Source: Escherichia coli | GTDB taxonomy: Bacteria; Pseudomonadota; Gammaproteobacteria; Enterobacterales; Enterobacteriaceae | Reading direction: 5' to 3' (one strand) | DNA length: 64,000 bases | Assembly (NCBI RefSeq): GCF_044324785.1 | Contig: NZ_CP172127.1 | Position numbers and translations under genes: made by a program | Notes under the pieces: model-generated | What the model saw: the letters and a program-made list of their open reading frames with translations, nothing else | Told to the model about the DNA's origin: nothing | The model's database searches: none | In this document: positions 1 to 64,000 of the stretch, piece by piece | How positions within the stretch are numbered: the stretch's first letter is position 1 | How the letters are laid out: the number at the start of each line of letters is the position of its first letter

Positions 1-78
1 CCGAAGAATGCTCCGGGATGTTTATCCACGCCCGGTCGTGCTACCTTTTATGTCCTCACAACAAAAAAGGATATTTTC

Positions 79-297
79 ATGTCAGAGATAGCCGAACTTA
101 AAGAAGAATTAGCTAAAGTTAGAGCTGAATTACATACCCACAAGGCATTGCTCTTAACCATTCTTCGTGATCTTCCTCCTCAAAAAGATAAATTTCTCTT
201 GAGAATTGGAGCGTCCGTTAACGATCTGAACCGCCCAGATATTCAGGAGTTAGGCACACTCATTCAATTTTTGCGGTTGCTAAATAACCGCAAATAG
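79..297 (+). CDS. hypothetical small protein (72 aa)
   Basis: ORF only; weak RBS; convergent and overlapping with 260..634; no recognisable motif. Confidence 0.3.
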   Translation: MSEIAELKEELAKVRAELHTHKALLLTILRDLPPQKDKFLLRIGASVNDLNRPDIQELGTLIQFLRLLNNRK

Positions 298-634
298 CAT
301 CAACATTAAGCCGGGTGCCGTCATGTTTATTGGCGGCATCAGTAGCTATTTGTAATATTTTTCTGACGTCATCAATACTTGTTCCCCGGGTTGTTTCGCA
401 CAGACTTTTGTCAATTGCGCAGAAAACTTCAAAAACTCCCGTAGCCAATTTTTCCCGTTCATCTGCTTTCAGAGTGATGACCGGAGAATATAGCGTAGTA
501 AAGGCTTCTCTGATTTCCTGCGCCATAGCTACTGGTGATTTTGTTTCGCAAAGCTGGGTGCTGAACTGCATCCGGTCACTCAGTAGATGAGCGGCGATCA
601 CCTGAATTTGTTGCGGTAAAGATTTAAATTCCAT
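260..634 (-). CDS. hypothetical early-leftward phage protein (about 125 aa from internal ATG)
   Basis: AGGAG RBS precedes internal Met (MEFKSLPQQ...); sits leftward of the repressor as in lambdoid PL operons. Confidence 0.5.
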   Translation of the reverse strand: MEFKSLPQQIQVIAAHLLSDRMQFSTQLCETKSPVAMAQEIREAFTTLYSPVITLKADEREKLATGVFEVFCAIDKSLCETTRGTSIDDVRKILQIATDAANKHDGTRLNVDAICGYLATAKIE

Positions 635-741
635 CGTTTGGTACTCCTGACACACTGGTCTGGGTTGCCCTTATCGCCGGGTAGCGGAACGTGTTTCTGA
701 ACAACTGCCGCTGGGTAAGCGTTGTTGATGAAAGCGACTTT

Positions 742-790
742 ACAATTTGTATTTGTAATGGTCAATGTATTTTTAAAAAATAATTTGTAG
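742..790. promoter_or_regulatory. putative left operator cluster (repeated TTGTAA / ATTTGTA half-sites)
   Basis: acaatttgtatttgtaat and aatttgtag repeats left of the repressor gene, same half-site as the right operator region. Confidence 0.35.
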
Positions 791-884
791 TTAGGGGCAA
801 AAAAATATTCACTGTGTAAAGGTGTTTTTGTGTTAGGGGGAAAGTTGCATGCCAGCAGCGGCTGGCCTGGAAATTTGAACTGAA

Positions 885-1313
885 CTATTTTGTCTGGTTT
901 TTGGCTTCAAGTAGTTCTTTTAGCAGTAGATCGAAGTGCTCTCTTTTTTCTTTTAGCTCATTGATTAGTTTATTTTTTTCGCTCTCAGGCAGTCCTCTGA
1001 ATAGTTGCAGTAGAGCCTGTTCTTGTGGGGTTAGTTCTTGATTGTAATTACCGGGGTGTAGCGTGGATTCATCCAAATATTCTCCTTCATTCATGAAGAA
1101 AAAATGAACAGGGTATCCGGTCACTTTTGCTAGCTTGTCTAATTTATCTTTTCTTGGCGTTACCCCATTACACCATGCCTGAACTGATTGAGCTGTAACC
1201 CCAATATGGCGAGCTAACTCAGATTGAGACCAGCCTAAGTCTTTTAGAATCCGTTGTAGTCGGCTAGCAAAAGCCATGTTTTTCGTTTTTGTGTTCATAC
1301 CGTAAGGATACAA
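885..1313 (-). CDS. phage repressor, XRE-family HTH (CI-like, short form without S24 peptidase domain)
   Basis: HTH segment SQSELARHIGVTAQSVQAWCNG; divergent from a Cro-like gene; true start probably internal Met (1298 or 1277), possibly leaderless. Confidence 0.7.
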   Translation of the reverse strand: MYPYGMNTKTKNMAFASRLQRILKDLGWSQSELARHIGVTAQSVQAWCNGVTPRKDKLDKLAKVTGYPVHFFFMNEGEYLDESTLHPGNYNQELTPQEQALLQLFRGLPESEKNKLINELKEKREHFDLLLKELLEAKNQTK

Positions 1314-1318
1314 GGTTT

Positions 1319-1376
1319 AATTGTAGGGAGCATTGCAAATATAATTTGTAATTACAGTTATGATTTGTAATGATGG
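1319..1376. promoter_or_regulatory. putative right operator / divergent promoter region
   Basis: near-palindrome ttgtaattacag plus ttgcaat and atttgtaat repeats between divergent repressor and cro-like genes. Confidence 0.45.
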
Positions 1377-1396
1377 CGCGGACACAAGGAGTCCAT

Positions 1397-1627
1397 ATGG
1401 ATAAACAACTGCAAGACAAAATTCTTTCCGTAATGAGTCAATCAGAGTTAGGTCGGCGATTAGGGAAAAAACCACAAACTGTGAGCCTCTGGTTCAAAGG
1501 ACGGGTTCCCGGTGAAGAGGTTTTGCGCACATCTGAAGCTCTTGAATGGCGCGTGACCCCTCATGATCTTAGACCGGATCTTTACCCAAACCCAGATGAC
1601 AGCTTGCCTAAAACGGAAGCAGCTTAA
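1397..1627 (+). CDS. Cro/YdaS-like HTH regulator
   Basis: AGGAG RBS then ATG at 1397; MDKQLQDKILSVMSQSELGRRLGKKPQTVSLWFKG resembles YdaS/Cro family; first rightward gene. Confidence 0.65.
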   Translation: MDKQLQDKILSVMSQSELGRRLGKKPQTVSLWFKGRVPGEEVLRTSEALEWRVTPHDLRPDLYPNPDDSLPKTEAA

Positions 1628-1685
1628 CTGTTGGTGAGCCCCAAATCTGATTAAGCGTAATCAATTTTTAGCGACAGGAGACGCT

Positions 1686-2162
1686 ATGGAAAACCCAGAG
1701 GAATTACAAAAAGAGATTTTGACCTGGGCGGCAAGGGCAGGGCAGGAACTCGTCACGATTGAAATCTGCCGGGCCTGGTTCAGTCAGGGACGCAATGATG
1801 AGTTGAGACTACATGAATTTGAGGACGCGGACGGCAACGTGGACTGGAGAGCCATCAACAACAATCGGCAGAAAATCTTTCGCTGGTTACGTGGCGAGAC
1901 AACGGCGGCGCGCCGAAAAACTCAGGTGCTGGCCAGTGTGATGAAAGCCGTGCTACCCGCAGAACGGCGTGCGCGTCTGGAGTCGCCGGGCGATCCTGTT
2001 TTGCTGGCAACGCTGGCGGCAAAAGAAGGGGTGGAAGCGATTAACGCTGTACATCTCCACTTCGCGCCAGAGATAACTATTCAGGAAATTGACGAAGCAA
2101 TAGCGGCGCTGGTAGCGACGCGAGGGGCAGTGATAAGCACTGCGCAAGGCCATCATGCATGA
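1686..2162 (+). CDS. YdaT-family (CII-like) regulator
   Basis: follows cro-like gene as in Rac ydaS-ydaT; family assignment by recollection of the sequence pattern. Confidence 0.5.
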   Translation: MENPEELQKEILTWAARAGQELVTIEICRAWFSQGRNDELRLHEFEDADGNVDWRAINNNRQKIFRWLRGETTAARRKTQVLASVMKAVLPAERRARLESPGDPVLLATLAAKEGVEAINAVHLHFAPEITIQEIDEAIAALVATRGAVISTAQGHHA

Positions 2163-2163
2163 G

Positions 2164-2204
2164 CGCCTGACCAGCGTTTAACTTATACCGAGGAAAGACC
2201 GATG
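2164..2204 (+). repeat. conserved ~40-bp intergenic motif, copy 1 (cgcctgaccagcgt..accgaggaaagacc.atg)
   Basis: near-identical to 4599..4636; each copy lies between a stop codon and the next ATG. Confidence 0.55.
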
Positions 2205-2426
2205 TTAAGACATATTGACCGCATTACCTGGCGTAACGGCTGGCACCTGAATGGACGCCCGGCACATGTTGCAGAGATCCGCCCCATATTCGATGGCCGC
2301 GTCGCAGCTGCACGTTCTGTATGGGAAAAGTACGAAGAAGAAAAAGCGAAACTGCGTGAGCAAAATCTCTCTGGCGCTGCCTATGAGGCTGGCTGTCGCG
2401 TTCTCTCAGAGGCTTTGGGCATATGA
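2202..2426 (+). CDS. hypothetical protein (74 aa)
   Basis: ORF preceded by GAGGAAAG RBS inside the conserved motif. Confidence 0.4.
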   Translation: MLRHIDRITWRNGWHLNGRPAHVAEIRPIFDGRVAAARSVWEKYEEEKAKLREQNLSGAAYEAGCRVLSEALGI

Positions 2427-3190
2427 ACATCCTCCCGTTACTTGATAGACCCATAGCCTTCCAGAGAAGTTTTATCCGTCTTGAAATTGGCGTGACTGCC
2501 GCATTGTTTCTGTCGCAGTTGACGTACTGGACAAACAGAACAACTGACGACGGCTGGGTGTATAAAACCCAGGATGAGTGGGAAGAGGAAACAGGGCTTT
2601 CACGATACGAGCAGGAGGGCGCCCGCAAAAAACTACGTGGTCTCGGCGTCTTGCTGGAACGTAAACAGGGCTTGCCTGCCAGGCTGTACTACAAAATCGA
2701 TAATGATGTGTTGTGCCAGCTACTTACGTCCGCATACAAGGATGCGGAAAAACCACATACAGGTGAGGGGAAAACCACCAGGCCTGTACGTGGAAAACCA
2801 ACAAACATTCTTACAGAGAATACAACAGAGATTACTACAGAGATTATTACTGATGGTGAATCGGCTGACGCCGACACCCAACAACCTGCCGACCAGAGAA
2901 TAAATTATCAGGTGATACTCGATACCTATCACGAGATTTTGCCAGAGATGCCACCAGTGAAAATCCTCACTGACGGCAGAAAAAAACACCTTCGCACTTT
3001 CTGGAAAAAATTCAATTTCAATGAGTCCCGTTGGCGGGCCTATCTGGAATTTATCGGTGGCAATTGTCGCTGGATGCTGGAGGACAGGCCAAATGGCAGG
3101 GGAGGATTCTGGCGGCGTAAAAATCTTGATTATCTGATTACCGAACGCTGCTACGTTTCGGTTAAGGAAGAACGCGCAAATGATAAATAA
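2423..3190 (+). CDS. phage replication initiation / replisome organizer protein
   Basis: position immediately upstream of and overlapping DnaB-like helicase; N-terminal region resembles replication organizer proteins. Confidence 0.5.
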   Translation: MNILPLLDRPIAFQRSFIRLEIGVTAALFLSQLTYWTNRTTDDGWVYKTQDEWEEETGLSRYEQEGARKKLRGLGVLLERKQGLPARLYYKIDNDVLCQLLTSAYKDAEKPHTGEGKTTRPVRGKPTNILTENTTEITTEIITDGESADADTQQPADQRINYQVILDTYHEILPEMPPVKILTDGRKKHLRTFWKKFNFNESRWRAYLEFIGGNCRWMLEDRPNGRGGFWRRKNLDYLITERCYVSVKEERANDK

Positions 3191-4595
3191 CGCGATTGCA
3201 CTGTACAGCGTTGACGCAGAACAGGCTGTTCTGGGCTGTCTGATGCTGAATACCGACCACGACAGAACCAATGCGGTATTTGCGTTACTGAAACCGGAAA
3301 CGTTTTATATCAATGCGCATCAGGTTATCTACCGGGAGATCAAAGGATTATTTCAAGCTGATAAACCAACTGACCTGATAACACTGACCGAACTGATGGA
3401 ATCGAAGGGGCTGTATGAGCGCGTGGGGGGATTCGCATACCTGGCTGAAATGAGTAAGGCGGCGATACCGGCCTCAATGGTCAACTACGCGAAAATTGTA
3501 CGTGAAAAAGCCATTCTTCGTTACGCCGTGGAAAAGTTGAATTCTTGTCTGGAGATTATGACCCAGCCTGCAGATATGACTGCTACTGACAGGATCAGCA
3601 CCGTTCAGCAAGTGATTGGACAGGTAGCTGAACATGCCCGTACCGGGCATAAGGGCGGTTTGCGTCCGGCAAGTGAAGTCGTCGATGACTGGATAGATGA
3701 CCTTGATCGCCGTTTCAATGATCCAGCACATGCAGCCGGACTAACGCTCGGAATCGAAAGCCTTGATCGCTTAATGGCACCAAAGCAGGCGTTAAGAGGC
3801 TCATTGGTCGTTATTGGTGCCCGGCCAAAAATGGGCAAGACAGCCGCGTTTAATAAAATTGCGGTGCATTTTGCTCTGAATCATCGTTTGCCGACGCTGG
3901 TATTTAGCCTGGAAATGACTGACAGAAGTCTCATTGAACGCATGGTTGCGCAGGAAGCAAAGGTCAATTCGGAGATTTTTTATCTTGGCCCTAACGATGA
4001 ATCTGAATTGAGTCTCGCAATAGCAAAGGCGGGGGAGATTGCCGAATCCAACATGATGATTGACAGCACGGCAGGCGTAACCCTTGCGCATATTGTCGCT
4101 GAATGCCGAAAGGTTAAGCGGATGCATGGCTCGGTTGGCCTGGTGGCAATTGACTATTTGACGCTGATGAAAACCGAAGCGGCAGAACGTCGGGATATTG
4201 CGTATGGCGATATCACAACCGGTTTGAAGAACCTGGCAAAAGAGCTGGATTGTGTTGTGGTCCTGCTGACGCAACTCAACCGAAAACTTGAAGAACGAGC
4301 AGATAAGCGGCCTAACCCGAGCGACAGTAAAGATACCGGGCAGATCGAACAAGATTGCGATGTCTGGATTGGCCTCTATCGTGATGCTGTTTATAACGAA
4401 AATGCCGACCCAAATCTCATGGAAATGTTGCTACGTCTGAACCGCGAAGGACCATCGGGAACAGCCTACGCCCTGATGAAAAATGGCTCAGTTATTGATA
4501 TCAGCGATGAGGAGGTTTATCGCCGTACCAACTACCGCTCAGAAAAAAATAAACGTTATTCCCGTAGCGATAATTCTCGCACAAATGAATTTTAA
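3180..4595 (+). CDS. replicative DNA helicase, DnaB family
   Basis: Walker A GARPKMGKTAA, DnaB-like N-terminal domain, 471 aa. Confidence 0.85.
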   Translation: MINNAIALYSVDAEQAVLGCLMLNTDHDRTNAVFALLKPETFYINAHQVIYREIKGLFQADKPTDLITLTELMESKGLYERVGGFAYLAEMSKAAIPASMVNYAKIVREKAILRYAVEKLNSCLEIMTQPADMTATDRISTVQQVIGQVAEHARTGHKGGLRPASEVVDDWIDDLDRRFNDPAHAAGLTLGIESLDRLMAPKQALRGSLVVIGARPKMGKTAAFNKIAVHFALNHRLPTLVFSLEMTDRSLIERMVAQEAKVNSEIFYLGPNDESELSLAIAKAGEIAESNMMIDSTAGVTLAHIVAECRKVKRMHGSVGLVAIDYLTLMKTEAAERRDIAYGDITTGLKNLAKELDCVVVLLTQLNRKLEERADKRPNPSDSKDTGQIEQDCDVWIGLYRDAVYNENADPNLMEMLLRLNREGPSGTAYALMKNGSVIDISDEEVYRRTNYRSEKNKRYSRSDNSRTNEF

Positions 4596-4598
4596 CCA

Positions 4599-4636
4599 CG
4601 CCTGACCAGCGTGAAATAACCGAGGAAAGACCAATG
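4599..4636 (+). repeat. conserved ~40-bp intergenic motif, copy 2
   Basis: matches 2164..2204 with a shorter internal spacer. Confidence 0.55.
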
Positions 4637-5044
4637 ACCACCACTCCAGGCAAATTAGAGTACCCGTCGGACAAAGGACACATAGACGACGGTAAAAACT
4701 ATCTCGACGTCATTTTGTGGAATATGAACGTCGGGCCACGTGCGCGCACTCGCGCGGTTTTTGTGCCAAGACCTAAAGCAGGCAATTTTTCAACCCCTGC
4801 TAAGCCTGCCCGTCAGGCATCCGTAGCCGCAGCGCCAGCAGTGAAACGTAAGGGCAAAACGCACACCGGGATCGCGATTCGCAGAAATGGTGAGCGGCAA
4901 GTAAAACTCCACGAAACAGCGACAACCTGGTGTGCTTCACCGCATGAAACTTACGACAAGATAACCGGGCAGCGCATTGGTGCGCCTGGTCGCTGTCGCC
5001 TGCTGTTGAGTTCCATCACTCCGATAGCAAAGAAAGGGGCGTGA
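4634..5044 (+). CDS. hypothetical protein (136 aa), basic C-terminal half
   Basis: ORF with RBS in conserved motif. Confidence 0.45.
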   Translation: MTTTPGKLEYPSDKGHIDDGKNYLDVILWNMNVGPRARTRAVFVPRPKAGNFSTPAKPARQASVAAAPAVKRKGKTHTGIAIRRNGERQVKLHETATTWCASPHETYDKITGQRIGAPGRCRLLLSSITPIAKKGA

Positions 5045-5045
5045 T

Positions 5046-5282
5046 ATGGCCGGGCAATCAGATTACCTGCCGCCCGGCTTACCACACAACCGCGCCAAAT
5101 GGCCCCAGGAATACCAGCTTAAAGAGCACTACGACATGCGAGCGGCGACGCTGATCCGCCAACTCTTTGAGAAACGTATTCCGAGGGGAAGCGTGATTGA
5201 GCAAATCGGAATGACGCCGGATACGTACCGGGAATTTTTCAGAGAGCGTCTGAACTACTGGAGAGGGGTGATGGAGCAATGA
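5046..5282 (+). CDS. hypothetical protein (78 aa)
   Basis: tightly packed with neighbours in same orientation. Confidence 0.4.
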   Translation: MAGQSDYLPPGLPHNRAKWPQEYQLKEHYDMRAATLIRQLFEKRIPRGSVIEQIGMTPDTYREFFRERLNYWRGVMEQ

Positions 5283-5590
5283 AATACAAACGGTGGGTGC
5301 GTGCGGAAGTCGTAATCATCAAACAATGTGCGGGCAGCATGACAGTTGAACGTATAGGGCAGCTTATTGGAAGAACCGGTGCAGCGGTACGCACAAAAGC
5401 GCGCGAGCTGAAAATCTGTATGTATCTGCGGGGTAATTATCACCAGTCAGCAAAATACTGCCAGGAGGATATCGAGCTGGCAAGGGAATTACATCAGTCG
5501 GGTATTAATCGCCAGGATATCGCAGAAAAACTCGAAATGCCGATCGGAGCGGTGAATCAGTTTGTTTATTTTGAGCGGAGGATTTCATGA
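5279..5590 (+). CDS. hypothetical protein, possible HTH DNA-binding (103 aa)
   Basis: overlapping start/stop with neighbours; two HTH-like segments. Confidence 0.4.
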   Translation: MKYKRWVRAEVVIIKQCAGSMTVERIGQLIGRTGAAVRTKARELKICMYLRGNYHQSAKYCQEDIELARELHQSGINRQDIAEKLEMPIGAVNQFVYFERRIS

Positions 5591-5811
5591 AAGAACTTTT
5601 TCTGGCATTTGTGCCCCGGTTTATTAATGACCAGATCGCACTGACTGATAATGGTGAACAATATGAAATTGCCTGCAGCATGGTGGATGTGAATCCGGGC
5701 GAACGGTATGACGCGATGTGTGACCTGAAAATATTCACCTGGCTGGGTTGGGCCATTCCGTGTGGAGAACCAACAAATATTCGCCCGTTTGAGGGCAGGG
5801 AGGCTGTATGA
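5587..5811 (+). CDS. hypothetical protein (74 aa)
   Basis: ORF; stop overlaps a further 38-aa Cys-containing small ORF starting at about 5808. Confidence 0.4.
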   Translation: MKELFLAFVPRFINDQIALTDNGEQYEIACSMVDVNPGERYDAMCDLKIFTWLGWAIPCGEPTNIRPFEGREAV

Positions 5812-5998
5812 GTGAATTGAAAATACGTCGCAAGGCAATAGCACGCGTTAAAAATCCATTACCAGTGCCCGCCGAATGCCATTTTTGTGGTGGGAATGTA
5901 CGGATTGGTACGTATGTATGGTGATTGCGGAGTGACGTAAAACGAATCGTTGTGGGTGTAATATCGTCAATATCATTGGTTTCCCGGAGGGAAAGGAC

Positions 5999-6220
5999 AT
6001 GTTTGGCGATAAACTGGAGTTACCACGGAACGGGCGGATAGTGCTCTATATTTCAGATTACAAAGTAACCAGGGCTGAGGTGTTGGAACCGGAAAAACAT
6101 CTGGTCACGTTACCGGACATTATTGAGTTGTATAAGCGGGTCGGATATGTGGACTTGCATCGCGATGATGTTCCCGTTGAGTGTATGGAATGTGAACACC
6201 GGAGGTTTGAAGTTGATTGA
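5999..6220 (+). CDS. hypothetical protein (73 aa)
   Basis: ORF with GGAGG RBS. Confidence 0.4.
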   Translation: MFGDKLELPRNGRIVLYISDYKVTRAEVLEPEKHLVTLPDIIELYKRVGYVDLHRDDVPVECMECEHRRFEVD

Positions 6221-6312
6221 ATTGACTTAGAAAAAGCCCGGGGCTATAGTTTCCGCGCAGCCGCAAAATCGGTTGCCGGGATTGGCGTCCCGGATATCTA
6301 AGTGACGCATAG

Positions 6313-6331
6313 CCGCGTTAGCGGTTTTTTT
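6313..6331 (+). terminator. putative intrinsic terminator
   Basis: ccgcgttagcgg hairpin followed by a T7 run. Confidence 0.45.
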
Positions 6332-6444
6332 ATGTGTTAGGCACGGCCACATTCGCATTATGGTGGGCTGTGTGGGGGCTTCTGCGGAAGCGCCGGGTTC
6401 ACTTAGCCGGTTACGCCAACCCTGCACAGTTCACCACCAGATGA

Positions 6445-7137
6445 TTGGCGTCGCTGGTGGTGATGAAAAAAACACTAAGTGAGGCCACTGCGATGACAAT
6501 CCAAATATCTGCGGAATCCCTTTCTCCGCTACATCATAACCAACTTCCCGTCATCACTACTGAATTGCTTGCCAGTTTGTATGGCACGGAAGTAAATGGT
6601 ATCCAGCAAAACTTCAAGCGCAACATCGCCAGATTTGTCGTAGGAAAGCATTTTTTTAAGCTGGAAGGTAATGAATTACGCGACTTCAAAAACAGACTGA
6701 CAGATAGTCAGTCAGTTGCTAAACATACCCGATCCCTCATTCTCTGGACAGAACGCGGCGCAGCTCGCCATGCCAAAATGCTGGAAACAGAACAGGCCTG
6801 GGAAGTTTTCGAAAAGCTGGAAGATTGTTATTTTAGCCAGCGTCCAGAGAGGCGGAGTACAACTACCGATGACCGTACTCCCTTACGTGATGCCGTTAAT
6901 ATGCTGGTCGGTAAGAAAGGCATGATGTATCCCGATGCCTACACCATGATTCATCAACGCTTCGCCGTCTCTCACATAGAACAACTGTCACAGACGCAAA
7001 TGTTAGAGGCGATTGAATACATCCACTGCCTGCTACTCGATGAAAATCAACCAACCATTCCAGATCACCACTATCAAAAATGGAAAAGTGACCAGAATGC
7101 GCCATGTTGCCAAAGGCGAACATCTGATGACCTTTGA
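6445..7137 (+). CDS. antirepressor-like protein with ORF6N-type N-terminal domain
   Basis: ELLASLYGTEVNGIQQNFKRNIARFVVGKHFFKLEGNELRDF pattern; C-terminal 30 aa look unnatural, possible frameshift into 7013..7270. Confidence 0.5.
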   Translation: MASLVVMKKTLSEATAMTIQISAESLSPLHHNQLPVITTELLASLYGTEVNGIQQNFKRNIARFVVGKHFFKLEGNELRDFKNRLTDSQSVAKHTRSLILWTERGAARHAKMLETEQAWEVFEKLEDCYFSQRPERRSTTTDDRTPLRDAVNMLVGKKGMMYPDAYTMIHQRFAVSHIEQLSQTQMLEAIEYIHCLLLDENQPTIPDHHYQKWKSDQNAPCCQRRTSDDL

Positions 7138-7270
7138 CGCTTTCAAAGAGATCGCTGAGCGGGCAGGGTATCTGGTGATCCACAGCGACAATCTGCGAAG
7201 TATGACACTGGATAAATTGATGGTAATGGGGAAAAAGTCTGCTGTATCCGTTGCTGATTCAGCATTTTGA
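7013..7270 (+). CDS. possible C-terminal continuation of antirepressor in +1 frame, or separate small gene
   Basis: protein-like ORF overlapping the 3' end of 6445..7137 in another frame. Confidence 0.3.
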   Translation: MNTSTACYSMKINQPFQITTIKNGKVTRMRHVAKGEHLMTFDAFKEIAERAGYLVIHSDNLRSMTLDKLMVMGKKSAVSVADSAF

Positions 7271-7300
7271 CAGGTTGAATGTTTGGCGCGGTTATACTCT

Positions 7301-7377
7301 ATTTGCGCTTAAAAAGGTATTTAGTCACAACCAGCACGAGGCCGAATACTCTGTCAAAGTACCGCCCATGTAAAACT
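7301..7377. repeat. direct repeat copy A (~77 bp), degenerate copy of the 3' end of gene 10899..11504
   Basis: about 92 percent identical to 10901..10978 with a 1-nt indel. Confidence 0.8.
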
Positions 7378-7447
7378 GTAACGTATGTACTTGATGACTA
7401 AGCTGGCACCAGGTTAACACCAGGCGCCAGCTTGAAGGAAACTTCAG

Positions 7448-8371
7448 TTATTGGTTTCTGAGGAAAGCGATTCTTGAAAGGGTCATTTGCGTCTGGCAGT
7501 CGACCATTTTCTTGACTTCAGCATCTGTTCCCTGCATTGAAACTTTACCGCACATAGCATCCTTAGTTTTGATCCACTGACGCTGAGAAGGCAGCAAATC
7601 TTTTTTCTTCGCCGGGGTTAACTTGCTCCAGACGGTACTCAAATCAGAGTCGGCATTCGCAAATGCCATTCGGGACTGATCAAGGCTGTCAGCTTTTTGT
7701 GGCTGAAGTTGTGCCTGTCTCTCTATTTGCTTCTCCGCCTCATACTTAGCCTGTTCCTGCGCCCTGAGTTGCACCTGTTGTTCCGCTTCAATTTGGCTCT
7801 GTTGGGCATCCTTAGCCTGCTGGATTTTCTGCTGCTCAACGATCGGGTTGATAATAGAAAGTGATGTCAGTAAAGCGGCGCCCACTGATATCGGATTATC
7901 AGAAGAGGTTTTTACAAAAACGTTTTTCTGATCGTCGGTCGCCTGCACGGTGTAGGTGATACGTTTGGAAAAGGCGTTTGCGTTGTTCTCCAAAAACAGG
8001 CTTTCCATTTGCTTGTCGAGATTACGATTAAAATTCTTTCTGTAATCATCAGAAAGCTGGACGTATTCGTTCGCAGGTAGAGTCATCGTCACGGTCCCTT
8101 CACAAGTTTTCATTGTGCTGCCCGTGTCACTTGATGTTGTGGAGATTTCAGAGATGGCTAGTTTGATCTTGTCCAATGTGCTTCGTTTGGTCTGATTAGT
8201 GACATCAGGGTATTTATCGACCTGTTCAGAGAGTCCTTCATAAGCAGATTTTTTTAATAAATCCATAAGCGCTGACTGGGTTATTTCCGAAGAACAACCG
8301 ATCACATCTTTTTTGTTATCACAGCCTGTAAGGGCAATGGCGAGTAAGAGTACTGAGTATTTTAATCTCAT
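7448..8371 (-). CDS. lipoprotein with C-terminal DUF1311 (LprI-like) domain
   Basis: lipobox LTGC after signal peptide; Gln-rich coiled coil; C-terminal QRQWIKTKDAMCG...DCQTQMTLSRIAFL pattern. Confidence 0.55.
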   Translation of the reverse strand: MRLKYSVLLLAIALTGCDNKKDVIGCSSEITQSALMDLLKKSAYEGLSEQVDKYPDVTNQTKRSTLDKIKLAISEISTTSSDTGSTMKTCEGTVTMTLPANEYVQLSDDYRKNFNRNLDKQMESLFLENNANAFSKRITYTVQATDDQKNVFVKTSSDNPISVGAALLTSLSIINPIVEQQKIQQAKDAQQSQIEAEQQVQLRAQEQAKYEAEKQIERQAQLQPQKADSLDQSRMAFANADSDLSTVWSKLTPAKKKDLLPSQRQWIKTKDAMCGKVSMQGTDAEVKKMVDCQTQMTLSRIAFLRNQ

Positions 8372-8996
8372 GAATTCCCTTTAGAGTAAGGATTGGTTTT
8401 TAAGACGCGGTCTGTAATCAGTTCCGAGAGCTACAGTAAACAACGCTGAGCACTGAACGCATCACAGGCAAGGTAAAGGCGATATCGGCAAAGGCTGTGA
8501 AACCTTTAATTCAACAGATGGAAACGGTATGCGCAGGATCCTGTAACGACGCTCCCAAAACCGGAAACCTGTAAGGCATGTTTTCGCTGCTGAACTTAAT
8601 ATACGAACCTGCACTATCATGAACATATTTTATATCGTTATACCCCGAGTGATTGTGCCCGGCAATGGATAGTGTCCTGGAGGAACTATTTCTACTGTAA
8701 AAGGTAGACATTTAATTTCAGTGTGGAATTATTCCCTGCTGTTAATAACCATGGCTCTATATGGCACCGAGCGGACTAGTTAACTTGCCTGAAAGCCGCT
8801 ATGAGTGAGGAGCGAATATTGGCACGAGAGGATACCTGAACCATTTTTTGGACATGCGCTAAAAGCGAATGATTAGTTTTATCGGAATATTTACAGTATA
8901 CTTACAAGGCAAGCTTGGCGTGCCGTCTTGGGCGAGATTGCTTAAATTATTTTGTGGATATATCATTCAAACAAAAGATAATAAAATGAGGTTGTT

Positions 8997-9194
8997 ATGT
9001 CATATATTCGCGTAGAGAAAGATGGCCTTCAGTATGAAGCAGAATACTTCCGTAAAGAGGATATGGTCACAGTCTTTGGGGTTAGAGGAGGGCATTCCAG
9101 CGTGGTTCTAAATGGAATGACAGAAGTCGCGGCTGCTCGTACTGCGTTACGAAATCTTATTAGAGAAAATCAGGTTGATCCTCTAACTGATTAA
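8997..9194 (+). CDS. hypothetical small protein (65 aa)
   Basis: ORF in AT-rich island, GAGG RBS. Confidence 0.4.
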   Translation: MSYIRVEKDGLQYEAEYFRKEDMVTVFGVRGGHSSVVLNGMTEVAAARTALRNLIRENQVDPLTD

Positions 9195-9398
9195 AAATAA
9201 GCCATCTTAACTGAGAGCATATTTTGATATAATTTAGATTAAATCTATTTTGAAGGTTAGTTTGGGATGAGAAGATTACATCAAAACCGTTATTACTAGC
9301 AATAAGTTGTGTAAATCAAATAATACATAATCATGTGGTAACATATACTAAGCGTAGTAAAGTTTTTATATATTCCTGTAACTTTGTGAGAAACTTCC

Positions 9399-10064
9399 AT
9401 GAAAGCCGACAACTTAAGAATTATAGAGAATGGCAAATATGTTTTCGATATGTTCTTGGATACTGGTGAATTTTACTATACAAGTCATGCCTTTGACACG
9501 AGAGAAGATGCAAAAAGCTGGATGGAAGAATGGCAGATTTGGGCAAATAATGTATCGAGTGGGAAAGTAAGTAGTATTTATTATATTTTACAAGTGCCTG
9601 ATACTTGGGCCGGTTCTTCAGATAAAAATAACCCTTACTCGGGACTTTATGTGAAAATAGGGCGTTCCAATAATGTGCTAAAAAGGTTGTCTAACCTGCA
9701 GACAGGTGCATTTGGTCAATTAATATTACACGCTTTGGAACCTGGTGGTTCAGAAAAAGAAAACTATCTTCATGAAAAATTTAGCAACGAAAGACGTCAA
9801 GGTGAATGGTTTGTTTGTACTAAGGAACTTACCAAGCATATATTTACAACATGGTTTAAAAACAAAATGCTCCCACCAGAACATCAAATAAAAATAATGC
9901 AGCTCGCAGAAAGAATAGGTATTTATTCGCATGTTCATACACTAATGGGGGGGAAGCCAGACTTAGTAAACCCATCTATTAGTGAACCTTGGGAATGCGA
10001 AAAATATGTTTTGGTTGATATGATTTATAGCTCTTTAGCAAAGCAAGTTAATCATAAAAAATAA
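9399..10064 (+). CDS. T5orf172 (MUG113, GIY-YIG-like) domain protein
   Basis: YVKIGRSNNVLKRLSNLQTG ... LHEKFSNERRQGEWF matches the T5orf172 signature; unknown flanking regions. Confidence 0.6.
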   Translation: MKADNLRIIENGKYVFDMFLDTGEFYYTSHAFDTREDAKSWMEEWQIWANNVSSGKVSSIYYILQVPDTWAGSSDKNNPYSGLYVKIGRSNNVLKRLSNLQTGAFGQLILHALEPGGSEKENYLHEKFSNERRQGEWFVCTKELTKHIFTTWFKNKMLPPEHQIKIMQLAERIGIYSHVHTLMGGKPDLVNPSISEPWECEKYVLVDMIYSSLAKQVNHKK

Positions 10065-10384
10065 AGTGTTACATTTTAACCATACAATTATTGATTCACT
10101 AATGAAGAGGTGATTTAAACGTATGAAGTTTTAATAAGCTCCAAGAATATTTTGTCATACATGGGTTAAAGAGTTATATAATAATATCTGCTTCTGGAAT
10201 ACAGCAGACAAGCACCTGCAGATAAAGGTCTGCTGAGAGCGAGAAGCGGATCATACGTTGGAAGTTGTTTAGGCAAATACGTTATAAACGTATTTGATTA
10301 AATTTACTTGGATCATAGTCTTCAATAACGCTTTATTATATTGTTTTTCATGCAGCAAACAGGTTTACAGGTAGGTAATAAGCT

Positions 10385-10789
10385 ATGAGTGGATGGAAAG
10401 AGTCTTTTACATTAGCAGAACAGATACAATTAGCATTAAATTTAGGTTATGAGGCTGTACCAGATGAAGAGGCATATACTGGGGCATACTTCATTAAAGG
10501 TGGTAAGAAGTGGATCTTTAACATCATCGGTCTCAAAAAGACATTGAATATATCTTCAGATGATGAACTAAGAGGGCAGGATTATGATGTTGATATGTAT
10601 TTCGAAATTCGCCAAAATTGGGCACAATACCAAGATATGATCTTTGGAAGCGAAGATATCACTCCTTCACCTAAAAATGAACTTACTTCAATTTACCATG
10701 ACCTGCAGGTAACGGATGAACCCAGGGAAATGGTGTATCTTTCTGATGGGATGTGGCTGGATCCCAACGGACGAATTGTACAACGATAG
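10385..10789 (+). CDS. hypothetical protein (134 aa)
   Basis: ORF in AT-rich island with long AT-rich leader. Confidence 0.4.
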   Translation: MSGWKESFTLAEQIQLALNLGYEAVPDEEAYTGAYFIKGGKKWIFNIIGLKKTLNISSDDELRGQDYDVDMYFEIRQNWAQYQDMIFGSEDITPSPKNELTSIYHDLQVTDEPREMVYLSDGMWLDPNGRIVQR

Positions 10790-10898
10790 CACTCGAACAC
10801 ACTCAGTAATCGTCTATAAGGCCAGCACTTGTTACTTGGTCATTTGGGGTTGCTGGTCTTCTCCATTAAATCGACTAAAGTCTGTTCCATAGAGAGAG

Positions 10899-11504
10899 TT
10901 ACTTGCGTTTAAAAAGGTATTTTGTCACGACCAGCACGAGGCCGAATACCTCTGTCAAAGTACCGCCCATGTACAACTGGAGCGTTAAGTCTTTAAATAC
11001 AAGCCATTCAGCACCAGTGGCAAAAAATACACCATTCATTATCAAAAGCTGGCAAGCAAGGATAATAAGGAACCATTTGCCATAGCGTTTTTTTAGATCG
11101 ATTTCAGCTTCAAAATCTTTGTTGTTGAGTTGTTTGCGCTCATGCTCAGTATCAAGTGAATTCACCTGTTTCACAGATGTGAACTCGGTCAAGATTTTAC
11201 TCTCAGTACGGGTGACTTGTTGAGAGGGGGTAGGAATTGGAATTCTTTTGATTGACGCAGCTACAGCCATTTTGCGAGCTTCGGCAGCTCTTTTTCTGGC
11301 TATTCCGTGAATACGGGCAGACGGTTTTTTTGGAGCATGCGAAACCTTTGTCTGAGGTGAAGTTTCGTCAGGAGACTGAACCGGAGTTTCATCCTCCTCC
11401 GGCTCAACCTCTTCTGCTAACTGACGGTGTAGGTTGAGGGAATCCTTCAGTCGGCGTGCAACTTCCTGTTTGAAACGGCTGTTAAAATCGTCATCCGATG
11501 GCAT
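10899..11504 (-). CDS. membrane-anchored protein (charged N-terminal region, two C-terminal TM helices), partner of ImmA-like peptidase
   Basis: start 9 nt after peptidase stop, RBS inside peptidase 3' end; hydrophobic segments WFLIILACQLLIMNGVFFATGA and LVLVVTKYLF. Confidence 0.55.
   Translation of the reverse strand: MPSDDDFNSRFKQEVARRLKDSLNLHRQLAEEVEPEEDETPVQSPDETSPQTKVSHAPKKPSARIHGIARKRAAEARKMAVAASIKRIPIPTPSQQVTRTESKILTEFTSVKQVNSLDTEHERKQLNNKDFEAEIDLKKRYGKWFLIILACQLLIMNGVFFATGAEWLVFKDLTLQLYMGGTLTEVFGLVLVVTKYLFKRK
10901..10978. repeat. direct repeat copy B (~78 bp), coding for the C-terminus of 10899..11504
   Basis: pairs with 7301..7377. Confidence 0.8.
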
Positions 11505-11513
11505 TCTAAAGCG

Positions 11514-12002
11514 TTACCCCAACCTCAAGTTCTTTAAACGATAAGTCATCGCATCGTCAGATACGCCAAAATGATGCGCCATTATATAACTTGGTTGGCC
11601 GTCAGCGTGCAGTTTTCTGACCTCATCTACCGGCATCAGAAGTTCTGCTGCGAACTTGTTCGCAAAAATTTCATCAGGATGCGTTCCGGCGCTTGCGGTT
11701 TCGCCACGTAAATCAACGTACTCATATTCATCGCTATGCGATGCTTGCCGGGCGATGTAATGCCCCAACTCATGCCCACATGAAAAACGTTGACGAACTT
11801 TGTTGTCATCACTGTTTAGAAAGATCGCTGGATCTTGATCTTTTTGTTTAATCAGTGCGCCAGAAACTTTCCCAGGAAGATCGGTAATAAAAACATCTAA
11901 TCCCATGTCGTGAGCAATTTTCGCTGGATCAACAGGGAAACCACGCCCGCACCAGAACGTGTCCAGCACTCGCCGGGCGTGCTCTCTTGGGTTGGTAGCC
12001 AT
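11514..12002 (-). CDS. ImmA/IrrE-family zinc metallopeptidase (DUF955)
   Basis: HELGHY zinc-binding motif and downstream EIFANKFAAELLMP segment. Confidence 0.7.
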   Translation of the reverse strand: MATNPREHARRVLDTFWCGRGFPVDPAKIAHDMGLDVFITDLPGKVSGALIKQKDQDPAIFLNSDDNKVRQRFSCGHELGHYIARQASHSDEYEYVDLRGETASAGTHPDEIFANKFAAELLMPVDEVRKLHADGQPSYIMAHHFGVSDDAMTYRLKNLRLG

Positions 12003-12075
12003 AGCTCCTCCAGTTACTGCATTACGATTATTGGTCGAAATATAGACAACATGTTCCGTACCACATTCCTGTAAA

Positions 12076-12094
12076 AGTGCAAATTCTGCACTTC
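12076..12094. promoter_or_regulatory. palindromic operator-like site upstream of the peptidase operon
   Basis: aagtgca-aattc-tgcactt, perfect 7-bp arms, about 75-90 bp upstream of the peptidase start. Confidence 0.4.
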
Positions 12095-12435
12095 TGGTAC
12101 GATATTAACTGTTAGTAGTAAAGTCTTCCAGATAAATCACTTTAAAATCGTGTGAATTGCTTGCTTTTTACGCTGCATTGTGGATGGCTCAATGTTTCCA
12201 GTAAAAACATACATGATAATCATGACATTAGTGGTTTTTTAGGCGTCCATCTGTTTCTTAAAAAAATGGATGCCACAAGCGCCCGGATGAGAACAGGAAG
12301 GGAAGGCTATTACATGTGTGATTTATTACATCTGTAAAAAAATACAGATCTAACCTGATCTTTTCATTGAAGTTTTTCTTGGTCCTGGATAGGATCTGGA
12401 GGTTGCGAAGATTTTAGAGTCGCATCAAAGGGAAA

Positions 12436-12461
12436 GCCCTGACAGCGCCAACTGTCAGGGC
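12436..12461. other. perfect 10-bp stem hairpin (gccctgacag / ctgtcagggc) in a 567-bp non-coding stretch
   Basis: inverted repeat with 6-nt loop; T-rich flank on minus strand. Confidence 0.5.
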
Positions 12462-12569
12462 CATACAAAAACATCGGTTAATGCTTTCGTTGAGATCTCG
12501 GTTTGGGAGATTACCTCAACCGGGATCCCGTGTAAAGCATTCATTGCCGAAAATGATATAGGTCAATGA

Positions 12570-12848
12570 ATGAAACACATCTGTAAAAAGTCACATCGTC
12601 ACGACAGTATGTTTGATGTTCTTTCCGCAAATCAGGGGAACGTTGGGCGGCACAAATGTTGTGGATGTGCCTATGATAAAGGTATGTGGCACGCATTAAT
12701 TGGCGTTCCACGTGCGGTTGATGACTCTGTTTTAGGTGATTTGCCCGAAAGCCAGGCCGGGCATGTACGTCATAAAGATGCTTTTGAAGCATATAACATG
12801 GGATATGACCATGGGATGCATAAAAAAGCCTACGGCATGGCCTCATAA
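12570..12848 (+). CDS. hypothetical Cys/His-containing protein (92 aa)
   Basis: ORF followed by a clear intrinsic terminator; antisense ORF 12541..12936 judged spurious. Confidence 0.45.
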   Translation: MKHICKKSHRHDSMFDVLSANQGNVGRHKCCGCAYDKGMWHALIGVPRAVDDSVLGDLPESQAGHVRHKDAFEAYNMGYDHGMHKKAYGMAS

Positions 12849-12868
12849 CCAGGTGTAACTTATTAACT

Positions 12869-12896
12869 AACCCGCTTCGGCGGGTTTTCTTTTTTA
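12869..12896 (+). terminator. intrinsic terminator
   Basis: aacccgcttcggcgggtt hairpin followed by ttcttttttat. Confidence 0.7.
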
Positions 12897-12966
12897 TAGA
12901 ACCCTGCGATGTGAAAACGAATAATAAATTGTGCAAATAGTGCAGTTTTTATTATTCGAGGTAATT

Positions 12967-13608
12967 ATGAAAACCTTCTATGAGGGCTGGCCTGAAACTT
13001 TCGTTAGCCGGTTAGATATGTTACGGGCGTTGGATGATCGCGGTTCGACCCGGAGGCTCTATCTTGAGCGGACCGGAGCAATATTTGGCGCTCTGGCAGA
13101 AGAGATACGTACAGCCGTTGCCGGGCATCCTGAAACTGACGCGAGTGAACTTGATATCGGGCCGCTATATCGCTATTACAAACGTGGAGAAAAGGGGGAT
13201 CCGCTGGCTGACTTACTTATTAAATTGGCTCCACCAACCTGTGAACGGGTTCGTATATCTCCTGAAGTGTACACAATCCCGTATCTGTTTTTTGCACTGT
13301 TGATAGCGCAAGGCGCTGACAACGATGCCCGAGATTTTTTCAATATGATGATGCGACCGTTGATCATCGCCTACCGCTTCAAACAACTGGCGCGCTACCT
13401 TGGCACGAAGGGCGGAGGACGACCACAGCACAGATTAAAAAGTGAAGCCATTGAACTGGCTGATCGTTTTTTTACTGAAAACCCGACTGCGCCATTATCG
13501 CGTGGTGTGCAATACATATCCGGTATTTTTGTGGCGAAATACTCCGATCCACCTGCAGCCTCGACGATTAGAAAATGGTTAATTTCAATTTACAGGAGTG
13601 ATAAATAA
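12967..13608 (+). CDS. hypothetical protein (about 213 aa from internal ATG with GAGGT RBS)
   Basis: ORF 12931..13608; better start at MKTFYEGW; no recognisable domain. Confidence 0.45.
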   Translation: MKTFYEGWPETFVSRLDMLRALDDRGSTRRLYLERTGAIFGALAEEIRTAVAGHPETDASELDIGPLYRYYKRGEKGDPLADLLIKLAPPTCERVRISPEVYTIPYLFFALLIAQGADNDARDFFNMMMRPLIIAYRFKQLARYLGTKGGGRPQHRLKSEAIELADRFFTENPTAPLSRGVQYISGIFVAKYSDPPAASTIRKWLISIYRSDK

Positions 13609-13759
13609 TGACCATAAACGGTTTAATCCCCTATAAAACCGTTTAATAAAATTCACGACGTGAATATAATTGTTCATTATTCCCTCATTGTATCTGGCGT
13701 TATGACAAATGCCATAAAATACTGTATAAATGTACAGGCGGTGGCGTTAGGGGGAAGAC

Positions 13760-13939
13760 ATGAATATTCAAGAATCTATAGGCGAACTACCGGAAACATG
13801 CCGGGCTGTTATCAAGCGTAAGGACGGACACATCGTTGGTGTGCGTGTTCTGACTGATGATGAACGGATTGCCAGCCTGATGGCGTTTCTCGAGTTGGCA
13901 GAAATAGCTGGATATACTATTACACCCCCTGACGCGTAA
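13760..13939 (+). CDS. hypothetical small protein (59 aa), below ORF-track threshold
   Basis: GGGGGAAGA RBS then ATG; translation MNIQESIGELPETCRAVIKRKDGHIVGVRVL... Confidence 0.35.
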   Translation: MNIQESIGELPETCRAVIKRKDGHIVGVRVLTDDERIASLMAFLELAEIAGYTITPPDA

Positions 13940-14016
13940 AACACGGTATAATATCGGTGCTGGATTGAACACCCGGCACCATTTTCTGAACACTGCCGCG
14001 CCACCTGGAGTTAACC

Positions 14017-14613
14017 ATGGCGCAGCATTCATTTATCAGGGTATCCGGCGGTTCGCTAATACCCGCGACACCAGACACGCAACGCTGGTTGACTGAACGA
14101 GTCAAACCAGGTGCTGTTGTGTATGCAGATTTCAAACAGGCGCGTAATCCCGCGTTTCATCGTAAATTTTTCTCACTTCTCAACCTGGGCTTTGATTACT
14201 GGCATCTCTCCGGAGGGGCTATTTCTCCTGCAGAGCGCGAACTGGTTCACGGCTACGTTAAGTTACTGGCTTATTACGGTGGGCATGGTGATGTCATGGC
14301 TGAGCTGGCTGATCAGTATCTTCTCGATGAGTCGGAAAAGCGCGCGGGGAATATCAGTGCGGTTAAGTCGTTCGAGGCGTTTCGCGCCTGGGCGACTATG
14401 GAAGCTGGATTTTATGACGTTCATCAGATGCCAGACGGCAGTGTGATGCGCGTACCTCGTTCAATCTCGTTTGCTGCGATGGACGATCTTGAGTTCGGTC
14501 AACTGTATTCAGCCGTTTTAGATGTGCTGTGGAATTATATTTTGTTCCGCACGTTTGCCTCTCAGGAGGCCGCTGAAAATGCCGCCGCGCAGCTGCTGGA
14601 TTACACATCATGA
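14017..14613 (+). CDS. DUF1367-family phage protein (YbcN-like, nin-region type)
   Basis: position upstream of YbcO-like and Q-like genes; sequence pattern recalled from DLP12 ybcN homologues. Confidence 0.5.
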   Translation: MAQHSFIRVSGGSLIPATPDTQRWLTERVKPGAVVYADFKQARNPAFHRKFFSLLNLGFDYWHLSGGAISPAERELVHGYVKLLAYYGGHGDVMAELADQYLLDESEKRAGNISAVKSFEAFRAWATMEAGFYDVHQMPDGSVMRVPRSISFAAMDDLEFGQLYSAVLDVLWNYILFRTFASQEAAENAAAQLLDYTS

Positions 14614-14903
14614 AAAAAATCGACCTGAGAAAAGCTGCACGCGGTCGCGCTTGTACTGTGCGTATCCCCGGTGTGTGCAATCACAATCCTGAAACCAGTG
14701 TACTGGCTCACTACCACCTCGCCGGAACATGCGGAACAGCAATCAAACCACACGATATGCAGGGCGCTATCGCCTGCAGTGCGTGTCACGATGCTATCGA
14801 CGGACGTACAAAAACAGATTACGAGCGTGATTCCTTATTACTGATGCACACAGAGGGCGTTTTAAGGACGTTGGCCATCTGGCGTAACGAGGGATTCATC
14901 TGA
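14610..14903 (+). CDS. DUF1364-family putative nuclease (YbcO-like)
   Basis: LRKAARGR.C.VRIPGVCN.NPETSVLAH ... ACSACHD.ID closely matches YbcO of DLP12 as recalled. Confidence 0.6.
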   Translation: MKKIDLRKAARGRACTVRIPGVCNHNPETSVLAHYHLAGTCGTAIKPHDMQGAIACSACHDAIDGRTKTDYERDSLLLMHTEGVLRTLAIWRNEGFI

Positions 14904-15574
14904 TGAGTAACGAGTATTTGTTGGAATATACCCGCATAAAACTGCGCGCTGCATTGCGGGATTTGTCTGGTGGTTCTAAGGGGCAGCTGGAAGCATTGTG
15001 TGAGCACCCGCCGGCAGACAAAAACGCATATCCACGCAAACATATTCATCGTGTGCAACTGGAGGACCGGACCGTTGATGCTCTGGTTACGCCAGTTTAC
15101 GCCCTGGAAAGTTTCAGCAGACGTCGTCCCGCGCCGCCGATGAATGATTTTGAATTCGCTGATTCATCGTGGCGCCGCGCCGTGAATTCGCTCGACGTTA
15201 GCCAGCAGGCGTGGTTGCGCTATTGCTACGGTGGTCACCTGGCGTTCAAACACCAAACAGCTATTTGTGAGGCTGTCTGGAGTCGCTATAAAGGACACAT
15301 CCCCGCGTCAACTCAGAGAAAAGTAGCTAAGCGCCTGCTTTCGTTGGTGTGGTTGTCCGTGCAGGCGGTTGCAGCAGCAAATAAACGCGAGGATTTTAAG
15401 GAGATGGCTGGATCTGCGCTAGCTGGAATGTTGTCTGTTTCTCGTTCCACCTGGTGCGAAACATACTCCCCGCACTGGGTAGGAATGAAAGAGGCGGTGA
15501 GAGCACTTGATGAAATGGCACTTCTTGCAACTTTGCATCATTATCAAAACCATTTAGACGACGTTTGCGTATAA
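14903..15574 (+). CDS. late-gene antitermination protein Q-like
   Basis: position between nin-like genes and the late promoter/lysis cassette; 223 aa. Confidence 0.5.
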   Translation: MSNEYLLEYTRIKLRAALRDLSGGSKGQLEALCEHPPADKNAYPRKHIHRVQLEDRTVDALVTPVYALESFSRRRPAPPMNDFEFADSSWRRAVNSLDVSQQAWLRYCYGGHLAFKHQTAICEAVWSRYKGHIPASTQRKVAKRLLSLVWLSVQAVAAANKREDFKEMAGSALAGMLSVSRSTWCETYSPHWVGMKEAVRALDEMALLATLHHYQNHLDDVCV

Positions 15575-15577
15575 TGC

Positions 15578-15606
15578 TTGCAAAACCGAACAAAACAGGC
15601 CATATT
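15578..15606 (+). promoter_or_regulatory. putative late promoter (PR'-like)
   Basis: ttgcaa, 17-bp spacer, catatt immediately after Q stop. Confidence 0.35.
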
Positions 15607-15642
15607 AAACGCTAATTTGGTATGTTGCCAAATTTCTAAGAA

Positions 15643-15671
15643 CCTCGCCACGGCGGGGTTTTGTCGTTTCT
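15643..15671 (+). terminator. putative tR'-like terminator downstream of late promoter
   Basis: cctcgcc..ggcgggg hairpin followed by ttttgtcgttt. Confidence 0.45.
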
Positions 15672-15935
15672 GAATCAGGAAAAATCATGTCTGAACCTCT
15701 AACCGCTGGCGTTGCTGCTGGCTCGGCGGGGGTGACGTTTGCTGCGTTATTTCCTGAGGCAACACCTGCAGTGATGATCTGTGCGCTGGCAGGCGCAGCT
15801 CTCTATGTGTTGTCGTCCGGGCAGCATCGATTCTGGAAGCAGGTTAGACTGGCCCCCTGAATCTCCAGACAACCAATATCACTTAAATAAGTGATAGTCT
15901 TAATACTAGTTTTTAGACTAGTCATTGGAGAGCAG

Positions 15936-16301
15936 ATGATTGATGTCTTAGGACCGGAGAAACGCAGACGGCGTACTACACAGGAAAAGATCGCTATTGT
16001 TCAGCAGAGTTTTGAACCGGGAATGACGGTCTCCCTTGTTGCCCGGCAACACGGTGTGGCAGCCAGCCAGTTATTTCTCTGGCGCAAGCAATACCAGGAG
16101 GGAAGTCTTACTGCTGTGGCCGCAGGAGAGCAGGTCGTTCCTGCCTCTGAACTTGCTGCTGCCATGAAGCAGATTAAAGAACTCCAGCGCCTGCTCGGCA
16201 AAAAAACGATGGAAAATGAACTCCTTAAAGAAGCCGTTGAATACGGGCGTGCAAAAAAGTGGATAGCGCACGCGCCCTTATTGCCCGGGGATGGGGAGTA
16301 A
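15936..16301 (+). CDS. insC: IS2 transposase OrfA (InsC)
   Basis: [53 protein letters not shown]. Confidence 0.9.
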
Positions 16302-17164
16302 GCTTAGTCAGCCGTTGTCTCCGGGTGTCGCGTGCGCAGTTGCACGTAATTCTCAGACGAACCGATGACTGGAAAGATGGTCGCCGCAGCCGTCACTCAG
16401 ATGATACGGATGTGCTTCTCCGTATACACCATGTTATCGGAGAGCTGCCCACGTATGGTTATCGTCGGGTATGGGCGCTGCTTCGCAGACAGGCCGAACT
16501 TGATGGTATGCCTGCGATCAATGCCAAACGTGTTTACCGGATCATGCGCCAGAATGCGCTGTTGCTTGAGCGAAAAACCGCTGTACCGCCATCGAAACGG
16601 GCACATACTGGCAAAGTGGCCGTGAAAGAAAGCAATCAACGATGGTGCTCTGACGGGTTCGAGTTCCGCTGTGATAACGGAGAAAAACTGCGAGTCACGT
16701 TCGCGCTGGACTGCTGTGACCGTGAGGCACTGCACTGGGCAGTCACTACGGGCGGCTTCGACAGTGAAACAGTACAGGACGTAATGCTGGGAGCGGTGGA
16801 ACGCCGCTTCGGCAACGAGCTTCCGGCGTCTCCAGTAGAGTGGCTGACGGATAATGGTTCATGCTACCGGGCTAATGAAACACGGCAGTTTGCCCGGATG
16901 TTGGGGCTTGAACCGAAGAACACGGCGGTGCGGAGTCCGGAGAGTAACGGCATAGCAGAGAGCTTCGTGAAAACGATAAAGCGTGACTACATCAGTATCA
17001 TGCCTAAACCAGACGGGTTAACGGCAGCAAAGAACCTTGCAGAGGCGTTCGAGCATTATAACGAATGGCATCCGCATAGTGCACTGGGTTATCGCTCGCC
17101 ACGGGAATATCTGCGGCAGCAGGCCAGTAATGGGTTAAGTGATAACAGGTGTCTGGAAATATAG
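16259..17164 (+). CDS. insD: IS2 transposase OrfB (InsD)
   Basis: 301-aa DDE transposase overlapping insC in -1 frame. Confidence 0.9.
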
Positions 17165-17405
17165 GGGCAAATCCACAGGTTATTTTCGCACTCATTTCGT
17201 TTGTTGGCGGTGTGTATTGCGCTGAGACAGCATCAGCCATCATTACCGGTATTCTGAACGCGGTGCTGAGTCACCTGAACCCTCCCGTAACAGTAAAAGT
17301 CTCTCCCGCCATTGGTGCACTGGTTGCATCAGTAATCAGCGTTACATCACTGTTGCGGATCATGTCACAAGCTCGTTTATGGAAATCAGATAAGGGGATG
17401 AAATA

Positions 17406-17678
17406 ATGACCCTGCACTCTGTCCTCATTAATGCCAATGCAATTATCTGTCTGATGCTGGCACTGCGGTTGATGTTTTTTCAAAAAACAGGCCGCTATCG
17501 TTTTTTCATCTCACTAACTGCTTACCTGGCGATTCTGTCTGCTGCGTGGATAGCCCTACGAATTTTTTATGGGAAATATACGCAGGTTGATCCCGCAGAG
17601 TTCTTTCTCAACCTCACCATCTGTATTGCTGTCTGGCGGGCACGAGGGAATATTTCAAAAATAACAGGAGACAGGTAA
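17406..17678 (+). CDS. small membrane protein, holin/antiholin-like
   Basis: 90 aa with two hydrophobic helices; start overlaps the disrupted holin stop (ATAATGA). Confidence 0.45.
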   Translation: MTLHSVLINANAIICLMLALRLMFFQKTGRYRFFISLTAYLAILSAAWIALRIFYGKYTQVDPAEFFLNLTICIAVWRARGNISKITGDR

Positions 17679-18160
17679 TGACGGATCCTAAATGGCTAAT
17701 TGAGGCTCGAAAAAACCTCGGCATTCGGGAAATGAAAGGGAAGCAACATGCTGCAGAAATTGTGCAGTACTGGAAAGATATCAAACGCGGCGGCATTAAG
17801 GATGACGAAACACCGTGGTGCTCCGCCTTCACAGGAGCAATGCTGGAACGTGCAGGTATTCGCTCAACGCGTTTTGAGTCTGCGAATTCTTATCTCGATT
17901 GGGGTAATGAACTGAAGGAACCCGCCTATGGATGCATTGCTATTCTGTCTCGGTCTGGCGGTGGTCACGTCGGCTTTGTTGTCGGGAAAAATGCCGCCGG
18001 GGATTTAATGATTTTGGGGGGCAACCAGGCAGATGAAGTAAATATCAAAGCTTTTCCGAGCTCACGAGTTACCGGCTATCGCTGGCCTGTTGATGTGCTG
18101 GATGTGCCGTCAACCTTGCCGCTGCTGATGGGAGGTGAATTATCAACTTCGGAGCAGTAA
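17678..18160 (+). CDS. putative endolysin, CHAP/NlpC-P60-like cell-wall peptidase (TIGR02594-type)
   Basis: ETPWCSAF Cys and GGGHVGFVVG His motifs; position after holin genes. Confidence 0.55.
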   Translation: MTDPKWLIEARKNLGIREMKGKQHAAEIVQYWKDIKRGGIKDDETPWCSAFTGAMLERAGIRSTRFESANSYLDWGNELKEPAYGCIAILSRSGGGHVGFVVGKNAAGDLMILGGNQADEVNIKAFPSSRVTGYRWPVDVLDVPSTLPLLMGGELSTSEQ

Positions 18161-18162
18161 CC

Positions 18163-18354
18163 ATGAAAAAGTTCTTTCTACTGGCAGCGTTGGTGCTTGC
18201 GGGTTGCTCAAACACGACGTACACGGAAGCAACGCATCCCAACGGCACGACCGTAAAGCACATTTCTATCGCACCGGGTACGAAGATCACAACCGCAAGT
18301 GGTGGCTGTATCGACTCTGCCGGGGCTGCGGCTTCATGCCCATTGGATCAATGA
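18163..18354 (+). CDS. small lipoprotein, possible spanin component
   Basis: signal peptide with lipobox LAGC; directly follows endolysin. Confidence 0.45.
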   Translation: MKKFFLLAALVLAGCSNTTYTEATHPNGTTVKHISIAPGTKITTASGGCIDSAGAAASCPLDQ

Positions 18355-18552
18355 GGGTAATTGGCATAGGCAATTTAACCGTATAAGTGCGCCTTCACCG
18401 GCTTCCTGCAAATAAGTGCATTTCGTAATTTATAAAGTTCTAAGAAGCAAGTCCATAAGCTTAACATTACAGCACAAACGATCTGTTTTTAGTTCTATGG
18501 GTGTTCTCTTTTTTCGGGAATATATTTTAGTAACCAGAATTAAATTCTAAAA

Positions 18553-18577
18553 GGCCTCGCAACTGCGGGGCTTTTTT
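18553..18577 (+). terminator. intrinsic terminator after lysis cassette
   Basis: gcctcgc-aact-gcggggc hairpin plus tttttt. Confidence 0.55.
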
Positions 18578-18730
18578 ATATCCGTATTTCGCTGCGCACC
18601 GCATGCGCATATCAACCACCGAACCAAACCCTTTGGAATGAGCCGTTGAGGATGTCAGTTAGTGCTGGCGAGCCTCGGTGGGCTGACTTCCTATGCGGCA
18701 ACGGTTCATCTCAAAGAGTAGGTACACGCT

Positions 18731-19228
18731 ATGAAATCATTAACCCTCTTCAATCAACCAATCCGCGTCGGGGATGATGGCATGATCTGCCTCACCGACA
18801 TGTGGAAAGCCAGCGGCAAAAGTGACGCTGAATCGCCGTACCACTATCTGCGAAACAAGCAGACCAAAGAGTTCCTTGTCGAGCTGGAGAAAAACCACGA
18901 ATCTGTGGTTTTCACTGCCCGCGGCGTACACGGCGGAACCTATGGCGGGAAGTTTGTTGCTTACGATTATGCGGCTTGGTTAAACCCAGGGTTCAAGTAT
19001 GCAGCCTATAAAGTACTCGATGACTACTTCACCGGAGAGCTTCGGCATCGTAATAGCTTAAGTGCGCAGCTCAACATGAAGTGTTATGAGTTTGACCAGA
19101 AGAAAGACATGGCGAGCTTCTGTGGGCAAGGACTCGCGGCATGGCGTTATACAAAGCCTGTGCTGATCGCTGAGATGAACACCTTGGCAAACCAACTGCA
19201 GATTACGCTCCCTGGACTTCCTGGATGA
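18731..19228 (+). CDS. KilA-N domain protein
   Basis: N-terminal FNQPIRVGDDGMICLTDMWKASGKSDAESPYHYLRNKQTKEFL. Confidence 0.55.
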   Translation: MKSLTLFNQPIRVGDDGMICLTDMWKASGKSDAESPYHYLRNKQTKEFLVELEKNHESVVFTARGVHGGTYGGKFVAYDYAAWLNPGFKYAAYKVLDDYFTGELRHRNSLSAQLNMKCYEFDQKKDMASFCGQGLAAWRYTKPVLIAEMNTLANQLQITLPGLPG

Positions 19229-19467
19229 GTAATCGCGTCATCGAATGCGCCTCCAGAGCGGGGCGTGACTTCTCAGAGTTCATGAAAGGCGAGAAGGGTA
19301 TGGAGGACGCGCTGTCCTCGGTGAATCAGTTTGGCGAGCAGATTCGACTCAACGGCTGCGTCAATCATCACTTTGTCAGTTACATGATGCGTAACGCGAT
19401 CATGCAGGCATTCATGGACATGGCAAGCACTGAGAAAAAAGAAGAGCGCCGACGTAAACGAGCGTAA
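19225..19467 (+). CDS. hypothetical protein (80 aa)
   Basis: start overlaps stop of KilA-N gene. Confidence 0.4.
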   Translation: MSNRVIECASRAGRDFSEFMKGEKGMEDALSSVNQFGEQIRLNGCVNHHFVSYMMRNAIMQAFMDMASTEKKEERRRKRA

Positions 19468-19617
19468 GCAAAAGCTGAGTAGTCATTCCAAAGCTCATCC
19501 CCGGGCGGGCTTGATAATGGATAGTCATCACAGATTTAAAATGTGGCAATGAAGTCTCTTTAATAAGCCAATTCTTAGCATTATTCTGACCTCTCCAATT
19601 GAAAAGGAGGTTGAGTA

Positions 19618-19809
19618 ATGTCAGATGAAATCCGTCGCTGTAAAATCGTCAGTATGTATGAACAACCCGAGGGAACGTTCATTAAGTTCGCTCCAGTGAA
19701 ATTCTATGACGAAGGCAACAACCCTCATGTCGGCGAGCAAGCAATCGTAGAGATGGATAACGGCAAAGTGATTACCGTAAACCCGGGTGAGATTCACTTT
19801 ATTAAATAG
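19618..19809 (+). CDS. hypothetical protein (63 aa)
   Basis: AAGGAGG RBS; followed by terminator. Confidence 0.45.
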   Translation: MSDEIRRCKIVSMYEQPEGTFIKFAPVKFYDEGNNPHVGEQAIVEMDNGKVITVNPGEIHFIK

Positions 19810-19830
19810 TGACAAAACTGATTGTGATGA

Positions 19831-19853
19831 AACCCACTGCGGTGGGTTTTTTA
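19831..19853 (+). terminator. intrinsic terminator
   Basis: aacccactgcggtgggtt hairpin plus tttttatt. Confidence 0.7.
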
Positions 19854-19883
19854 TTGCCATCACCATGGGCAGACCCATCGTAA

Positions 19884-19913
19884 TGGCAAAAGCAGGGCGA
19901 GGTTATCGCCCTG
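19884..19913 (-). terminator. intrinsic terminator for minus-strand operon 19918..20420
   Basis: cagggcga..tcgccctg hairpin followed on minus strand by cttttg. Confidence 0.5.
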
Positions 19914-19917
19914 TGTC

Positions 19918-20187
19918 TTAACCGCGTGCCTCACGACCCTCCTCGTCCTCAGGTACACGATATCGCCAGTATTTGTCCGGCCTAACCCAAACAACATCCC
20001 CGCCGCTATCAACTCTGAACTTATTTATGACTTTTGTTGAAAGTGCTTGGTTGCCGTCTGCATTTTCCTTCAAATGTTGCTCATTACCAACTTTGACCAA
20101 ATAATCAACGACGTCCTGCTGGTATAAGCATCCATCTTTTTGCAGTGCAGATAACATCCAATTTGATACATCTGCAACATCTAACAC
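19918..20187 (-). CDS. hypothetical protein (89 aa)
   Basis: second gene of minus-strand pair. Confidence 0.4.
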   Translation of the reverse strand: MLDVADVSNWMLSALQKDGCLYQQDVVDYLVKVGNEQHLKENADGNQALSTKVINKFRVDSGGDVVWVRPDKYWRYRVPEDEEGREARG

Positions 20188-20201
20188 AGTGGTTGATTGG
20201 G

Positions 20202-20420
20202 TTATGGCTTTGGGATGAATTTATCTAACGACTCTTCTGGGAAATTACCACTGTCTAATTTCCTTCCTGCAAACCATTGGCAACGGTAGTTACCATTGAA
20301 GGTATCCGATAAGGTAGTAAGTGGTTTTTCAACAGTCATTGCTGGGCCACCTGATTTCAATACGACTAGCTCCCCTTTATTAAATTTTGCAACTGGAGTT
20401 TGTGAAGGTGCTTTAGCCAT
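20202..20420 (-). CDS. DUF2158-family small protein (YodC-like paralog)
   Basis: KGELVVLKSGGPAMTVEK ... YRCQWFAGRKL ... FPEESL parallels host YodC (57562..57744). Confidence 0.55.
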   Translation of the reverse strand: MAKAPSQTPVAKFNKGELVVLKSGGPAMTVEKPLTTLSDTFNGNYRCQWFAGRKLDSGNFPEESLDKFIPKP

Positions 20421-20757
20421 TTTATGTCCTTAAAAGTTAGTGATATGACAATGATTAGATGGCGACAATAGGTATAAATTTCAATAATAACAACTTGACT
20501 TAGCTCACAAAATTTAAAGGAAATCTTATGGCAAAACCGGACTGGGGAGCACTGCAACACCAGTTCCTCGCCGTCCATGCCAAAACGGGTATATCACCGA
20601 AAGAATGGTGTGACGCGTAGGGACTGAGCTTCGCAACAGCCGCCGACGTATAAAAAACAATTGCGCAATGTGCCAAAGAGCTGGTGCCTGATGTAAGAGA
20701 CGTTTTACTTAAACGAGAGGCCGCCTTTTTGTTTTAAGACGGCACACCTTCAACAGG

Positions 20758-21003
20758 TTAAGGTAACCGATTTGACCATTTAGTTGCGCGCCAGTTGTTC
20801 TGAATCATAATCTCCTCGAGTATCTCATCTGAAGGCTCTGCTTCGCCGCTTAACCATTCTCTTAAAGTTGGACAATGCAGGTAAGAGGAGTTCGCACGAT
20901 AAAAAGATACGATGGTTTCCTCTGATAACTTCTCAGGAAATTTTTTGGGGTCAGCTTCTTTTAATATTACGCTCATTAAGGCTTCGATTTTTTCTTTGTT
21001 CAT
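20758..21003 (-). CDS. hypothetical protein (81 aa)
   Basis: ORF only. Confidence 0.35.
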   Translation of the reverse strand: MNKEKIEALMSVILKEADPKKFPEKLSEETIVSFYRANSSYLHCPTLREWLSGEAEPSDEILEEIMIQNNWRATKWSNRLP

Positions 21004-21374
21004 TTTTTTGTGTGCTCATGGTTGTTGCTTTTCTGTAAGAATATCAATAATTTCAAGATATATACACATAGGGAAAACTTTGTTCGGTAGTCTATCGATA
21101 CAGCGCAAAAGGATGGCTCGCTGCCAAAGTGAAAGCTTACGCTGATAATGAGATACACAAAGCTGATGTATGCAAACAAGTACGCCGCGAGGCTACAGTC
21201 GAGTTTGATGAACCTGATGCGAGCCCCCGATTCCTGTCCTGAAAGGGATATAGCCCCCCTGGTCGCGGGTCCTTTCCGAAATTCAAAACACCGAGGGTCG
21301 GTAGACGCGCAAAAACTCACTCGTTTTTAGTATTTTTTCATTTTGGGTATTTCCGGTTCCGGTGAGGATTTTTA

Positions 21375-21941
21375 ATGGCAAGTCAGGCTGAGGTCGCAGC
21401 ACATTTACTGCTATCTGATCGTCGTCTGCGCGATCTTGCAAAACTTCCGGGAGCCCCAGTCCCCCAAGGACGTGGCGATTGGGAACTTGACGCATGGCGC
21501 CATTTTTATATTCGTTATCTCCGGAGCAATAGACGCGACACAACTAGTAATGACGAACCGGAAGCTGGGGACAATTCTCCCGAAAAAAATCGCGAGCAGT
21601 GGTTGAAAAATGAGGAACGGCAGGAGCGAATCCTGATGGCTCGCGTGAAACGCCGCATTCTTGCTAAACGCTACGCGCCAATTGAATTAATCAGCGTATC
21701 TGTATCTCGCGTCGCAGTTGAATTACGTACCCGTGTCGAATCGTGGCCACCACGGTTAAAAAAGGTGTGGCCGGAAATGCCGCAGGAGGCGAGCAGTGTA
21801 TTACGAGAGGAGCTGGCAATAGCCCTGAATGAACTGGCAGACATACGAATCGACTTCAGCGATTACGATGTCAGCGATATCGAACGCGATCTCGACAGGG
21901 TTGAATCCCTTGCGCGTGACGATACCGATGACGGGGGTTGA
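21375..21941 (+). CDS. terminase small subunit
   Basis: position immediately upstream of and overlapping gpA-like large terminase; acidic C-terminus. Confidence 0.55.
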   Translation: MASQAEVAAHLLLSDRRLRDLAKLPGAPVPQGRGDWELDAWRHFYIRYLRSNRRDTTSNDEPEAGDNSPEKNREQWLKNEERQERILMARVKRRILAKRYAPIELISVSVSRVAVELRTRVESWPPRLKKVWPEMPQEASSVLREELAIALNELADIRIDFSDYDVSDIERDLDRVESLARDDTDDGG

Positions 21942-23790
21942 GTGGGCTGATAAACATTTTTATCTTCCCGAAGGCTCAAGCCATATTGCTGGCCACTGGA
22001 CGACTCAGCCGGTCCAGGTAGTGATGTTAAATATGATGACTAACGACGCGATAAAAATCGTGTCTGTTCGCAAATCAGCTCGTCTCGGTTATACAAAAAT
22101 ACTCGTCGCGGCGCTGCTCTATTTCGCTGAGCACAAAAAACGTAGTGCCGTGGTCTATCAGCCTATCGATGACGAATCGGATGGATTTGTCGCCGACGAG
22201 GTTGACCCCGCTATCGCCGAAATGCCGGTGATTCAGAAAATTTTCCCAGACTGGGATAAAAGCAACGAGCGTAACAATCTCCAGCGCAAAGAGATGAGCG
22301 GCGCAATTATTGATTTTCGCGGCGCGAGTACGCCGGGGAATTTTCGTCGACTGACGAAACAGGTTGTCGAAGGTGACGAGGTCGACGGCTGGCCGCTGGA
22401 GGTCGCTAAAAAAGGTAAAGGCGAAGGCTCGCCAATTGAGCTGGCGCTCGTTCGAATTAAGGGCGCAGCATACCCGAAAGCGATTTTTGGTTCGACGCCG
22501 ACCGTTACTGGCAAAAGCCATATAGAAATGTTGGAAGACGCGGCTGATCTGACGTTTCGTTTTTACCTGAAGTGTCCGCATTGTGGCGAGGAGCAGGTCC
22601 TGGTATTTGGTTTCGACGGTATCGAATACGGTCTCAAGTGGGATGACAGCCTGCAGACCAACGAGTCGAAATCGTCGTCCGCGTATTACCAGTGCTGCCA
22701 CTGCCCGGAGCATTTTTACTATCGCGATCTCGAAAAAATGGAGCTCGGGGGGCGCTGGATAGCCGAGGACTGCACCTGGACCCGAGACGGAATCCATTTT
22801 TTTGATCATGACAGTGGCGTCGTTCGCGCGCCGAAACACGCGGCGATCGTGATAAACGCCCTGTATTCACTAAACCTTGATGGATGGGGCGAGATTGTCA
22901 GCGAGTGGCTGAAAGCGAAGGGCGACCCACTCAAAGAAAAAACGTTTCATAACACGACGCTCGGCGAGCTTTGGAGCGACGTGGCCAGCGAGCAGCTGGA
23001 GCACGATATTCTGGTTAATCGCCGGGAAAAATACGCCAGCCAGGTTCCTGACGGTGTTGTTTATATAACCGGCGGCATCGACTCTCAGACGTCCGGGCGC
23101 TACGAGTGTTACGTGTGGGGCTGGGGAGCTGAGGAAGAGTGCTGGCTGATTGATAAAACAATCGTCCTCGGTCGCTACGACGAAGAGGACACGCTGCAGC
23201 GTGTCGACGGAGTGATTCGCAAACAATACCGGCGCAGCGACGGGACCACAATCGGCGTCAGCCGCTGGGCGTGGGATACCGGCGGTATAGATGCGCAGGT
23301 TGTTTATAACCGCTCGCTGAAACTCGGTCCGCTGTGGGTCATTCCAATTAAAGGCGCAAGCTCATACGGCCAGCCAGTCGTAAATATGCCGCGTACACGT
23401 AACGCGAATAAAGTTTATTTGTCGTTAATCGGTACTGACACAGCAAAAGATTTGCTCGCGATGCGCCTGCCACTGGAACCAGACCCAAAATCAGCGACAC
23501 CGGGTGCAATTCATTTTCCAAACGACGACGAAAAATTCGGCACAACAGAGGCAAAACAGCTCGTCTCTGAAGTTCTGATCCCGAAACTCATTAACGGTCG
23601 CGTCGTTTACCGCTGGGACAACCAGGGGCGGCGAAATGAGGCGCTCGACTGCTGGGTATACGGGCTGGCAGCGCTGCGTATCAGTAAAATTCGTTTCCAG
23701 CTCAATCTCGAGACGCTCGCTGAGCAACGGAAAAAATCACAAAACAAACTGTCTCTCGAGGAGATGGCGAGAATGCTCGGAGGGAGCTAA
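21829..23790 (+). CDS. terminase large subunit (lambda gpA family)
   Basis: VEWADKHFYLPEGS, VRKSARLGYTKIL, CPHCGEEQ, ITGGIDSQ, WGWGAEEECWLID, VIPIKGAS, RRNEALDC all parallel lambda A; start may be internal Met near 21928. Confidence 0.9.
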   Translation: MNWQTYESTSAITMSAISNAISTGLNPLRVTIPMTGVEWADKHFYLPEGSSHIAGHWTTQPVQVVMLNMMTNDAIKIVSVRKSARLGYTKILVAALLYFAEHKKRSAVVYQPIDDESDGFVADEVDPAIAEMPVIQKIFPDWDKSNERNNLQRKEMSGAIIDFRGASTPGNFRRLTKQVVEGDEVDGWPLEVAKKGKGEGSPIELALVRIKGAAYPKAIFGSTPTVTGKSHIEMLEDAADLTFRFYLKCPHCGEEQVLVFGFDGIEYGLKWDDSLQTNESKSSSAYYQCCHCPEHFYYRDLEKMELGGRWIAEDCTWTRDGIHFFDHDSGVVRAPKHAAIVINALYSLNLDGWGEIVSEWLKAKGDPLKEKTFHNTTLGELWSDVASEQLEHDILVNRREKYASQVPDGVVYITGGIDSQTSGRYECYVWGWGAEEECWLIDKTIVLGRYDEEDTLQRVDGVIRKQYRRSDGTTIGVSRWAWDTGGIDAQVVYNRSLKLGPLWVIPIKGASSYGQPVVNMPRTRNANKVYLSLIGTDTAKDLLAMRLPLEPDPKSATPGAIHFPNDDEKFGTTEAKQLVSEVLIPKLINGRVVYRWDNQGRRNEALDCWVYGLAALRISKIRFQLNLETLAEQRKKSQNKLSLEEMARMLGGS

Positions 23791-24023
23791 TGACCGCGCG
23801 CGAGGTTTTAACAGAACGGCTGCTGGAAGCGGAAATCGCTCTGCACAAATTATTAACGGGTAAATCGACCGTGTCGCTGTCTCACGGCGATTCAGCGGGA
23901 AATAACCGGAGCTATCAGTACTCCCAGGCGAGTATTGAACAGCTCCGAACGTACATTATCGAGCTGAAATCACAGCTCGGTCTGAGTACGGGACGCCGCC
24001 GTCCCGTGGGAGTTCGATTATGA
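23790..24023 (+). CDS. head-tail joining protein (lambda gpW-like)
   Basis: size and LHKLLTGK...YI.ELK.Q.G pattern as lambda W; follows terminase. Confidence 0.65.
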   Translation: MTAREVLTERLLEAEIALHKLLTGKSTVSLSHGDSAGNNRSYQYSQASIEQLRTYIIELKSQLGLSTGRRRPVGVRL

Positions 24024-25594
24024 CTGCTCCACAGCAGCTGCTCGGGCCTGACGGTAAAACGCCACTACGCCGTTTTGCGGGGTATAACGGCGGCGGTCCC
24101 GGTTTCGGTGGCCAGCTGATTGACTGGAATGCGCCACAGCAAAGCGCCGATGCGGCACTGCTGCCTAATTTTTATCGCGGTAACGCGCGAGCAGACGATC
24201 TCGTTCGCAATAACGGTGTCGCGTCGAACGCCGTGCAGCTGCACCAGGATCATATTGTCGGCAATCTGTTTAAATTGAGTTATCGCCCTAACTGGCGTTA
24301 CCTAGGGATATCTCGCGAGGACGCCAGGGCGCTGGCGCGTGACGTTGAGGTCGCGTGGACTGAATACGCTGAGGACCCTCACTGCACGATTGATATCGAG
24401 CGGAAACGGACGTTCACAATGATGATCCGCGAGGGTGTGGCCACTCACGCGTTTAACGGTGAAACCTGCGTACAACCGGTCTGGGAAAGCAGTACCGGTA
24501 GCGTTTTTCGGACGCGATTCAAAATGGTTTCGCCGAAACGGATTCGAAATCCGGGTTACGCAGCTGACACCCGATTTCGCCGCGCCGGTGTTGATATCGA
24601 TAAAAATGGAGCCGCAGTGGGCTACTGGATAGCCGAGGACACCTATCCACTCGGTGGAATCGGCAAGTGCCGGCGTATACCAGCGCAGCTCAGCAGCGGC
24701 AGACACGCATTCATTCACATATTCGAGCCGCTCGAGGACGGACAGACCCGCGGAGATAACATTTTCTACAGCGTCATGGAGCGCCTGAAAATGCTCGACA
24801 CACTGCAGCAAACACAGCTGCAGAGCGCGATTGTTAAGGCCATGTACGCCGCGACAATCGAATCAGAGCTCGATAGTCAGCAAGCGTTTGAATATATCGC
24901 CGGCGCGGGTACTGATATCGACTCGAACCCACTGAATTCGTTTATTCAGAGTTACGTGACGTACTACAACGGCGCAAATATCAAGCTCGGTGGTGTGAAA
25001 GTTCCTCATCTGCATCCCGGCGACAAACTCAGTTTACAGACCGCTCAGAATGCTGATGCTGGTTTTAGTTCACTGGAAAAATCACTCCTGCGTTACGTTG
25101 CAGCTGGCGTTGGCGCGTCATACGAAGAACTTAGCCGGGACTACAGCCAGGTCAGTTACTCCAGCGCCCGGGCCAGTGCTAACGTCAGCTGGCGATTTTT
25201 CATGGGGCGTCGACGTTTTATCGCCGCGCGACAGGCTTCGCTGATGTTCTGCTGCTGGTTTGAGGAGGCGCTGGCGCGCGGGATTATCACTCTGCCCCGC
25301 TCCGCGGTTCGGTCGTTTTACGAGGCGCGGAACTCCTGGACGAATGCCCTCTGGATCGGCGCTGGACGTATGGCCATCGATGGGCTGAAGGAGGTTCAGG
25401 AGAGCGCCATGAGAATCACGACCGGCCTCAGCACGTATCAGAACGAACTGGCGCTGCAGGGACAGGATTACGAGGAGGTTATGGAGCAACAGGAATACGA
25501 AATTCAGCGCCGGCGTGAAATGGGGCTGAGCGAACCGTCATGGTCTGTATCTCACTCCTCAAATACCAACGATAACGGCTGGGGAGGTAACTGA
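24020..25594 (+). CDS. portal protein (lambda gpB family)
   Basis: 524 aa, gene order and similarity to lambda B. Confidence 0.85.
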   Translation: MTAPQQLLGPDGKTPLRRFAGYNGGGPGFGGQLIDWNAPQQSADAALLPNFYRGNARADDLVRNNGVASNAVQLHQDHIVGNLFKLSYRPNWRYLGISREDARALARDVEVAWTEYAEDPHCTIDIERKRTFTMMIREGVATHAFNGETCVQPVWESSTGSVFRTRFKMVSPKRIRNPGYAADTRFRRAGVDIDKNGAAVGYWIAEDTYPLGGIGKCRRIPAQLSSGRHAFIHIFEPLEDGQTRGDNIFYSVMERLKMLDTLQQTQLQSAIVKAMYAATIESELDSQQAFEYIAGAGTDIDSNPLNSFIQSYVTYYNGANIKLGGVKVPHLHPGDKLSLQTAQNADAGFSSLEKSLLRYVAAGVGASYEELSRDYSQVSYSSARASANVSWRFFMGRRRFIAARQASLMFCCWFEEALARGIITLPRSAVRSFYEARNSWTNALWIGAGRMAIDGLKEVQESAMRITTGLSTYQNELALQGQDYEEVMEQQEYEIQRRREMGLSEPSWSVSHSSNTNDNGWGGN

Positions 25595-26901
25595 TGCCGT
25601 GGAACAATTTTCCGCACCTCGCCGCCAGGGCGTTCAATCAACCGCTTTTGCTGGAGCCCGCCTACGCGCGGGTGTTTTTTTCAGCGCTGAGCGACCGGTT
25701 CGGTACCGGGCGACTGATTGATACAGCGTCCGGAGAGGTAATGAACAGCGACGAAATGAACGCGCTCGCGATGGGGTGGGACAGCAGCGAGCGAACACGC
25801 CAGAAATCGTATCGCGTGGAGCGTGGTATAGCCGTTCTGCCTGTTACCGGGACGCTGGTTCATAAATTGGGTTATATCAATCCGGTCAGCGGGATGAGCG
25901 GTTACGACGGAATCGCAAAACGTCTGCAGCAGGCGATTTCTGATCCCGATGTTAAGGGGGTCTTGCTGGATATTGACTCCCCTGGCGGTGAGGTCGCCGG
26001 CGCGTTTGATACCGCTGATCTAATCGCCCGGGCGCGAGAGCAAAAACCGGTGTGGGCGCTGGCCAGCGATACGGCCTGCAGCGCCGCCTATTTGCTGGCG
26101 TCAGCGTGCTCGCGCAGGCTGATAACGCAGACCGGCACGGTTGGTTCAATCGGTGTCCTGATGGCTCACCGCTGCGTCGAAAAAGCGCTGGAGATTGCTG
26201 GCGTTGACGTGACGCTGATTTACGCCGGTGCACGCAAGGTCGACGGAAATCCTTACTCACAGCTGCCCGACGACGTTCGCGACGAATTCCAGCTGAGTAT
26301 TAACAGCACGCGCGAGCAGTTCGCGCAAAAAGTCTCGGATTATACCGGGCTGAAAAAATCCAGGGTGCTGGCCACTGAGGCCGCAGTATTTATCGGCGCG
26401 GACGCGATTAAATCTGGTCTCGCTGATCAACTCGTTAATTACGCGGACGCTATTGCAGTGATGGCCGACGCACTGAAACCAAAAATGGAGCGATTTATGC
26501 CAGGTACAGAAACCACGGCGGAGACCACGACCACAGAACAAACCGCGGCCACGACTACGGTCGCGCAGATTGAGTTCAACGAGAAACAGATTCGCGCTGA
26601 CGCTGTGTCGAGCGAACTGGCGCGCGTGATGGCCATCATCAATTGTCCCGAGGCCGTCGGGCGCGAGGCGCAGGCAAAAGCGCTCGCCGGCGTCCCCGGG
26701 ATGACCGTCGAGCAGGCGCAGCTGGTCCTCGCGGCAGCACCGCAAACGGCGCAGGCGCGGACAGAAACGGCGCTCGATACACTAATGAGCACTGAATCAC
26801 CGGCGACTATTCAGGATGCCGGCAGCATTACGGCAACAGGAACAACCGCAAACGTCTCGATGCTTGTCGCGGCAGGGCGTTCAATTTTAGGGGATGAATG
26901 A
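25594..26901 (+). CDS. head maturation protease / scaffold (lambda gpC-like, S49 ClpP-like)
   Basis: S49 peptidase core plus Ala/Thr-rich scaffold-like C-terminus. Confidence 0.8.
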   Translation: MPWNNFPHLAARAFNQPLLLEPAYARVFFSALSDRFGTGRLIDTASGEVMNSDEMNALAMGWDSSERTRQKSYRVERGIAVLPVTGTLVHKLGYINPVSGMSGYDGIAKRLQQAISDPDVKGVLLDIDSPGGEVAGAFDTADLIARAREQKPVWALASDTACSAAYLLASACSRRLITQTGTVGSIGVLMAHRCVEKALEIAGVDVTLIYAGARKVDGNPYSQLPDDVRDEFQLSINSTREQFAQKVSDYTGLKKSRVLATEAAVFIGADAIKSGLADQLVNYADAIAVMADALKPKMERFMPGTETTAETTTTEQTAATTTVAQIEFNEKQIRADAVSSELARVMAIINCPEAVGREAQAKALAGVPGMTVEQAQLVLAAAPQTAQARTETALDTLMSTESPATIQDAGSITATGTTANVSMLVAAGRSILGDE

Positions 26902-27230
26902 TGACCACAGAAACGTATAGCCCGGATGATTTTATTCTGGGACCTGATCTCGTTGTGACGACCGTCGGTCATTTTCAGGGTGGGATCAACGTACCCCGGC
27001 TGACACCGATTATGCTAGACGCTACCGCCGGCACGTTTAAAGTCTGGGACGGTTCAGTCGGTAAGGCCATTGGCCTCACAGCCACCGCAGTTAATACGGG
27101 TTCCAGTTCTGCAGACTGCTCGTACTACAAATCAGGCTCGTTCCGTTACACGGCGATCAATTGGGGTACGGTTACCGACGTAGCTAAACGCAAATCAGCG
27201 TTTGCTGGTACGCCAGTCAGCGTCGGCTGA
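26898..27230 (+). CDS. head decoration protein (lambda gpD-like)
   Basis: PLMLD...W.G...YKSG.FRY...W......KR.AFAGT pattern as lambda D. Confidence 0.75.
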   Translation: MMTTETYSPDDFILGPDLVVTTVGHFQGGINVPRLTPIMLDATAGTFKVWDGSVGKAIGLTATAVNTGSSSADCSYYKSGSFRYTAINWGTVTDVAKRKSAFAGTPVSVG

Positions 27231-27251
27231 TGGCAAAAAAACTCAAAACAA

Positions 27252-27277
27252 GCCGCCTCCGGGCGGTTTTTTTATAC
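27252..27277 (+). terminator. intrinsic terminator / attenuator before major capsid gene
   Basis: ccgcc-tccg-ggcgg hairpin plus ttttttt. Confidence 0.6.
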
Positions 27278-27288
27278 AGGATATCTAA

Positions 27289-28323
27289 ATGAGCGATTCG
27301 TTTACTACGTCAGAACTCATTACCGCGACACAGCAGGTATTTAAGTTCAATCCGTTATTTTTAAGACTTTTTTTTCGTGAGACATACACGTTTACGAGCG
27401 AAGAGGTTTTTCTGGATAAAATCCCGGGAAAAGTGAACATGGCCGTGTACTGCGCGCCGATGATCACCGGCAAAGTTGACCGCACTCGCGGCTATTCAAC
27501 GAACCATTTCAAACCGGGTTACACGAAGCCGAAACACACGATCAATCCGAATATGAGCATCAAGCGCGCCGCAGGTGAGCAGATTGGCCAGCCGGAAACG
27601 CCGGTCGAACGTCGTGCAAAAATTATCATGCAGAACCTGCTCGACGAGGAGCTCAGCATCAGTCAGCTCGAAGAGTTCCAGGCAGTGCAGGCGGTTCTGT
27701 ACGGTAAATACACCGTCTCTGGCAGCAATATCGAGACCTATGAGATCGATATGAGCCGCAGCGCGACGAATAACGTCACTCAGTCCGGTTCGACAGCTTG
27801 GTCGACTCAGGACGCAGAAACGTATGACCCGAGCGACGATATCGAATCCTATGCGGACCTCGCCTCCGGTGCTGTTAACGTGATAATTATGGACGGTAAA
27901 GCCTGGAAGCAGTTGAAGCGCTTTAAAAAATTCTGGACGACACTGGATACGCGCCGTGGCTCAAACAGCCAGCTCGAAGTCGCGCTGAAAAACCTGGGCG
28001 ATGTCGTTAGCTTTAAGGGCTATTACGGCGACACGGCGCTGTTCGTTTACAAGGGGCAATATATTGACCCTGTAACAGGCACTGAAACGCGTTATATGCC
28101 GGATAACACGATGATCCTGGGCAACACAAAAAATCGCGGACTCCGCACCTATGGCGCGATCCAGGACGAGGACGCGCTGAAAGAGGGTATCTGCGAGGCC
28201 ACGCGTTATCCAAAAGTCTGGACTACGACCGGCGATCCGGCAGTGACGCAGACAATGACCCAATCCGCGCCAGCGATGGTCCTCACCGACGCCGACGCGT
28301 TTGTCGTCGTAAAAATCGCGTAA
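27289..28323 (+). CDS. major capsid protein (lambda gpE family)
   Basis: FKFNPLFLRLFFRE, IPGKVNMA, RRAKIIMQNLLDEEL, TRRGSNS, NTKNRGLRTYG parallel lambda E. Confidence 0.9.
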   Translation: MSDSFTTSELITATQQVFKFNPLFLRLFFRETYTFTSEEVFLDKIPGKVNMAVYCAPMITGKVDRTRGYSTNHFKPGYTKPKHTINPNMSIKRAAGEQIGQPETPVERRAKIIMQNLLDEELSISQLEEFQAVQAVLYGKYTVSGSNIETYEIDMSRSATNNVTQSGSTAWSTQDAETYDPSDDIESYADLASGAVNVIIMDGKAWKQLKRFKKFWTTLDTRRGSNSQLEVALKNLGDVVSFKGYYGDTALFVYKGQYIDPVTGTETRYMPDNTMILGNTKNRGLRTYGAIQDEDALKEGICEATRYPKVWTTTGDPAVTQTMTQSAPAMVLTDADAFVVVKIA

Positions 28324-28346
28324 GAGCCGAAAGGCTCTTTTTTTAG
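28324..28346 (+). terminator. intrinsic terminator after major capsid gene
   Basis: agagcc-gaaa-ggctct hairpin plus ttttttt. Confidence 0.7.
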
Positions 28347-28355
28347 GGAATTAGC

Positions 28356-28769
28356 ATGAGCACAAAAACAGAATTGCTGGCGCGCATTGACGATTTGAGC
28401 GCCCAGCTCGGTCGCGAATTGCCGCGCAGCGGGACTATTGCTGAACTGGAATCAATCGTCGCTGGCGCTGAGTCAGAGCTCGATATTCTGAACGAGCAAT
28501 CCGGTGACGCGAGTGATGCCAACATTAATGCGAACGCATCAGATGAAACTGATGATGACAGCGCAGAACAACCGTCAATCGCGAGCACGACGTCACAACC
28601 AGAACTGTCTCCCGCTACGCGCCGCGTTAAGCTGCGTAACACGCTGGATGTATATCACTACGTGAACGGGCGTCGCGTTCGCGAGATTGTTGCCGCTGGC
28701 CGTGAAATTGTTGTTGATTCACCAGAGGTTGCAGACCTCATCGCAGCTGATCACGTTTACGCTCTATGA
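28356..28769 (+). CDS. DNA packaging protein (lambda gpFI-like)
   Basis: N-terminus MSTKTELLARIDDLSAQLGRELPRSGTIAELESIVA resembles lambda FI. Confidence 0.55.
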   Translation: MSTKTELLARIDDLSAQLGRELPRSGTIAELESIVAGAESELDILNEQSGDASDANINANASDETDDDSAEQPSIASTTSQPELSPATRRVKLRNTLDVYHYVNGRRVREIVAAGREIVVDSPEVADLIAADHVYAL

Positions 28770-29146
28770 GCTACTACGATGACCTCCGGGCCGGCGATGA
28801 GGAGATGATTCTGGAGTGGGGACGGCCCGTTAAATTACGCGGTAAAACCGCCCCCATTATCGCTATTTTCAACGAGCCTTACGCGCGCGTTGACGTTCCT
28901 CACGCTGGTTTTATTACCGGTACAGTAACGAGCCTGACGGCGCTCTCAGACGACGTCGCTGGCATTGTTGCGCGTGACGTCGTCCAGGTTCCAAAGCAGC
29001 GCAGTATCGCTGATGACGGCTCAGTTACCTGGTCTTGTTGGACCGATTACGTTGTTAAAGAGCCTCAACCTGATGGCACAGGGCTCACGAATATTTTTTT
29101 AGAGCCTCACACGTCCAGCGAAAACAGCGAGTATTCAAAATACTAA
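28766..29146 (+). CDS. head completion / head-tail connector protein (FII-position)
   Basis: position after FI-like gene. Confidence 0.4.
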   Translation: MSYYDDLRAGDEEMILEWGRPVKLRGKTAPIIAIFNEPYARVDVPHAGFITGTVTSLTALSDDVAGIVARDVVQVPKQRSIADDGSVTWSCWTDYVVKEPQPDGTGLTNIFLEPHTSSENSEYSKY

Positions 29147-29167
29147 GTGGGACCGCGGTCCCACTTA
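29144..29167. other. 24-bp perfect palindrome (taagtgggaccgcggtcccactta) at head/tail module junction
   Basis: perfect inverted repeat overlapping the stop codon; no T-run. Confidence 0.6.
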
Positions 29168-29177
29168 AGGGGGAACC

Positions 29178-29858
29178 GTGGCCGATTTACGTAGTAACGC
29201 GCAGATGTTCGATATCGATGTTTCGGCGCTGGAGCAGCTCAGAGTCGAAATCAGCGCGACGCAACATCAGATGCTGATGGCATACAACAGAGCGCTGAAC
29301 CGAACTGCAAAGCATATGCACCGAATTTCAGCAGGAATTATTTTGACTGCACTGGCAGCTAAAAATCATAAGGCCGTAAATAAACGAATCAAACCGTTCA
29401 TTAAGCGCCGCAATTTTACGAAAGAAGGGGCAGGAGATCTGAGTAGCGTAAAACTCTGGTACGGCCTGAACGATTTCCGTGTATCTGAGCTAAAGGGGCG
29501 ATTACAAAATCCCAGGAAGCAGAAGCAGCCTCGCAATCCAGAGACCGGTCAATTTTTGAAAACAAAAAAAGGCGCTCGAGGGGCAACTTTTACGCCCAAA
29601 AGTGCAGGGCTGGCGATGATTAGTTGGCCAGATTCATTCGTAGCGAAACGCTACGGTGCGAAAAGCGTCTGGATTCGACTGGCTCGCGGAGGAATCGAAG
29701 AGGCTCGCGTACCTGTGCACGACGCGCTTGAGGATGCTATCGATGATTATATTTTTGAAAACATTGGCCCTGTTTTCATGGACTTTTTTGAGAAAGATTT
29801 GCGCGGTCGAGTGAAAGGACGCGTTCACGTAGACCCTAAAACAGGTAAACGATTATGA
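29178..29858 (+). CDS. hypothetical virion morphogenesis / tail completion protein
   Basis: GTG start with GGGGGAA RBS; first gene of tail module. Confidence 0.4.
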   Translation: MADLRSNAQMFDIDVSALEQLRVEISATQHQMLMAYNRALNRTAKHMHRISAGIILTALAAKNHKAVNKRIKPFIKRRNFTKEGAGDLSSVKLWYGLNDFRVSELKGRLQNPRKQKQPRNPETGQFLKTKKGARGATFTPKSAGLAMISWPDSFVAKRYGAKSVWIRLARGGIEEARVPVHDALEDAIDDYIFENIGPVFMDFFEKDLRGRVKGRVHVDPKTGKRL

Positions 29859-30391
29859 GCGGACTGGATGCATTTGACGAATATCTTGATCGCGTTAAAG
29901 GCGCGGTTTTACAAATACCGTTCATCAAAACATTCGGAATTTATCCAGAAATTCCGGCAGGATTTGAAACGCCAGCTCTGTTCCTGGAAATCAGCAACTG
30001 GTCACAGAGTGACGAATCGGTTCCAGGCTCAATTCAGTCAGTCGAGCTGTCGTGTAATTTGTATTTGCTGCGTGAGTTTGCTGCGGATCGGTACGGACTG
30101 AAATCGCAGAATGCAGCGCTCTATATGACGAGCTGGATTAATGGGCGAATGTTTGGTGCCGGAACTAAACCAGCAAAATTCAGCGACGCGGAACCGTGTG
30201 ACTGGATTAAAAACGGGCAGTCAGTCGGCTCGCATTCAGTTCAGTGCGTGTCGTTCACGCAGGTTGTCGGCGTTGGTCCCGATATTTTCGATTATCCCTC
30301 ACAGGGAACACTGAAAAATATATACGTCGGAATAGCGCCAGATATCGGCGCAGAACACGAGAGCGACTACTATGGCCCAATCGGACGATGA
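29855..30391 (+). CDS. hypothetical tail-associated protein
   Basis: coupled to neighbours in tail operon. Confidence 0.4.
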   Translation: MSGLDAFDEYLDRVKGAVLQIPFIKTFGIYPEIPAGFETPALFLEISNWSQSDESVPGSIQSVELSCNLYLLREFAADRYGLKSQNAALYMTSWINGRMFGAGTKPAKFSDAEPCDWIKNGQSVGSHSVQCVSFTQVVGVGPDIFDYPSQGTLKNIYVGIAPDIGAEHESDYYGPIGR

Positions 30392-31277
30392 TGAGTATGC
30401 GGCAGCGGAGAACGCGCGCCGGCTGCGTGACGCAGTTAAACGCGGCACTATAGCTGCAGTTAAAATGAATCCTCCTCGCTGCCGCGTCTCATTTGGCGGC
30501 GAGCACCAGTCAGGCTGGCTGCAGTGGTTCACGCACGCGACATCGGAACGAGTGGACTGGAGCGCTCCATCAGTGGGTGATCCCGTTACCGTTGTTTCTG
30601 AGGGCGGGGACACGCGAAATGGGGTTGTCATGCTCGGATTACATATTGACAACAAAGCACCGCCCAGCACTGACCCTCACGACCACGTCACCGCATACTG
30701 TGACGGCGCAACGCTAACCTATAACACAGAAAACCACACGCTCATCTGGCAAGGAGTACCGGACGGCGTAGTAAAAATACTCGGTGAGTCTGAAATAGAA
30801 ATATTCGGACGTGCAGACGTTACTATTAATAGCGAAAACGTTGTCAATATTCACGGTGGAAAATTAATTAACGCAGACGCTGACATTATTAATGTGACAG
30901 CAACAGACACAATTAACGCACATGCTGATTTAGTGAACGTTATAGCAACGAGTTCTGTTAGTGTTACTGCTGCGAACAGAATATCGCTGACAGCTCAAAC
31001 AATCAGTGCGTGGGCTCCGGGTGGGATAACACTAGCTGGTCCAACGCATATCACCGAGACATTAATTGTAGATAAATTAGCGACATTCCGTAACGATATT
31101 TCTGTCACTGGAGATAACGGTGGAACAGGTAATATCACAACTCGCGGTAGTGTGTTAGCAGGACAAGAGGTGCAGGATCGGCAAGGCACAATAACTGAAG
31201 TCCGCACAACGTATAACGGACACACTCATACATACCCGGACGGGGAAACACAACAACCGAACCAACCGATGGCGTAA
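30372..31277 (+). CDS. baseplate central spike protein (P2 gpV / Mu gp45-like)
   Basis: position before W-J-I; beta-helix-like repeats; C-terminal YNGHTHTYPDG motif. Confidence 0.65.
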   Translation: MAQSDDDEYAAAENARRLRDAVKRGTIAAVKMNPPRCRVSFGGEHQSGWLQWFTHATSERVDWSAPSVGDPVTVVSEGGDTRNGVVMLGLHIDNKAPPSTDPHDHVTAYCDGATLTYNTENHTLIWQGVPDGVVKILGESEIEIFGRADVTINSENVVNIHGGKLINADADIINVTATDTINAHADLVNVIATSSVSVTAANRISLTAQTISAWAPGGITLAGPTHITETLIVDKLATFRNDISVTGDNGGTGNITTRGSVLAGQEVQDRQGTITEVRTTYNGHTHTYPDGETQQPNQPMA

Positions 31278-31279
31278 AT

Positions 31280-31621
31280 ATGCTTGGAATGGACCGTAAC
31301 ACTGGTAAACCTTTATCCGGGGTTGACCATATTCGTCAGTCTATCGTTGATATTTTAACGACTCCGCTGGGAACACGTGTAATGCTGCCGGAATATGGAA
31401 GCAAATTATTTGACCTCGTTGATAATCCCACAGATCCATCGCTTGCTATGCGAATAATTATGGAAAGCGCTGGCGCAATAGCACGCTGGGAGCCACGCGT
31501 CAGAATTGACAGAATAAATGTGTTAGCAGTGGATATCGGGAAAATAACAATATTAATTATCGCAACAGATATCGAAACACAACAGCGATTAGAGTTTAAT
31601 AATATGGAGCTGATATTTTGA
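31280..31621 (+). CDS. baseplate assembly protein W (GPW/gp25 family)
   Basis: 113 aa; SIVDILTTPLGTRVMLPEYGSKL pattern. Confidence 0.75.
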   Translation: MLGMDRNTGKPLSGVDHIRQSIVDILTTPLGTRVMLPEYGSKLFDLVDNPTDPSLAMRIIMESAGAIARWEPRVRIDRINVLAVDIGKITILIIATDIETQQRLEFNNMELIF

Positions 31622-32538
31622 TAACATCAACAGTTCAGAATTCGATAGTGAAAACTATTGATATGAGTCTGCTGCCGCCGCCAGCATTCGTTAAAACCCC
31701 GTTATTTTCAGATGTTAAATCTAAGCTACTGTCAGATCTGCAGATATTATATCCACAATTTAACGCACTCCTGGAGTCAGACCCGGCAGTTAAACTGCTG
31801 GAAATAGTTGCATACAGAGAAATCATTATTACAGCTCGGGTAAATCAGGGGATGTTCGCGGTGTTACTCGCGTTTGCAAAAGGGAGTGACCTCGACCAGA
31901 TTGGCGCTAATTTTGACTGTCTGCGGCTGTTGATAACGCCAGCTAATCCTGACGCAATCCCCCCGACTGAGGCGGTTTACGAGAGTGACGACGAGTATCG
32001 TCATCGCATACAGCTATCATGGTATGCGCGGAATACTGCTGGCAGTACGAACGCGTATAACTATTTCGCGCTATCGAGTGATCCAGACGTTTTGTCTGCT
32101 CAGGCATACGGCCCCCCCGTGACCCAACCTGGATACGTCGATATGTATGTCCTGTCGCGAACCGGCGACGGCACTCCGCCTCAATCACTACTGAATACAG
32201 TTAATGCAGCGCTGTCTCCTGATGACACCCGACCGCTAACCGATTTCGTTACAGTAAAACCTGCGTCGAACCTGAATTACCGGGTTGAGGCCGTTATCGT
32301 AGCGGGGCTCGGTCCCGACCAGAACGTGTTGCTCGACGGTGCTCAGAGCGATTTAGCTATATACGTGGCTACACAACATAAAATCGGGGCGACGGCAGCT
32401 CTGTCGGGAATTTACGATGCGATACACCGTGACGGCACTGAGCGTGTGATTCTGATATCGCCAACAGAGGATGTGATCGCTGGCGTCGGACAGGCCCCGC
32501 ACTGCACAGAAATCAAACTCAGCGTGCAAATGGGGTAG
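31618..32538 (+). CDS. baseplate protein J
   Basis: size and order as P2 J. Confidence 0.75.
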   Translation: MITSTVQNSIVKTIDMSLLPPPAFVKTPLFSDVKSKLLSDLQILYPQFNALLESDPAVKLLEIVAYREIIITARVNQGMFAVLLAFAKGSDLDQIGANFDCLRLLITPANPDAIPPTEAVYESDDEYRHRIQLSWYARNTAGSTNAYNYFALSSDPDVLSAQAYGPPVTQPGYVDMYVLSRTGDGTPPQSLLNTVNAALSPDDTRPLTDFVTVKPASNLNYRVEAVIVAGLGPDQNVLLDGAQSDLAIYVATQHKIGATAALSGIYDAIHRDGTERVILISPTEDVIAGVGQAPHCTEIKLSVQMG

Positions 32539-32540
32539 CC

Positions 32541-33167
32541 ATGACAAGTCAAAGCGTACTGCCTCCGAACGCAATAACCCCCGAGAGAGCGCTGGAATCT
32601 GTTTTATCTCACGTTGGCGATCTGCCTGGCGATATTCGAATTATTAAAAATCCCGATTTGTGTCCTGCAAATCTGTTGCCGTGGCTGGCGTGGGAATACG
32701 CCGTCACCTACTGGAACCCCGACTGGAGCGAGCAGCAAAAACGCGAAATTATTAAAGCAGCTGCGTGGCAGAACAAGCACCGCGGAACGCGTGGAGCTGT
32801 TGAACGAGCGTTATTAACAGTTGGATTTGAGAGCAAAATGAGAGAGTGGTTTGAAGCCACGCCGAGGGACGACCCGTATACATTCGCAATTAAAATATAT
32901 CTGCTAAAAAGTATAGGGTTAGATTTAGAGCTATTGAATACATTTATAGCGCAAATATTTGATGCAAAAAATTGTCGTTCATTATTAAAGGAAATAAATT
33001 TCGAAACGGGTGTCGATGGTGAGTTTTTTATAGCCGGTACACCTTACGCGAAAATAGACGTAAACGTCCCAGCAGACGGCGACGGCGGTGTAAAAATTAA
33101 CGGCGGGCTATATATATCGGGCTCACCAATTGTTAGTTTAAATGTGGAGATAGGGCCAAATGGCTGA
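32541..33167 (+). CDS. tail protein I (baseplate)
   Basis: size and order as P2 I. Confidence 0.7.
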   Translation: MTSQSVLPPNAITPERALESVLSHVGDLPGDIRIIKNPDLCPANLLPWLAWEYAVTYWNPDWSEQQKREIIKAAAWQNKHRGTRGAVERALLTVGFESKMREWFEATPRDDPYTFAIKIYLLKSIGLDLELLNTFIAQIFDAKNCRSLLKEINFETGVDGEFFIAGTPYAKIDVNVPADGDGGVKINGGLYISGSPIVSLNVEIGPNG

Positions 33168-34284
33168 AAATAAAATTTACGCAGTACTGACAGACCGTGG
33201 CGCACAACTCGAGGCCGCTGCCCTGGCGTCAGGCGTTCCAGTGGTGCTGAACAAATTTGTTATCGGTGACGCGAACGGAAACGACGATGTAACACCAGAC
33301 CCTGCACGAACAGCATTAATTCACGAGACGTATCGCGGTGATATTAAATCGTCAGAAAATAGCGGTAATCAGGTTATTTTTACGCTATACGTACCACCGG
33401 AAACCGGCGGCTATACTATCCGCGAAGTGGGAATACTGACAGATAAAGGTGAACTGTACTCTGTAGCGCGTTCGCCGGATATTTTAAAACCCACGGACAG
33501 TAACGGCGCGCTGATTTCAATCACGTATAAATACACTCTCGCGGTGTCCAGCACCTCTACAGTTAATGTTGTAGTATATGACAACTACGTAACTCCCGAA
33601 GCAGCTGACAAAAAATATTTGCAGATAAGTAAAAACTTATCTGAAATTTCCGCAAATGGTGAAACTGCTCAGCAGGCTGCGCGGAAAAATATTGGTATAG
33701 ATGGGGATGTTGCATATAGAGATAAGAGTAATACATTTACAACTCAAAACACTTTCAAAGACGATGTTTTTTTTGAAGATATTTTGATTTCTAAAAAACA
33801 AATAAATATAAATAAACCAGATACCAACTTGACATTATTTTCGCTTGCGGGCTGGTCAGATGTGAGCGGTGATTATTTAGAAGTGTCGACGCGGGGGGGA
33901 AATAATCAAAACGTTTTTTATAGATTACGCGGAATTCACTATGACGGCCTGGTGTTACTGTGCGGCGGGCAGACGTATAAATATTGGAATGAGGGAAATC
34001 TTAAACCGGTTAAAACGATTAACGGGAAGTCCCCAGACGCTAACGGGAACGTCGCAATAACAGTAAGTAGCTCAGGGATACAGAACGTCCAGCTTGGCGC
34101 AGAGGTTGCTCACACACCGGCGAGTAATGAGGTTACGTGGGACTTTAAATGTCCGACCGGCTGTGTTCTTACTGGGATATATGTTCAGGAAACCGGCGAC
34201 AGCTCAGCTGATAATATCGGCGGTGTTTATTATAAACCGATCCAAAAATACATTAATAATGTATGGACTACGATTTCCGGATGA
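33160..34284 (+). CDS. tail fiber protein
   Basis: conserved N-terminal fiber domain, AT-rich variable C-terminal half. Confidence 0.7.
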   Translation: MAENKIYAVLTDRGAQLEAAALASGVPVVLNKFVIGDANGNDDVTPDPARTALIHETYRGDIKSSENSGNQVIFTLYVPPETGGYTIREVGILTDKGELYSVARSPDILKPTDSNGALISITYKYTLAVSSTSTVNVVVYDNYVTPEAADKKYLQISKNLSEISANGETAQQAARKNIGIDGDVAYRDKSNTFTTQNTFKDDVFFEDILISKKQININKPDTNLTLFSLAGWSDVSGDYLEVSTRGGNNQNVFYRLRGIHYDGLVLLCGGQTYKYWNEGNLKPVKTINGKSPDANGNVAITVSSSGIQNVQLGAEVAHTPASNEVTWDFKCPTGCVLTGIYVQETGDSSADNIGGVYYKPIQKYINNVWTTISG

Positions 34285-34287
34285 GTT

Positions 34288-34866
34288 ATGCAAAATTTAA
34301 AATCATTTAAGCTTGTAAAACCTAAAACGAAATTACTTAAACTTAGCGAGTCTGACGGACAAAATGTTTTGTATCTTCAGTCCGAAGACGGCCTGGATTG
34401 GTATGAATGCCAGTCACTGTATCGCGATGACACAGTAAAAATAATGTACGACAAAGAAAACATTATTCGATCAGTTGTTGATCGCCCGGTCCCGGAGCGA
34501 GGAAATACCTATTCTGTGAGCATGTTTTTCCCGATTGATATGAGTGTTACGGAGGTTGAGTTGAGCACATATCCTTCTGAGCTAACTCTCGACGGATCGT
34601 GGAAATTTGTTGACGGTGATGTATATCAAGATGAGCTCATTGTAAATGAGCGTATTTACAAAGAAAACTCCAAAAAAATTAATGAATTAGTCCGAGAGGC
34701 TCAGTCAGCAATTCTAAATTTACAAACGGCCATAGAGATTGATATTTCATCAGATGGTGATGAGGAAAAATTAATAGAATGGCGACGGTACCTGTGCGCG
34801 CTGAATAAAATAACAGCCACGGATCTGAGTCAGTCCCCACTTAACACGCCTTTACGACCAGCATAA
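34288..34866 (+). CDS. tail fiber assembly chaperone
   Basis: immediately downstream of fiber gene. Confidence 0.5.
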   Translation: MQNLKSFKLVKPKTKLLKLSESDGQNVLYLQSEDGLDWYECQSLYRDDTVKIMYDKENIIRSVVDRPVPERGNTYSVSMFFPIDMSVTEVELSTYPSELTLDGSWKFVDGDVYQDELIVNERIYKENSKKINELVREAQSAILNLQTAIEIDISSDGDEEKLIEWRRYLCALNKITATDLSQSPLNTPLRPA

Positions 34867-34878
34867 ATAGGGTACCTA

Positions 34879-36384
34879 ATGAGCACTAATTTTTTACACG
34901 GTATTCGCACGCTCGAATACGACGACGGCACAAAAGAGATTAGCACGGTAGATATTTCAGTTATCGGGATTGTTGGTACTGCACCGGATTCCGCGCAATC
35001 AACCAGTTCCGAGTTAATAACAGGGAGTGCTATTTTAAAAAACCGCCTGAAATTCACGGCGACGGGACAGGGGGTGAACGGCAATTCATGGAGCGTAGAG
35101 ATTCTCGAAACCGATCCGGACGGCTGCACGGCACTGTGGAGTGATATGCCCGACGGGAGTCGACGTTTATCAATATCAGTCGCACCGGCATCCGGCTCGC
35201 ACGGATACACCCCAGCAGAAATCGTGCAGGCAGTCACAATAGCAAACCCGCCTCCGGACCAATTATTTTTAACAATTACGGCAGTAGATGTCGAGGAGGA
35301 CGCGGGAAATGTGACTGCCTCACCGTTGCAATATTTAAGCGGCGGCAGTGATGAGGCGTTCCCAATTAATACCCCCGTACTTGTTGCCGGGAGTCCAAAA
35401 AAATCCGCTTTACTGGGTGAGCGCGGCACGTTGCCGAAAGATATTGCCGATATTTTCAATCAGGACAACGCCTTGCTTGTTGTTGTACGAGTAAAAGATG
35501 ACAAAGACACAACAAAACAACAGCAAAATATTATCGACGGTGTCAAGCAGCTGGAAAAATCGAAACAGTTAACCGAAGTCACACCGCGTATTATTATTGC
35601 ACCAGATTTTAGCGCAATTGATGCGATAGCCGCTCAGCTTGAGGTGGCCGCAAATAAACTCCGGGGGGTGTGTTATATAGACTCTCCGCGCGCTGCTACC
35701 CCTGCAGACGTTGTGAATCGCCGGCAAAAACTCGGCGGACGTGCTGAGTTGTTGCGTCCCCGTGTTTATTCAACTAGCGACGTCGGGGGGCAATCAAGAC
35801 CGTATTCTGCCATCGCTGCTGGTTTACGAGCCAGAATTGATAATGAAAAAGGGTTTTGGTGGAGTAAGTCGAATCAAAATATTTATGGAATAACAGGGCT
35901 TGAGCAGGTTGATGATTTCATTATTGGCGAGACAAACTGCACAGCGAACCTGCTGAACGCTAGTCAGGTCAGCACCATCATTCGCTATGACGGATTCCGA
36001 CATTGGGGTAACTATCTGTGCAGCCTGGATCCGCAATGGTCGTTTGAATGCGTTCGTCGAACAGCTGACGTAATTGAGGATTCTATAGCCCGGGCAATGA
36101 TGACCGATTTTATTGATCGCCCGATAGACCTGCATCTCGGAACAGACGTTGTCGAGTCGATAAACGCGTATCTGCATAAATTAGAGGAGCAGGGTGCGAT
36201 TAACGGAGGGCGTGCGTGGTTAGACGGTGAGCTGAATACAAAAGAAAGTCTGGCCGCTGGCAATCTTTATATTAATGTTGATTTTGGTCCGAAATCTCCG
36301 GCACAAACAATTACGTTAATGTACCGCATTAATAATGACTATACAGTTGAAGCACTAGCCTCACTTTTTAAAGAAACAGCCTGA
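34879..36384 (+). CDS. contractile tail sheath protein
   Basis: N-terminus MSTNFLHGIRTLEYDDGTKEISTVD resembles P2 FI / Mu L. Confidence 0.85.
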   Translation: MSTNFLHGIRTLEYDDGTKEISTVDISVIGIVGTAPDSAQSTSSELITGSAILKNRLKFTATGQGVNGNSWSVEILETDPDGCTALWSDMPDGSRRLSISVAPASGSHGYTPAEIVQAVTIANPPPDQLFLTITAVDVEEDAGNVTASPLQYLSGGSDEAFPINTPVLVAGSPKKSALLGERGTLPKDIADIFNQDNALLVVVRVKDDKDTTKQQQNIIDGVKQLEKSKQLTEVTPRIIIAPDFSAIDAIAAQLEVAANKLRGVCYIDSPRAATPADVVNRRQKLGGRAELLRPRVYSTSDVGGQSRPYSAIAAGLRARIDNEKGFWWSKSNQNIYGITGLEQVDDFIIGETNCTANLLNASQVSTIIRYDGFRHWGNYLCSLDPQWSFECVRRTADVIEDSIARAMMTDFIDRPIDLHLGTDVVESINAYLHKLEEQGAINGGRAWLDGELNTKESLAAGNLYINVDFGPKSPAQTITLMYRINNDYTVEALASLFKETA

Positions 36385-36401
36385 TAATTCGGAGAGTAAA
36401 T

Positions 36402-36914
36402 ATGTCAGACAGCAACGCTTACCGCGCGTTTGCGCTATTCGTGCAGGGCGAACGGGTTTTAAATTGTACTGAATATACTCCTGTCGATATGAAAATAATC
36501 GAGGACGAGTTTAAAACAGGCGCGATGGATACAGCTATCACATTAGATGGCGGTATGGAGAAAATGTCAGCCAGTTTTAAAGTTTCGGGTTCTGATTCTG
36601 GTGTTATGAGCTATTTCGGGTTAATACCGGGAGTCAAGACGCGGTTTGAAATTCGTAGTGCGTACACAGACTCCTATGGAATAAATTTTGAGCGTATTGA
36701 TACCTACGAGGGACTTATTACGGCAATCACTGATGACGCTCAGGGGACTGATTCAAAATCGTCAGTGGGGCAATCAGTAACGATTGCGCCGAGCTATTAT
36801 AAACGAGTTCAAAATGGACGAATTATTTACGAAATTCATCCTGCAAAAATGAAACGCGTTATCAACGGTGTTGATGTTCTTGCGGGCGTCGCTCGAATCC
36901 TTCATGTATATTAA
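36402..36914 (+). CDS. tail tube protein
   Basis: 170 aa following sheath. Confidence 0.8.
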   Translation: MSDSNAYRAFALFVQGERVLNCTEYTPVDMKIIEDEFKTGAMDTAITLDGGMEKMSASFKVSGSDSGVMSYFGLIPGVKTRFEIRSAYTDSYGINFERIDTYEGLITAITDDAQGTDSKSSVGQSVTIAPSYYKRVQNGRIIYEIHPAKMKRVINGVDVLAGVARILHVY

Positions 36915-36926
36915 AAGGTAAGTAAA

Positions 36927-37208
36927 ATGGAATCCTTATTAGACAGTATGACTATTACGCTCTCTCGACCGTTTATTATTAAGGGCGAGAGCTGCGATAC
37001 AATTACTATTCGCGAACCCAAATTACGCGACCGCATTATGTTCAGTAACGATAAAAGCAGTCTTGAAGAGCGGACAGCGACAATGCTGGCGCGCCTGGCA
37101 AATCTGGAAAGAGAGGATTTATATGCGCTCCCCGCGTGCGATTACGATCAACTGGAGGCCGCGTTTAACGAACTGGTAAAGCACCCGAAAGACCGACATC
37201 AGATATAG
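36927..37208 (+). CDS. tail assembly chaperone (P2 gpE-like)
   Basis: 93 aa between tube and tape measure; -1 frame open for about 55 codons from 37169 to 37335. Confidence 0.6.
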   Translation: MESLLDSMTITLSRPFIIKGESCDTITIREPKLRDRIMFSNDKSSLEERTATMLARLANLEREDLYALPACDYDQLEAAFNELVKHPKDRHQI

Positions 37209-37316
37209 TTATTCTGATTCCGTTTATTGCGAAAAAACTTGCCATCCCGCCTGATACGCAAATGGACCTGCCGTATCGGGTTTTTAATTTCTATGTAGAC
37301 GAGGTCATGAAAACCG

Positions 37317-38957
37317 ATGGCTATTTCTCAAAACTTTAAAACGCAGGTTGTATTCGGGGGGCGAATAGACCCGTCGTTTCGGCGCGGTACAACAGAACTC
37401 AACGACGCCATTCGGCAGACGTCGTCTACTGTCGGAAAATTAACGAAAAGCCAGGATAAATTAAAAGACAAAATCGCAGCAATGAAACTGGCAGGTAAAG
37501 ATGTCTCTGATTTATCTGCTCAATATCAAAAGCTGGACCGTCGGATAAAGGCGACAACGCAGGACCAGGAGGCGCTGAATACCCAGCTTGCTAAAAAACA
37601 GCGGCTGGAGAAGTGGACGGGGCGCGCAAAAGGTGCTGCAAAATGGGGCGGACGAGCCGCCGCAGGTGCGGTGAGGGCCACGGGACGGGGTATCAAATGG
37701 GGGACGCTGGGGGCCGTGGGTCTGCTCGGCGGCGCGGCTGCTGGCGCGCTGGCAATGAATGCAGAGACGTCAGAAAAACTCGGTCTGGCGAAGTCCTACG
37801 GTGTTGGCATCGAAAAATACGCTGCGTGGGAAAATATTGGTAAAGCTGCGGGCCTGAACGGCGAAAATGTTGGTGACCTGTCAGAAGAACTTACAAATAA
37901 AATCGGCGAAATCGGAAACGAAAAAAACCTGAACCCCATGTTGTTTCAAATTGGCTTGACAAAAAAACGGATGGCTAAATGGGATCGAGAAAAACAGTTC
38001 AATGAAGTTATGCGGCGTATCTCTGAAATGAAGGATGATCAACAGGCGGCGAGTCTGGCTGATCAGCTAATGGGGGGAGAGGCTAATAAAATAATGACCT
38101 ATATGCGGGCGACTGGTAAAAGCTGGGAGCAGACTATGTCGGACGCTCAAAAATCAAACCTGCTAACGAAAGAAGGGGCTGAGGGTGCAGCGCGCGCGCA
38201 CGTATCCGTCACGAATCTGTGGGGGGCAATCACATCGGGGCTGGCAGATACTCTCGGCAAAATCGGAGGGGAACTCGCGCCGACGTTTGACGCTATGCGA
38301 GACGGGCTGGCATCCTGGTTTAAAGAGAATCAAGGGGGGGTTGTTGATAGTATTAAAGAATGGGTTAAGCCAGAAAATATGAAAAAACTTTGGGAGGGGA
38401 TAGTCAGTTTTGGCGAGGCGTGCGTTAAATTCGGAAAAATAATTTGGGCAGTCGTAAAAAAACTGGAGTGGTTAATCCCGGACGAGAAAACAGACGAGGA
38501 ACAGCGCGTATATAACGAAGAATATAATAAAGCGTATCAGGAATTCATGGATAGTGGTGGTAAATATTCACCGAACCCAGGACTGGCAGCAGATAATGTA
38601 GCAAAAGCAAAAGCCGACGAAGCCGTGGATAATATGCGACACCCTGAACGTCTTGCTCGTGCAAAATCACAGGCTGAATCAATGCTCTCGTTTGCTAACC
38701 CGTTTACTGGATTAATAAATAAAGACTCAACGCCTGAATCACAAAACTCAGCAACGTTGAATATTGACGCGCTGAGACAGGCAGTCGCAACTCCAGCGCC
38801 AGAGCAAAACAATAAAATTGAAATCAATATTATCGGAGCAGCAGATCCACAATCAACACAGCAGGCTGCCGCATCGGGTGTGCTCGACGGGCTGAGACAG
38901 GTTGCGAGTTCGTACAATCGTGGTGCAATGTTTGATAAACCAGCGGCGGCGGGGTGA
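37317..38957 (+). CDS. tail tape measure protein
   Basis: 546 aa, coiled-coil and Gly/Ala-rich segments. Confidence 0.7.
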   Translation: MAISQNFKTQVVFGGRIDPSFRRGTTELNDAIRQTSSTVGKLTKSQDKLKDKIAAMKLAGKDVSDLSAQYQKLDRRIKATTQDQEALNTQLAKKQRLEKWTGRAKGAAKWGGRAAAGAVRATGRGIKWGTLGAVGLLGGAAAGALAMNAETSEKLGLAKSYGVGIEKYAAWENIGKAAGLNGENVGDLSEELTNKIGEIGNEKNLNPMLFQIGLTKKRMAKWDREKQFNEVMRRISEMKDDQQAASLADQLMGGEANKIMTYMRATGKSWEQTMSDAQKSNLLTKEGAEGAARAHVSVTNLWGAITSGLADTLGKIGGELAPTFDAMRDGLASWFKENQGGVVDSIKEWVKPENMKKLWEGIVSFGEACVKFGKIIWAVVKKLEWLIPDEKTDEEQRVYNEEYNKAYQEFMDSGGKYSPNPGLAADNVAKAKADEAVDNMRHPERLARAKSQAESMLSFANPFTGLINKDSTPESQNSATLNIDALRQAVATPAPEQNNKIEINIIGAADPQSTQQAAASGVLDGLRQVASSYNRGAMFDKPAAAG

Positions 38958-39382
38958 CAATGAGTGATGCAATAAACGGTGCTGAGGATATCATGCTCGG
39001 TTTGGGTGATTTCATTTTTGCTATATCAACAGTAGCGTACAACAAACTGCAACGTAGTGACGCCTGGCGCTGGGCTCAGCAAACACGATTCGGGAAAAAC
39101 GACGCATTGCAGATAACCGGACGACCGAACCCCACAATCACGATCGATGGGAAAATAAACGCGTTATTCCTTGATGGGTGCGGCATTGGCTTGTTAACAG
39201 ATTTGCGGGCACTGGGGAACTCGGGAGAACCCCAGCAACTGGTGCTGGGGACCGGGGAGGTGAAGGGGTACTGGGTTATCAGGGAGTTAACAGAAACGCA
39301 AAACAGTTTTCTGAAAGGAGGGACCCCAAAATCGCAGGACTTTTCACTCACGCTCGAATATTATGGAGCTTCGCTAGATTAA
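38954..39382 (+). CDS. tail protein U
   Basis: pattern matches P2 gpU family. Confidence 0.7.
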   Translation: MTMSDAINGAEDIMLGLGDFIFAISTVAYNKLQRSDAWRWAQQTRFGKNDALQITGRPNPTITIDGKINALFLDGCGIGLLTDLRALGNSGEPQQLVLGTGEVKGYWVIRELTETQNSFLKGGTPKSQDFSLTLEYYGASLD

Positions 39383-39544
39383 TACAAAATCAAGCGCTAC
39401 CAGAGCACTTAACAAGTATAAAAATAATAAAAAAAACTACGAGCATAAATGTAAAACAACCTGATGGTATTTTTTTTTGACGCCGAAATACTAATACCTC
39501 TCCGACTACTAAAATTAATTCTCATTATGAAATCCTTTTAATTA

Positions 39545-39769
39545 ATGGGGCCCCAAATGATTACATACACTACACGGGACGGTGACCGTCTCGATCAGAT
39601 CTGCCTTGCTGTCTACGGGAGAACAGCAAAAACGACAGAAACCGTGTTATATCAGGTTTTAAATTACGGCGTAACGGATATGTGTGCCGTGTTTCGTGCA
39701 GGAGAAAAAATTGTTTTACCAGAAATCGACCCCGAACCGGCTAAAAAAGAAACGCAATTATGGGATTGA
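39545..39769 (+). CDS. tail protein X (LysM-like)
   Basis: DRLDQICLAVYGRT ... ETVL pattern as P2 gpX. Confidence 0.7.
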   Translation: MGPQMITYTTRDGDRLDQICLAVYGRTAKTTETVLYQVLNYGVTDMCAVFRAGEKIVLPEIDPEPAKKETQLWD

Positions 39770-39772
39770 TGA

Positions 39773-40816
39773 ATGAGTGATTACGTAAATACTGGCGTGG
39801 AAGCATGGAAGCCCAATTTTTATATATCTGCTGATAATGAAAACATCACGGATAAAATAAGAAAAGGTTTGATCAATATCACGCTCACAGATTATGGTGG
39901 TTCGAGTAAACAGACAGACGAATTACGCGTAGCAATCGTTTCTGAAACTCTGAAAATTCCGGCCCGCGGAGTAAAAATCAGTATTGGGCTCGGTTTCGGT
40001 AATCAGATAATTGATAAGGGTGTATACATCGTTGATGGTGCGAGCAGTGGCGGTGAACCCCGGGTAGTTGATTTCACAGCAAAAGCAGCTCCGATGAACG
40101 CATCAAAAGGCTCTCCGACAGTTCAGAGCAAAAAAACTCGCTCCTGGAGCGACGTCACTGTCAGCAATATCGTTGCAACAATAGCGAGCGATAACGGGCT
40201 AAAACCTCGCGTATCAAAGCGGTTTGCAGACAACATTATCACGCAGCTCGATCAAGTCGGCGAGTCAGATATGCACCTGATGTCGCGGCTCGCAACGAGA
40301 TTCGATGCGGTGAGTAAACCCGCGGGCGGGTACTGGATATTCCTGCCGCGCGGCGCGGGCGAATCTGTTAGCGGAGCACCGCTTCAGCACTACACGCTCA
40401 CGCGTCGTGATAACTCAAGCTGGGGTTATTCGAGAAATGGACAAAACGGTGATAGTGGCGGAGGTGGCGAAAATGCGGAGCCAACGTATTTGATCAAATA
40501 TCACGATACAGCAACGGGGCAGATCAAAGAATTGCGTACGGGCAGTGGCGGCGATCCTGTAATCGAGTGGCCGGCAGTGGAGCCGTCGCTTGATGCAGCG
40601 AAAGAAGCTGCGCCAGGACTCAAGGGCGGTGCAGCTAAAAAAGAGTTCTCCATGACTTACACGACGCCCGCGACGCTCGATTTAGTATCGCTGACTGCAG
40701 AATGCAAAGTCACAACACAAGGATTCGGGACAGAGGAGGACCGAGACTGGACAATCAATACGTTGACGCTGACGCTGGCTGAAAACGGATTCTCTGCGCG
40801 ACTGTCGCTGGAGTAA
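39773..40816 (+). CDS. tail protein D (late control D family)
   Basis: 347 aa, last gene of P2-like tail order. Confidence 0.8.
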   Translation: MSDYVNTGVEAWKPNFYISADNENITDKIRKGLINITLTDYGGSSKQTDELRVAIVSETLKIPARGVKISIGLGFGNQIIDKGVYIVDGASSGGEPRVVDFTAKAAPMNASKGSPTVQSKKTRSWSDVTVSNIVATIASDNGLKPRVSKRFADNIITQLDQVGESDMHLMSRLATRFDAVSKPAGGYWIFLPRGAGESVSGAPLQHYTLTRRDNSSWGYSRNGQNGDSGGGGENAEPTYLIKYHDTATGQIKELRTGSGGDPVIEWPAVEPSLDAAKEAAPGLKGGAAKKEFSMTYTTPATLDLVSLTAECKVTTQGFGTEEDRDWTINTLTLTLAENGFSARLSLE

Positions 40817-40821
40817 ATGAA

Positions 40822-42648
40822 ATGGCAATAATATCGGGTGTATACGCAAATGGGGTCGGCGAGCCCGTTGTCGGCGTTCAGTTAGTATTAACAGCACGGG
40901 TCACGAGTTCACGCGTAGTAATGACCACTGTTGTAGAGCAAGAAACAGGCGCGGCGGGTGAGTACAAATTTGATATGAAGCCCGGAGTTTACGTTGTCAC
41001 TGCTAGTGCGGCATATCTCGGCGTGATTAACGTTAACCCGGACAGTGTTGACGGCACGTTAAACGACTATTTGACTAATTTTAGCGCAGACGAACTGACG
41101 CCAGCTGCGTTGGCGGAGATCCAGGAACTCGTTGCCACAGCACAAGCCGCTGCCAGTGTTGCCAGCGCCGCCGCAACGGAGGCCAGGCAGAATGCCGCCG
41201 CCGCCGCTGCTGCTGCGCAGATTTCGACGGCAGCGGCAGGGAGCGCCAGATTTGAGAATTTTGACGAAATTATCAATGTCAATACAACAGCAATGCTGGA
41301 GCTGGAAAAACCGGAGGTGTTAGATCCGGATATTGCAATAACTATCACAGAGACGATTAATTATAACTATATTGGCCCGGTAAACGGATTTTGCGACGTT
41401 ACTAGCCCGCTTGAATATAAAATTCAAATGTACGCCTACACAACAGGCGAATATTTTAACGGCGAAACAAATTTAACAGCGGACGGGAAGTTTTCTTTTA
41501 AACGTTCCTGGGCTGGTGCAAAACAATTCAGATTGGTGCGCGTAGCAGATAGTAAATGGATCACTACGCTGGAATACCCGCTGTGTATTCGCAGTTACTG
41601 GATGCCCGCTGACGCCGATCCCGAGGTAGTCAGCGTCATGAAAGACCGTTGCTACACATATGATCAGGCGTGCGCGGCGCTGGCTCTCATGGCGCAGAAT
41701 CACGAGGCGGTAGAGCGTTATGTTACGGGTCTGTGCGCCCTGGTGGGTGAAAACGGCGGCATTAAATTTTTTGTTAACCGGCTGTCCGCACAGTCCTCCC
41801 GCGAATATTACCGCACGGGTAACGCGGCGTGGGTGTTGTACGCCCTGGCATTCTATCTGAGCAAATACCCTACCGGCAGTAACGCTGAGTTAGCGCGCGC
41901 GAAATTAAACGCCGGGCTAACCTGGCTGGACGGTCTGAAGGTTGACGCCAGCGGCGACCCGCGCCACGGCTTATACATGGGCGGCAACGGTAAATATCTG
42001 GAGGACGGATCATTTGATCCGAATTATGTTGCGACCTGGTGCGCGCTCGAGCACAACGTTGATATTTATTTTTTATTCGAACTCGTTGGACGGTTAACCG
42101 ATTTTACCGGATACGAACTGCGAGCCACCACGCTGGCTGCAAATATCGTGGAAAAATTCTGGATTGAGAGCGAGGGGCGATTCCGGCAGGGCGTGCACAT
42201 TGACGGCCCGGACAACGCCGCAGCGCTGGATCAATCGAGTTGGGGCGGGATATTCGCAGTAAAAGCCGCGCCGGAGTTGGCGGAAAAATGCCGCCGTTAT
42301 ATGGAAAGATTCCGGTTCGGCACACTGGAGAGCACCGGTTATACACCGTATCACCCGGACTACGGATACAGCGGCCATAGCCGTGGCGTGTGGACCGAGG
42401 GTACAGCGGGTGTAGCACTATTCGAACGTGCGCTAGGGAACGAGCAGAGAGCTACCGATCTGATCGCGGGATTAAAACCACTGCGTAATGAATACGGCTA
42501 TCGCGACTCATGCGACGATAAAAAATACGACACACTGCCGGACTGGCCGTCGACTACAAACACCGCTTGGGTTATTTTAACATGCAAGCCGGCGGGGTTT
42601 TGGTGCGTAGATTTCCCGGTATTGGACGTTGGTATCGTCAGGTACTGA
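40822..42648 (+). CDS. side-tail-fibre-like N-terminal domain fused to putative (alpha/alpha)6 glycoside-hydrolase-like domain
   Basis: N-terminal ~100 aa parallel lambda Stf N-terminus; Ala-rich linker; ~400-aa C-terminal domain with glycosidase-like character. Confidence 0.5.
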   Translation: MAIISGVYANGVGEPVVGVQLVLTARVTSSRVVMTTVVEQETGAAGEYKFDMKPGVYVVTASAAYLGVINVNPDSVDGTLNDYLTNFSADELTPAALAEIQELVATAQAAASVASAAATEARQNAAAAAAAAQISTAAAGSARFENFDEIINVNTTAMLELEKPEVLDPDIAITITETINYNYIGPVNGFCDVTSPLEYKIQMYAYTTGEYFNGETNLTADGKFSFKRSWAGAKQFRLVRVADSKWITTLEYPLCIRSYWMPADADPEVVSVMKDRCYTYDQACAALALMAQNHEAVERYVTGLCALVGENGGIKFFVNRLSAQSSREYYRTGNAAWVLYALAFYLSKYPTGSNAELARAKLNAGLTWLDGLKVDASGDPRHGLYMGGNGKYLEDGSFDPNYVATWCALEHNVDIYFLFELVGRLTDFTGYELRATTLAANIVEKFWIESEGRFRQGVHIDGPDNAAALDQSSWGGIFAVKAAPELAEKCRRYMERFRFGTLESTGYTPYHPDYGYSGHSRGVWTEGTAGVALFERALGNEQRATDLIAGLKPLRNEYGYRDSCDDKKYDTLPDWPSTTNTAWVILTCKPAGFWCVDFPVLDVGIVRY

Positions 42649-42676
42649 CAATTATAATTTTTGGAGTTTTTTATAC

Positions 42677-43096
42677 ATGGTCGTTAAAAATATTCTTGCC
42701 TTTGGGATTATGTGTGCGCTTGCTGGTTGTGCAACCAAGCCAGTCTCAAACGAGCAGGCTACTCCCGTTCCAGAAAAACAGGTAATCAATAGCGCAATAC
42801 TCGAAAAAAGAGATGGGACAGGAGAGGTGATCATCAAGCGTGATTCGGGTTTCTTTGGGAGCGCGTGCTTTTCCCGTGTTTATGTTGATGGTAAAGAGGT
42901 GGCAGATTTAGGTACAGCTCAGAAAGTCGTTGTATACCCAACGATTGGTGATCATGTCTTCAGCGCGTGGCCAAAAGGAGTATGTGGTGGTGGCATGAGT
43001 GAGCAGGCGGGCAAGGTGACAACAGATCGTACTTTGATGTATCGCATAGGTTACGGTTCAAACGGTGAATATGGCATTCACCCAACTGCGTTTTAA
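42677..43096 (+). CDS. lipoprotein (about 139 aa from internal ATG), prophage-end cargo
   Basis: GGAG RBS then MVVKNILAFGIMCALAGCATK with lipobox; last gene before att. Confidence 0.5.
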   Translation: MVVKNILAFGIMCALAGCATKPVSNEQATPVPEKQVINSAILEKRDGTGEVIIKRDSGFFGSACFSRVYVDGKEVADLGTAQKVVVYPTIGDHVFSAWPKGVCGGGMSEQAGKVTTDRTLMYRIGYGSNGEYGIHPTAF

Positions 43097-43253
43097 CTGT
43101 GTTGGGTATGCGATTTTATTCGCATACCCCTTAGGGCAATTGACGATACTTCCAAATGACCATTATTTTACGTGTGGCCTCGATGTTGCGCACATGAGAG
43201 TTCTATATTCTTTCAAACAGGATTATCCCATTGATTTAATTATACTTTCGTAT

Positions 43254-43314
43254 GGTCTCGAAAACCGGAGTAGGGGCAACTCTACCGGGGGTTCAAATCC
43301 CCCTCTCTCCGCCA
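43254..43314 (+). other. 3' fragment of tRNA-Ser (anticodon CGA; anticodon loop to CCA), putative prophage attachment-site remnant
   Basis: ggtctcgaaaaccggagtaggggcaactctaccgggggttcaaatccccctctctccgcca matches the 3' part of a serU-type tRNA-Ser; 5' acceptor/D-arm absent. Confidence 0.6.
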
Positions 43315-43983
43315 CTTTATCAATGACTTATCTCCCGACTTCCCGCCTTGCTTTTCCTAAACAGAACAATCGTAGAATATTCTTGAAGGGTTAGATCGTC
43401 ACTGTTTTCTGTTCGATACTGTGACATTCAGCACTTGATTCGCTATGGATCTGACAGGAAGGTTTCGAGCGAAAATCTGCAGTTATTCAGTCGTTTTCTT
43501 ATCGCTCACCATTATTCTTTTAGACATTCATCCTATGAAACTGCCGCAAAGTTGGTGGTGGGAACTGAAGTTGCGTAGAGAAGGGGGCAATAATTGAGCC
43601 AAAAAAGGAACGCGGCCGTCAGATTAAAGCCGCGGGACAAAGTCCATAATTTCCAAGAGTTGTTGAATTTCCCAGCTTTTTTGAAAGCCTTTGTATCATA
43701 CTAACAAGTAAAAAAGGTTTAAATACCAAAATTAACCTATATTTCTGGTTAGCTTTACCATGACAGATGACTTGCTTCTGGAGACATTGGCGCTGCCAGT
43801 CTGTATTGGTGAGTTGTGTATTTATTGTTCGCCGCTTTCTCGGTTTTTTTCTACAGACATAATAAAAAAGACACGTCTCAAGCATGAGCGTGTCTGAGTT
43901 TGTTTTATTTATTTGTCTTGGTAAATTATTGTCGTTACTACCAGGCACTGTTCTGTTAAATAATTGAAGTCAGCGCAAAAAAA

Positions 43984-44634
43984 TCAATGAGACATCATCT
44001 CCTCGACCACTTCTTCGCTACTCAACTGATAGGGATAATACGTTGGCCAGTTTTCCATTTCATTTAATAAAGATTGCTGTGAATCATTACCCATAAAAAT
44101 GTGAAAATGAGATGATTTTCGTGGTGCAATTATATGATCGCTAAATTGAATATATTTAGGGGCTTTGCTTTCAGGATCTTTACATTCGAATAAGTAACGA
44201 ACGCCTTTCTTGCCTGATTTATAGGTGAGTATTTTGTATCCATCATAATCATATTTACAGGATGTTGTTTCATTATTTCTATGGAATTCAACAATGCCGT
44301 CCTCAATGCCAATCATCTCGATATCTGTCACATAACCTTTGCGATAATAATCTTTAATTTCAGCAAATGTTTTAGTTTTATCTGCATCCGCTTTCTTCTG
44401 AAAGACGGGGTCAAGTTTGCCACTTTGCAGTAAAGGATAAACGGATTGCCAGACTCCATCCCAGTCACTGAGCGTTCGGTTTTGTACATTGGCATCATCA
44501 AAAACACCATTAGCAGCTTTTTGTTCGACCTCTGTTAAGGGTTTGCCGTGTGAGTGATGACCATGCGAAAAGGCAGGAGCGCTAACAATAAAGACACCTA
44601 AAGCAACAGCCAGTTTATGAAGACGAATCGCCAA
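43984..44634 (-). CDS. zinT: zinc/cadmium-binding periplasmic protein ZinT
   Basis: 216 aa; signal peptide then HGHHSHG. Confidence 0.85.
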
Positions 44635-44670
44635 AACAGTTTCCTCCAGAGTTAATGTATATGATGTGTA

Positions 44671-44687
44671 ATGTTATATTGTAACAT
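44671..44687. promoter_or_regulatory. putative Zur box in zinT promoter
   Basis: atgtta-tattg-taacat imperfect palindrome about 40 bp upstream of zinT. Confidence 0.45.
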
Positions 44688-44821
44688 ATAACAAAATGCA
44701 ACAACTCTTAGGAGACAAGAGAATAGTTATCTCAGGTGTGCTTATCTATCTTATTGAAATAAAATAAATTATGTCGATGATTTGAGGTTGATGACAAACG
44801 AAACATAACTTGATGTGATCT

Positions 44822-44858
44822 GCGTAGGCCGGATAGGGCGCTCGCGCCGCATCCGGCA
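44822..44858. repeat. REP (repetitive extragenic palindromic) element
   Basis: gcgtaggccggatagggcgctcgcgccgcatccggca. Confidence 0.6.
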
Positions 44859-44890
44859 GGGATAACGCGTACTTTGTCGGCAATATGAAG

Positions 44891-45526
44891 TTATACAGAT
44901 AATTTGTTGTGAACCTGCTTGCGTAACCGGTTAAAAAGGGAACGCAACTTCTTATACCGTAAGGCTAAAAGCAGTACAGCCAGCCCAGCGTAGATGAGTG
45001 GCTGCGGTGAAATAATCTTCACTGACCACAGATAATGTACTGGGGCAAGGATCGCGACAAGATAGACGAAGTTATGCAACTGTTGCCAGTTTTTGCCGAG
45101 TTTTCGCTGCATCGCCTGGGTTGAAGTGAACGCTAAAGCAAGCAAAATTATCCAGCTGATAATACCTAACGTTAAATAAGGCCGGGTAATTAACTCCTTG
45201 CCTAATAACGCCAGATTATTCACGCCCAGCTCCAGTAATGCGTAACTGGTTAAATGCAGTGTCGCCCAGGCAAAGCACCATAAGCCTAACAGGCGGCGAG
45301 TGCGTATCAATAACGGCTGTTTTGCGTAGCGTGCCAGAGGTGTGATTAACAAGGTCGCCAGCAAAAATTTCAGTGCAGTGCGACCAGTAAAATGCTGAAT
45401 ATCTTTCACCGGATCGGCACCCAATCCACCGTGATTAATCGCCCAGACCAGCCAGAGAAACGGCAACAATCCGGCAAGATGCAGGCAAACTTTCAGCCAT
45501 GTCACCTGTTTTGCTGTCAGACGCAT
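44891..45526 (-). CDS. msrQ: methionine sulfoxide reductase heme-binding subunit MsrQ
   Basis: 211-aa polytopic membrane protein adjacent to msrP. Confidence 0.9.
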
Positions 45527-46537
<1,011 letters not shown>

Positions 46538-46639
46538 TCACACTTTTTTGTCTTTAGCCAGCAAGAGCCGTTTACTGTTAATCTGTCAGGGAGTCACCTC
46601 CCTAACAGTAGCAGAGATCTGCTTTTACATATTTATGCA

Positions 46640-47053
46640 TTAACTGCCACGATAGGTTGAATACCCATATTGGCTAAGTAATAAAGGCACATGATAATGC
46701 TCGTTCACTTTATTAATATGAAATTCAACGGGGATCTCAGGGAAGAAACTTTCAAGATTTTGTTTCTTGAAATAGTCCCCGGTTTTAAATACGACACGGT
46801 AATCGCCCGTAGTTGCAGTTTGCTCGGGCCACAGTGCCTTAATTCGTCCATCCTTATCTGTTTTGGCGGTATTAAGTTGTAACCAGCCGTTATCCGCTTT
46901 CTTTTCAAGAGTGACTGTCACGTCGGCAGCGGGTTTTCCTGTTTGCTGGTTCAAAATGTGCACGCTAAGAATGTTTTGTTGTGCAGCATAGACCAAAGAA
47001 GGTAATGAAAATGCAGCCGTTACTACGGAGAGTACTAAATAACGCTTTAACAT
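46640..47053 (-). CDS. hiuH: 5-hydroxyisourate hydrolase (transthyretin-like)
   Basis: 137 aa; C-terminal YRGS. Confidence 0.85.
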
Positions 47054-47185
47054 GTTTATATCCTTGTCATGTGAATGAGTTTTGAGGATAGCGAAAAAGC
47101 GTCCAGGGTAACCTTACAGAAGCATTACAATTTTGTAATGAACCAGGCTGTTTCTATAACATATGATTTATGGCATATTATTTTC

Positions 47186-47857
47186 ATGAAGATTCTACTT
47201 ATTGAAGATAATCAAAGGACCCAGGAATGGGTAACGCAGGGGCTTTCCGAAGCGGGTTATGTCATTGATGCCGTTACTGATGGCAGAGATGGGCTTTATC
47301 TTGCGCTGAAGGATGATTATGCATTGATCATTCTGGATATTATGCTTCCGGGTATGGATGGCTGGCAGATCTTACAAACGTTAAGAACGGCAAAGCAAAC
47401 TCCTGTTATTTGCCTTACTGCAAGAGATTCTGTCGATGACAGAGTCAGAGGGCTGGACAGTGGGGCAAATGATTATCTGGTAAAACCTTTTTCATTTTCT
47501 GAGTTGCTGGCAAGGGTTCGGGCACAATTAAGGCAACATCACGCTTTGAATTCAACATTAGAAATCAGCGGCTTAAGAATGGACTCTGTTAGTCAAAGTG
47601 TGAGCAGGGACAATATCAGTATTACACTGACGCGCAAGGAGTTTCAGTTACTTTGGCTACTGGCCTCCAGAGCTGGCGAAATTATACCCAGAACGGTTAT
47701 TGCGAGTGAAATTTGGGGAATCAACTTTGATAGTGATACCAATACGGTGGATGTCGCCATTCGCAGGCTCCGCGCAAAAGTTGATGATCCTTTTCCTGAA
47801 AAGCTAATCGCCACAATCCGGGGGATGGGCTATTCATTCGTAGCGGTAAAAAAATAA
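47186..47857 (+). CDS. hprR: two-component response regulator HprR
   Basis: OmpR-family receiver plus winged helix; start taken at MKILLIEDN. Confidence 0.85.
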   Translation: MKILLIEDNQRTQEWVTQGLSEAGYVIDAVTDGRDGLYLALKDDYALIILDIMLPGMDGWQILQTLRTAKQTPVICLTARDSVDDRVRGLDSGANDYLVKPFSFSELLARVRAQLRQHHALNSTLEISGLRMDSVSQSVSRDNISITLTRKEFQLLWLLASRAGEIIPRTVIASEIWGINFDSDTNTVDVAIRRLRAKVDDPFPEKLIATIRGMGYSFVAVKK

Positions 47858-49215
47858 TGAAAAGATTATCTATAACCGTCCGTTTAACCTTGCTTTTTAT
47901 ATTGCTGCTGTCTGTTGCTGGCGCTGGAATTGTCTGGACTCTCTATAATGGCCTGGCAAGTGAGTTGAAATGGCGCGATGATACAACACTCATTAACCGG
48001 ACAGCGCAGATCAAGCAGTTGTTAATTGATGGGGTAAATCCAGATACGTTACCTGTGTACTTTAACCGGATGATGGATGTTAGTCAGGATATCTTGATCA
48101 TTCATGGTGATGGCATCAATAAAATTGTTAACCGGACGAATGTCAGTGATGACATGTTAAATAACATACCTGCTACTGAGACAATCAGCGCAGCTGGCAT
48201 TTACAGAAGCATTATTAATGACACTGAGATAGATGCTTTACGAATTAATATTGATGAAGTTTCGCCATCATTAACGGTTACTGTGGCTAAATTGGCTTCA
48301 GCCAGACATAACATGCTTGAACAGTATAAAATTAATAGCATTATAATTTGCATTGTCGCCATTATACTGTGCTCAGTATTAAGTCCGTTGTTAATCAGAA
48401 CGGGGTTACGAGAGATCAAAAAGTTGAGTGGTGTAACGGAAGCGCTGAATTATAACGATAGCCGAGAGCCTGTTGAGGTTAGCGCATTACCGAGAGAACT
48501 AAAACCTCTTGGGCAGGCGTTGAATAAAATGCACCAAGCCTTAGTCAAAGATTTTGAACGCCTAAGTCAATTTGCTGACGATCTCGCTCATGAACTTAGA
48601 ACGCCAATTAATGCATTACTGGGTCAGAATCAGGTTACGCTCAGTCAAACCAGAAGTATCGCTGAATATCAAAAAACAATTGCCGGAAACATTGAAGAGC
48701 TGGAAAATATTTCGCGGTTAACAGAGAACATACTGTTTCTTGCCAGGGCAGATAAAAACAATGTTTTGGTGAAACTGGATTCGCTTTCTCTCAATAAGGA
48801 AGTCGAAAATTTGTTGGACTATCTTGAATACCTTTCAGACGAGAAAGAGATTTGCTTTAAGGTCGAGTGCAATCAGCAAATCTTTGCGGATAAAATTTTA
48901 CTGCAACGAATGTTATCGAATCTTATTGTTAACGCTATTCGATATTCACCAGAAAAATCGCGCATTCAGATAACCAGTTTTCTTGATGCCAACGGCTCTC
49001 TTAATATTGATATCGCCAGCCCTGGAACGATAATTAATGAGCCTGAAAAACTCTTCCGTAGATTTTGGCGGGGAGATAATTCGCGTCATTCCGTAGGTCA
49101 GGGACTTGGTCTTTCTTTAGTCAAAGCGATTGCCGAATTGCATGGGGGAAGTGCTACGTATCACTATCTCAATAAGCATAACGTGTTCCGAATTACGTTA
49201 CCGCAAAGAAATTAA
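47857..49215 (+). CDS. hprS: sensor histidine kinase HprS
   Basis: two TM helices, H-box ELRTPIN, ATPase motifs; overlaps hprR stop. Confidence 0.85.
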   Translation: MKRLSITVRLTLLFILLLSVAGAGIVWTLYNGLASELKWRDDTTLINRTAQIKQLLIDGVNPDTLPVYFNRMMDVSQDILIIHGDGINKIVNRTNVSDDMLNNIPATETISAAGIYRSIINDTEIDALRINIDEVSPSLTVTVAKLASARHNMLEQYKINSIIICIVAIILCSVLSPLLIRTGLREIKKLSGVTEALNYNDSREPVEVSALPRELKPLGQALNKMHQALVKDFERLSQFADDLAHELRTPINALLGQNQVTLSQTRSIAEYQKTIAGNIEELENISRLTENILFLARADKNNVLVKLDSLSLNKEVENLLDYLEYLSDEKEICFKVECNQQIFADKILLQRMLSNLIVNAIRYSPEKSRIQITSFLDANGSLNIDIASPGTIINEPEKLFRRFWRGDNSRHSVGQGLGLSLVKAIAELHGGSATYHYLNKHNVFRITLPQRN

Positions 49216-49322
49216 TATATGTCTTCAGTACGCCTTAAATTAACCATGAAAAAACGCAGCTACGTCGTGAGTATTAACGTGGCTGCGATTGATTATGCGC
49301 TTACATTACAATGTAACAGGGA

Positions 49323-50174
49323 TTAACTCGAGTAAGCGGCCAGCATTTCCTGCGCCGCCAGTTTACCCAACGCATTCGCTGCGAAAGGACTGTCGCCGGT
49401 GAGAACTTTACGGTCCTTATGTACTCGTCCGGTGATGTCGTCATTAATGATGTTCATGCCCATTTTCTTCAGCTCTTCGCCGAAGTACCAGGTGAGATGA
49501 CCCGGCATATAGCCTATCTCTGGCGTTTGTTTGTCTGCGGCGTCTGGGAATGCGCAAATGGAATAACCATTCAGTGGGTTATCGCCGTGGCGAAGCGCCA
49601 GAAAAGCCGCCGGGCCGTGGCAAAGGGAGATAACAAAACGGTCATTTTTGATTGCCCACTGTAAAGCGGCAGCTACGTCCTGGCTTTCAGGTAAACCAAT
49701 AAGTGCGCCATGACCACCAGGAACAAAGATTGCTGCATATTCGCTGTCAGCGTTGAGGCTGGCGACAACATCCGCGAGTTTCTTCGGATTGCGGAACAAC
49801 GATTTATGCTGCTCAAAGAATGGCATTACTTTTTCATCTTTGTGCGGCATAGCCCAGTATTCAAACTTGGTCATCAGACCGGAAATGGTCGCCACTTCGA
49901 ATTCGAAACCTGCAGCATGGAGATGATACAACGGCAGCAACGTTTCAATCGGATGGTTACCGGTCGAGAACAGTTTTCCGTTATCGGTCGGCAAATAACG
50001 TTCGTCCGCGGCGATCACCAGAATTTTATGTTTACCGCGATACGGTTTTGGATAGTCCACGCCATCAAGATCAGAGACAGGACTGGTATATTGGCTAAGC
50101 GAATATTCTGAAGGGAAGAATGCATTATCTTCAGCAATATCGACCTGCGGATTTTTACTTGTTTGAACAGTCAT
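49323..50174 (-). CDS. hchA: Hsp31 glyoxalase/chaperone HchA
   Basis: 283 aa DJ-1/PfpI family. Confidence 0.9.
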   Translation of the reverse strand: MTVQTSKNPQVDIAEDNAFFPSEYSLSQYTSPVSDLDGVDYPKPYRGKHKILVIAADERYLPTDNGKLFSTGNHPIETLLPLYHLHAAGFEFEVATISGLMTKFEYWAMPHKDEKVMPFFEQHKSLFRNPKKLADVVASLNADSEYAAIFVPGGHGALIGLPESQDVAAALQWAIKNDRFVISLCHGPAAFLALRHGDNPLNGYSICAFPDAADKQTPEIGYMPGHLTWYFGEELKKMGMNIINDDITGRVHKDRKVLTGDSPFAANALGKLAAQEMLAAYSS

Positions 50175-50765
50175 AGTGTATTCCTTATTGTTGCTTAGTT
50201 AGGGTAGTCACTATATTTGCGACTGAGCTGGTCGCTATTTTTAACCAGGCTGGAAAATTGAGTCAATATATCGAAAGCGGTAGTCGGCGGGTGTAAGTAT
50301 GTAATGATGATGCTGCACTGGTGTTGAATATTATTCACGCCAAATTTTCCTTATTGAGCTACGTCGTCGCAAGTGGCCTCAATGATTTTAGACCATTATC
50401 AAAGGTACGGGGCGGCGGGGAGAGATTTAGTTATGTGGAATATTATGGTACTGATGAATATTTATATCCCGGATTGGCAGAGAAAAAGCTTTTTTCATGC
50501 ACTATTTTTGCAAATATTTCTATATGGGAGGCGGTTTTGTTGCGGATTAATTCATAAAGAAATGCATTTGGGTGTTGGCTGGAAGAGACGCTAGTAGATT
50601 TTATTGAGCCAGGAGGGGCGGGGTAATGTGCTGTATCGATATGCTTTGGCAATTGCGTGTGCCGCAGATGGAGATGAAATGCCAATAAAAAAGCCTGAGT
50701 TCGATGAGGGACGAACTCAGGCTATTGTTATGTTTTACAGTAACACGCCGCAGCGCGTTGGCTGA

Positions 50766-51881
50766 TTAGAACTGGTAGACGATACCAACTGCAAACTGGT
50801 CATCAGCTGCTGCGCCAGTAATGGCGGCGTCATCTTTATCCAGCATGTTGAATTTGTATGCAGTATAAACGTTCATGTTCTTATTGAAGTAGTACCAGGT
50901 ACCAACTTCAATGTAGTTCACACGGTCAGCGTCAACATATCTATGTCCAGGTACACCTTTGATATCTTTACCTTTAGAATACACATAACCTAAGGACGGA
51001 CGCAGACCAAAGTCGAATTGATACTGAACAACCGCTTCAAAGTTCTGGGTTTCATTGATAAGTTGATCACGCATTATTGTATTGCCTTCTCGATCGGCAA
51101 CACCTGTATCAATAGAACCCGGAGTCATATTACGAGTTTCACCGTACATTACAGCTGCGTAGACATTGTTCGCGTCATACTTTGCAGCCAATGACCACAG
51201 TTCAGCATTTGAACCGTTTCCATCGGCAACTTGATCGTTGGTGCGATCAGATTTGCTATATGCACCAACGATACCAAAACCATTGATGTTATAGTCTACA
51301 GACAACGCATAGCCGTCACCATTTTGTTTCTTAGTGCTACGGTTGCTGTTTTTGCCTTGGTACTGAATCGCAAAATCAAGACCATCAACCAGGCCAAAGA
51401 AATCATAGTTACGGTAGGTTGCAACACCGTTGGTACGACCATTCATGAAGTTGTCAGCGGAAGCCCAGGAATCGCCACCCCATTCAACTAACATATCGGT
51501 ATAAGCTGCGGCATCATAAGCAACACCGTAGTTACGGCCATAGTCAAATGATCCTAACTCGTTATATTTCAAACCGGCGAAGGTTAAACGGGTTTTTTCC
51601 TGGTTTTCACCTTCAGGTTTGCTGGCGTCGAGGTTGTATTCAAACTGACCGAAACCAGTCAGTTCGCTGGTGATTTGGGTTTCACCTTTAACACCGAAAC
51701 GAGCATAGGAGGTATCTTCGTTTTCGCTGTTATTATCATCAGTATTTGACCAGATGCGTTCGCCAACCATCTTGCCGTAGAAATCAACTTTATTGCCATC
51801 TTTATTATAAATTTCAGCCGCATTTGCTGCGCCAGCAACTAATAACGCCGGGACCAGCATTGCCAGAACTTTTCTTTTCAT
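50766..51881 (-). CDS. yedS: OmpC-family outer membrane porin (yedS-like, apparently intact)
   Basis: signal peptide [22 protein letters not shown]-terminal VGIVYQF; uninterrupted ORF. Confidence 0.75.
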
Positions 51882-52447
51882 TATGTATTCCCTTGTGATT
51901 ATAATCTTCATGAATATATCAATAAGTGCCGTTATCCAAAAAAAAGCACATTTGGATACTATTCTATGAAGTTCATTTTATTTTAAGGATTACATGTAAC
52001 AAATGTATTTAAAAGATTTCAAAATGTTTCTAATCTATTTAATATAATTCAGAATTATGAATTCTAGATATAAATATTCATGATAATTATGAATATATAT
52101 CAATATGTTATGAGTTGATTGGAAAGATAGGAAGTATCAATGATTGCGGCGCTAAACGGCTGATGTGATCACGCGCACATTAATGAAGGCATAAAAAAAA
52201 GCCGGCATCATGCCGGCCCAAAAAATATAAACAAGACGATAAAAGGCTAATAACGGGGTTATCATGACACAGAAATCAAAAAAGGTATAATTGAATTCGC
52301 TGCTAATATATTGTTTAGGTGAATTAATAAAACCATTACCATAGATAATAATAAATCTTCATTGCTGTTTTTCCGGTAATTATTGCCGTTGCGCAAAAAT
52401 TATCTATTTGTTCAAAAAATGATTGAGTCTTGACTGGCTCATCCAAT

Positions 52448-52813
52448 GTGGAAAAATGTGACTTTTATCACATAATAGTACTAAGTCTGAATTTTCCGGG
52501 TTATCTCAAAATGGAATACGGTTCGACAAAGATGGAAGAGAGACTCTCTCGCAGCCCTGGCGGCAAATTGGCTTTGTGGGCTTTCTATACATGGTGTGGC
52601 TATTTTGTCTGGGCAATGGCGCGTTACATCTGGGTGATGAGCCGGATCCCCGAAGCCCCCGTGTCGGGATTTGAAAGCGATTTAGGCTCTACCGCGGGAA
52701 AGTGGTTAGGGGCACTGGTCGGCTTTTTATTTATGGCACTGGTCGGGGCATTGTTAGGCAGCATTGCCTGGTACACCCGACCTCGTCCCGCACGTAGCAG
52801 ACGCTATGAATAA
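52448..52813 (+). CDS. yedR: inner membrane protein YedR
   Basis: small two-TM protein; GTG start assumed (121 aa). Confidence 0.6.
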   Translation: MEKCDFYHIIVLSLNFPGYLKMEYGSTKMEERLSRSPGGKLALWAFYTWCGYFVWAMARYIWVMSRIPEAPVSGFESDLGSTAGKWLGALVGFLFMALVGALLGSIAWYTRPRPARSRRYE

Positions 52814-52852
52814 AAACTGCTAAGGTTGCGACTCTTTGGCAACGGAGCGCGT

Positions 52853-53548
52853 ATGGACGTACAACACTGGCAGGCACAGTTCGAAAACTGGTTGAAAAAC
52901 CATCATCAGCACCAGGACGCGGCCCATGACGTATGTCATTTTCGCCGTGTCTGGGCTACGGCACAGAAGCTGGCGGCAGATGACGATGTCGATATGCTGG
53001 TGATTTTAACCGCCTGTTATTTTCACGATATTGTGATCCTGGCGAAAAATCATCCACAACGGCAGCGTTCTTCAATCCTGGCGGCAGAAGAAACGCGTCG
53101 CCTGCTCCGTGAAGAGTTCGTGCAATTTCCGGCGGAGAAAATTGAGGCCGTTTGTCATGCCATTGCCGCGCACAGTTTCAGCGCGCAAATCGCCCCCTTA
53201 ACAACGGAAGCTAAAATCGTCCAGGATGCGGATCGGCTGGAAGCCCTGGGGGCGATTGGCCTGGCGCGCGTGTTTGCCGTTTCAGGGGCATTGGGCGTGG
53301 CGCTGTTTGATGGCGAAGATCCGTTCGCACAGCATCGCCCGCTGGATGATAAACGCTACGCGCTGGATCATTTCCAGACTAAGTTGCTGAAGCTACCGCA
53401 AACCATGCAAACCGCAAGAGGCAAGCAGCTGGCGCAGCACAACGCGCAATTTTTAGTCGAGTTTATGGCGAAGCTCAGTGCCGAACTGGCGGGGGAGAAT
53501 GAAGGTGTCGATCACAAGGTGATAGATACGTTTTCACCCGTGGGCTGA
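52853..53548 (+). CDS. yedJ: HD-domain phosphohydrolase YedJ
   Basis: HD motif; ATG with GGAG RBS. Confidence 0.75.
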
Positions 53549-53614
53549 GCGCGTGGCCCTAAATGGCTGTAATTATGTTAACCTGTCGGCCATCTCAGAT
53601 GGCCGGTTAAATCT

Positions 53615-55033
53615 ATGCAGGAAAATATATCAGTAACCGATTCATACAGCACCGGGAATGCCGCACAGGCAATGCTGGAGAAACTGCTGCAAATTTATGA
53701 TGTTAAAACGCTGGTGGCGCAGCTTAATGGTGTGGGTGAGAATCACTGGAGCGCGGCAATTTTAAAACGTGCGCTGGCGAATGACTCGGCATGGCACCGT
53801 TTAAGTGAGAAAGAGTTCGCCCATCTGCAAACGTTGTTACCCAAACCACCGGCACATCATCCGCATTATGCGTTTCGCTTTATCGATCTATTTGCCGGAA
53901 TTGGCGGCATCCGTCGCGGTTTTGAATCGATTGGCGGACAGTGCGTCTTTACCAGCGAATGGAACAAACATGCGGTTCGCACTTATAAAGCCAACCATTA
54001 TTGCGATCCGGCGACGCATCATTTTAATGAAGATATCCGCGACATCACCCTCAGCCATAAAGACGGCGTGAGTGATGAGTCGGCGGCAGAACATATTCGT
54101 CAACACATTCCTGAACACGATGTATTACTGGCCGGTTTTCCTTGTCAGCCATTTTCGCTGGCTGGCGTATCGAAAAAGAACTCGCTCGGGCGGGCGCACG
54201 GTTTTGCCTGCGATACCCAGGGCACGCTGTTCTTTGATGTGGTGCGCATTATCGACGCGCGTCGTCCGGCGATGTTTGTGCTCGAAAACGTCAAAAACCT
54301 GAAAAGTCACGATAAAGGAAAAACGTTCCGCATCATCATGCAGACGCTGGACGAACTGGGCTATGACGTGGCTGATGCAGAAGATAACGGGCCAGACGAT
54401 CCGAAAATCATCGACGGCAAACATTTTCTGCCGCAGCACCGTGAACGCATCGTGCTGGTGGGTTTTCGTCGCGATCTGAATCTGAAAGCCGATTTTACCC
54501 TGCGTGATATCAGCGAATGTTTTCCTGCGCAGCGAGTGACGCTGGCCCAGCTGCTGGACCCGATGGTCGAGGCGAAATATATCCTGACGCCGGTGCTGTG
54601 GAAGTACCTCTATCGATATGCGAAAAAACATCAGGCGCGCGGTAACGGCTTCGGTTATGGAATGGTTTATCCGAACAATCCGCAAAGCGTCACGCGTACG
54701 TTGTCTGCGCGTTATTACAAAGATGGCGCAGAAATTTTAATCGATCGCGGCTGGGATATGGCAACGGGTGAGAAAGACTTTGACGATCCGCTGAATCAGC
54801 AACATCGCCCACGTCGGTTAACGCCTCGGGAATGCGCGCGTTTAATGGGGTTTGAAGCGCCGGGAGAAGCGAAATTCCGCATTCCGGTTTCGGACACTCA
54901 GGCCTATCGCCAGTTCGGTAACTCGGTGGTCGTACCGGTCTTTGCCGCGGTGGCAAAACTGCTTGAGCCAAAAATCAAACAGGCGGTGGCGTTGCGTCAG
55001 CAAGAGGCACAACATGGCCGACGTTCACGATAA
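53615..55033 (+). CDS. dcm: DNA-cytosine methyltransferase Dcm
   Basis: 472 aa; FAGIGG and PCQ motifs. Confidence 0.9.
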
Positions 55034-55484
55034 GGCCACACGCAGCAAAAATATGCGCGCGATTGCCACGCGTGATACGGCGATTGAGAAGCGCCTCGCC
55101 AGTTTGTTAACCGGGCAGGGACTGGCGTTTCGCGTTCAGGACGCGGATCTCCCCGGACGCCCGGATTTTGTCGTTGATGAATATCGCTGCGTGATATTTA
55201 CCCACGGCTGCTTCTGGCACCATCATCACTGCTATCTGTTTAAAGTGCCTGCGACTCGAACCGGGTTCTGGCTGGAGAAGATAGGTAAAAATGTTGAGCG
55301 CGATCGCCGCGATATCAGTCGCTTGCAGGAACTCGGCTGGCGCGTATTGATTGTCTGGGAGTGTGCGTTACGTGGGCGCGAGAAGCTGACGGATGAAGCG
55401 CTTAGCGAGCGTCTGGAAGAGTGGATCTGCGGCGAAGGAGCCAGCGCGCAGATCGACACGCAGGGGATTCATTTACTCGCTTGA
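55014..55484 (+). CDS. vsr: very-short-patch repair endonuclease Vsr
   Basis: [28 protein letters not shown]; starts inside the 3' end of dcm in another frame. Confidence 0.9.
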
Positions 55485-56393
55485 TGCGTCCTGAATAACG
55501 GGCGCAACTACGGGTTTGGCCGGGAAGAGATATTTTCCCAACGTGACCAGTACCACCGCGAAGACAATCACGCCGAGCGCCAGCCATTCAATCTTCGACA
55601 GCGTCTCTCCGCCCAGTCCCGTACCCAGCAAGACCGCGACCACAGGGTTAACGTAGGCGTAGCTGGTGGCGAGAGCCGGACTGACGTTGCGGATTAAATA
55701 CATATAAGCGTTAATGGCGATAATCGAACCAAACAGCGCCAGATAGCCGACCGCAAGGAAGCCTGAAAGGGAAGGGAGCGCCGTCAGTTTTTCACCCGCA
55801 ATCATCGACGCGATCATTAACACCACGCCTGCCGCAAGCATCTCAATCGCACCCGCCATCATCCCTACAGGTAAGGTAATGCGCGAGCCATAAACTGAGC
55901 CAAACGCCCAGCTAATCGAGCCGATTAAAATCAGAATCGCGCCCCACGGATTGCCGCTTAAATTTCCACCGCTATTGAGCATGATGATTCCGGCAAGTCC
56001 AATGGCGATACCCACCCATTCCAGTTTGCGCGTTTTAATGCCAAACAGGCGGCTGAAGCACAGGGTAAAGAGGGGCACGGTTGCAACCACTACGGCGGCG
56101 ATGCCGGAAGGAACATTTTGATGTTCGGCAACCGTTACCATGCCATTACCGACAGCCAGCAATAACAGGCCAATCAGCGCGGCATTGAGCAGCGGACGTA
56201 GCGGGGGGAGCTTGTGTCCGCGCAGTAGCAAAAATGCCAGCAATAAAATACCGGCTGCCAGGAATCGCACGCCCGCCATCATTAACGGCGGCCAGCTTTC
56301 CACGCCAATCCGAATGACAAAATAGGTTGAGCCCCAAATGATATACAACGCAAACAGCGCGCCAAAAAGCGGTAACAACTGGCGGAAACGCAT
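55473..56393 (-). CDS. yedA: EamA-family (DMT) transporter YedA
   Basis: 306-aa 10-TM protein. Confidence 0.8.
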   Translation of the reverse strand: MRFRQLLPLFGALFALYIIWGSTYFVIRIGVESWPPLMMAGVRFLAAGILLLAFLLLRGHKLPPLRPLLNAALIGLLLLAVGNGMVTVAEHQNVPSGIAAVVVATVPLFTLCFSRLFGIKTRKLEWVGIAIGLAGIIMLNSGGNLSGNPWGAILILIGSISWAFGSVYGSRITLPVGMMAGAIEMLAAGVVLMIASMIAGEKLTALPSLSGFLAVGYLALFGSIIAINAYMYLIRNVSPALATSYAYVNPVVAVLLGTGLGGETLSKIEWLALGVIVFAVVLVTLGKYLFPAKPVVAPVIQDASSE

Positions 56394-56565
56394 AATCCCT
56401 CACGGTGGAAATAAAAAGGTGGTTCATAGTAAACGTGAAAATCATTCTGCTGGCGAGAGATATAATTGCACTTGATTGTTAAAAAAATGTTGACCTGTGA
56501 AGCAAGTATCAGAGCTGCCGTTTTTGCTTCATACTTACACCCTTCAACAATAAAAATGAGAGGGA

Positions 56566-57483
56566 ATGCTTTTGGCCGGGAGTAGTTTACTGACGTTGCT
56601 CGATGATATCGCCACACTGCTGGACGATATTTCCGTGATGGGCAAACTGGCGGCGAAGAAAACCGCCGGTGTATTAGGGGATGACTTATCGCTCAATGCG
56701 CAACAAGTTTCAGGCGTGCGGGCCAACCGGGAACTTCCCGTGGTCTGGGGCGTGGCGAAAGGATCGCTGATCAATAAAGTGATTCTGGTGCCGCTGGCGC
56801 TGATCATCAGTGCGTTTATCCCGTGGGCGATTACGCCACTGTTGATGATTGGCGGCGCGTTTCTCTGCTTTGAAGGGGTAGAGAAAGTGCTGCATATGCT
56901 GGAGGCGCGTAAACATAAAGAAGATCCGGCGCAGAGTCAGCAGCGTCTGGAGAAGCTGGCGGCGCAGGATCCGCTGAAGTTTGAAAAGGACAAAATAAAA
57001 GGGGCGATTCGTACCGATTTTATATTGTCTGCGGAAATCGTCGCCATCACGCTGGGGATTGTGGCAGAAGCGCCGTTGCTTAATCAGGTGCTGGTGCTTT
57101 CAGGCATCGCGCTGGTAGTGACCGTGGGCGTCTACGGTCTGGTAGGGGTTATCGTTAAGATTGATGACCTGGGGTATTGGTTGGCGGAAAAATCCAGCGC
57201 GCTGATGCAGGCATTAGGTAAAGGGTTATTGATTATCGCGCCCTGGTTGATGAAAGCGTTATCGATTGTCGGCACGCTGGCGATGTTCCTCGTCGGCGGC
57301 GGGATTGTGGTACATGGTATTGCGCCGCTGCATCACGCCATTGAACATTTCGCCGGGCAGCAAAGTGCAGTGGTGGCGATGATATTACCGACTGTTTTAA
57401 ATCTGATTCTTGGATTTATCATCGGCGGCATCGTGGTGCTGGGAGTGAAAGCAGTAGCGAAAATGCGCGGTCAGGCACATTAA
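56566..57483 (+). CDS. yedI: inner membrane protein YedI (DUF808)
   Basis: 305 aa. Confidence 0.75.
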
Positions 57484-57561
57484 TACTCGCACTGGCTATT
57501 ATGCAAAATTCGCCATCTTCAACTAAGGTGAACAAGTTTCACTCGAAAAAAGGAGGCGAGT

Positions 57562-57744
57562 ATGAGCTTTATGGTTAGTGAGGAAGTTACGGTTAAAGAG
57601 GGCGGCCCGCGGATGATTGTCACCGGATACTCCAGCGGTATGGTTGAGTGTCGTTGGTATGACGGTTACGGGGTCAAGCGGGAAGCTTTTCATGAAACCG
57701 AGCTTGTTCCAGGGGAGGGGAGTCGTCCTGCGGAAGAAGTTTGA
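57562..57744 (+). CDS. yodC: DUF2158 small protein YodC
   Basis: 60 aa MSFMVSEEVTVKEGGPRMIVTGYSSGMVECRWYDGYGVKREAFHETELVPG. Confidence 0.8.
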   Translation: MSFMVSEEVTVKEGGPRMIVTGYSSGMVECRWYDGYGVKREAFHETELVPGEGSRPAEEV

Positions 57745-57914
57745 AAGGGTATCATTAACACCAGGCCGGATCACATCCGGCCTGGTGTGCCAATGCCTGC
57801 AATGAATGATAGTCGCGTCTTATCATGCCACCATTATAAAATTATCGCTGTTTTGCGGTACGTTATCGCCGGGTTATGCCAGAATCATAAAAAAGCAGGT
57901 TGGGAGTCGTCAGG

Positions 57915-60439
<2,525 letters not shown>

Positions 60440-60618
60440 TTACCAGGATGATTCTCAAAACAGCACAAATTATCAAAGATGATTTTTTCGGGAGCGATCC
60501 CGTTGACGCCAGAGCCACCAAGGGGTGACGCGCGTCACATTTCTATTCATAAGTAGCGTTAATCATTCATATCACGAATATTTTCTTGTCAGCGAAAAAA
60601 ATTGCGGATAAGGTGATG

Positions 60619-60705
60619 AACACATCAGATTTCCTGGTGTAACGAATTTTTTAAGTGCTTCTTGCTTAAGCAAGTTTCATCCCGACCCCCTCAGGGTCGG
60701 GATTT
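60619..60705 (+). ncRNA. dsrA: small regulatory RNA DsrA
   Basis: aacacatcagatttcctggtgtaacgaattttttaagtgcttcttgcttaagcaagtttcatcccgaccccctcagggtcgggattt matches DsrA including its terminator hairpin. Confidence 0.9.
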
Positions 60706-60718
60706 TTTTATTGTGCAT

Positions 60719-60946
60719 TCAACGATTCACTTCAGAGACGCTGAAGTCATGAATATCCAGTTCGAAGGCATCCGCCAATTCACGCCATGTATGATATTCA
60801 CGTCCATCGACGCTAACGTGTTCAGAATCGTTCTGGCTGCGATGAACTTCGCTTTCGCTAATTTCATTGATCGCCGCCAGCAGGGCATCGACATCGACGC
60901 TGACCTCACGTTTTGCGGTATCGCTGTACTCTTTTGCGGTTTTCAT
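60719..60946 (-). CDS. yodD: small protein YodD
   Basis: 75 aa from MKTAKEYSDTAKREVSVD. Confidence 0.7.
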   Translation of the reverse strand: MKTAKEYSDTAKREVSVDVDALLAAINEISESEVHRSQNDSEHVSVDGREYHTWRELADAFELDIHDFSVSEVNR

Positions 60947-61018
60947 CATCTTTCCTCGCAACCGTTACTCTGTTGTTGCCGCCAGTCGTTAAGTCCGCCT
61001 GGCATCTCTTAAGTATAG

Positions 61019-61297
<279 letters not shown>

Positions 61298-61340
61298 TCT
61301 AATTCAGCCTGACTGGTGGGAAACCACCAGTCAGAATGTG

Positions 61341-61964
61341 TTAGCGCATGTTGACAAAAATACCATTAGTCACATTATCCGTCAGTCGGACGACATGGTA
61401 GATAACCTGTTTATTATGCGTTTTGATCTTACGTTTAATATTACCTTTATGCGATGAAACGGTCTTGGCTTTGATATTCATTTGGTCGGAGATTTGAATG
61501 GTACCCTGACCTGCCATCCACATTCGCAACATACTCGATTCGGTTCGGCTCAATGATAACGTCGGCATATTTAAAAACGAGGTTATCGTTGTCTCTTTTT
61601 TCAGAATATCGCCAAGGATATCGTCGAGAGATTCCGGTTTAATCGATTTAGAACTGATCAATAAATTTTTTCTGACCAATAGATATTCATCAAAATGAAC
61701 ATTGGCTATTGCCATAAAAACGATAAATAACGTATTGGGATGTTGATTAATGATGAGCTTGATACGCTGACTGTTAGAAGCATCGTGGATGAAACAGTCC
61801 TCATTAATAAACACCACTGAAGGGCGCTGTGAATCACAAGCTATGGCAAGGTCATCAACGGTTTCAATGTCGTTGATTTCTCTTTTTTTAACCCCTCTAC
61901 TCAACAGATACCCGGTTAAACCTAGTCGGGTGTAACTACATAAATCCATAATAATCGTTGACAT
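61341..61964 (-). CDS. rcsA: capsule synthesis regulator RcsA (LuxR-type)
   Basis: 207 aa with C-terminal LuxR HTH. Confidence 0.9.
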
Positions 61965-62253
61965 GGCATACCCTCACTCAATGCGTAACGATAATTCCCC
62001 TTACCTGAATATTTCATCATGACTAAACGGAACAACATGGGTCACCTAATGCGCCACTCTCGCGATTTTTCAGGCGGACTTACTATCCCGTAAAGTGTTG
62101 TATAATTTGCCTGGAATTGTCTTAAAGTAAAGTAAATGTTGCGATATGTGAGTGAGCTTAAAACAAATATTTCGCCGCAGGAGTATCCTGGAAGATGTTC
62201 GTAGGTATTATTTTTCGGATAATCCTTAGGATAACATGATAAACGTTACGGAA

Positions 62254-63039
62254 TTATATTAATGGCAATTCACTAATAATATCAGCCAGCAAATTAAACA
62301 TCTCACTGAATAAATGTTCGCAAAAAGGCGCAATTAACGGCATTAATGCCGCCATTAAAGAGATACCGACAGTCAGAGTTAATGGAAATCCAATAACAAA
62401 AATGGATAATTGCGGAGCCATACGATTAAGTAAACCTAATGCCAGATTCAGGGTCAGCAGCAGAGTAATGAGCGGTAACGCCAGCATCAGCCCGTTAAGG
62501 AAAATCAAACTCCCTGCTTTGGTGAGTGCCAGAAACGCATTGCTGTTCAACGGTTCGCCACCAATTGGCAGGGTGTGAAAGGTATCGACCAGCAGTGAAA
62601 TCAACCATAAATGACCGTTAAATGTCAGGAACAGCAGTAACGCCAGCATATCCATGATACGCGCTAAAACGGGCATATTGAGATGGCTGGCCGGATCGAC
62701 AAACGTCGCAAATGACAGCCCCATTTGCAGACCGATAATTTCACCAGCGGTTCGCACAGCGGCAAAGGCAAATTGCATGGTAAAACCAAGCGCAATGCCG
62801 ATCAGGATCTGCTGCACGGCCAGCCACAGAGCAAAGAACGAAAAAACAGGAACATCGTTGGCAGGTAATGATGGGGCAATAGCGAACGTGATCATCATTG
62901 CCAGACCCAGTTTTACCCGTTTCGGCACGCTGCGTTCGCTCAGAATTGGCGCGGTAGAAATGAGCGCCAGCACGCGCAGTAACGGCCAGAAGTACAGACT
63001 TAGCCAGGAAAGCCATTGATCGCTTGTCACCTGCAACAT
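62254..63039 (-). CDS. fliR: flagellar export apparatus protein FliR
   Basis: 261-aa polytopic membrane protein. Confidence 0.9.
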
Positions 63040-63047
63040 TGTACGGG

Positions 63048-63317
63048 CTACCCGATGATATACGGCAGGTTAGTGAACAAGGTGCGGACGTAATCCAGCA
63101 ACAGATTGAGCATCCACGGTCCGGCAATAATAATGGCGATAAATACGGCGATGATTTTCGGAATAAACGACAGCGTCATTTCGTTGATCTGCGTGGCGGC
63201 CTGCAAAATACTGATGATAAGGCCCGTGACCAGCGCCACCAGCAACAGTGGGGCAGCCAGTGCCAGCGCGACTTTCATCGCTTCAGTCCCCATCATCATG
63301 ACCGATTCAGGTGTCAT
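63048..63317 (-). CDS. fliQ: flagellar export apparatus protein FliQ
   Basis: 89 aa. Confidence 0.9.
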
Positions 63318-63326
63318 TTTGCCTCT

Positions 63327-64000
63327 CTAGCTGTAAAAGCTCTGCGCCAGCGAACCGACCAGCAATTGCCAGCCATCCACCAGTACAAACAGCATCAGTT
63401 TAAAGGGCAGAGCAATGGTGGCTGGGGGAACCATCATCATCCCCAATGCCATCAACACGCTGGCAATCACCAGGTCGATAATCAAAAACGGAATGAAGAT
63501 CGTGAAGCCTATCTGAAATGCGGTTTTCAACTCGCTGGTCACGTAGGCTGGGAGCAAAATGCGCATCGGCACGGCTTCAGGTCCCTGCAACGGGCCGGTA
63601 TTCGCTAGTCTGGCAAACAACCCTAAATCCGCCTCACGGGTCTGACGCAGCATAAACTCACGTAGCGGCTGCGCCCCTTTTTCCAGCGCCTCCTGCATTG
63701 AGATTTTCTCTTCGCTGAATGGCTGGTACGCATCGACATAAATTTTGTCGATCACCGGTGACATAATAAAAAAGGTCAAAAACAGTGCCAGCCCCAGCAA
63801 TACCTGGTTAGGTGGCGCGGAGGGCGTTCCCAGCGCGTTACGCAATAAACCAAAAACAATGATGATGCGGGTGAAACTGGTCATCATCAGTAAAATTGCC
63901 GGAATAAACGTCAACGAGGTGATGAACACCAGCGTCTGCACCGGGAGCGACCAGCTTTGTCCACCGCCAGGCAGCGGCTGGCTGGTGATACCCGGCAGTT
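63327..64000 (-). CDS. fliP: flagellar export apparatus protein FliP (5' end cut by window edge)
   Basis: ORF continues upstream of first in-window Met; last in-window codons encode the FliP signal region. Confidence 0.85.

Follow-up and report, generated by a model that had tools for sequence, protein, structure and literature searches.

The locus described here belongs to the tail module of a prophage lying in a 64,000-nt stretch of Escherichia coli DNA (hereafter, the window). The genes of the module come in the order sheath, tube, chaperone, tape measure, gpU (PF06995), gpX (PF05489) and gpD (PF05954), and the head genes of the same prophage are of the lambda type, not of the P2 type. Among 5,426 complete genomes of E. 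coli, 454 contain the prophage region. The features of importance for what follows are:

36402–36914, plus strand: tail tube gene (170 aa; PF04985 Phage_tube, E 8.3e-22), directly 5' of the chaperone gene
36927–37208, plus strand: tail assembly chaperone ORF in frame 0 (93 aa), ending with the stop codon TAG at 37206–37208
37154–37158, plus strand: GGAGG within the ORF, resembling a Shine-Dalgarno sequence and placed 16 nt ahead of the heptamer
37175–37181, plus strand: candidate slip site G_GTA_AAG, unchanged and in frame in each of the 30 group A loci (see below)
37181–37339, plus strand: predicted -1 extension (E'/T-like domain), 52 codons (37181–37336) followed by TAA (37337–37339)
37186–37229, plus strand: possible 3' hairpin, in whose core 37198–37203 pairs with 37213–37218, the frame-0 stop codon being in the loop
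37317–38957, plus strand: tape measure gene (546 aa), assigned by position and size

The 93-aa ORF is an analogue of gpE and of lambda gpG. Its product scored 59.8 bits with PF10109 (Phage_TAC_7) in Pfam, whose gathering cut-off is 25 (E 2.6e-16), and matched phrog_166, a 'tail protein', in PHROG (E 7.6e-26), while PGAP labels it 'phage tail assembly protein'. P2 gpE+E' also matches PF10109 over its gpE part (residues 7–85, 47.5 bits). Both the chaperone and its putative extension are located between the tube and the tape measure genes.

The initial annotation of this region had suggested that the gpE-like chaperone is extended through a -1 frameshift, and the geometry on which it relied was reproduced by our computation. 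The chaperone stop is indeed the TAG at 37206–37208, and the -1 frame, described as open from 37169 to about 37335, comprises 56 sense codons (37169–37336) bounded by a TAA immediately before the opening (37166–37168) and another at 37337–37339. The tape measure ATG at 37317 shares the frame of the chaperone and is therefore, as stated, in a different frame from the extension. The end of the latter and the start of the tape measure gene share 21 nt. The +1 frame is open at 37180–37251 only and is not conserved. Taken alone, an open frame of 56 codons is just marginally unusual; what makes it more than a chance occurrence is that it stays open in all 30 relatives and evolves like a protein.

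These relatives, group A, are 30 close and mid-distance related loci with 15 distinct extension sequences, the locus search having used a 10-sequence alignment as query. Relatives that keep the extension as a protein have chaperones 51–99% identical to that of the window. In every one of the 30 loci, the frame runs open for 52 codons after the slip site; the -1 frame contains no stops, compared with 2–6 in frame 0 and 1–3 in the +1 frame. In the stretch overlapping no other gene, the variable columns were distributed over the three codon positions of the -1 frame as 17/10/30, and pN/pS was 0.32 in this frame against 1.44 and 2.02 in the other two. Where the 1-kb region around it (36400–37400) matches at about 90%, the 'intergenic' stretch of relatives is conserved at about 98% identity, a further indication that the open frame is not due to chance.

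A rival view is that the -1 frame is untranslated and that 37209–37316 forms a conserved regulatory or RNA element, controlling, for example, translation of the tape measure, whose ribosome-binding site lies within this interval. A distal hairpin picked by RNAalifold at 37226–37245 shows covariation that none of 500 shuffles reached, and there is a terminator-like match at 37264–37283. However, the codon-position pattern and a low pN/pS in the -1 frame only are protein signatures, and amino-acid motifs of the type PYRVFNFYV persist in the extension despite many synonymous changes. An Rfam scan of 36800–37500 returned nothing beyond a chance snoRNA match (E 6.9). Terminator-like matches in the region are not in excess of those in shuffled sequences, and the site itself is not conserved in relatives. 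We regard a purely RNA-level role of the stretch as extremely improbable. Judging from the patterns of sequence evolution, the -1 ORF is protein-coding and lacks its own start codon.

This last point bears on a second possibility, namely that the -1 ORF is a small gene in its own right, translated from its own start without any frameshift. Such a view has precedents in annotation practice: in P2-like prophages, PGAP treats mini-ORFs named 'GpE family phage tail protein' as separate genes, databases hold stand-alone entries of 39–52 aa under the same name for the P2 E' region, and in Hafnia phage yong2 a separate 39-aa 'hypothetical protein' CDS is placed between the gene for the chaperone and that for the tape measure. 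Against it, no ATG, GTG or TTG is conserved in the -1 frame across the relatives of the window group. The sole ATG of the window (37262–37264) is absent in relatives, and a start there would cost the protein its most conserved N-terminal half. Conservation of the extension begins a few residues past the slip site, close behind the heptamer, and the length of 52 codons is fixed when counted from the heptamer. A separate gene would also leave the constraint on synonymous sites of the heptamer unexplained, and we hold this explanation to be very unlikely.

The initial annotation had pointed to the A_AAG at 37178–37181 as the most plausible place of slippage and had remarked on the lack of a canonical heptamer; we likewise found no X_XXY_YYZ motif in the overlap 37169–37208. 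GGTAAAG (37175–37181) is nucleotide-invariant in 30 of 30 loci, with neighbouring synonymous sites varying freely, and this invariance speaks for the A_AAG as the site of the shift. Of 33 degenerate codons whose amino acid is invariant, just five are also invariant in nucleotide sequence. The GTA and AAG of the heptamer are two of these five, GTA being the sole invariant four-fold codon. GGTAAAG is also the sole slippery motif conserved within the obligatory interval 37169–37208. In most relatives a -1-frame stop occurs 1–3 codons ahead of the heptamer, which confines the shift to some 37–43 nt up to the frame-0 stop. On this comparative basis, we conclude that the G_GTA_AAG heptamer is under selection at its synonymous sites.

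More distant relatives, at 33–51% identity, add to the picture. At the homologous position, one codon further upstream, they have T_TTT_TTG, together with a conserved -1 extension. The homology of the two positions can be followed through a motif, FN[DR]FLLPP in the T_TTT_TTG relatives versus FNE[LM]VKxP in the G_GTA_AAG group. Together with the comparative evidence from group A, the T_TTT_TTG of these relatives strengthens the original proposal of a frameshift-extended chaperone.

One might still suppose that the fusion is made by some other route: slippage at another codon in 37169–37208, transcriptional slippage, or P-site-only slippage elsewhere. The heptamer is non-canonical, C_CCG_AAA lies nearby in the window, one lineage (L008) has an A_AAA tetramer, and sequence cannot separate a -1 from a +2 shift. 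Yet no second slippery motif is conserved across lineages, and the A/T runs, of which the longest is A3, are too short for slippage of the RNA polymerase. In several relatives, moreover, the space available is limited, as the -1 frame does not open until the codon preceding GGT, and the T_TTT_TTG of the distant group, a canonical heptamer, falls at the same place. Such routes seem to us improbable, if somewhat less so than an independent small gene, and the comparison leads us to infer slippage at G_GUA_AAG itself.

At this heptamer, the A-site tRNA-Lys would move from AAG (37179–37181) to AAA (37178–37180), and the P-site tRNA-Val from GUA to GGU. The latter re-pairing is near-cognate, with a mismatch at the middle base. 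As for the A site, among -1 tetramers in E. coli A_AA.G is the one most prone to shifting, although reporter constructs with A_AAG and no stimulator showed frameshifting of only about 0.15% (PMC4066793). Natural precedents with a P-site codon that does not re-pair are A_CGA_AAG and G_CGA_AAG (PMC5009743). A literature search for the heptamer string itself returned unrelated papers only.

Candidate stimulators lie on both sides of the heptamer. GGAGG, GGAGGAGG or AGAGG is present 13–16 nt upstream in 8 of 8 lineages. Such elements were sought by Sharma et al. (2014) at 6–17 nt upstream (PMC4066793), so that the 16-nt spacing of GGAGG in the window lies close to the limit of what they covered. 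Since the element also encodes a conserved L/M-E, it offers just one informative synonymous site. GGAGG is thus a possible weak stimulator, confounded by coding. Downstream, the proximal hairpin at 37186–37229 has an MFE of -9.2 kcal/mol and a z of -2.3 in the window. It recurs at the same place in six of seven lineages (z from -0.9 to -4.0), L027 being the exception, with no covariation beyond that of shuffles; a longer, 96-nt segment folds with a z of -0.5. The proximal hairpin is weak and might possibly act as a stimulator. The distal hairpin mentioned above was discarded as a classical stimulator, being 45 nt downstream and hence too far. Overall, folding and covariation revealed no strong 3' stimulator.

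The predicted fusion is 137 aa long and consists of 85 residues shared with the chaperone plus the extension APERPTSDIVILIPFIAKKLAIPPDTQMDLPYRVFNFYVDEVMKTDGYFSKL; the tryptic peptide APERPTSDIVILIPFIAK is accessible solely via the shift. Fusion lengths in both extension groups are mostly 134–138 aa, compared with 142 aa in P2, with lengths of about 160 aa in two distant relatives. Compared profile against profile, the extensions of the two groups aligned with a probability of 76% (E 2.2e-5, 42 columns). An AlphaFold model of the fusion had a pLDDT of 83.5, its extension being modelled as three helices (pLDDT about 87–90), and its best match in BFVD was the tape measure chaperone of Burkholderia phage Mica (E 3.9e-7, 120 columns). 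Neither a sequence search nor a fold search of the PDB returned a relative. Two 137-aa database proteins (P0001 and P0002) were considered as natural in-frame fusions and set aside: their junction positions differ and siblings are shifted to the +1 frame, and we read them as assembly indel errors.

The relationship of the extension to E' proteins, to which the initial annotation had in part tied its proposal, is only weakly borne out. The extension alone matched nothing in Pfam, PHROG or NCBIfam. PF06528, the family of P2 E', gave no match up to E 10 for the window extension and five relatives, while P2 E' itself scores 76 bits. A narrow profile of the extension gave an hhalign probability of 0.5% against the E' family, and the T_TTT_TTG group a probability of 5% (E 0.0075). 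A broad profile of 17 sequences, on the other hand, reached a probability of 57% (E 1.1e-4) over 38 collinear columns, a weak similarity.

Taken together, these observations make it highly probable, as far as comparative sequence analysis can tell, that the prophage produces a P2-type contractile-tail chaperone pair by programmed -1 frameshifting at G_GUA_AAG. Frameshifts of this kind are already known from G/GT and E/E+E'; in the present case, the proposed frameshift is unannotated and would use a non-canonical heptamer. Most ribosomes would synthesise the 93-aa chaperone (36927–37208), terminating at TAG. A minority would move back one base on G_GUA_AAG (37175–37181), continue with GCA at 37181 for 52 codons and terminate at the TAA at 37337–37339, inside the tape measure gene. 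If the pair works like lambda gpG/gpGT and P2 gpE/gpE+E', the N-terminal domain common to both products may serve to coat the tape measure protein, and the extension may recruit the tube protein, neither chaperone nor fusion being expected to end up in the virion.

A close parallel, also in gene position, is P2 gpE/gpE+E', with the P2 order tube (FII), E, T (tape measure), U and D. Both systems share the N-terminal domain PF10109 and similar product sizes (91/142 aa in P2, 93/137 aa in the window), and in both the tape measure gene begins a few nucleotides before the end of the extension. In P2, however, the -1 frameshift is annotated at a T_TTT_TTG run (GenBank AF063097), the very heptamer found at the homologous position in distant relatives of the window chaperone, whereas the proposed site in the window is G_GTA_AAG, which does not conform to X_XXY_YYZ. 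The systems also differ in that the window extension has no PF06528 match and weak profile–profile similarity to E', and in the lambda-type head genes of the window prophage.

Lambda gpG/gpGT follows the same logic: between the genes for the tail tube and the tape measure there is a chaperone ORF with an extension in the -1 frame. The module in the window differs in being of the contractile-tail type. In lambda, the ratio of gpG to gpGT is about 30:1. Efficiency in the window may fall below that of lambda, since P-site re-pairing is imperfect; as for the chaperone:fusion ratio, it might be that the fusion is made at a level far below lambda's 1:30, or that GGAGG and the stop-loop hairpin boost it. 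The lambda site, G_GGA_AAG, is one base apart from G_GTA_AAG and involves the same AAG-to-AAA slip of the lysyl-tRNA (PMC5009743).

Burkholderia phage Mica has PF10109, a 137-aa fusion at the same gene position and a curator-annotated -1 frameshift, as proposed for the window, but identity is about 23–31% and its likely slip motif is A_AAT_TTT. Mu gp41 resembles the window chaperone in being named in the description line of PF10109 and in having its gene between those for the tube and the tape measure. The Mu record, however, gives a verified -2 frameshift, while the conserved extension of the window is in the -1 frame and its +1/-2 frame is closed by stops. Finally, B. subtilis cdd (A_CGA_AAG) and IS1222 (G_CGA_AAG) place A_AAG after an incompletely re-pairing codon, as the window does (PMC5009743); cdd is a cellular gene and IS1222 encodes an IS transposase. 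IS-type sites operate with strong 3' pseudoknots or hairpins, none of which is evident in the window. It is tempting to go further and suppose that G_GUA_AAG is a selected -1 heptamer that works with imperfect re-pairing of the P-site tRNA-Val and no strong 3' stimulator, and that it replaced the T_TTT_TTG of the relatives, shifted by one codon; this more specific reading is tentative, and we consider it rather doubtful.

Our results leave the understanding of tail chaperone function unchanged and concern mainly how such genes are recognised and how their slip sites evolve. In the five relatives inspected (PGAP/GenBank), no frameshift is annotated and the 108-bp stretch is left intergenic, which would mean that a presumably essential tail-assembly protein is missing from those proteomes. 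Frameshift searches and automated pipelines keyed to X_XXY_YYZ would overlook a site of this kind. The chaperone family appears to have kept the position of the shift while swapping the motifs (T_TTT_TTG, G_GTA_AAG, T_GTT_TTT and A_AAT_TTT), and the window group provides a comparative example of clear synonymous-site selection on a non-canonical, A_AAG-based heptamer. If the reading of G_GUA_AAG given above is true, this group would represent a natural test case for how the identity of the slip site sets the chaperone:fusion ratio.

The chaperone ORF belongs to a contractile-tail module that extends over 34879-40816:

34879-36384, + strand, sheath (PF04984/PF17482)
36402-36914, + strand, tube (PF04985)
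36927-37208, + strand, tail assembly chaperone ORF, 93 aa (PF10109, phrog_166)
37317-38957, + strand, tape measure-sized ORF, 546 aa
38954-39382, + strand, gpU-like (PF06995)
39545-39769, + strand, gpX-like (PF05489)
39773-40816, + strand, gpD-like (PF05954, weak match)

Lambda-type head genes (gpA terminase, lambda-family portal, S49 protease and capsid E) are located upstream of this module, as are P2-type baseplate genes, and the prophage is a mosaic of a lambda-type packaging/head region (21829-28323) joined to a P2-type contractile tail (30372-40816). Immediately downstream of gpD, a 608-aa ORF (40822-42648) carries a PF08400 prophage tail-fibre N-terminal domain (E 5e-25) as well as an alanine-rich segment. 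The tail operon thereby ends in a further fibre-like protein, the other fibre (PF12571) being found at 33160-34284. Only 162 nt (39383-39544) separate gpU from gpX in the window. In several relatives, a superinfection-immunity gene (PF14373) lies on the minus strand just after gpU (L002 4962-5001, L006 5413-5655 and L007 5412-5654, in the last locus between gpU and gpX); the slot after gpU looks like a variable cargo site of the tail operon.

The 93-aa ORF matches phrog_166 and PF10109 ("Phage tail assembly chaperone proteins, E, or 41 or 14", E 2.6e-16), the latter being common to P2 gpE, and we read the chaperone N-domain as a gpE family member. The phrog_166 profile is 201 positions long; homologues of ~170-200 aa (P0028, P0034, P0036, P0040, P0043 and others) contain two PF10109-like stretches in tandem, being duplicated chaperone domains within one ORF.

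The initial annotation proposed that a programmed -1 frameshift extends this chaperone, and its account of the frames was accurate. The chaperone stops with TAG at 37206-37208, while the -1 frame opens at 37169, just after a TAA in that frame (37166-37168), reads RTGKAPERPTSDIVILIPFIAKKLAIPPDTQMDLPYRVFNFYVDEVMKTDGYFSKL and stays open to 37336, the stop TAA (37337-37339) falling 21 nt into the tape measure gene. The latter starts with ATG at 37317, in frame 0 like the chaperone and thus outside the frame of the extension.

Relatives were taken from assemblies and IMG/VR. Those with a chaperone 51-99% identical to that of the window (hereafter, the window group) comprised 30 loci, drawn from E. 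coli, Salmonella and metagenomic viral contigs, in which 15 different extension sequences occur. In each of them, an open -1 frame of exactly 52 codons, counted from the last base of GGTAAAG, has the consensus xxxRxxxDI[IVL]x[IL][IML]P[FY][IVL][AST][KR]x[LM][AG]I[PQ]Px[TED]Q..[LM]PYRVFN[FL]YV.E[LV].K..G; frame 0 carries 2-6 stops, and frame +1 carries 1-3. Conservation in the -1 frame begins a few residues past the start of the overlap. Variable columns are distributed 17/10/30 by codon position across the 35 codons outside both the chaperone and tape measure overlaps, and pooled pN/pS is 0.32 for the -1 frame, 1.44 for frame 0 and 2.02 for frame +1. Judging by the sequences, such a substitution pattern marks a protein that is translated, which excludes a chance ORF and makes it hardly conceivable that the stretch is an untranslated conserved RNA. 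Independent initiation of the -1 ORF is very unlikely as well, since no conserved ATG, GTG or TTG was found in the -1 frame of window-group relatives and the heptamer is under selection. A coding -1 frame lacking a conserved start, together with the conserved GGTAAAG, supports the programmed frameshift.

In most relatives, a -1-frame stop is found 1-3 codons 5' of GGTAAAG, so that entry into the -1 frame is confined to ~37-43 nt, up to the frame-0 stop. G_GTA_AAG (37175-37181) is the only conserved slippery element inside this stretch, which favours the A_AAG initially suggested as the slip site. The heptamer is invariant in 30/30 loci; the sequence preceding it varies (GAACT/GAGAT/GAAAT), as does the following codon (CAC/CCT/ACC/CCG/CCC/ATC/ACG/GCC/GAC). 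Among amino-acid-invariant degenerate codons of eight lineages, 5/33 columns are also nucleotide-invariant, and the adjacent GTA and AAG are two of these five; GTA is the sole invariant 4-fold codon, the conserved Pro/Gly codons each showing four variants. Slippage at a different site, or during transcription, is unlikely: there is no other conserved motif and no long homopolymer.

At minimum, a -1 site consists of a Z_ZZN tetramer, of which A_AA.G is by far the best in E. coli (PMC5009743; PMC4066793), since the only lysyl-tRNA(UUU) forms a poor pair with AAG but a cognate one when it shifts to AAA. A preceding codon that does not re-pair is known from the natural sites A_CGA_AAG (B. subtilis cdd) and G_CGA_AAG (IS1222), and the lambda G/GT site is G_GGA_AAG (PMC5009743; PMC4066793), from which G_GUA_AAG of the window differs in one base. 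In reporters, A_AAG gave ~0.15% frameshifting alone and 5.6% with a strong pseudoknot (PMC4066793). Following codon-anticodon rules, the post-slip P-site tRNA-Val would face GGU, with the first base matched, the wobble base possibly matched and the middle one mismatched. Non-canonical 'twoonefour'-type motifs occur among annotated chaperone frameshifts, according to the PRFect authors (PMC10885494), and we infer that G_GTA_AAG would belong to this class.

Two candidate helpers were found near the slip site:

37154-37158, SD-like GGAGG, 16 nt 5' of the heptamer
37186-37229, proximal hairpin whose loop contains the chaperone stop codon (frame 0)

The SD-like element (GGAGG, GGAGGAGG or AGAGG) is present 13-16 nt upstream of the heptamer in 8/8 lineages, with just one informative synonymous site, because a conserved L/M-E is encoded there. 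The proximal hairpin (z -2.3 in the window) is formable in 6/7 lineages with z down to -4.0, is absent in locus L027 and showed no covariation; it may stimulate frameshifting weakly or be a by-product of coding. Another hairpin, of 7 bp (37226-37232/37239-37245), lies within the -1 extension, ~45 nt downstream of the slip site. Over 10 relatives, 87% pairing is retained, three pairs being changed on both sides, and its covariation score was reached by 0/500 shuffles; that distance is too great for a classical frameshift stimulator.

More distant relatives, with chaperones 33-51% identical to that of the window (the TTTTTTG group), carry T_TTT_TTG one codon 5' of the homologous position (FN[DRNA]FLLPP versus FNE[LM]VKxP) and a conserved -1 extension (…QPGI.YWCR[LI]TF.EQL.LP[VL]S…) that also ends near the tape measure start. 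The frameshift site annotated for P2 E/E+E' has the heptamer TTTTTTG as well. At this very place, Hafnia phage yong2 (L050 1489-1910) has T_GTT_TTT, its extension region appearing in the annotation as a 39-aa ORF of its own, and Burkholderia phage Mica (L049 1453-1865) has A_AAT_TTT in a frameshift pair curated as 'tape measure chaperone'. Such differing motifs in one place indicate that the chaperone family retains the frameshift and its position while swapping the slippery motif. Fusions are mostly 134-138 aa long in both groups (~160 aa in two distant relatives), compared with 142 aa in P2.

The extension did not match PF06528 (P2 E' itself scores 76 bits), PHROG or NCBIfam, and profile-profile probability against the P2 E' family reached 57% at best.

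Profile-profile comparisons of the extensions
Window group vs TTTTTTG group: probability 76%, E 2.2e-5, 42 columns
TTTTTTG group vs P2 E' family: probability 5%, E 0.0075
Window group vs P2 E' family: probability 0.5%, E 0.13
Pooled profile vs P2 E' family: probability 57%, E 1.1e-4, 38 collinear columns

The pooled profile contained 17 sequences (both groups, yong2 and Mica) and placed P2 E' WPPSEL opposite IPPDTQ of the window extension. The AlphaFold model of the 137-aa fusion (18-sequence alignment; mean pLDDT 83.5, pTM 0.69) predicts a beta-hairpin plus helical N-domain and an extension of three helices (H91-105, H109-113 and H117-131; pLDDT ~87-90). Of the predicted viral structures, the Mica frameshift product, likewise 137 aa long, matched it best (E 3.9e-7, 120 columns); no match was found in the PDB. 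We read the extension as an E'/T-type domain in function and position, plausibly homologous to P2 E'.

At 80-99% identity, the 1-kb region is present in 454/5,426 complete E. coli genomes, in every case chromosomally; 413 of these belong to the 80-90% class. Four 'vB_EcoM' phage records contain it too. In five relatives inspected, the labels read 'phage tail assembly protein' or 'hypothetical protein' for the chaperone and 'hypothetical' for the tape measure protein, with no feature annotated in the gap between the two genes. This 'intergenic' stretch is ~98% identical in relatives with ~90% identity across the 1-kb region, 3/5 substitutions falling on -1-frame third positions. In L003 (E. coli SaT040, NZ_CP014495.1), the tape measure is annotated as two hypothetical CDSs (2918-3697 and 3736-4557), which suggests an interrupted gene in a defective prophage copy. 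Public assemblies (mostly Logan, ENA) also contain chaperone versions in which the frame changes to -1 or +1, at positions that differ between entries (P0001-P0004, P0016, P0022, P0026 and P0027). All of these, including two 137-aa in-frame 'fusions', look like indel errors and could mislead homology-based annotation.

By analogy with lambda G/GT (PMC5009743), the tape measure protein would be bound both by the short product, the more abundant one, and by the N-domain of the fusion. Binding of the tube protein and nucleation of its polymerisation would fall to the extension, and virions would contain neither product. Overall, the sequence evidence supports the locus as an ordinary, though unannotated, case of a frameshifted tail chaperone, with the fusion as its predicted product. 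Its interest is modest and lies in a strictly conserved non-canonical heptamer in place of the canonical T_TTT_TTG of its relatives.

Follow-up and report, generated by a model that had tools for sequence, protein, structure and literature searches.

The locus described here lies in a window of 64 kb (the whole stretch of Escherichia coli DNA that was analysed) and centres on a fibre gene at 40822..42648 (+), which is a single, intact open reading frame of 608 amino acids in the list of frames made for the window and contains every motif that an earlier, sequence-only reading of the DNA had quoted from it. The encoded protein matches PHROG families 13714, 7032 and 4128, all of them annotated 'tail fiber protein' (E down to 1e-214), and a 100% identical NCBI protein is titled 'prophage tail fiber N-terminal domain-containing protein', and the protein is on these grounds taken as an accessory (second) tail fibre or spike; scanning it against NCBIfam and PADLOC gave no match. 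Directly upstream lies a gpD-like baseplate hub gene (39773..40816, +; phrog_52, E=1e-92; PF05954 Phage_GPD on the orthologues), whose TAA stop codon at 40814-40816 is separated by a gap of 5 nt from the ATG of the fibre gene at 40822. A ribosome-binding site, GGAG (40810..40813, +), can be read from the DNA within the end of the gpD gene, 8 nt ahead of the fibre ATG, and a promoter/terminator scan gave no promoter-like site in the 5-nt gap. The position of the GGAG site and the short gap suggest that the fibre gene is co-transcribed, and tightly coupled, with the late tail operon.

A mosaic prophage carries the fibre gene, as the last of its late genes. The early region of this prophage is lambda-like, with CII, O and DnaB-type genes, and so are its head and connector genes, which comprise TerL, portal, protease, D, E, FI and an FII-like gene. 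Its tail set is P2-like and contractile: PHROG matches identify tail completion, V, W, J, I, sheath, tube, E-like chaperone, tape measure, gpU, gpX and gpD genes, and Pfam searches on orthologous loci returned Phage_sheath_1, Phage_tube, Phage_TAC_7, Phage_P2_GpU, Phage_tail_X, Phage_GPD, Tail_P2_I, Phage_tail_fib and Caudo_TAP. The P2-type tail genes that had been placed upstream of the fibre gene from sequence are thus there, from the sheath, tube, E-like chaperone and tape measure genes to gpU, gpX and gpD. A primary, P2 gpH-like tail fibre (33160-34284, +; phrog_5075 and phrog_381; PF12571 on the orthologues) and its Tfa chaperone (34288-34866, +; phrog_136, tail fibre assembly; PF02413 on the orthologues) are encoded in the same prophage, and since it keeps this gpH-like fibre and Tfa of its own, the 608-aa protein is best counted as a second fibre. 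The neighbour on the downstream side is a 139-aa lipoprotein gene (42677..43096, +; phrog_890 'lipoprotein', E=7e-52; LAGC lipobox in the translation) and not a Tfa-type gene, the sole Tfa of the prophage being the one that follows the gpH-like fibre. This lipoprotein gene travels with the fibre slot in contractile-tail as well as lambdoid prophages, with 85-95% DNA identity in four of the loci (L001, L002, L003 and L008). Promoter-like and terminator-like sites were no more numerous than expected by chance, and a promoter of the lipoprotein gene is a weak hint only. A tRNA-Ser-like 3' fragment at 43254..43314 (+), read by eye, probably represents the attR core and right end of the prophage, and its parent gene is presumably serU; ARAGORN found no complete tRNA, and the only Rfam match, an antisense one to the plastid element Plastid-psbl-rps4, would by our reading be tRNA-Ser-like. 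Beyond it lie zinT, msrQP, hiuH and hprRS.

The N-terminal part of the protein is an StfN-type anchor, or 'collar', of residues 1-92 (40822..41097, +). Residues 3-126 match the Pfam family PF08400, 'Prophage tail fibre N-terminal' (E=9.6e-25, score 87.6), and in a phmmer search residues 4-85 matched chain Ta of PDB entry 9e7m (E=6.5e-9), which holds the resolved residues 1-94 of the Ur-lambda Stf; when PDB sequences were searched with the full 608-aa fibre, the lambda StfN was the only match. The sequence-only reading had likened this region to the lambda Stf N-terminus and called for a profile search for prophage tail-fibre N-terminal domains; PF08400 is what such a search finds, and the similarity to Stf is far above chance. 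A full-length AF2 model gives the anchor six strands (residues 2-7, 20-27, 37-41, 47-52, 55-61 and 64-71) and a short helix (80-84). It is followed by a linker and Ala-rich helical stalk, residues about 93-162 (41098..41307, +), with AF2 helices at 94-137 and 147-161; the Ala-rich run, also picked out in the sequence-only reading, is visible in the DNA as GCC/GCT codons at about 41140-41230. The stalk is modelled as a long helix at low monomer confidence, with pLDDT<50 at residues 86-100 and 129-141. In Ur-lambda, a six-strand sheet and a helix make up StfN, a flexible stretch of ~10 residues leads out of it, and a coiled coil comes next (PMC12617516); the predicted layout of anchor, linker and helix in the window's fibre equals this description. 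By analogy with lambda Stf, the stalk is probably a trimeric coiled coil. The window's StfN shares 34-42% identity with the StfN domains of lambda and of siphoviruses that were compared, and about 37-42% with that of lambda; its beta5-beta6 loop is 5 residues shorter than that of the lambda StfN.

The C-terminal region, which had been described as one hydrolase-like domain of ~400 aa, is present as two domains: a beta-sandwich of residues about 172-252 (41335..41577, +; AF2, pLDDT>90), with strands at 173-175, 187-191, 199-206, 210-217, 223-226, 233-240 and 246-252, and a glycoside-hydrolase-like head of residues about 266-608 (41617..42645, +). In the full-length AF2 model, the head is a barrel of twelve helices (residues 267-588), that is, an (alpha/alpha)6 barrel. 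When residues 150-608 were modelled from 39 diverse homologues, pLDDT was 95.4 and pTM 0.94, and its structural matches include a GH15-related glycosidase, dextran dextrinase, the GH8-like amylase CPF_2247, GH76 mannanases, AGE-family epimerases and a glucoamylase; Foldseek gave the same (alpha/alpha)6 fold class. The glycosidase-like fold, for which the sequence-only reading had proposed a search over residues ~200-608, is predicted with confidence. By sequence, the head gives no significant match to the Pfam glycoside hydrolase families or the NCBIfam models, a profile of the head family retrieved no PDB chain even at E<=10, and a PDB search with a divergent actinobacterial member of the family (P0183) likewise yielded no solved relative of the head; a few family members give hits, all of them sub-threshold. 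Residues Y280, D281, R331, G333, Y340, G388, E410, H411, D414, W447, L469, D470, W474, E526, G527 and W583 are invariant or nearly so in 39 members that share ~25-30% identity, and in the AF2 model Y280/D281, R331, E410/H411/D414, D470/W474, E526 and W583 occupy the N-terminal ends of barrel helices 2, 4, 6, 8, 10 and 12. On that same barrel face, (alpha/alpha)6 glycosidases have the acid, the base and the aromatic residues that stack on sugars, so the gathering of conserved, mostly acidic or aromatic residues on one face suggests the usual layout of a catalytic face. The methylmannose polysaccharide hydrolase MmpH has Asp47/Asp50, in its aA-aB loop, as acid and Glu262 as base (PMC9883506), and the sequence positions of the conserved acids may loosely resemble those of this pair. 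The dN/dS of the head is 0.12. Judged by its fold and conserved-residue pattern, the head is most likely a putative glycoside hydrolase, in line with the hydrolase-like character ascribed to it before, and the earlier 'tail spike or depolymerase' is likewise the most likely reading of the protein, as a prediction of activity from the model.

We consider it likely that the gene encodes an accessory side fibre or spike, whose head binds and probably hydrolyses a polysaccharide of the host surface. In the proposed model, StfN would anchor the 608-aa protein to the tail, the Ala-rich helix would probably form a trimeric stalk, and each chain would be tipped by the beta-sandwich and the (alpha/alpha)6-barrel head, which would bind, and most likely hydrolyse, O-antigen, capsule or another exopolysaccharide of the host. 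By analogy with lambda Stf and the T5 side fibres, the fibre may make reversible adsorption faster or open the way for the primary gpH-like fibre, which together with the baseplate would do the essential work. The rival that fares best, though we hold it to be clearly less probable, is a virion fibre whose (alpha/alpha)6 head binds its glycan like a lectin and leaves it uncleaved. Fold searches also found the (alpha/alpha)6 fold in epimerases, isomerases and terpene cyclases, and it houses non-hydrolytic sugar-binding enzymes as well, the head belongs by sequence to no characterised glycoside hydrolase family, and lambda Stf is itself a purely binding fibre (PMC12617516); the (near-)invariance of D281, E410, D414, D470 and E526 across phage and cellular members at 25-30% identity is, however, typical of catalysis and not of strain-specific binding, and the loose positional likeness to MmpH would point the same way.

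A putative hydrolase of this kind differs from the enzymes that it resembles in fold. MmpH (PDB 7QSJ) and the clan GH-L-like families GH15 and GH125 share 9-14% identity with the window's domain and no HMM-detectable relationship, and, unlike them, this domain is borne on a phage fibre. Tailspike and depolymerase receptor-binding proteins have a similar modular architecture: they too combine an N-terminal anchor with a polysaccharide-active C-terminal head, and their heads are swapped horizontally between anchors. In contrast to the characterised tailspike depolymerases, nearly all of which are trimeric beta-helices or beta-propellers, the window's head is alpha-helical, and the AF2 models contain no right-handed parallel beta-helix in it. 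Alpha/alpha toroids account for ~1% of the depolymerase candidates in the DepoScope survey (PMC11326577).

The head and the anchor have different histories. Pairwise blastn places a recombination joint at 41133..41343 (+), within the fibre gene: homology to contractile-tail prophage DNA stops at 41132, and homology to the lambdoid prophage of strain JNE151685 begins at 41344. On the left side of the joint, window positions 39700-41132 (gpX, gpD and fibre residues 1-104) are 93-96% identical to contractile-tail prophages of strains ETEC1738, C41 and S42, whose fibres of 315, 336 and 226 aa differ in their C-termini from that of the window. On the right side, positions 41344-43450, which take in the codons of fibre residues 175-608 together with the lipoprotein gene and the attR flank, have 94.8% DNA identity to the prophage of strain JNE151685, which encodes a gpJ-related tail tip protein, occupies the same yodB/zinT site and carries the head at the end of a 915-aa PF08400 fibre. 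Because the head and the lipoprotein gene match those of a lambdoid siphovirus prophage at the same site, the head is the swapped part. The module swap suspected in the sequence-only reading did occur, but it exchanged the head, the lipoprotein gene and the attR flank, and not the anchor. The head and the lipoprotein gene would accordingly form, in the model proposed here, a cassette that is exchanged among prophages of different tail types, with the anchor staying with its tail lineage.

The distribution of StfN, established by per-segment BLAST of homologues, context look-ups and an IMG/VR scan, shows how closely the anchor is tied to this lineage. Within the contractile-tail lineage, the StfN subtype is 86-97% identical, and it lies directly after gpX-gpD at all locations found, namely the serU/yodB, yecA and icd sites of E. 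coli, a Salmonella prophage and four out of four IMG/VR loci. In the icd-site E. coli prophage, identity to the window is 78% for StfN, 74% for the head and 87% for gpD; in the Salmonella prophage, it is 75% for StfN and 74% for gpD. The dN/dS of StfN is 0.04-0.15, and the StfN and head comparisons span dS values up to about 1.7. The linkage to gpD, a divergence that tracks that of gpD and the purifying selection together argue that the anchor is an old, selected tail component, and the earlier proposal of cargo or of an imported anchor has to be given up. A 44.8-kb IMG/VR contig carries gpX, gpD, head and lipoprotein proteins 100% identical to those of the window, with StfN at 99%; the locus is at one end of this contig. 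The fibre as a whole is dispensable to the lineage: of 5426 complete E. coli genomes, 453 match gpD at its 3' end and 23 retain the gpD-StfN junction, most of the ~450 prophage-carrying genomes matching the gpD part of the junction query alone, and two relatives that were inspected lack the fibre cassette cleanly, the lipoprotein gene coming straight after gpD. This adjacency of gpD and lipoprotein gene in close relatives indicates that the fibre is accessory.

The same patchiness bears on whether the protein is assembled into virions at all. An unassembled passenger, either a remnant of recombination or a store of fibre modules, kept at the prophage end, that co-resident lambdoid phages could perhaps use, would be compatible with the many relatives that are without the gene and with the location of the commonest 608-aa relative (P0019) in a degraded prophage remnant at the Rac site. 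We nevertheless find it improbable, given that the gpD-StfN junction is kept at several integration sites and in Salmonella, that StfN and gpD diverge in step (78% and 75% against 87% and 74%), that purifying selection has acted over a dS of about 1-1.7 and that the gene has a good position for translation within the late operon. Although the known StfN docking site is the siphovirus tube/Dit junction, and the head, the lipoprotein gene and the attR flank are common to a lambdoid prophage at the same att site, an StfN subtype only 34-42% identical to the lambda and siphovirus domains compared is not a recent import, and phiP27 is another contractile-tail phage with a PF08400 fibre. A soluble enzyme freed at lysis, or a lysogenic-conversion factor remodelling host polysaccharide, is very improbable: the gene does lie at the prophage end, beside a moron-like lipoprotein gene with a promoter-like site of its own, and free depolymerases exist in other phages, but the protein has a complete fibre anchor and stalk and, by eye, no signal peptide in its N-terminal sequence, and the gene is coupled to the late tail operon without a promoter-like site in the gpD gap.

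An accessory fibre of the tail, the reading that we prefer, has its closest known counterpart in lambda Stf. Both have a PF08400 collar of six strands and a helix, a flexible linker and a helical stalk, both are accessory, non-essential fibres whose genes close the tail gene cluster, and close homologues of the whole 608-aa protein fill the J-lom-stf slot in lambdoid phages. The two differ in that the window's fibre ends in an (alpha/alpha)6 barrel and lambda's in a gp37-like tip, that its gene follows a P2-like gpD of a contractile tail and not gpJ and lom, and that no Tfa gene stands directly downstream of it. Fibre L56 of the Stx2e phage phiP27 is similar in being a PF08400 second fibre whose gene follows those for the primary fibre and its Tfa and lies at the right end of a sheath-bearing phage; the tail of phiP27 is, however, of Mu-like lineage, whereas that of the window is P2-like, the C-termini differ, and the phiP27 StfN is 45-51% identical to lambda's and 40% to the window's. 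The gpH/gpG pair of P2 is related in that the same prophage encodes such a pair (33160-34866) and that the head is elsewhere fused to a gpH-type PF12571 anchor, but the window's fibre is without a gpH-type N-terminus and its gene lies after gpD, outside the V-W-J-I-H-G block. We found no published account of such a fibre in the literature on PF08400, on alpha/alpha-toroid receptor-binding proteins and on lambdoid phages with P2-like tails. Mosaic fibres are to be expected in phages, and apart from its StfN anchor on a contractile tail and its head family, this fibre is fairly ordinary.

The anchor raises the question of how such a fibre would dock. In Ur-lambda, the place where the last gpV tube ring meets the gpM ring is encircled by a collar of 12 StfN domains, which bear four trimeric fibres (PMC12617516). 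No gpJ-, gpV- or gpM-type gene of this kind is present in the prophage, and since sheath and baseplate cover that tube surface in a contractile tail, docking must differ from that in lambda. No adaptor gene is apparent in the neck and tail region, prophages with and without the fibre having equal gene content there. The anchor type had been taken to go, as a rule, with lambda-type tails, but PF08400 fibres are not so restricted, as one is also encoded by phiP27, a phage with a sheath gene and a tail module of Mu-like type. That an StfN fibre specific to one lineage, and under selection, goes with a sheath-covered tail implies that the domain must have another docking mode than the one in the 2025 Ur-lambda structure, which bears on the transplantation of fibre anchors between tail types in phage engineering. 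A bolder reading, which we offer tentatively and would not favour at present, is that StfN is a general adaptor for tube-fold rings that docks elsewhere, such as at the neck below the lambda-type connector or at the top of the baseplate, and that the head is the founding phage-borne member of an uncharacterised glycoside hydrolase family (about 560 clusters), a depolymerase that is not a beta-helix. Were this so, the phage would be a contractile-tailed one with lambda-style side or neck fibres. The locus is also a clean example of receptor-binding heads, and not anchors, moving between siphovirus and myovirus prophages that share an att site.

Two groups of records close to the fibre were looked into. 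The StfN matches in Stx phages had been considered as coming from short-tailed phages, and the one inspected, Stx2a_F349, is a long-tailed lambdoid phage with the J-lom-stf arrangement; four close 'vB_EcoM' records do not count as evidence of isolated virions, as the one inspected, 720R5, is a prophage cut-out with the host gene yecA, and no phage of this tail family that has been isolated and imaged carries the fibre.

The head family is sizeable and unannotated, with 559 clusters at 50% identity in an exhaustive HMMER search, and all cellular members that were checked are annotated as 'hypothetical'. It looks like a new glycosidase family of phages with very different hosts, and the substrate of the head, once identified, would give the depolymerase toolbox a class that is not built on the beta-helix. 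Elsewhere the head occurs at 42-95% identity: it sits on a PF08400 anchor in the J-lom-stf slot of phage phiSTEC1575-Stx2k, it is joined to PF12571, PF18668, PF03406 and PF25613 anchors, and in a P2/HP1-like prophage it again belongs to a second fibre, encoded after a fibre and its Tfa. The family extends to phages of Proteobacteria, Actinobacteria, Thermus and Firmicutes and to cellular genomes, and is found in a jumbo coliphage, in minor tail proteins of Microbacterium phages and in Thermus phages.

The prophage (window 1-43100) is a mosaic, in which early genes (encoding CII, O and a DnaB-type helicase) and genes for the head and connector, all of them lambda-like, are combined with a contractile tail that is P2-like; its integrase and attL must be located immediately beyond the left edge of the window. 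A contig in IMG/VR whose tail-end proteins match has a length of 44.8 kb. Within the tail region, the sheath protein (34879-36384) is 501 aa long and appears to carry an additional insertion domain compared with the P2 sheath protein FI, which has a length of about 396 aa. In the related prophages L011-L016 and L007, a small superinfection-immunity gene (PF14373) is present on the minus strand between the tail genes gpU and gpX. The only ORF in the corresponding interval of the window is one of 38 aa (39409-39525), and hence the PF14373 gene appears to be absent or degraded here.

Downstream of the fibre gene, a plus-strand gene (42677-43096; phrog_890) codes for a 139-aa lipoprotein with an LAGC lipobox, for which searches of Pfam and PADLOC gave no match. 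The gene, possibly a moron or one that acts in superinfection exclusion, has a promoter-like sequence (TTGGTA-18-TATAAT, 42629-42658). It follows the fibre slot in contractile-tail and lambdoid prophages alike. Further to the right, 61 nt from the 3' part of a tRNA-Ser-like gene (~43254-43314, plus strand), resembling serU, are preserved. This fragment comprises the variable arm, the T arm, the acceptor 3' strand and CCA, and probably represents the attR core; nowhere within the window was a complete tRNA found. In the host flank, yodB is missing: E. coli strain JNE151685, which has a lambdoid prophage at the same site, contains ~995 bp with yodB between the att flank and zinT, and in the window a 222-bp stretch (43762-43983) takes their place.

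The region 8000-12000 is of low GC content (0.39-0.42), and its most notable part is 10899-12002 on the minus strand. An ORF at 11514-12002 (minus strand) matches CapP/ImmA-IrrE-type peptidase models (PADLOC capP, E=1.9e-25) and is adjoined on the same strand by a 201-aa ORF; the two may form a pair with a role in regulation or associated with defence.

Among the 608-aa homologues, P0019 is the most widespread and is found in hundreds of assemblies. At the E. coli loci L017/L022, next to uspF-ompN-ydbK, no head or tail-shaft genes are present between the Q region and the fibre genes, and P0019 terminates what remains of a heavily degraded prophage, preceded by another fibre gene and a Tfa gene.

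Follow-up and report, generated by a model that had tools for sequence, protein, structure and literature searches.

Bor/Iss and TraT are serum-resistance outer-membrane lipoproteins of prophages and plasmids, and morons located in phage tail modules can encode functions other than exclusion, as seen for Bor and Lom. Llp and Cor are small proteins, while Ltp is helical and its target is said to be the tape-measure protein of the incoming phage. The first moron, HK97 gene 15, occupies the slot between the chaperone gene T and the tape-measure gene (T-TMP) and mediates phage exclusion (PMC3594210). Llp and the ~6 kDa Rtp45, both lipoproteins of the outer membrane, bind their receptor from its periplasmic side and change its outer loops (PMC12685063). 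The lipoproteins Lpp021 and Lpp010, encoded in the structural gene clusters of mEp phages, confer exclusion of phages whose receptor is OmpA or LamB (PMC11893012). In Streptococcus, Ltp of phage TP-J34 is an exclusion lipoprotein (PMC3952083).

Here we consider the final gene of an E. coli prophage, which was analysed within a 64-kb window (the whole stretch of DNA under study, 64,000 nucleotides of contig NZ_CP172127.1). This gene is a 139-residue ORF on the plus strand (42677–43096, ATG at 42677). The original prediction had described a 139-aa lipoprotein with lipobox LAGC and had placed its gene at the end of the prophage, directly inside the attachment site, and both statements hold: the ORF and L15-A16-G17-C18 can be read from the sequence, and homology to the K-12 serU locus resumes at 43254. 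As this position corresponds to base 30 of serU in the uninterrupted K-12 locus, the segment 43254–43314 (plus strand, ending in CCA) is the displaced 3′ 61 nt of tRNA-Ser(CGA) serU, i.e. attR. The 3′ 28 nt of serU are matched exactly and as a single copy within the 64-kb window, in which ARAGORN detects no whole tRNA; the integrase, attL and the intact tRNA are all located to the left of the window. No credible ORF is present between 43096 and 43254, and the host genes zinT, msrQ, msrP and hiuH are located beyond attR.

The window prophage is shown to be a serU-integrated element whose regulation and head are of the lambda type and whose tail is of the P2 type. A prophage of the same type in APEC20/16, also at serU and with a different fibre C-terminus, has its integrase ~4–5 kb to the left of the point matching window position 687. 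The gene order of the APEC20/16 record is integrase, early genes, Q antiterminator, lysis genes, a lambda-like head and a P2-like contractile tail (V, W, J, I, sheath, tube, tape measure, U, X, D), with D followed by a tail fibre gene and then attR. In the window, the upstream neighbour of the lipoprotein gene is likewise a tail fibre gene (40822–42648, plus strand), encoding 608 aa with an N-terminal PF08400 domain and a C-terminal domain of ~430 aa. It ends 28 nt before the lipoprotein ATG. A single spurious NCBIfam match was recorded, to this tail fibre.

Comparison with other prophages reveals that the lipoprotein gene belongs to a mobile cassette. BLAST against the O25:H4 strain 18044 (L002), which carries an ST131-type prophage, shows 88.3% identity over 42623–43132 (plus strand) and none in the flanking sequence. 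This segment consists of 54 nt of upstream sequence, the gene and a downstream hairpin, and in strain 18044 it is located after gpD and adjoins yecA, a different integration site. The ST131-type yecA prophage matches the window at 89% from 36000 to 40820, and thereafter in the cassette only. In JNE151685, a J-type prophage occupies serU and shares 95% identity with the window from mid-fibre (41344) to the att region; the APEC20/16 prophage retains just a 3′ remnant, made up of the last ~100 nt of the lipoprotein gene and the hairpin. The phage-side arm between hairpin and att core (43130–43253) is 94–99% common to the JNE151685 and APEC20/16 serU prophages and is not shared with the yecA-side ST131 prophage. 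The same fibre type is found in phage phiSTEC1575-Stx2k with a different small gene after it and the lipoprotein gene absent. A tail-fibre chaperone or structural role was rejected, given this Stx2k phage fibre and the invariant export signal and lipobox. At ~42600, GC content falls from 55–58% in the 3′ half of the fibre gene to 45–47% over the cassette. When 5,426 complete E. coli genomes were searched, 435 (~8%) were found to carry the gene, nearly all as the ST131 allele; the window allele is rare (one genome), and ~20 genomes contain solely the remnant formed by the last 137 nt and the hairpin.

The position of the gene was surveyed in 80 IMG/VR loci. It was found between K and I in 49, between T and the tape-measure gene (TMP) in 8, between TMP and M in 4, between I and J in 1, after I without a detectable J in 4 (plus one in which an Arc-like gene comes next downstream), and after gpD or a tail fibre gene at the element end in 3. 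Tail-module slots hold the gene in at least 75 of the 80 viral contigs, always on the strand of the tail genes, and the gap to the upstream gene is often just 30–50 nt. Varied slots are also seen in the annotated phages HK639, mEp390 and Pseudomonas vB_Pae_BR123a, and tail-module slots in Klebsiella, Salmonella, Yersinia and Citrobacter prophages. The member carried by Vibrio phage H20 is located 15 nt behind the cI repressor gene on the same strand. Two distant relatives adjoin an integrase fragment or a DUF4224 gene, and another sits among kdsB, pyrG and kdsA, not in a phage.

The variable presence, the varied slots (at least five), the drop in GC and the expression signals accompanying the relatives together identify this as a cargo gene, which bears out the general part of the original assignment to a lysogenic-conversion type. 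That the gene is a self-contained cassette (moron) encoding a phrog_890 lipoprotein precursor is well supported, and we regard its placement in the general class of moron-encoded outer-membrane lipoproteins as highly probable. The closest parallel in terms of genomic organisation is HK97 gene 15. Both are small additional genes within a temperate-phage tail operon, the T-TMP slot itself being taken by relatives of the window gene, and both differ from their neighbours in GC content. The putative promoter, gene and hairpin of the window cassette would correspond to the promoter-gene-terminator layout of the moron definition derived from HK97 and HK022. In contrast, gp15 of HK97 is an inner-membrane protein and not a lipoprotein, the two lack any sequence relationship, and the window cassette is located at the prophage end rather than in the T-TMP slot.

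The lipoprotein N-terminus begins MVVKNILAFGIMCALAGC (longer stretch MVVKNILAFGIMCALAGCATKP). Its signal peptide comprises residues 1–17 and, together with the lipobox, reads MVVKNILAFGIMCALAG followed by Cys18 (codon 42728–42730), L-A-G-C at residues 15–18 fitting the pattern [LVI][ASTVI][GAS]C. The cysteine is invariant in all 35 close and all 74 distant relatives, and the mature domain contains 121 residues. Positions +2 and +3 are Ala19, invariant among close relatives, and Thr20; there is no Asp at +2. Under the enterobacterial Lol rule, lipoproteins without Asp at +2 are sorted to the outer membrane, and the Ala at +2 hence predicts Lol-dependent sorting to this location.

A search of PHROGs assigns the protein to phrog_890 (‘lipoprotein’; E 4.4e-52, 176 bits), with residues 4–139 aligned to profile positions 2–136 of 136. 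No relevant match was obtained with Pfam-A (E up to 0.1), NCBIfam, PADLOC or PDB sequences. A word-indexed search returned 94 relatives with 45–94% identity, all unnamed, from Escherichia, Salmonella, Citrobacter, Klebsiella, Enterobacter, Yersinia, Xenorhabdus and other genera, and an exhaustive search of a 50%-identity library yielded 955 clusters, nearly all single-domain proteins of 130–145 aa. Relatives are present in temperate phages of enterobacteria, Vibrio and Pseudomonas, and phrog_890 members are found with both sipho- and myovirus tails in several bacterial orders. The exact window protein is already in databases as ‘hypothetical’. Every gene retrieved by tblastn from a phage collection was an uncharacterised ‘lipoprotein’ or ‘hypothetical’ entry, and no phage of the mEp021 type was among the matches. 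A literature survey that covered the PHROG, DUF and accession designations of the family as well as morons of Pseudomonas and H20-like phages returned no paper on phrog_890 and no experiment on any of its members. The moron papers on APEC phiv142-3 and on LF82 concern other genes.

Conservation extends well into the mature domain. Each of R55, D56, G58, C64 and C103 is found in no fewer than 90% of the 74 diverse relatives and R123 in all 74, while G125-Y126-G127 and the C-terminal PTAF are invariant or near-invariant among the 35 closer relatives. Comparison with the ST131 allele gives a dS of 0.40, a dN of 0.032 and a dN/dS of 0.08, and the 98 consecutive residues 42–139 are identical despite this synonymous divergence. 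Hence, the gene is under strong purifying selection, and a pseudogene was rejected on the basis of the dN/dS value.

An AlphaFold model of the protein (pLDDT 89.4, pTM 0.83) contains an eight-strand sandwich, and the predicted fold is a prealbumin-like β-sandwich, with structure comparison matching generic sandwiches only. Residues 21–50 are ordered in the model directly past the lipid-bearing cysteine, so the tether is modelled as short. The mature protein would thus be a compact 13-kDa β-sandwich held near the membrane on a very short tether, with a C64-C103 disulfide probably holding the sandwich together. The original prediction had also raised a surface-modification type of function. This gained no support: no enzyme-family match was found for what is a 121-residue β-sandwich, and a surface-modifying enzyme was rejected for the same reason.

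A remote connection to two Pfam families was considered. DUF2846 (PF11008) is weakly matched by 17 of the 74 diverse relatives (best E 1.6e-4) and the PBP1c C-terminal domain (PF06832) by 5 (best E 7.9e-5), one database relative is tagged PF11008, and members of both families resemble the window protein in being small β-sandwiches and often lipoproteins. The window protein itself matches neither family at E up to 0.1, and any relationship to DUF2846 is remote at most. Given that DUF2846 is without known function, membership would add nothing on mechanism. The one paper found to mention DUF2846 concerns a Bdellovibrio protein that its authors reassigned to DUF4360.

The predicted properties of the protein invite comparison to the exclusion lipoproteins of Gram-negative phages. 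As in Llp, Cor (of phi80, N15 and HK022), Rtp45 and Lpp021/Lpp010, there is a lipobox and a predicted anchor in the inner leaflet of the outer membrane, and the gene is encoded among tail or receptor-binding genes. The short tether would place the window domain at the periplasmic rim of outer-membrane proteins, the place where Llp and Rtp45 bind. However, the window protein displays no sequence or profile similarity to any of these proteins and no co-variation with the C-terminus of J, and at ~13 kDa the mature form is about twice the size of Llp, Cor and Rtp45. More broadly, none of the experimentally characterised exclusion or serum-resistance proteins gave a sequence or profile match to the lipoprotein.

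By analogy with these systems, phage exclusion of some kind, named as superinfection exclusion in the original prediction, is the leading guess for the function of the lipoprotein, although a tentative one that we consider possible rather than probable. In the corresponding mechanism, a weak promoter of the gene itself would drive synthesis of the lipoprotein in the lysogen, and read-through from the tail operon would do so late in the lytic cycle. The lipoprotein would act on the envelope, hindering the entry of other phages.

Pairing of the gene with the receptor-binding protein of its own phage was assessed in 23 prophages with the gene in the K-I slot and a complete J. Spearman coefficients between lipoprotein identity and that of K, I and the J N-terminus were 0.77, 0.86 and 0.65, respectively, in this small and related sample. 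The last 250 residues of J show no such relationship to lipoprotein identity (Spearman 0.26, same 23 prophages), in a test that ignores side fibres and where different J ends can share a receptor. It was found that 25 of 34 pairs with lipoproteins at least 97% identical have unrelated J ends, that one lipoprotein cluster (95% identity) occurs with four J C-terminal clusters, and that a near-identical lipoprotein serves both myovirus-type (P2-like) and siphovirus J-type tails. The lack of co-variation with the J C-terminus takes away the argument that is commonly drawn from a pairing between lipoprotein and receptor-binding protein. This lowers the case for a model of the Llp/Cor type, and leaves either a receptor-independent effect on the envelope or a role unrelated to phages. 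If exclusion is indeed the function, the failure to track the receptor-binding end favours as the target either some conserved component of the envelope or, within the periplasm, the incoming tail, with masking of one specific receptor less likely.

Ltp offers a functional precedent for such an effect, being a prophage lipoprotein that need not act via a specific receptor, and the window family often adjoins the tape-measure gene. The comparison is functional only, as Ltp originates from a Gram-positive host, is unrelated in sequence and is helical.

The strongest alternative is a contribution to host fitness or virulence that has nothing to do with phages, for example in serum or complement resistance, envelope-stress tolerance or adhesion in the manner of Bor/Iss or TraT; we consider this unlikely. 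The window protein resembles Bor/Iss and TraT as prophage-borne outer-membrane lipoprotein cargo with precursors of ~100–140 aa, and its cargo positions and outer-membrane lipoprotein nature recall Bor in particular. The gene is kept intact under the purifying selection described above, the ~8% of complete E. coli genomes carrying it hold almost exclusively the ST131-type allele, and the relative among kdsB, pyrG and kdsA is located outside any phage. On the other hand, the protein matches no Pfam family at E up to 0.1, hence none for Bor/Iss or TraT, from which the predicted prealbumin-like sandwich also sets it apart. Furthermore, the family is present in phages of soil, plant-root and marine bacteria, which fits poorly with a role in host serum, and the near-exclusive placement in tail modules is better explained by a phage-related role than by host fitness.

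A second alternative places the action of the lipoprotein mainly in the lytic cycle, where it would alter the envelope of the dying cell such that progeny are not lost on debris or infected cells. A second, lytic role in progeny protection has been described for T5 Llp (PMC12685063), and the concept has been put forward for Pseudomonas prophages in a preprint (bioRxiv 10.1101/2024.03.05.583538). In every case the gene has the orientation of the tail operon, the gap to the upstream gene is often just those 30–50 nt, and in the window it follows the tail fibre gene after 28 nt. We nevertheless consider a mainly lytic function improbable, because the terminator following the gene and the conserved promoter-like block upstream of it in relatives are features of independent expression, the gene does not pair with the receptor-binding end of its own phage, and the H20 gene follows cI, a placement that points to expression in the lysogen.

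The evidence for independent expression differs between the family and the window copy. Among relatives, the best upstream promoter scores average 8.3 compared to 6.9 for controls, with scores of at least 9.5 in 17% versus 0.9%; the Mann-Whitney p is very small, but since the loci are related it is not a true probability. In four different slots a shared block was identified that consists of a -35-like hexamer, 17 nt and TAGGATT (or TAATATT or TAAGATT), with a leader of ~25 nt containing an AGGGA ribosome site. This block is absent upstream of the window allele, where no alignable TAGGATT sequence is found, and consequently provides no evidence for a promoter of the window copy. The original prediction had proposed a promoter search as a check on lysogenic expression, and its outcome for the window is mixed. 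A candidate site was found, TTGGTA-18 nt-TATAAT at 42629–42658 (plus strand), which matches the consensus at 10 of 12 positions. Sites of this quality number 13 in 128 kb (both strands), so that the chance of encountering one in the upstream 80 nt is ~0.008. However, the predicted transcription start (~42665) coincides with the Shine-Dalgarno-like GGAG at 42663–42666 (plus strand, read directly, 10 nt before the ATG), and the site is not conserved in the ST131 allele. For the window copy, late read-through from the tail fibre gene is the safe expectation, and expression in the lysogen is plausible.

The gene is followed, 7 nt after the stop codon, by a hairpin at 43104–43129 (plus strand), which forms the 3′ boundary of the cassette and is separated from the attachment site by 124 nt. 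It is composed of GGGTATGCGA (43104–43113), the loop TTTTAT and TCGCATACCC (43120–43129). The description of a perfect 10-bp stem lacking a U-tract proved accurate: the stem has no mismatch, and the 9 nt that follow (CTTAGGGCA) contain two T in 8 nt, not a T-run. The stem alone (10 bp, with 6 G-C pairs) has a free energy of -17.3 kcal/mol, and in a 76-nt context the hairpin has a z-score of -3.5 against shuffles. Perfect hairpins of at least 10 bp with a loop of 3–8 nt are represented by 8 distinct examples in the 64-kb window, versus a mean of 0.57 in dinucleotide shuffles. A terminator scan of the window did not call the hairpin, and an Rfam scan of 42000–44200 gave no match for it, the matches obtained only reflecting the tRNA-Ser fragment.

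Comparison between alleles suggests that pairing is preserved. The APEC20/16 arms (GGGATATGCGA/TCGTATATCCC) have gained an A:T pair through changes in both arms and show one G-C to G-U change, while the ST131 arms (GGGGTATGTGAG/CTCATACCCC) have one added G-C pair and one internal mismatch; with three alleles only, this is suggestive and not statistical. In the relatives, 53 of 63 distinct downstream sequences contain a hairpin, 40 of these with at least five T in the next 8 nt, and several further relatives have downstream hairpins with stems extended by an A-tract and T-tract. Most relatives have a canonical intrinsic terminator at the hairpin position. We read the window hairpin as the probable transcript-end element of the cassette, in place of these canonical terminators. 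Given that it occupies the terminators' position and lacks a U-run, it may stabilise the 3′ end or bring about weak termination only. It may have degenerated, there being nothing downstream to protect at the prophage end.

It could be proposed that the hairpin is instead a DNA palindrome in the att arm, bound by a recombination or regulatory protein, rather than an RNA element. A 10-bp inverted repeat with a 6-bp spacer, lacking a U-run after the stem and located 124 bp from the att core, is within the arm size of a tyrosine-integrase attP. We regard this as very unlikely, since the hairpin accompanies the gene to the different integration site of the yecA-side prophage, where homology stops 3 nt past it; the G-C to G-U change preserves RNA pairing and not DNA symmetry, and relatives in mid-operon positions have terminators at the same place. 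A part in the att machinery was rejected on the basis of this movement with the gene. The hairpin remains even where the lipoprotein gene has been deleted, as observed for the 3′ remnants.

Finally, the view that the lipoprotein gene is a decaying remnant without function is scarcely credible, for although ~20 E. coli genomes keep only the last 137 nt and the hairpin and the window allele occurs in one of 5,426 complete genomes, the ORF is intact with a dN/dS of 0.08 and 98 consecutive identical residues at a dS of 0.40, and its motifs are invariant across hundreds of clusters.

Returning to exclusion as the preferred function, a broader reading is that phrog_890 represents a widespread, receptor-independent class of Gram-negative exclusion proteins, overlooked so far, which intercept a conserved step of tail penetration as periplasmic sandwiches tethered to the outer membrane. 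This is a speculative extension that we put forward as doubtful. The step concerned could be insertion of the tape measure or tail tip, or the action of the K-type cell-wall endopeptidase, K being the most frequent neighbour of the lipoprotein gene. Such a class, if real, would be a Gram-negative equivalent of Ltp or T4 Spackle, and would account for the association of the gene with tail backbones instead of receptor-binding ends.

Prophage cargo genes shape the phage resistance and fitness of clinical E. coli, and relatives of this gene occur in very many prophages of Klebsiella, Citrobacter, Salmonella, Yersinia, Vibrio and Pseudomonas. If the lipoprotein does act in exclusion, it would be relevant to host-range prediction in phage therapy, and would add a larger, receptor-independent type to the few known exclusion lipoproteins; otherwise, it simply extends the list of conserved envelope proteins. 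By itself the window gene is ordinary prophage cargo, a terminal moron, and the wider phrog_890 family could reasonably be put through a simple screen for exclusion.

Relatives of the lipoprotein gene (window 42677-43096, plus strand) at loci L003, L027, L029, L030, L033, L069, L092 and L093 carry a conserved TAGGATT box ~30-60 nt upstream of their own lipoprotein start, and 17 nt ahead of the box lies a -35-like hexamer. These loci have in common the leader CTTTTAC...GGGAATAGGGAT-ATG, and box, hexamer and leader were found with the lipoprotein gene in four different slots among the phage tail-module genes. The TAGGATT box may additionally be a regulatory site, because its conservation is tighter than a plain -10 requires. 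Elsewhere, the window contains further perfect hairpins whose stems measure 10-14 bp (57758-57788, 50692-50723, 12436-12461 and 29144-29167); the one with the 14-bp stem at 57758 is the strongest of the whole window.

In the related serU prophage of strain APEC20/16, the hairpin and a 3' remnant of the lipoprotein gene, its last ~100-137 nt, adjoin attR (L023 43185-43330). The same type of remnant was observed in ~20 other E. coli genomes; the prophages that retain the remnant beside attR have lost the remainder of the gene. On the host side of the attachment site, yodB, encoding a cytochrome b561 homologue, is absent from the window at 43762-43983. This gene is located between serU and zinT in K-12, APEC20/16 and JNE151685 (a strain with a J-type prophage at serU); the window has 222 nt without a K-12 match in place of ~1 kb of K-12 sequence.

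The tail fibre gene that follows gpD upstream of the lipoprotein gene (window 40822-42648) is mosaic, its segments meeting near 41120 and 41344. The window and the APEC20/16 prophage have the N-terminal PF08400 domain in common as far as 41120. The C-terminal domain of ~430 aa, from 41344, is also present in a J-type prophage, in phage phiSTEC1575-Stx2k (69%) and in a jumbo coliphage, with more distant kin among the minor tail proteins of phages of Microbacterium and Thermus. Judging by its sequence pattern, this C-terminal domain may be a helical-repeat domain, possibly glycosidase-like. The spacer between gpU and gpX (window 39383-39556) also varies between prophages. The APEC20/16 relative encodes an 86-aa 'superinfection immunity protein' there on the opposite strand; the window spacer consists of 176 nt of unrelated AT-rich sequence, with ORFs of just 25-38 aa.

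The early region of the prophage likely holds further cargo genes besides the lipoprotein gene. Two minus-strand genes there are identified through the annotation of the APEC20/16 prophage, to which the homology is 97%: one (window 7448-8371) for a protein of the 'lysozyme inhibitor LprI family', 307 aa long, and one (window 11514-12002) for an ImmA/IrrE-type metallopeptidase. A YdaT-family toxin gene and an ORF6N-domain gene lie nearby.

One relative of the lipoprotein, at 28% identity, lies in a non-phage neighbourhood (L109 1176-1589), where the neighbouring genes are kdsB, pyrG, kdsA and kdsD-like genes of Kdo/LPS precursor synthesis. It is possible that this relative represents a chromosomal ancestor, or that it hints at an envelope link.

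Follow-up and report, generated by a model that had tools for sequence, protein, structure and literature searches.

In the scheme that Williams reportedly set out in 2002, tyrosine integrases act on tRNA genes and the anticodon loop is one sublocation of integration. In E. coli and Salmonella, the tRNA-Ser gene serU is well documented as an insertion hotspot of prophages and islands, and several STEC studies list it as a site of a prophage, an Stx phage or an island. Elements described at this site include PP_SE11-6 of E. coli SE11, a prophage of 47.6 kb with a 77-nt duplication (Oshima et al. 2008, PMC2608844, Table 2), ST64B, reported to insert into serU (PMC10100743), and SerU-LTIIb (KU052038.1), for which GenBank annotates a partial (pseudo) tRNA-Ser at the right end, beside yodB. 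Here we analyse a stretch of 64,000 nucleotides from E. coli (RefSeq assembly GCF_044324785.1, contig NZ_CP172127.1), hereafter the window, which holds a junction of the same kind: at a probability of roughly 95%, we read positions 43254-43330 as the attR of a temperate phage of ~48.9 kb integrated in serU of the E. coli chromosome.

The junction is marked by an incomplete tRNA gene. Positions 43254-43314 on the plus strand (GGTCTCGAAAACCGGAGTAGGGGCAACTCTACCGGGGGTTCAAATCCCCCTCTCTCCGCCA) match nt 30-90 of the 90-nt tRNA-Ser(CGA) gene serU at 61 of 61 positions, the intact references being those of strain 1190, K-12 and locus L007, a contig locus described below. With the anticodon placed by ARAGORN at nt 35-37 of serU, the fragment opens with the final 3 nt on the 5' side of the anticodon stem, takes in the anticodon loop, variable arm, T-arm and 3' acceptor strand, and ends at CCA. 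Nucleotides 1-29, which form the 5' acceptor strand and D-arm, are absent, and alignment to serU of strain 1190 leaves unrelated phage sequence upstream of 43254. This agrees to the base with the sequence-only reading of the locus, which had described a tRNA-Ser present from its CGA anticodon loop to the CCA end and lacking the 5' acceptor and D-arm. No tRNA is reported by ARAGORN for any part of the window, and no tRNA family is matched in an Rfam search of 42000-45000 at E<=1; an antisense match to the family 'Plastid-psbl-rps4' in the same interval scored 40.9 bits, below its gathering cut-off of 68, and was set aside as a chance or derived resemblance to tRNA-Ser-like sequence. For lack of a paired acceptor stem and a D-arm, the fragment forms no complete cloverleaf; it is without tRNA function and is not a functional gene. 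A search for the 61-mer that tolerated up to 3 mismatches gave a single match in the window and none in 100 shuffles, and because no second copy is found in the window at that tolerance, the left att site must lie outside it.

The repeat that defines the attachment site is longer than the coordinates first given for the tRNA fragment. The att core spans 77 bp (43254-43330, plus strand), consisting of the 61 nt of tRNA and 16 bp downstream (CTTTATCAATGACTTA), and is a direct repeat of the attL core; copies that agree with it at 77 of 77 positions are found in the contig loci L007 (at 16235-16311), L008 and L009. A related prophage in APEC20/16 is bounded at both ends by an exact 77-bp direct repeat, the left copy inside an intact serU beside a tyrosine integrase and the right copy a partial tRNA beside yodB and zinT. 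In L007 and APEC20/16, then, the repeat of the opposite end lies inside an intact tRNA gene, in both cases in DNA beyond the window, and the window itself supplies an identical host tRNA 3' segment stripped of its 5' part. All four junction types (attB, attL, attR and attP) were recovered, and the arms of the first three combine exactly as expected: attB (K-12, strain 1190) reads tRNA 5' part, core, chromosome; attL (L007, L004) reads tRNA 5' part, core, phage integrase arm; and attR (the window, L005) reads phage tail-fibre arm, core, chromosome. Phage DNA thus stands on one side of the core and syntenic chromosome on the other, and the unoccupied site exists both in K-12 and in the prophage-free strain 1190, where an intact tRNA-Ser lies between mtfA and zinT as an empty attB. 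The right prophage boundary can be set to the base, phage DNA ending at 43253 and the core running from 43254 to 43330. The core was found at 7167 places in 5426 records, with up to 4 per genome, so the serU site is often occupied; the particular right-arm junction of the window is shared by 21 complete genomes.

Where, then, is the other end of the prophage? Draft contigs nearly identical to the window were found by exact-protein look-ups, and on one of these, CATRGX010000003.1 (GCA_958309045.1), locus L007 shows 0 mismatches to window 1-10634 and locus L019 shows 2 mismatches to window 30822-52648 (99.99% identity). Leftwards, L007 continues with YdfE_N, Gp157 and DUF4224 genes, a 342-aa integrase, an intact tRNA-Ser(CGA), mtfA, tRNA-Asn (asnT) and yeeJ. 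Transferred from L007 to window-relative positions, the integrase gene would lie at -5530 to -4502, the attL core at -5676 to -5600 and intact serU at -5705 to -5616, which places the left boundary, integrase and intact tRNA gene at a predicted ~5.6 kb upstream of the window start and gives, by the same reckoning, 48,853 bp of DNA between the two 77-bp cores. The integrase, a PF00589 protein, stands 69 bp from the attL core and is followed by the DUF4224 gene. An integrase and a second core were both sought in the window and not found there, so a single prophage spans both junctions.

The sequence-only reading had taken the fragment to be the displaced att copy of a tRNA-integrated prophage whose intact tRNA and integrase lie beyond the window start, and had suggested looking upstream for both. 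On CATRGX010000003.1 they are present, ~5.6 kb upstream; the far end of the prophage does carry a matching repeat, identical at 77 of 77 positions and contained in an intact tRNA-Ser, with the integrase adjoining. Judged by sequence identity, the source genome is a very close relative of GCA_958309045.1 and not that assembly itself, given its additional IS2 and 1-4 SNPs; its left end would correspond to that of its relatives, the source genome being identical to no contig examined. None of the complete E. coli genomes of the collection combines the exact window junction with the yodB-less allele described below: the best match, JNE151685, has the same right arm but carries yodB. Two further loci, L012 and L013, share the gene order and were rejected as proxies at only ~98% identity.

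The arrangement seen in L007 has one competitor that deserves some weight, which is that the window prophage forms part of a tandem array. Another serU-integrated element would then lie to its left, the intact serU would be more than one prophage away, and the repeat at the integrase would be a hybrid phage-phage junction. Locus L008 (GCA_019158855.2) provides an actual example: it matches window 1-10634 at 100% identity, its companion locus L020 reaches 99.99% over window 30822-52648, and at L008 16130-16507 the integrase arm leads through the 77-bp core into the tail-fibre arm of a second prophage of MLI121/SerU-LTIIb type, with no intact tRNA within the 20-kb locus. The occurrence of the core up to 4 times in one genome points the same way. 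In L007 and L009, however, intact serU stands directly beside the integrase, and L007 is the representative of 20 further similar places. We consider a tandem arrangement in the source genome unlikely, though it deserves to be kept in mind, and it would be a variant of the main explanation, in which the fragment at 43254 is still the attR of the window prophage.

With attR as its right end, the prophage fills window positions 1-43253 (plus strand) with its right ~43 kb, as read from the annotation of the APEC20/16 homologue and from gene calls and Pfam matches in L007 and L019; the left ~5.6 kb, with the integrase, DUF4224, Gp157 and YdfE_N genes, lies outside the window. The content is that of a lambdoid immunity region, replication genes, a Q region, lysis genes, a lambda-like head and a P2/Mu-like contractile tail, and the annotation of the homologous prophage in APEC20/16 names the immunity region, replication genes, Q, holins, terminase, portal, capsid, baseplate, sheath and tube. 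Phage vB_EcoM-705R4 covers 84% of the window prophage at 92% identity. Towards the right end, a 608-aa tail fibre gene (40822-42648, plus strand) carries the N-terminal prophage tail fibre domain PF08400 (E=5e-25) and is followed by the last phage gene before attR, an open reading frame of 139 aa (42677-43096, plus strand) whose translation has a lipoprotein-like N-terminus. A Pfam search with this 139-aa protein returned no family. An identical protein is encoded at the attR end of unrelated serU prophages that have J-type siphovirus tail tips (loci L011 and L014-L018); the reading frame looks like a mobile module tied to this att site and is a candidate for cargo, or a 'moron'.

An IS2 copy of 1331 bp (15845-17175, plus strand), whose inverted-repeat ends and 5-bp target duplication CAGGT can be read directly, sits ~160 bp into the gene that matches the APEC20/16 'putative holin', as mapped with the holin coding sequence of L004, and its insertion there may impair lysis. 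Together, the element and its duplication make up the extra 1336 bp of the window relative to CATRGX010000003.1. The size of the prophage is about 48.9 kb, or about 47.6 kb without IS2. We also observed an isrK / C4 antisense RNA with its a1b1 target, a P1/P7-type immunity RNA module, at 6244-6441 (three Rfam matches above their gathering scores), with an ORF6N-domain, antirepressor-like gene directly downstream (6445-7137). The prophage early region holds a 50-nt direct repeat with 92% identity between copies at 7300-7349 and 10900-10949, 3.6 kb apart, the second of which overlaps the 3' end of an open reading frame on the minus strand (10899-11504).

On the other side of the core the DNA is chromosomal. 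From 43254 on, the window matches many E. coli chromosomes in one piece at ~99%, through zinT and into the zinT-msrQ spacer, where the query ended. On this side of the prophage the nearest chromosomal gene is zinT, encoding the metal-binding protein ZinT (43984-44634, minus strand; identified by its open reading frame, the RefSeq annotation and a PF09223 match on the L019 gene), and the measured gap of 669 bp between the tRNA fragment and zinT confirms the earlier estimate of ~670 bp. Beyond zinT, L019 carries msrQP, hiuH, hprRS, hchA and a porin gene in the same order as annotated chromosomes. As further features of this side, the zinT-msrQ spacer contains a REP-like element (44827-44892) that matches naRNA4 below threshold, and two chromosomal sRNA genes, rseX and DsrA, were identified at 52194-52283 and 60619-60705.

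This continuity bears on a second alternative, in which the core would be a fossil att relic inside phage DNA integrated elsewhere and no true prophage boundary. Such relics do occur, since the free phage genomes ev099, PhiR70_1 and mEp332 carry the same core, and in ev099 the core comes with 262 bp of chromosomal flank at ~2.4 kb from a lambda-type integrase gene. In the window, though, the chromosomal match does not stop at ~260 bp and runs on at ~99% through zinT into the spacer beyond; L019, at 99.99% identity to the window, goes on with the chromosomal gene order as far as the porin gene; and the window lacks an integrase. An unbroken stretch of at least 9 kb of syntenic core chromosome contradicts this alternative, which we regard as highly improbable.

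The relics themselves merit description. In ev099 (NC_049953.1 24565-24903; L025 3001-3339), the right arm of another phage is joined to the 77-bp core and the 262 bp of E. coli flank, and an AraC-family gene and IS2 remnants occupy the ~2.4 kb up to the integrase gene. PhiR70_1 (L024) has the same junction and flank, and in mEp332 the match is to the core only. We had considered the cores of ev099, PhiR70_1 and mEp332 as possible attP sites and rejected this for ev099, which was examined in full: the ev099 integrase aligns end to end with lambda Int and is only 23% identical to that of the window prophage, and the core is followed by chromosomal flank. By this arrangement the ev099 core is best described as a fossil attR and not as an attP, and the junction speaks for a past capture of a prophage-chromosome boundary. 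It is conceivable, if doubtful, that the attR-proximal module is a recombination hotspot at which phage lineages sharing the site exchange cargo and chromosomal DNA, a notion that arises because attR with ~260 bp of flank has been captured in ev099 and PhiR70_1 (and probably mEp332), and because the identical lipoprotein-like gene recurs in unrelated serU prophages.

The DNA between attR and zinT (43331-43983, no strand) represents a yodB-less allele, as delimited by blastn against L001, L003 and L005. Positions 43331-43761 are common to strains with yodB and the match resumes from 43984; the 222 bp at 43762-43983 stand in place of a yodB segment of ~995 bp. Of 5426 complete E. coli genomes, 2291 (42%) carry this allele, which also accompanies the unoccupied serU of the prophage-free strain 1190, and the right arm of the window phage is found beside chromosomes that retain yodB as well, for example in JNE151685 and APEC20/16. 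The absence of yodB is thus independent of the prophage: it is a common host polymorphism and not damage caused by integration. The sequence-only reading was right that yodB and mtfA are missing here, yodB by virtue of this allele and mtfA simply because it lies outside the window, beyond the prophage. Its statement that both genes lie between zinT and serU in K-12 holds for yodB and fails for mtfA, which lies beyond serU, the order in MG1655 being zinT-yodB-serU(-)-mtfA-asnT-yeeJ. A tRNA pseudogene left by deletion or rearrangement of serU, with no part played by site-specific recombination, might be suspected from the nearby loss of yodB, but it has next to no chance of being correct, given that the breakpoint is the to-the-base limit of attP/attB identity common to many independent prophages and free phages, that the yodB-less allele coexists with intact serU in strain 1190 and is carried by so large a share of genomes, and that a 77-bp repeat at the other prophage end contradicts it.

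We return to the reading of the core as attR, for which the integrase supplies a mechanism. The L007 integrase, with its PF00589 domain, can be aligned with solved structures of the lambda Int catalytic domain. With its counterparts in ST64B, the Citrobacter phage Chris1, the Klebsiella phage KpF5 and vB_EcoM-606R7 it shares 55-62% identity, and it belongs to the ST64B subfamily, with 55% identity to ST64B Sb28, 59-62% to Chris1 and 606R7, and a shared HDLKAKGISDY box. The DUF4224 protein encoded beside it shares 42% identity with Sb29, which is annotated in ST64B as an excisionase; an NCBIfam search gave no named family for either the integrase or the DUF4224 protein. A separate observation concerns the active site: in ST64B-type integrases, a Lys within the HDLKAKGISDY box occupies the place of the lambda Int catalytic Arg311, in 4 of 4 aligned members, and the residues aligned with lambda Arg212, Lys235, His308, His333 and Tyr342 are kept (L007 integrase, 15137-16162).

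In ST64B, Chris1 and 606R7, the three whose flanks were examined, a tRNA-Ser(CGA) 3' segment begins, like the core of the window, at GGTCTCGAAAACC and lies near the integrase gene, and match coordinates from the phage search place a tRNA-Ser segment likewise close to the integrase gene in KpF5, P7641 and others. The ST64B and Chris1 records are circular phage genomes, so the segment there is attP, and free phages thus carry beside int the tRNA 3' segment expected of an attP core. The 606R7 record is a partial prophage whose integrase gene lies beside an intact tRNA-Ser and mtfA, an attL-type junction.

These elements can be assembled into a course of integration. On this reading the attP of the window phage carries a 77-bp copy of host sequence, namely nt 30-90 of the tRNA and the 16 bp downstream, and the ST64B-type tyrosine integrase recombines it with serU. 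The phage-borne 3' segment rebuilds an intact and functional serU at attL, beside int, and the other 3' copy, without its 5' third, is moved to the opposite prophage end, where it adjoins zinT and the chromosome that originally followed serU. As with other tyrosine integrases that target tRNA genes, strand exchange would take place in or near the anticodon loop, the crossover itself not being readable within identical 77-bp repeats. The fragment would serve as the recombination partner of attL in excision mediated by Int and excisionase, and the window copy of the prophage may still be able to excise.

How does the locus compare with the elements described before? PP_SE11-6 shares the serU site, its 77-nt duplication equals the repeat of the window (a 77-nt duplication at serU is likewise found in L007 and APEC20/16), and its 47.6 kb match the window prophage minus IS2; the SE11 chromosome matches the phage right arm of the window and zinT at this locus. 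It differs in that SE11 retains yodB beside attR and in an identity of ~96.5%, a figure that refers to the shared right arm and flank only. SerU-LTIIb has, with its partial tRNA-Ser, a 77-bp core identical to that of the window and the chromosomal flank in common with it, whereas it is another phage with another right arm (side tail fibres and LT-IIb toxin genes), has yodB present, and extends the identity with serU by one base, to 78 bp.

ST64B (NC_004313) resembles the window prophage in its integration module, with Sb28 55% identical to the integrase over 95% of its length, Sb29 42% identical to the DUF4224 protein, and a tRNA-Ser(CGA) 3' segment that likewise begins at GGTCTCGAAAACC, immediately 3' of int. 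Both pair lambda-like heads with a contractile tail. ST64B differs in its host and in the serU allele, the two agreeing at 84% over a match of 63 bp, with differences that fall in the variable arm and T-arm. Set against the Williams scheme, the locus shows no material difference: identity opens in the 5' strand of the anticodon stem and extends beyond the tRNA 3' end, an intact gene is restored next to int, and the partial 3' copy ends up on the opposite side of the prophage. The attR at serU adds nothing new to biology and is useful for annotation; it is already known, as a known kind of feature at a known site.

Follow-up and report, generated by a model that had tools for sequence, protein, structure and literature searches.

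Between drpB and hchA, Escherichia coli K-12 MG1655 carries a broken porin gene, yedS (b4496), a pseudogene of 1193 nt whose reconstructed product is 397 aa long. The same slot in the genome studied here had been predicted, from its sequence alone, to hold an intact yedS-type porin gene of the OmpC family, and the K-12 disruption on which this prediction drew is present as an in-frame TAG and a frameshift. The locus raises the question of whether the gene is K-12 yedS in undamaged form or another porin, and whether an intact copy is a peculiarity of the strain. We analysed the gene within the window, a stretch of 64,000 nt from contig NZ_CP172127.1 of assembly GCF_044324785.1. Our analysis points with good confidence to a complete classical porin of the trimeric type, a 16-stranded, OmpK35-like general-diffusion porin that sits in a slot of exchangeable cassettes.

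The porin gene is complete, with a ribosome-binding site, a signal peptide and a terminator (Table 1). A six-frame ORF listing gives a single long minus-strand ORF at 50766..51911, which is 381 aa from its first ATG; from the in-frame ATG at 51881, the start also used by an identical RefSeq CDS, translation yields 371 aa with no internal stops. The uninterrupted 371-aa frame predicted for 50766-51881 was recovered at exactly these coordinates, on the minus strand. Removal of the signal peptide is predicted to leave a mature porin of 350 residues that begins with AEIYNK and ends in ...VGIVYQF, an aromatic motif typical of classical porins, and the predicted signal peptide and C-terminal porin motif were both found, in alignments of porin precursors and in the ...VYQF end. 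The terminator-like hairpin lies 43 nt past the porin stop and is conserved in all allele classes described below. On one side the gene is flanked by hchA (49323-50174, minus strand), and on the other by rseX and drpB/yedR (ending at 52813, plus strand), followed by yedJ and dcm; the predicted position between hchA and yedR holds, with rseX also lying in that interval.

Table 1. Features of the porin locus in the window, with positions counted from the first letter of the 64,000-nt stretch
Feature	Position	Strand	Description and source
Porin CDS	50766..51881	-	371 codons + TAA stop (50766-50768), 1116 nt; ORF list and translation
Signal-peptide codons	51819..51881	-	21 residues, cleavage expected after ANA; aligned with OmpC/OmpF/OmpN precursors
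Shine-Dalgarno-like AAGGGA	51889..51894	-	7 nt upstream of ATG 51881; read from the sequence
Intrinsic terminator-like hairpin	50692..50723	-	12-bp stem with 7 GC pairs, then TTTTTATT; terminator scan
Hypervariable cassette	50781..51812	-	Mature-protein part that differs between classes; binned identity, first and last mismatch
Predicted surface loop L6 codons	51051..51125	-	Residues ~253-277; region identity and indel table on AlphaFold2 secondary structure
Sigma-70-like site TTGTTA-16-TAAAAT	51975..52002	-	~95 nt upstream of start; consensus match only
rseX small RNA gene	52194..52283	-	Rfam RF01401, 97.8 bits (gathering score 50), full length; own terminator
CRP-like site gaTGTGAtcacgcGCACAtta	52162..52182		TGTGA-N6-GCACA, between rseX and the porin promoter region

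The simplest explanation of such a gene would be that it is the K-12 yedS allele minus its stop codon and frameshift, with which the shared chromosomal slot and the identical 5′UTR and signal peptide agree. Alignment against K-12 yedS and other alleles rules this explanation out, and we give it next to no probability. The window CDS has only ~72% nucleotide identity to K-12 yedS, with BLASTN aligning just three segments at 70-73%, and the mature porin shares 58% amino acid identity with repaired K-12 YedS, no closer than OmpF is to OmpC. The hypervariable cassette is separated by 483 differences from K-12 yedS and by none from the gene of the enterotoxigenic (ETEC) strain H10407. The motif in loop L3 (VEWGGD versus PEFGGD) and the loop lengths differ as well, and true intact alleles of the K-12 family are 395-404 aa long and pass the OmpC subfamily HMM. 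The answer to whether the window gene is a yedS depends on what is meant by the name. Defined by its slot and its regulatory and export module (rseX, promoter, 5′UTR and signal peptide, through to hchA), yedS includes the window gene; defined by the lineage of the mature protein it does not, as the window porin falls in a different clade of the porin tree from K-12 YedS. The term ‘yedS-type’ is therefore right as to the slot, the broken K-12 copy and the intact copy in the window, and wrong as to the mature protein, which is of a different lineage.

As a find, the window gene is largely ordinary, being a common allele already annotated in RefSeq. Its CDS is 100% identical at the nucleotide level to that of the RefSeq porin WP_000824355.1 (ETEC H10407, NCTC86 and many other genomes), and at least 1000 contigs encode exactly this protein, which is named ‘porin’, ‘outer membrane pore protein F’ or ‘Outer membrane protein N’ there. 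Sampling annotated complete E. coli genomes, we distinguished at least five allele classes in the slot, which belong to two porin lineages and without exception lie between drpB and hchA. Class 1 is the window allele (371 aa, WP_000824355.1). Class 2 (WP_000824362, 357 aa) has ~85% nucleotide identity to class 1 and is a mosaic, 99% identical at its 5′ end, while class 3 (WP_000824389, 352 aa), found in Nissle 1917, has ~70%. Class 4 (WP_000824375, 387 aa) is annotated as ‘porin OmpC’, and the K-12 family makes up the fifth class. Estimated from identity and coverage bands in 5,426 complete E. coli genomes, class 1 is present in ~900 (~17%; 799 of the 5,426 at ≥99% identity), class 2 in ~744 (~14%), class 3 in ~1,100 (~20%), the K-12 family in ~1,660 (~31%) and class 4 in ~600 (~11%). 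Annotation of the slot is inconsistent, with ‘porin’, ‘porin OmpC’, ‘OmpN’, ‘OmpF’ and ‘S1’ all in use, and genomes with K-12-family alleles appear, as an effect of annotation, to carry two ompC genes.

The suggestion that an intact copy marks out this particular strain did not survive the comparison, as an intact porin is the usual state of the locus in the genomes sampled. Four of the five genomes outside K-12 that we sampled for a K-12-family allele have it intact (NCTC9699, UID2309220033, S42 and N3). Most of the sampled slot copies are intact, and K-12 is among the exceptions. Disruption does recur: the slot copy of F8797, the one O157:H7 genome sampled, is independently frameshifted, IS1 and IS2 insertions disrupt the slot porin in some strains, and the class-1 copy of E. 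marmotae has a divergent C-terminus and has lost its C-terminal strand. Since the K-12 and O157:H7 disruptions are independent of each other, and given the insertions and the loss in E. marmotae, the locus is evidently dispensable.

With a score of 396.1 bits (gathering score 23.7, E = 2e-118), the Pfam family PF00267 (Porin_1) matches the window protein from residue 27 to residue 371, on model positions 1-337. In this broad sense the predicted membership of the OmpC family stands; in the narrow sense it fails, as the score against the NCBIfam OmpC subfamily model NF007841 is 417.4 bits for a cutoff of 484. The cutoffs of the OmpF equivalog NF007446 (449.9 bits, cutoff 583) and the PhoE equivalog NF007544 (414.4 bits, cutoff 599) are likewise missed, and with all three curated porin models missed RefSeq gives the generic name ‘porin’. 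The same OmpC model is passed by the K-12-family (535 bits) and class-4 (520 bits) alleles from the same slot. Among PDB sequences, the best match is Klebsiella OmpK35 at 486 bits, with a chain of 5o78 at 439, E. coli OmpF at 399 and OmpC at ~313. The 5o78 chain goes by two names, being phosphoporin PhoE in the PDB sequence search and Omp35 of Enterobacter aerogenes in the library used by Foldseek.

From 36 relatives we built an AlphaFold2 model with a mean pLDDT of 80.5, which predicts 16 strands and a loop L3 that spans 37 residues and includes short helices. With this predicted model as query, Foldseek returned OmpK35 (5o77) as the top match at 62% identity and a TM of 0.82/0.90, and gave a probability of 1.00 to OmpK35, OmpF and OmpC structures. 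Part of L3 (residues 141-148) has a pLDDT below 50, and because the model is only moderately confident there, our statements on pore size rest on sequence conservation. The OmpF constriction residues K16, R42, R82, R132, D113 and E117 are all conserved, corresponding in the numbering of the window precursor to K37, R61, R98 and R149 opposite D129 and E133, and OmpF Y102, Y106 and K80 are conserved likewise. In L3 the motif reads VEWGGD, like that of OmpK35, where OmpF, OmpC, PhoE, OmpN and K-12 YedS have PEFGGD. Because of these conserved OmpF constriction residues and the OmpK35 motif, the gene would be expected to encode an OmpF/OmpK35-like general-diffusion channel. The most class-specific segment of the porin is the predicted surface loop L6: that of class 1 has 11-15 residues more than its counterparts in classes 2-4 and in the orthologues from E. 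fergusonii, Citrobacter and Enterobacter, and exceeds that of a K-12-family allele by 5 residues.

Judging by sequence relationships and synteny, the window lineage is a widespread resident porin of the drpB slot across genera, since relatives in several genera occupy the same place. Among the best 120 matches, the closest relative outside E. coli is that of E. marmotae, at 93% over 355 residues and with the same long L6. It is followed by E. fergusonii (82-84%), by Citrobacter and Enterobacter hormaechei (75-77%) and by a relative from the Klebsiella oxytoca group (~69%) that lies at the drpB slot. The Escherichia, Citrobacter, Enterobacter and Klebsiella relatives all adjoin drpB and/or yedJ-dcm-vsr-yedA. 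A neighbour-joining tree places classes 1-3 with these syntenic orthologues and OmpK35, and places K-12 YedS together with class 4 beside OmpN and OmpC. The slot of E. fergusonii holds two adjacent porin genes, and we considered that the E. coli classes might be alternative survivors of a tandem pair of this kind. This idea was rejected, as the signal peptide of the E. fergusonii porin B differs and its identity to the K-12 family is only 63-64%.

Synonymous distances (Nei-Gojobori) from class 1 are 0.49 to class 2, 1.19 to class 3 and 1.2-1.7, which is saturated, to the K-12 family and class 4. The last range is as deep as that between genera, going by E. coli-Salmonella distances. When class 1 is paired with classes 2 and 3 or with the porin of E. 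fergusonii, Citrobacter or Enterobacter, the same method gives dN/dS ratios of 0.07-0.19. The porin protein is under purifying selection, and such low ratios over dS values of 0.5-1.6 indicate that this selection is long-term, going beyond mere recent spread. Distances between E. coli classes as large as between genera, together with a porin GC content of ~43-44% against ~52% in the flanks, would also suit a recent import of the class-1 cassette from another genus by xenologous replacement. We find that origin quite improbable: the closest relatives outside E. coli are themselves Escherichia (E. marmotae and E. fergusonii), other genera reach at most ~77% with no donor above 90% outside Escherichia among the 120 best matches, the relatives are all at the syntenic locus, and low GC is common to all porin classes here. 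Together, the 16 strands of the predicted model, the conserved pore residues and the dN/dS values argue for a functional general-diffusion porin, and make it plausible that the strain has, as originally predicted, an extra functional porin.

How a single slot can hold such different porins becomes apparent from the boundaries of the variable segment. Aligning the drpB-hchA interval from six strains and binning identity, we found that identity to K-12 stays at 94-100% as far as the signal-peptide codons, drops to 34-74% in the mature codons and is back at 97% just after the stop. Across classes, the flanks, 5′UTR and signal peptide are 93-100% identical, and the cassette falls to 31-76%. The five classes are identical from at least 30 nt 5′ of the ATG to CDS nucleotide +69 (window 51813), a stretch whose coding part comprises the signal peptide, identical in DNA in all five classes compared, and two further codons; at the other end, the last differences between classes lie at ~50781-50807, 15-40 nt ahead of the stop. 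The nearest flanking background is that of strain N3, with 100% identity to the window across hchA and across the promoter and signal-peptide region, yet the N3 slot holds an intact 395-aa porin of the K-12 family, a class unlike that of the window. Over the cassette the window matches H10407 at 100%, and in the flanks the two diverge by up to 20% in bins of 100 nt. N3-like flanks around an H10407-identical cassette indicate that cassettes are exchanged by recombination. The same class also occurs across strains of different phylogroups: H10407 and NCTC86 carry class 1, as do ST131 and an O2:K1:H7 avian pathogenic (APEC) strain, these two at 99.2-99.9%, whereas Nissle 1917 has class 3 and K-12 a class of its own.

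Differences between the classes are unevenly distributed over the protein. With strands and loops taken from the secondary structure of the AlphaFold2 model, identity to class 1 in strands and loops, respectively, is 96 and 78% for class 2, 92 and 71% for E. fergusonii, 88 and 63% for Citrobacter and 74 and 50% for class 3, and class-specific indels fall in the predicted external loops L4, L5, L6 and L7. Divergence is not all loop-driven, because the membrane strands too differ between the two porin lineages, at only 62-63% identity. Found side by side at intermediate frequencies, the classes are in part common to E. marmotae. On these grounds we tentatively put forward, as a possibility, that the drpB-hchA slot holds ancient classes of porin cassettes from an OmpK35-like and an OmpN/OmpC-like lineage, exchanged by recombination, in a pattern that fits long-term balancing or frequency-dependent selection acting on a surface protein. 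A description of the allele classes or cassette pattern of the slot was not found in the searchable literature, where coverage of yedS is sparse.

A related explanation would make the locus mainly a variable surface target, such as a phage or colicin receptor, an antigen or an adhesin, with solute diffusion secondary. The concentration of differences in predicted external loops, with the class-specific indels of L4-L7, would be natural for such a target, as would the persistence of several old classes at intermediate frequencies (~17, 14, 20, 31 and 11%) and the swapping of the cassette between genetic backgrounds. For the window porin, however, a receptor function is purely putative, the strand differences between lineages mean that loops do not account for all of the divergence, and a mostly silent gene would mean limited exposure to phages or immunity. 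We consider it rather unlikely that this is the main role of the locus, and retain the general-diffusion porin in an exchangeable slot as the preferred reading.

Upstream of the gene, the sigma-70-like site falls within a tract of 20-33% GC (51800-52100), and promoter scanning found 9 sites where 7.6 were expected, no better than chance frequency. The promoter region is conserved in all classes, with 93% mean column identity and only isolated differences over the last ~200 nt. Directly upstream on the same strand lies rseX, annotated at the same place in K-12; a second Rfam match overlapping it, Burkholderia Bp1_781, was discarded as noise (20.8 bits against a gathering score of 80). A Footprint-seq preprint (PMC12871828) includes the K-12 counterpart of the CRP-like site, at 2033766, among its in-vitro CRP footprints and assigns it to yedS. 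The small RNA gene, the CRP-like site, the 5′UTR and the signal peptide are common to all classes.

Warner et al. (2013) reportedly found that an expressed yedS affected carbapenem susceptibility and that its regulation depended on MicF. For the window porin, direct pairing of MicF with the 5′ region is unsupported by duplex energy: RNAduplex gave -11.1 kcal/mol against positions -90..+30, no better than shuffled sequences (mean -12.6), where the positive control of MicF with ompF gave -27.4 kcal/mol (z = -5.3). Pairing of RseX with the porin 5′ region was not significant, nor was that of its ompC control.

The window porin may be silent under most conditions, as the 200 nt upstream are 20% GC and the adjacent rseX is reported to be repressed by H-NS (PMC8313858). 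In Salmonella, OmpS1 is silenced by H-NS and StpA, de-repressed by LeuO and activated by OmpR, and mutants of this ‘quiescent’ porin are attenuated (PMC4264507), so that quiescence in the laboratory does not equal uselessness. By analogy, the window porin would be expected to be kept low by H-NS-type silencing and to be de-repressed conditionally. It could also be that the gene is intact but cryptic, permanently silenced and with its frame kept by recent spread, so that decay lies ahead as in K-12. Its extremely AT-rich upstream region and H-NS-repressed neighbour are in keeping with this, as are the independent disruptions in K-12, O157:H7, the IS-insertion strains and E. marmotae; K-12 yedS has moreover been described as normally not translated. 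We nonetheless judge permanent silence unlikely, given dN/dS values of 0.07-0.19 over synonymous distances of 0.5-1.6, the occupation of the slot by an intact porin in several genera, and the conservation of pore-lining residues and the C-terminal signal. Further evidence against it comes from the attenuation of OmpS1 mutants (PMC4264507) and from the detection in a surface proteome of a YedS-related porin not of the K-12 type, described as ‘50% homologous to K-12 YedS’ and 8-fold higher in O26:H11 than in EDL933 (PMC9731836). A conditionally expressed minor porin remains our preferred reading.

For such a porin, we propose a precursor that would be exported via Sec with its 21-residue signal peptide, the C-terminal ...YQF signal then directing insertion into the outer membrane. 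The water-filled channel would be narrowed by L3, with a basic ladder (K16/R42/R82/R132) facing acidic D113/E117, and small hydrophilic solutes including beta-lactams would probably pass much as they do through OmpF and OmpK35. At the level of the locus, an invariant module of promoter region, 5′UTR and signal peptide may drive any of at least five deeply diverged mature porins, and homologous recombination within the flanks, which are conserved, would exchange their cassettes among strains. We infer that the porin is made, at a level kept low by H-NS-type silencing, and that the diversity of its surface loops may be driven by phages, colicins or immunity.

For the window itself little changes, as it holds a standard annotated porin with identical copies in hundreds of genomes; the deeply polymorphic, cassette-like slot is a more interesting by-product than the gene. 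Because ‘yedS’ in the literature means the K-12 lineage, results linking YedS to carbapenem entry are not automatically transferable to class-1 strains. If this minor porin were switched on upon loss of OmpC and OmpF, beta-lactams would be expected to regain a way in through such a channel of the OmpF/OmpK35 type, and the allele class might then matter for resistance phenotypes and phage host range. More generally, if the proposed picture is true and the porin is expressed in vivo or upon loss of OmpC and OmpF, the class would set susceptibility to phages and colicins and the residual permeability to beta-lactams and carbapenems.

Among known systems, Salmonella OmpS1 is comparable by analogy only, as a minor porin that is preceded by very AT-rich DNA and is probably silent in laboratory culture. 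The label ‘outer membrane protein S1’ in some sources belongs to K-12-family proteins of the slot, unlike the window class, and Salmonella is absent among the best 120 matches of a homology search with the K-12 family. With K-12 YedS, the window porin shares the slot between rseX/drpB and hchA, the 5′UTR, start context, signal peptide, 3′ end and downstream terminator. K-12 YedS differs in clustering with OmpN and OmpC, in its PEFGGD L3 and long L4/L5 insertions, and in having intact relatives that pass the NCBI OmpC subfamily model, which the window porin fails. OmpF, OmpC, PhoE and OmpN of E. coli have in common with it the Pfam family, 16-strand architecture, type of signal peptide, constriction residues and C-terminal Phe, but are only 55-61% identical and have another locus and regulatory region; K-12 ompF, for instance, adjoins aspC, a locus different from that of the window.

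The syntenic porins of other genera, also named generically ‘porin’ in RefSeq, carry VEWGGD in those examined (E. fergusonii, E. marmotae, Citrobacter and Enterobacter); they differ in a shorter L6, except in E. marmotae, and in a right-hand neighbour that varies between genera. OmpK35 (5o77, 9hn1) is the nearest characterised relative. Its gene lies at the ompF locus, unlike the slot of the window porin, and its identity to the window porin, whose L6 is longer, is only 63-65%. The two share VEWGGD, the basic ladder, the acidic L3 residues and a K at OmpF position 80, and neither passes the OmpF equivalog model. The window porin thus counts as OmpK35-type by resemblance, the group having no curated model.

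Among the alleles of the yedS slot, the class 2 gene (357 aa; 2501-3574 of comparison locus L003) is 99% identical to the class 1 porin gene of the window (50766-51881) over its first ~270 nt, but just 60-76% identical around the regions encoding the predicted surface loops L6 and L7. Set against class 1, class 2 is an intragenic mosaic, which indicates recombination within the porin gene, besides that at the gene borders. At the border with hchA, the intergenic region (window 50269-50764) is 86-97% identical to strain N3, which carries a K-12-family porin, and 92-97% identical to ETEC strain H10407, both values lying below those of the adjoining sequence on either side. This region may derive from a third source, or it may be the junction at which the cassette was exchanged by recombination. 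A small hypothetical ORF is annotated here in some genomes.

Of 5,426 complete E. coli genomes, strain N3 also comes closest to the window in the core genes that flank the slot (99.4% for window 43900-50200 and 98.8% for 52830-60400), with all other genomes at 98.8% or less; the host background of the window is without a close counterpart in this set. The myovirus-type prophage elsewhere in the window (see table) is matched by Escherichia phage vB_EcoM-705R4 at ~92% identity across 78% of the 24-kb query, and yodB/zinT adjoin one of its ends.

In E. fergusonii GCA_002965935.1 (L013:5001-7772), the slot holds a tandem pair of porin genes: one (361 aa) is class-1/2-like, the other (369 aa) differs in its signal peptide. 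A TrkH-family gene lies between the pair and hchA. The distance from porin to hchA is greater in the E. marmotae-type contig L025, where a 380-aa class 1 copy (3001-4143) shows 93% identity across 355 residues, long L6 included. Beyond these, an unrelated 25-residue tail replaces the last strand and terminal Phe, so this copy is probably frameshifted. The copy in E. coli O157:H7 F8797 (L018) is flagged as frameshifted, by a lesion independent of those in K-12. In this and other genomes, PGAP labels K-12-family and class 4 alleles of the slot ‘ompC: porin OmpC’, and each such genome therefore has two genes called ompC.

Coordinates of features annotated in the window
Feature	Position	Strand	Description
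Myovirus-type prophage	~18000-42650		terminase, portal, tail sheath, tail protein X, VgrG/Pvc8-family protein, tail fibre
CRP-like site	52162-52182		gaTGTGAtcacgcGCACAtta; between rseX and porin promoter region; sequence likeness
rseX small RNA gene	52194-52283	-	Rfam RF01401, 97.8 bits

The porin start lies ~310 nt downstream of rseX on the same strand. The K-12 counterpart of the CRP-like site, ggTGTGAtcaggcGCACAtta at 2033766, is listed among in-vitro CRP footprints in a 2026 preprint (PMC12871828), with yedS as its assigned gene. Within its 5′ third, the rseX of the window departs from that of K-12 at several positions, reading TTTTTTGATTTC... where K-12 has TTTTTATTATTC..., and GATAACCCCG in place of GATGCTTCCG.
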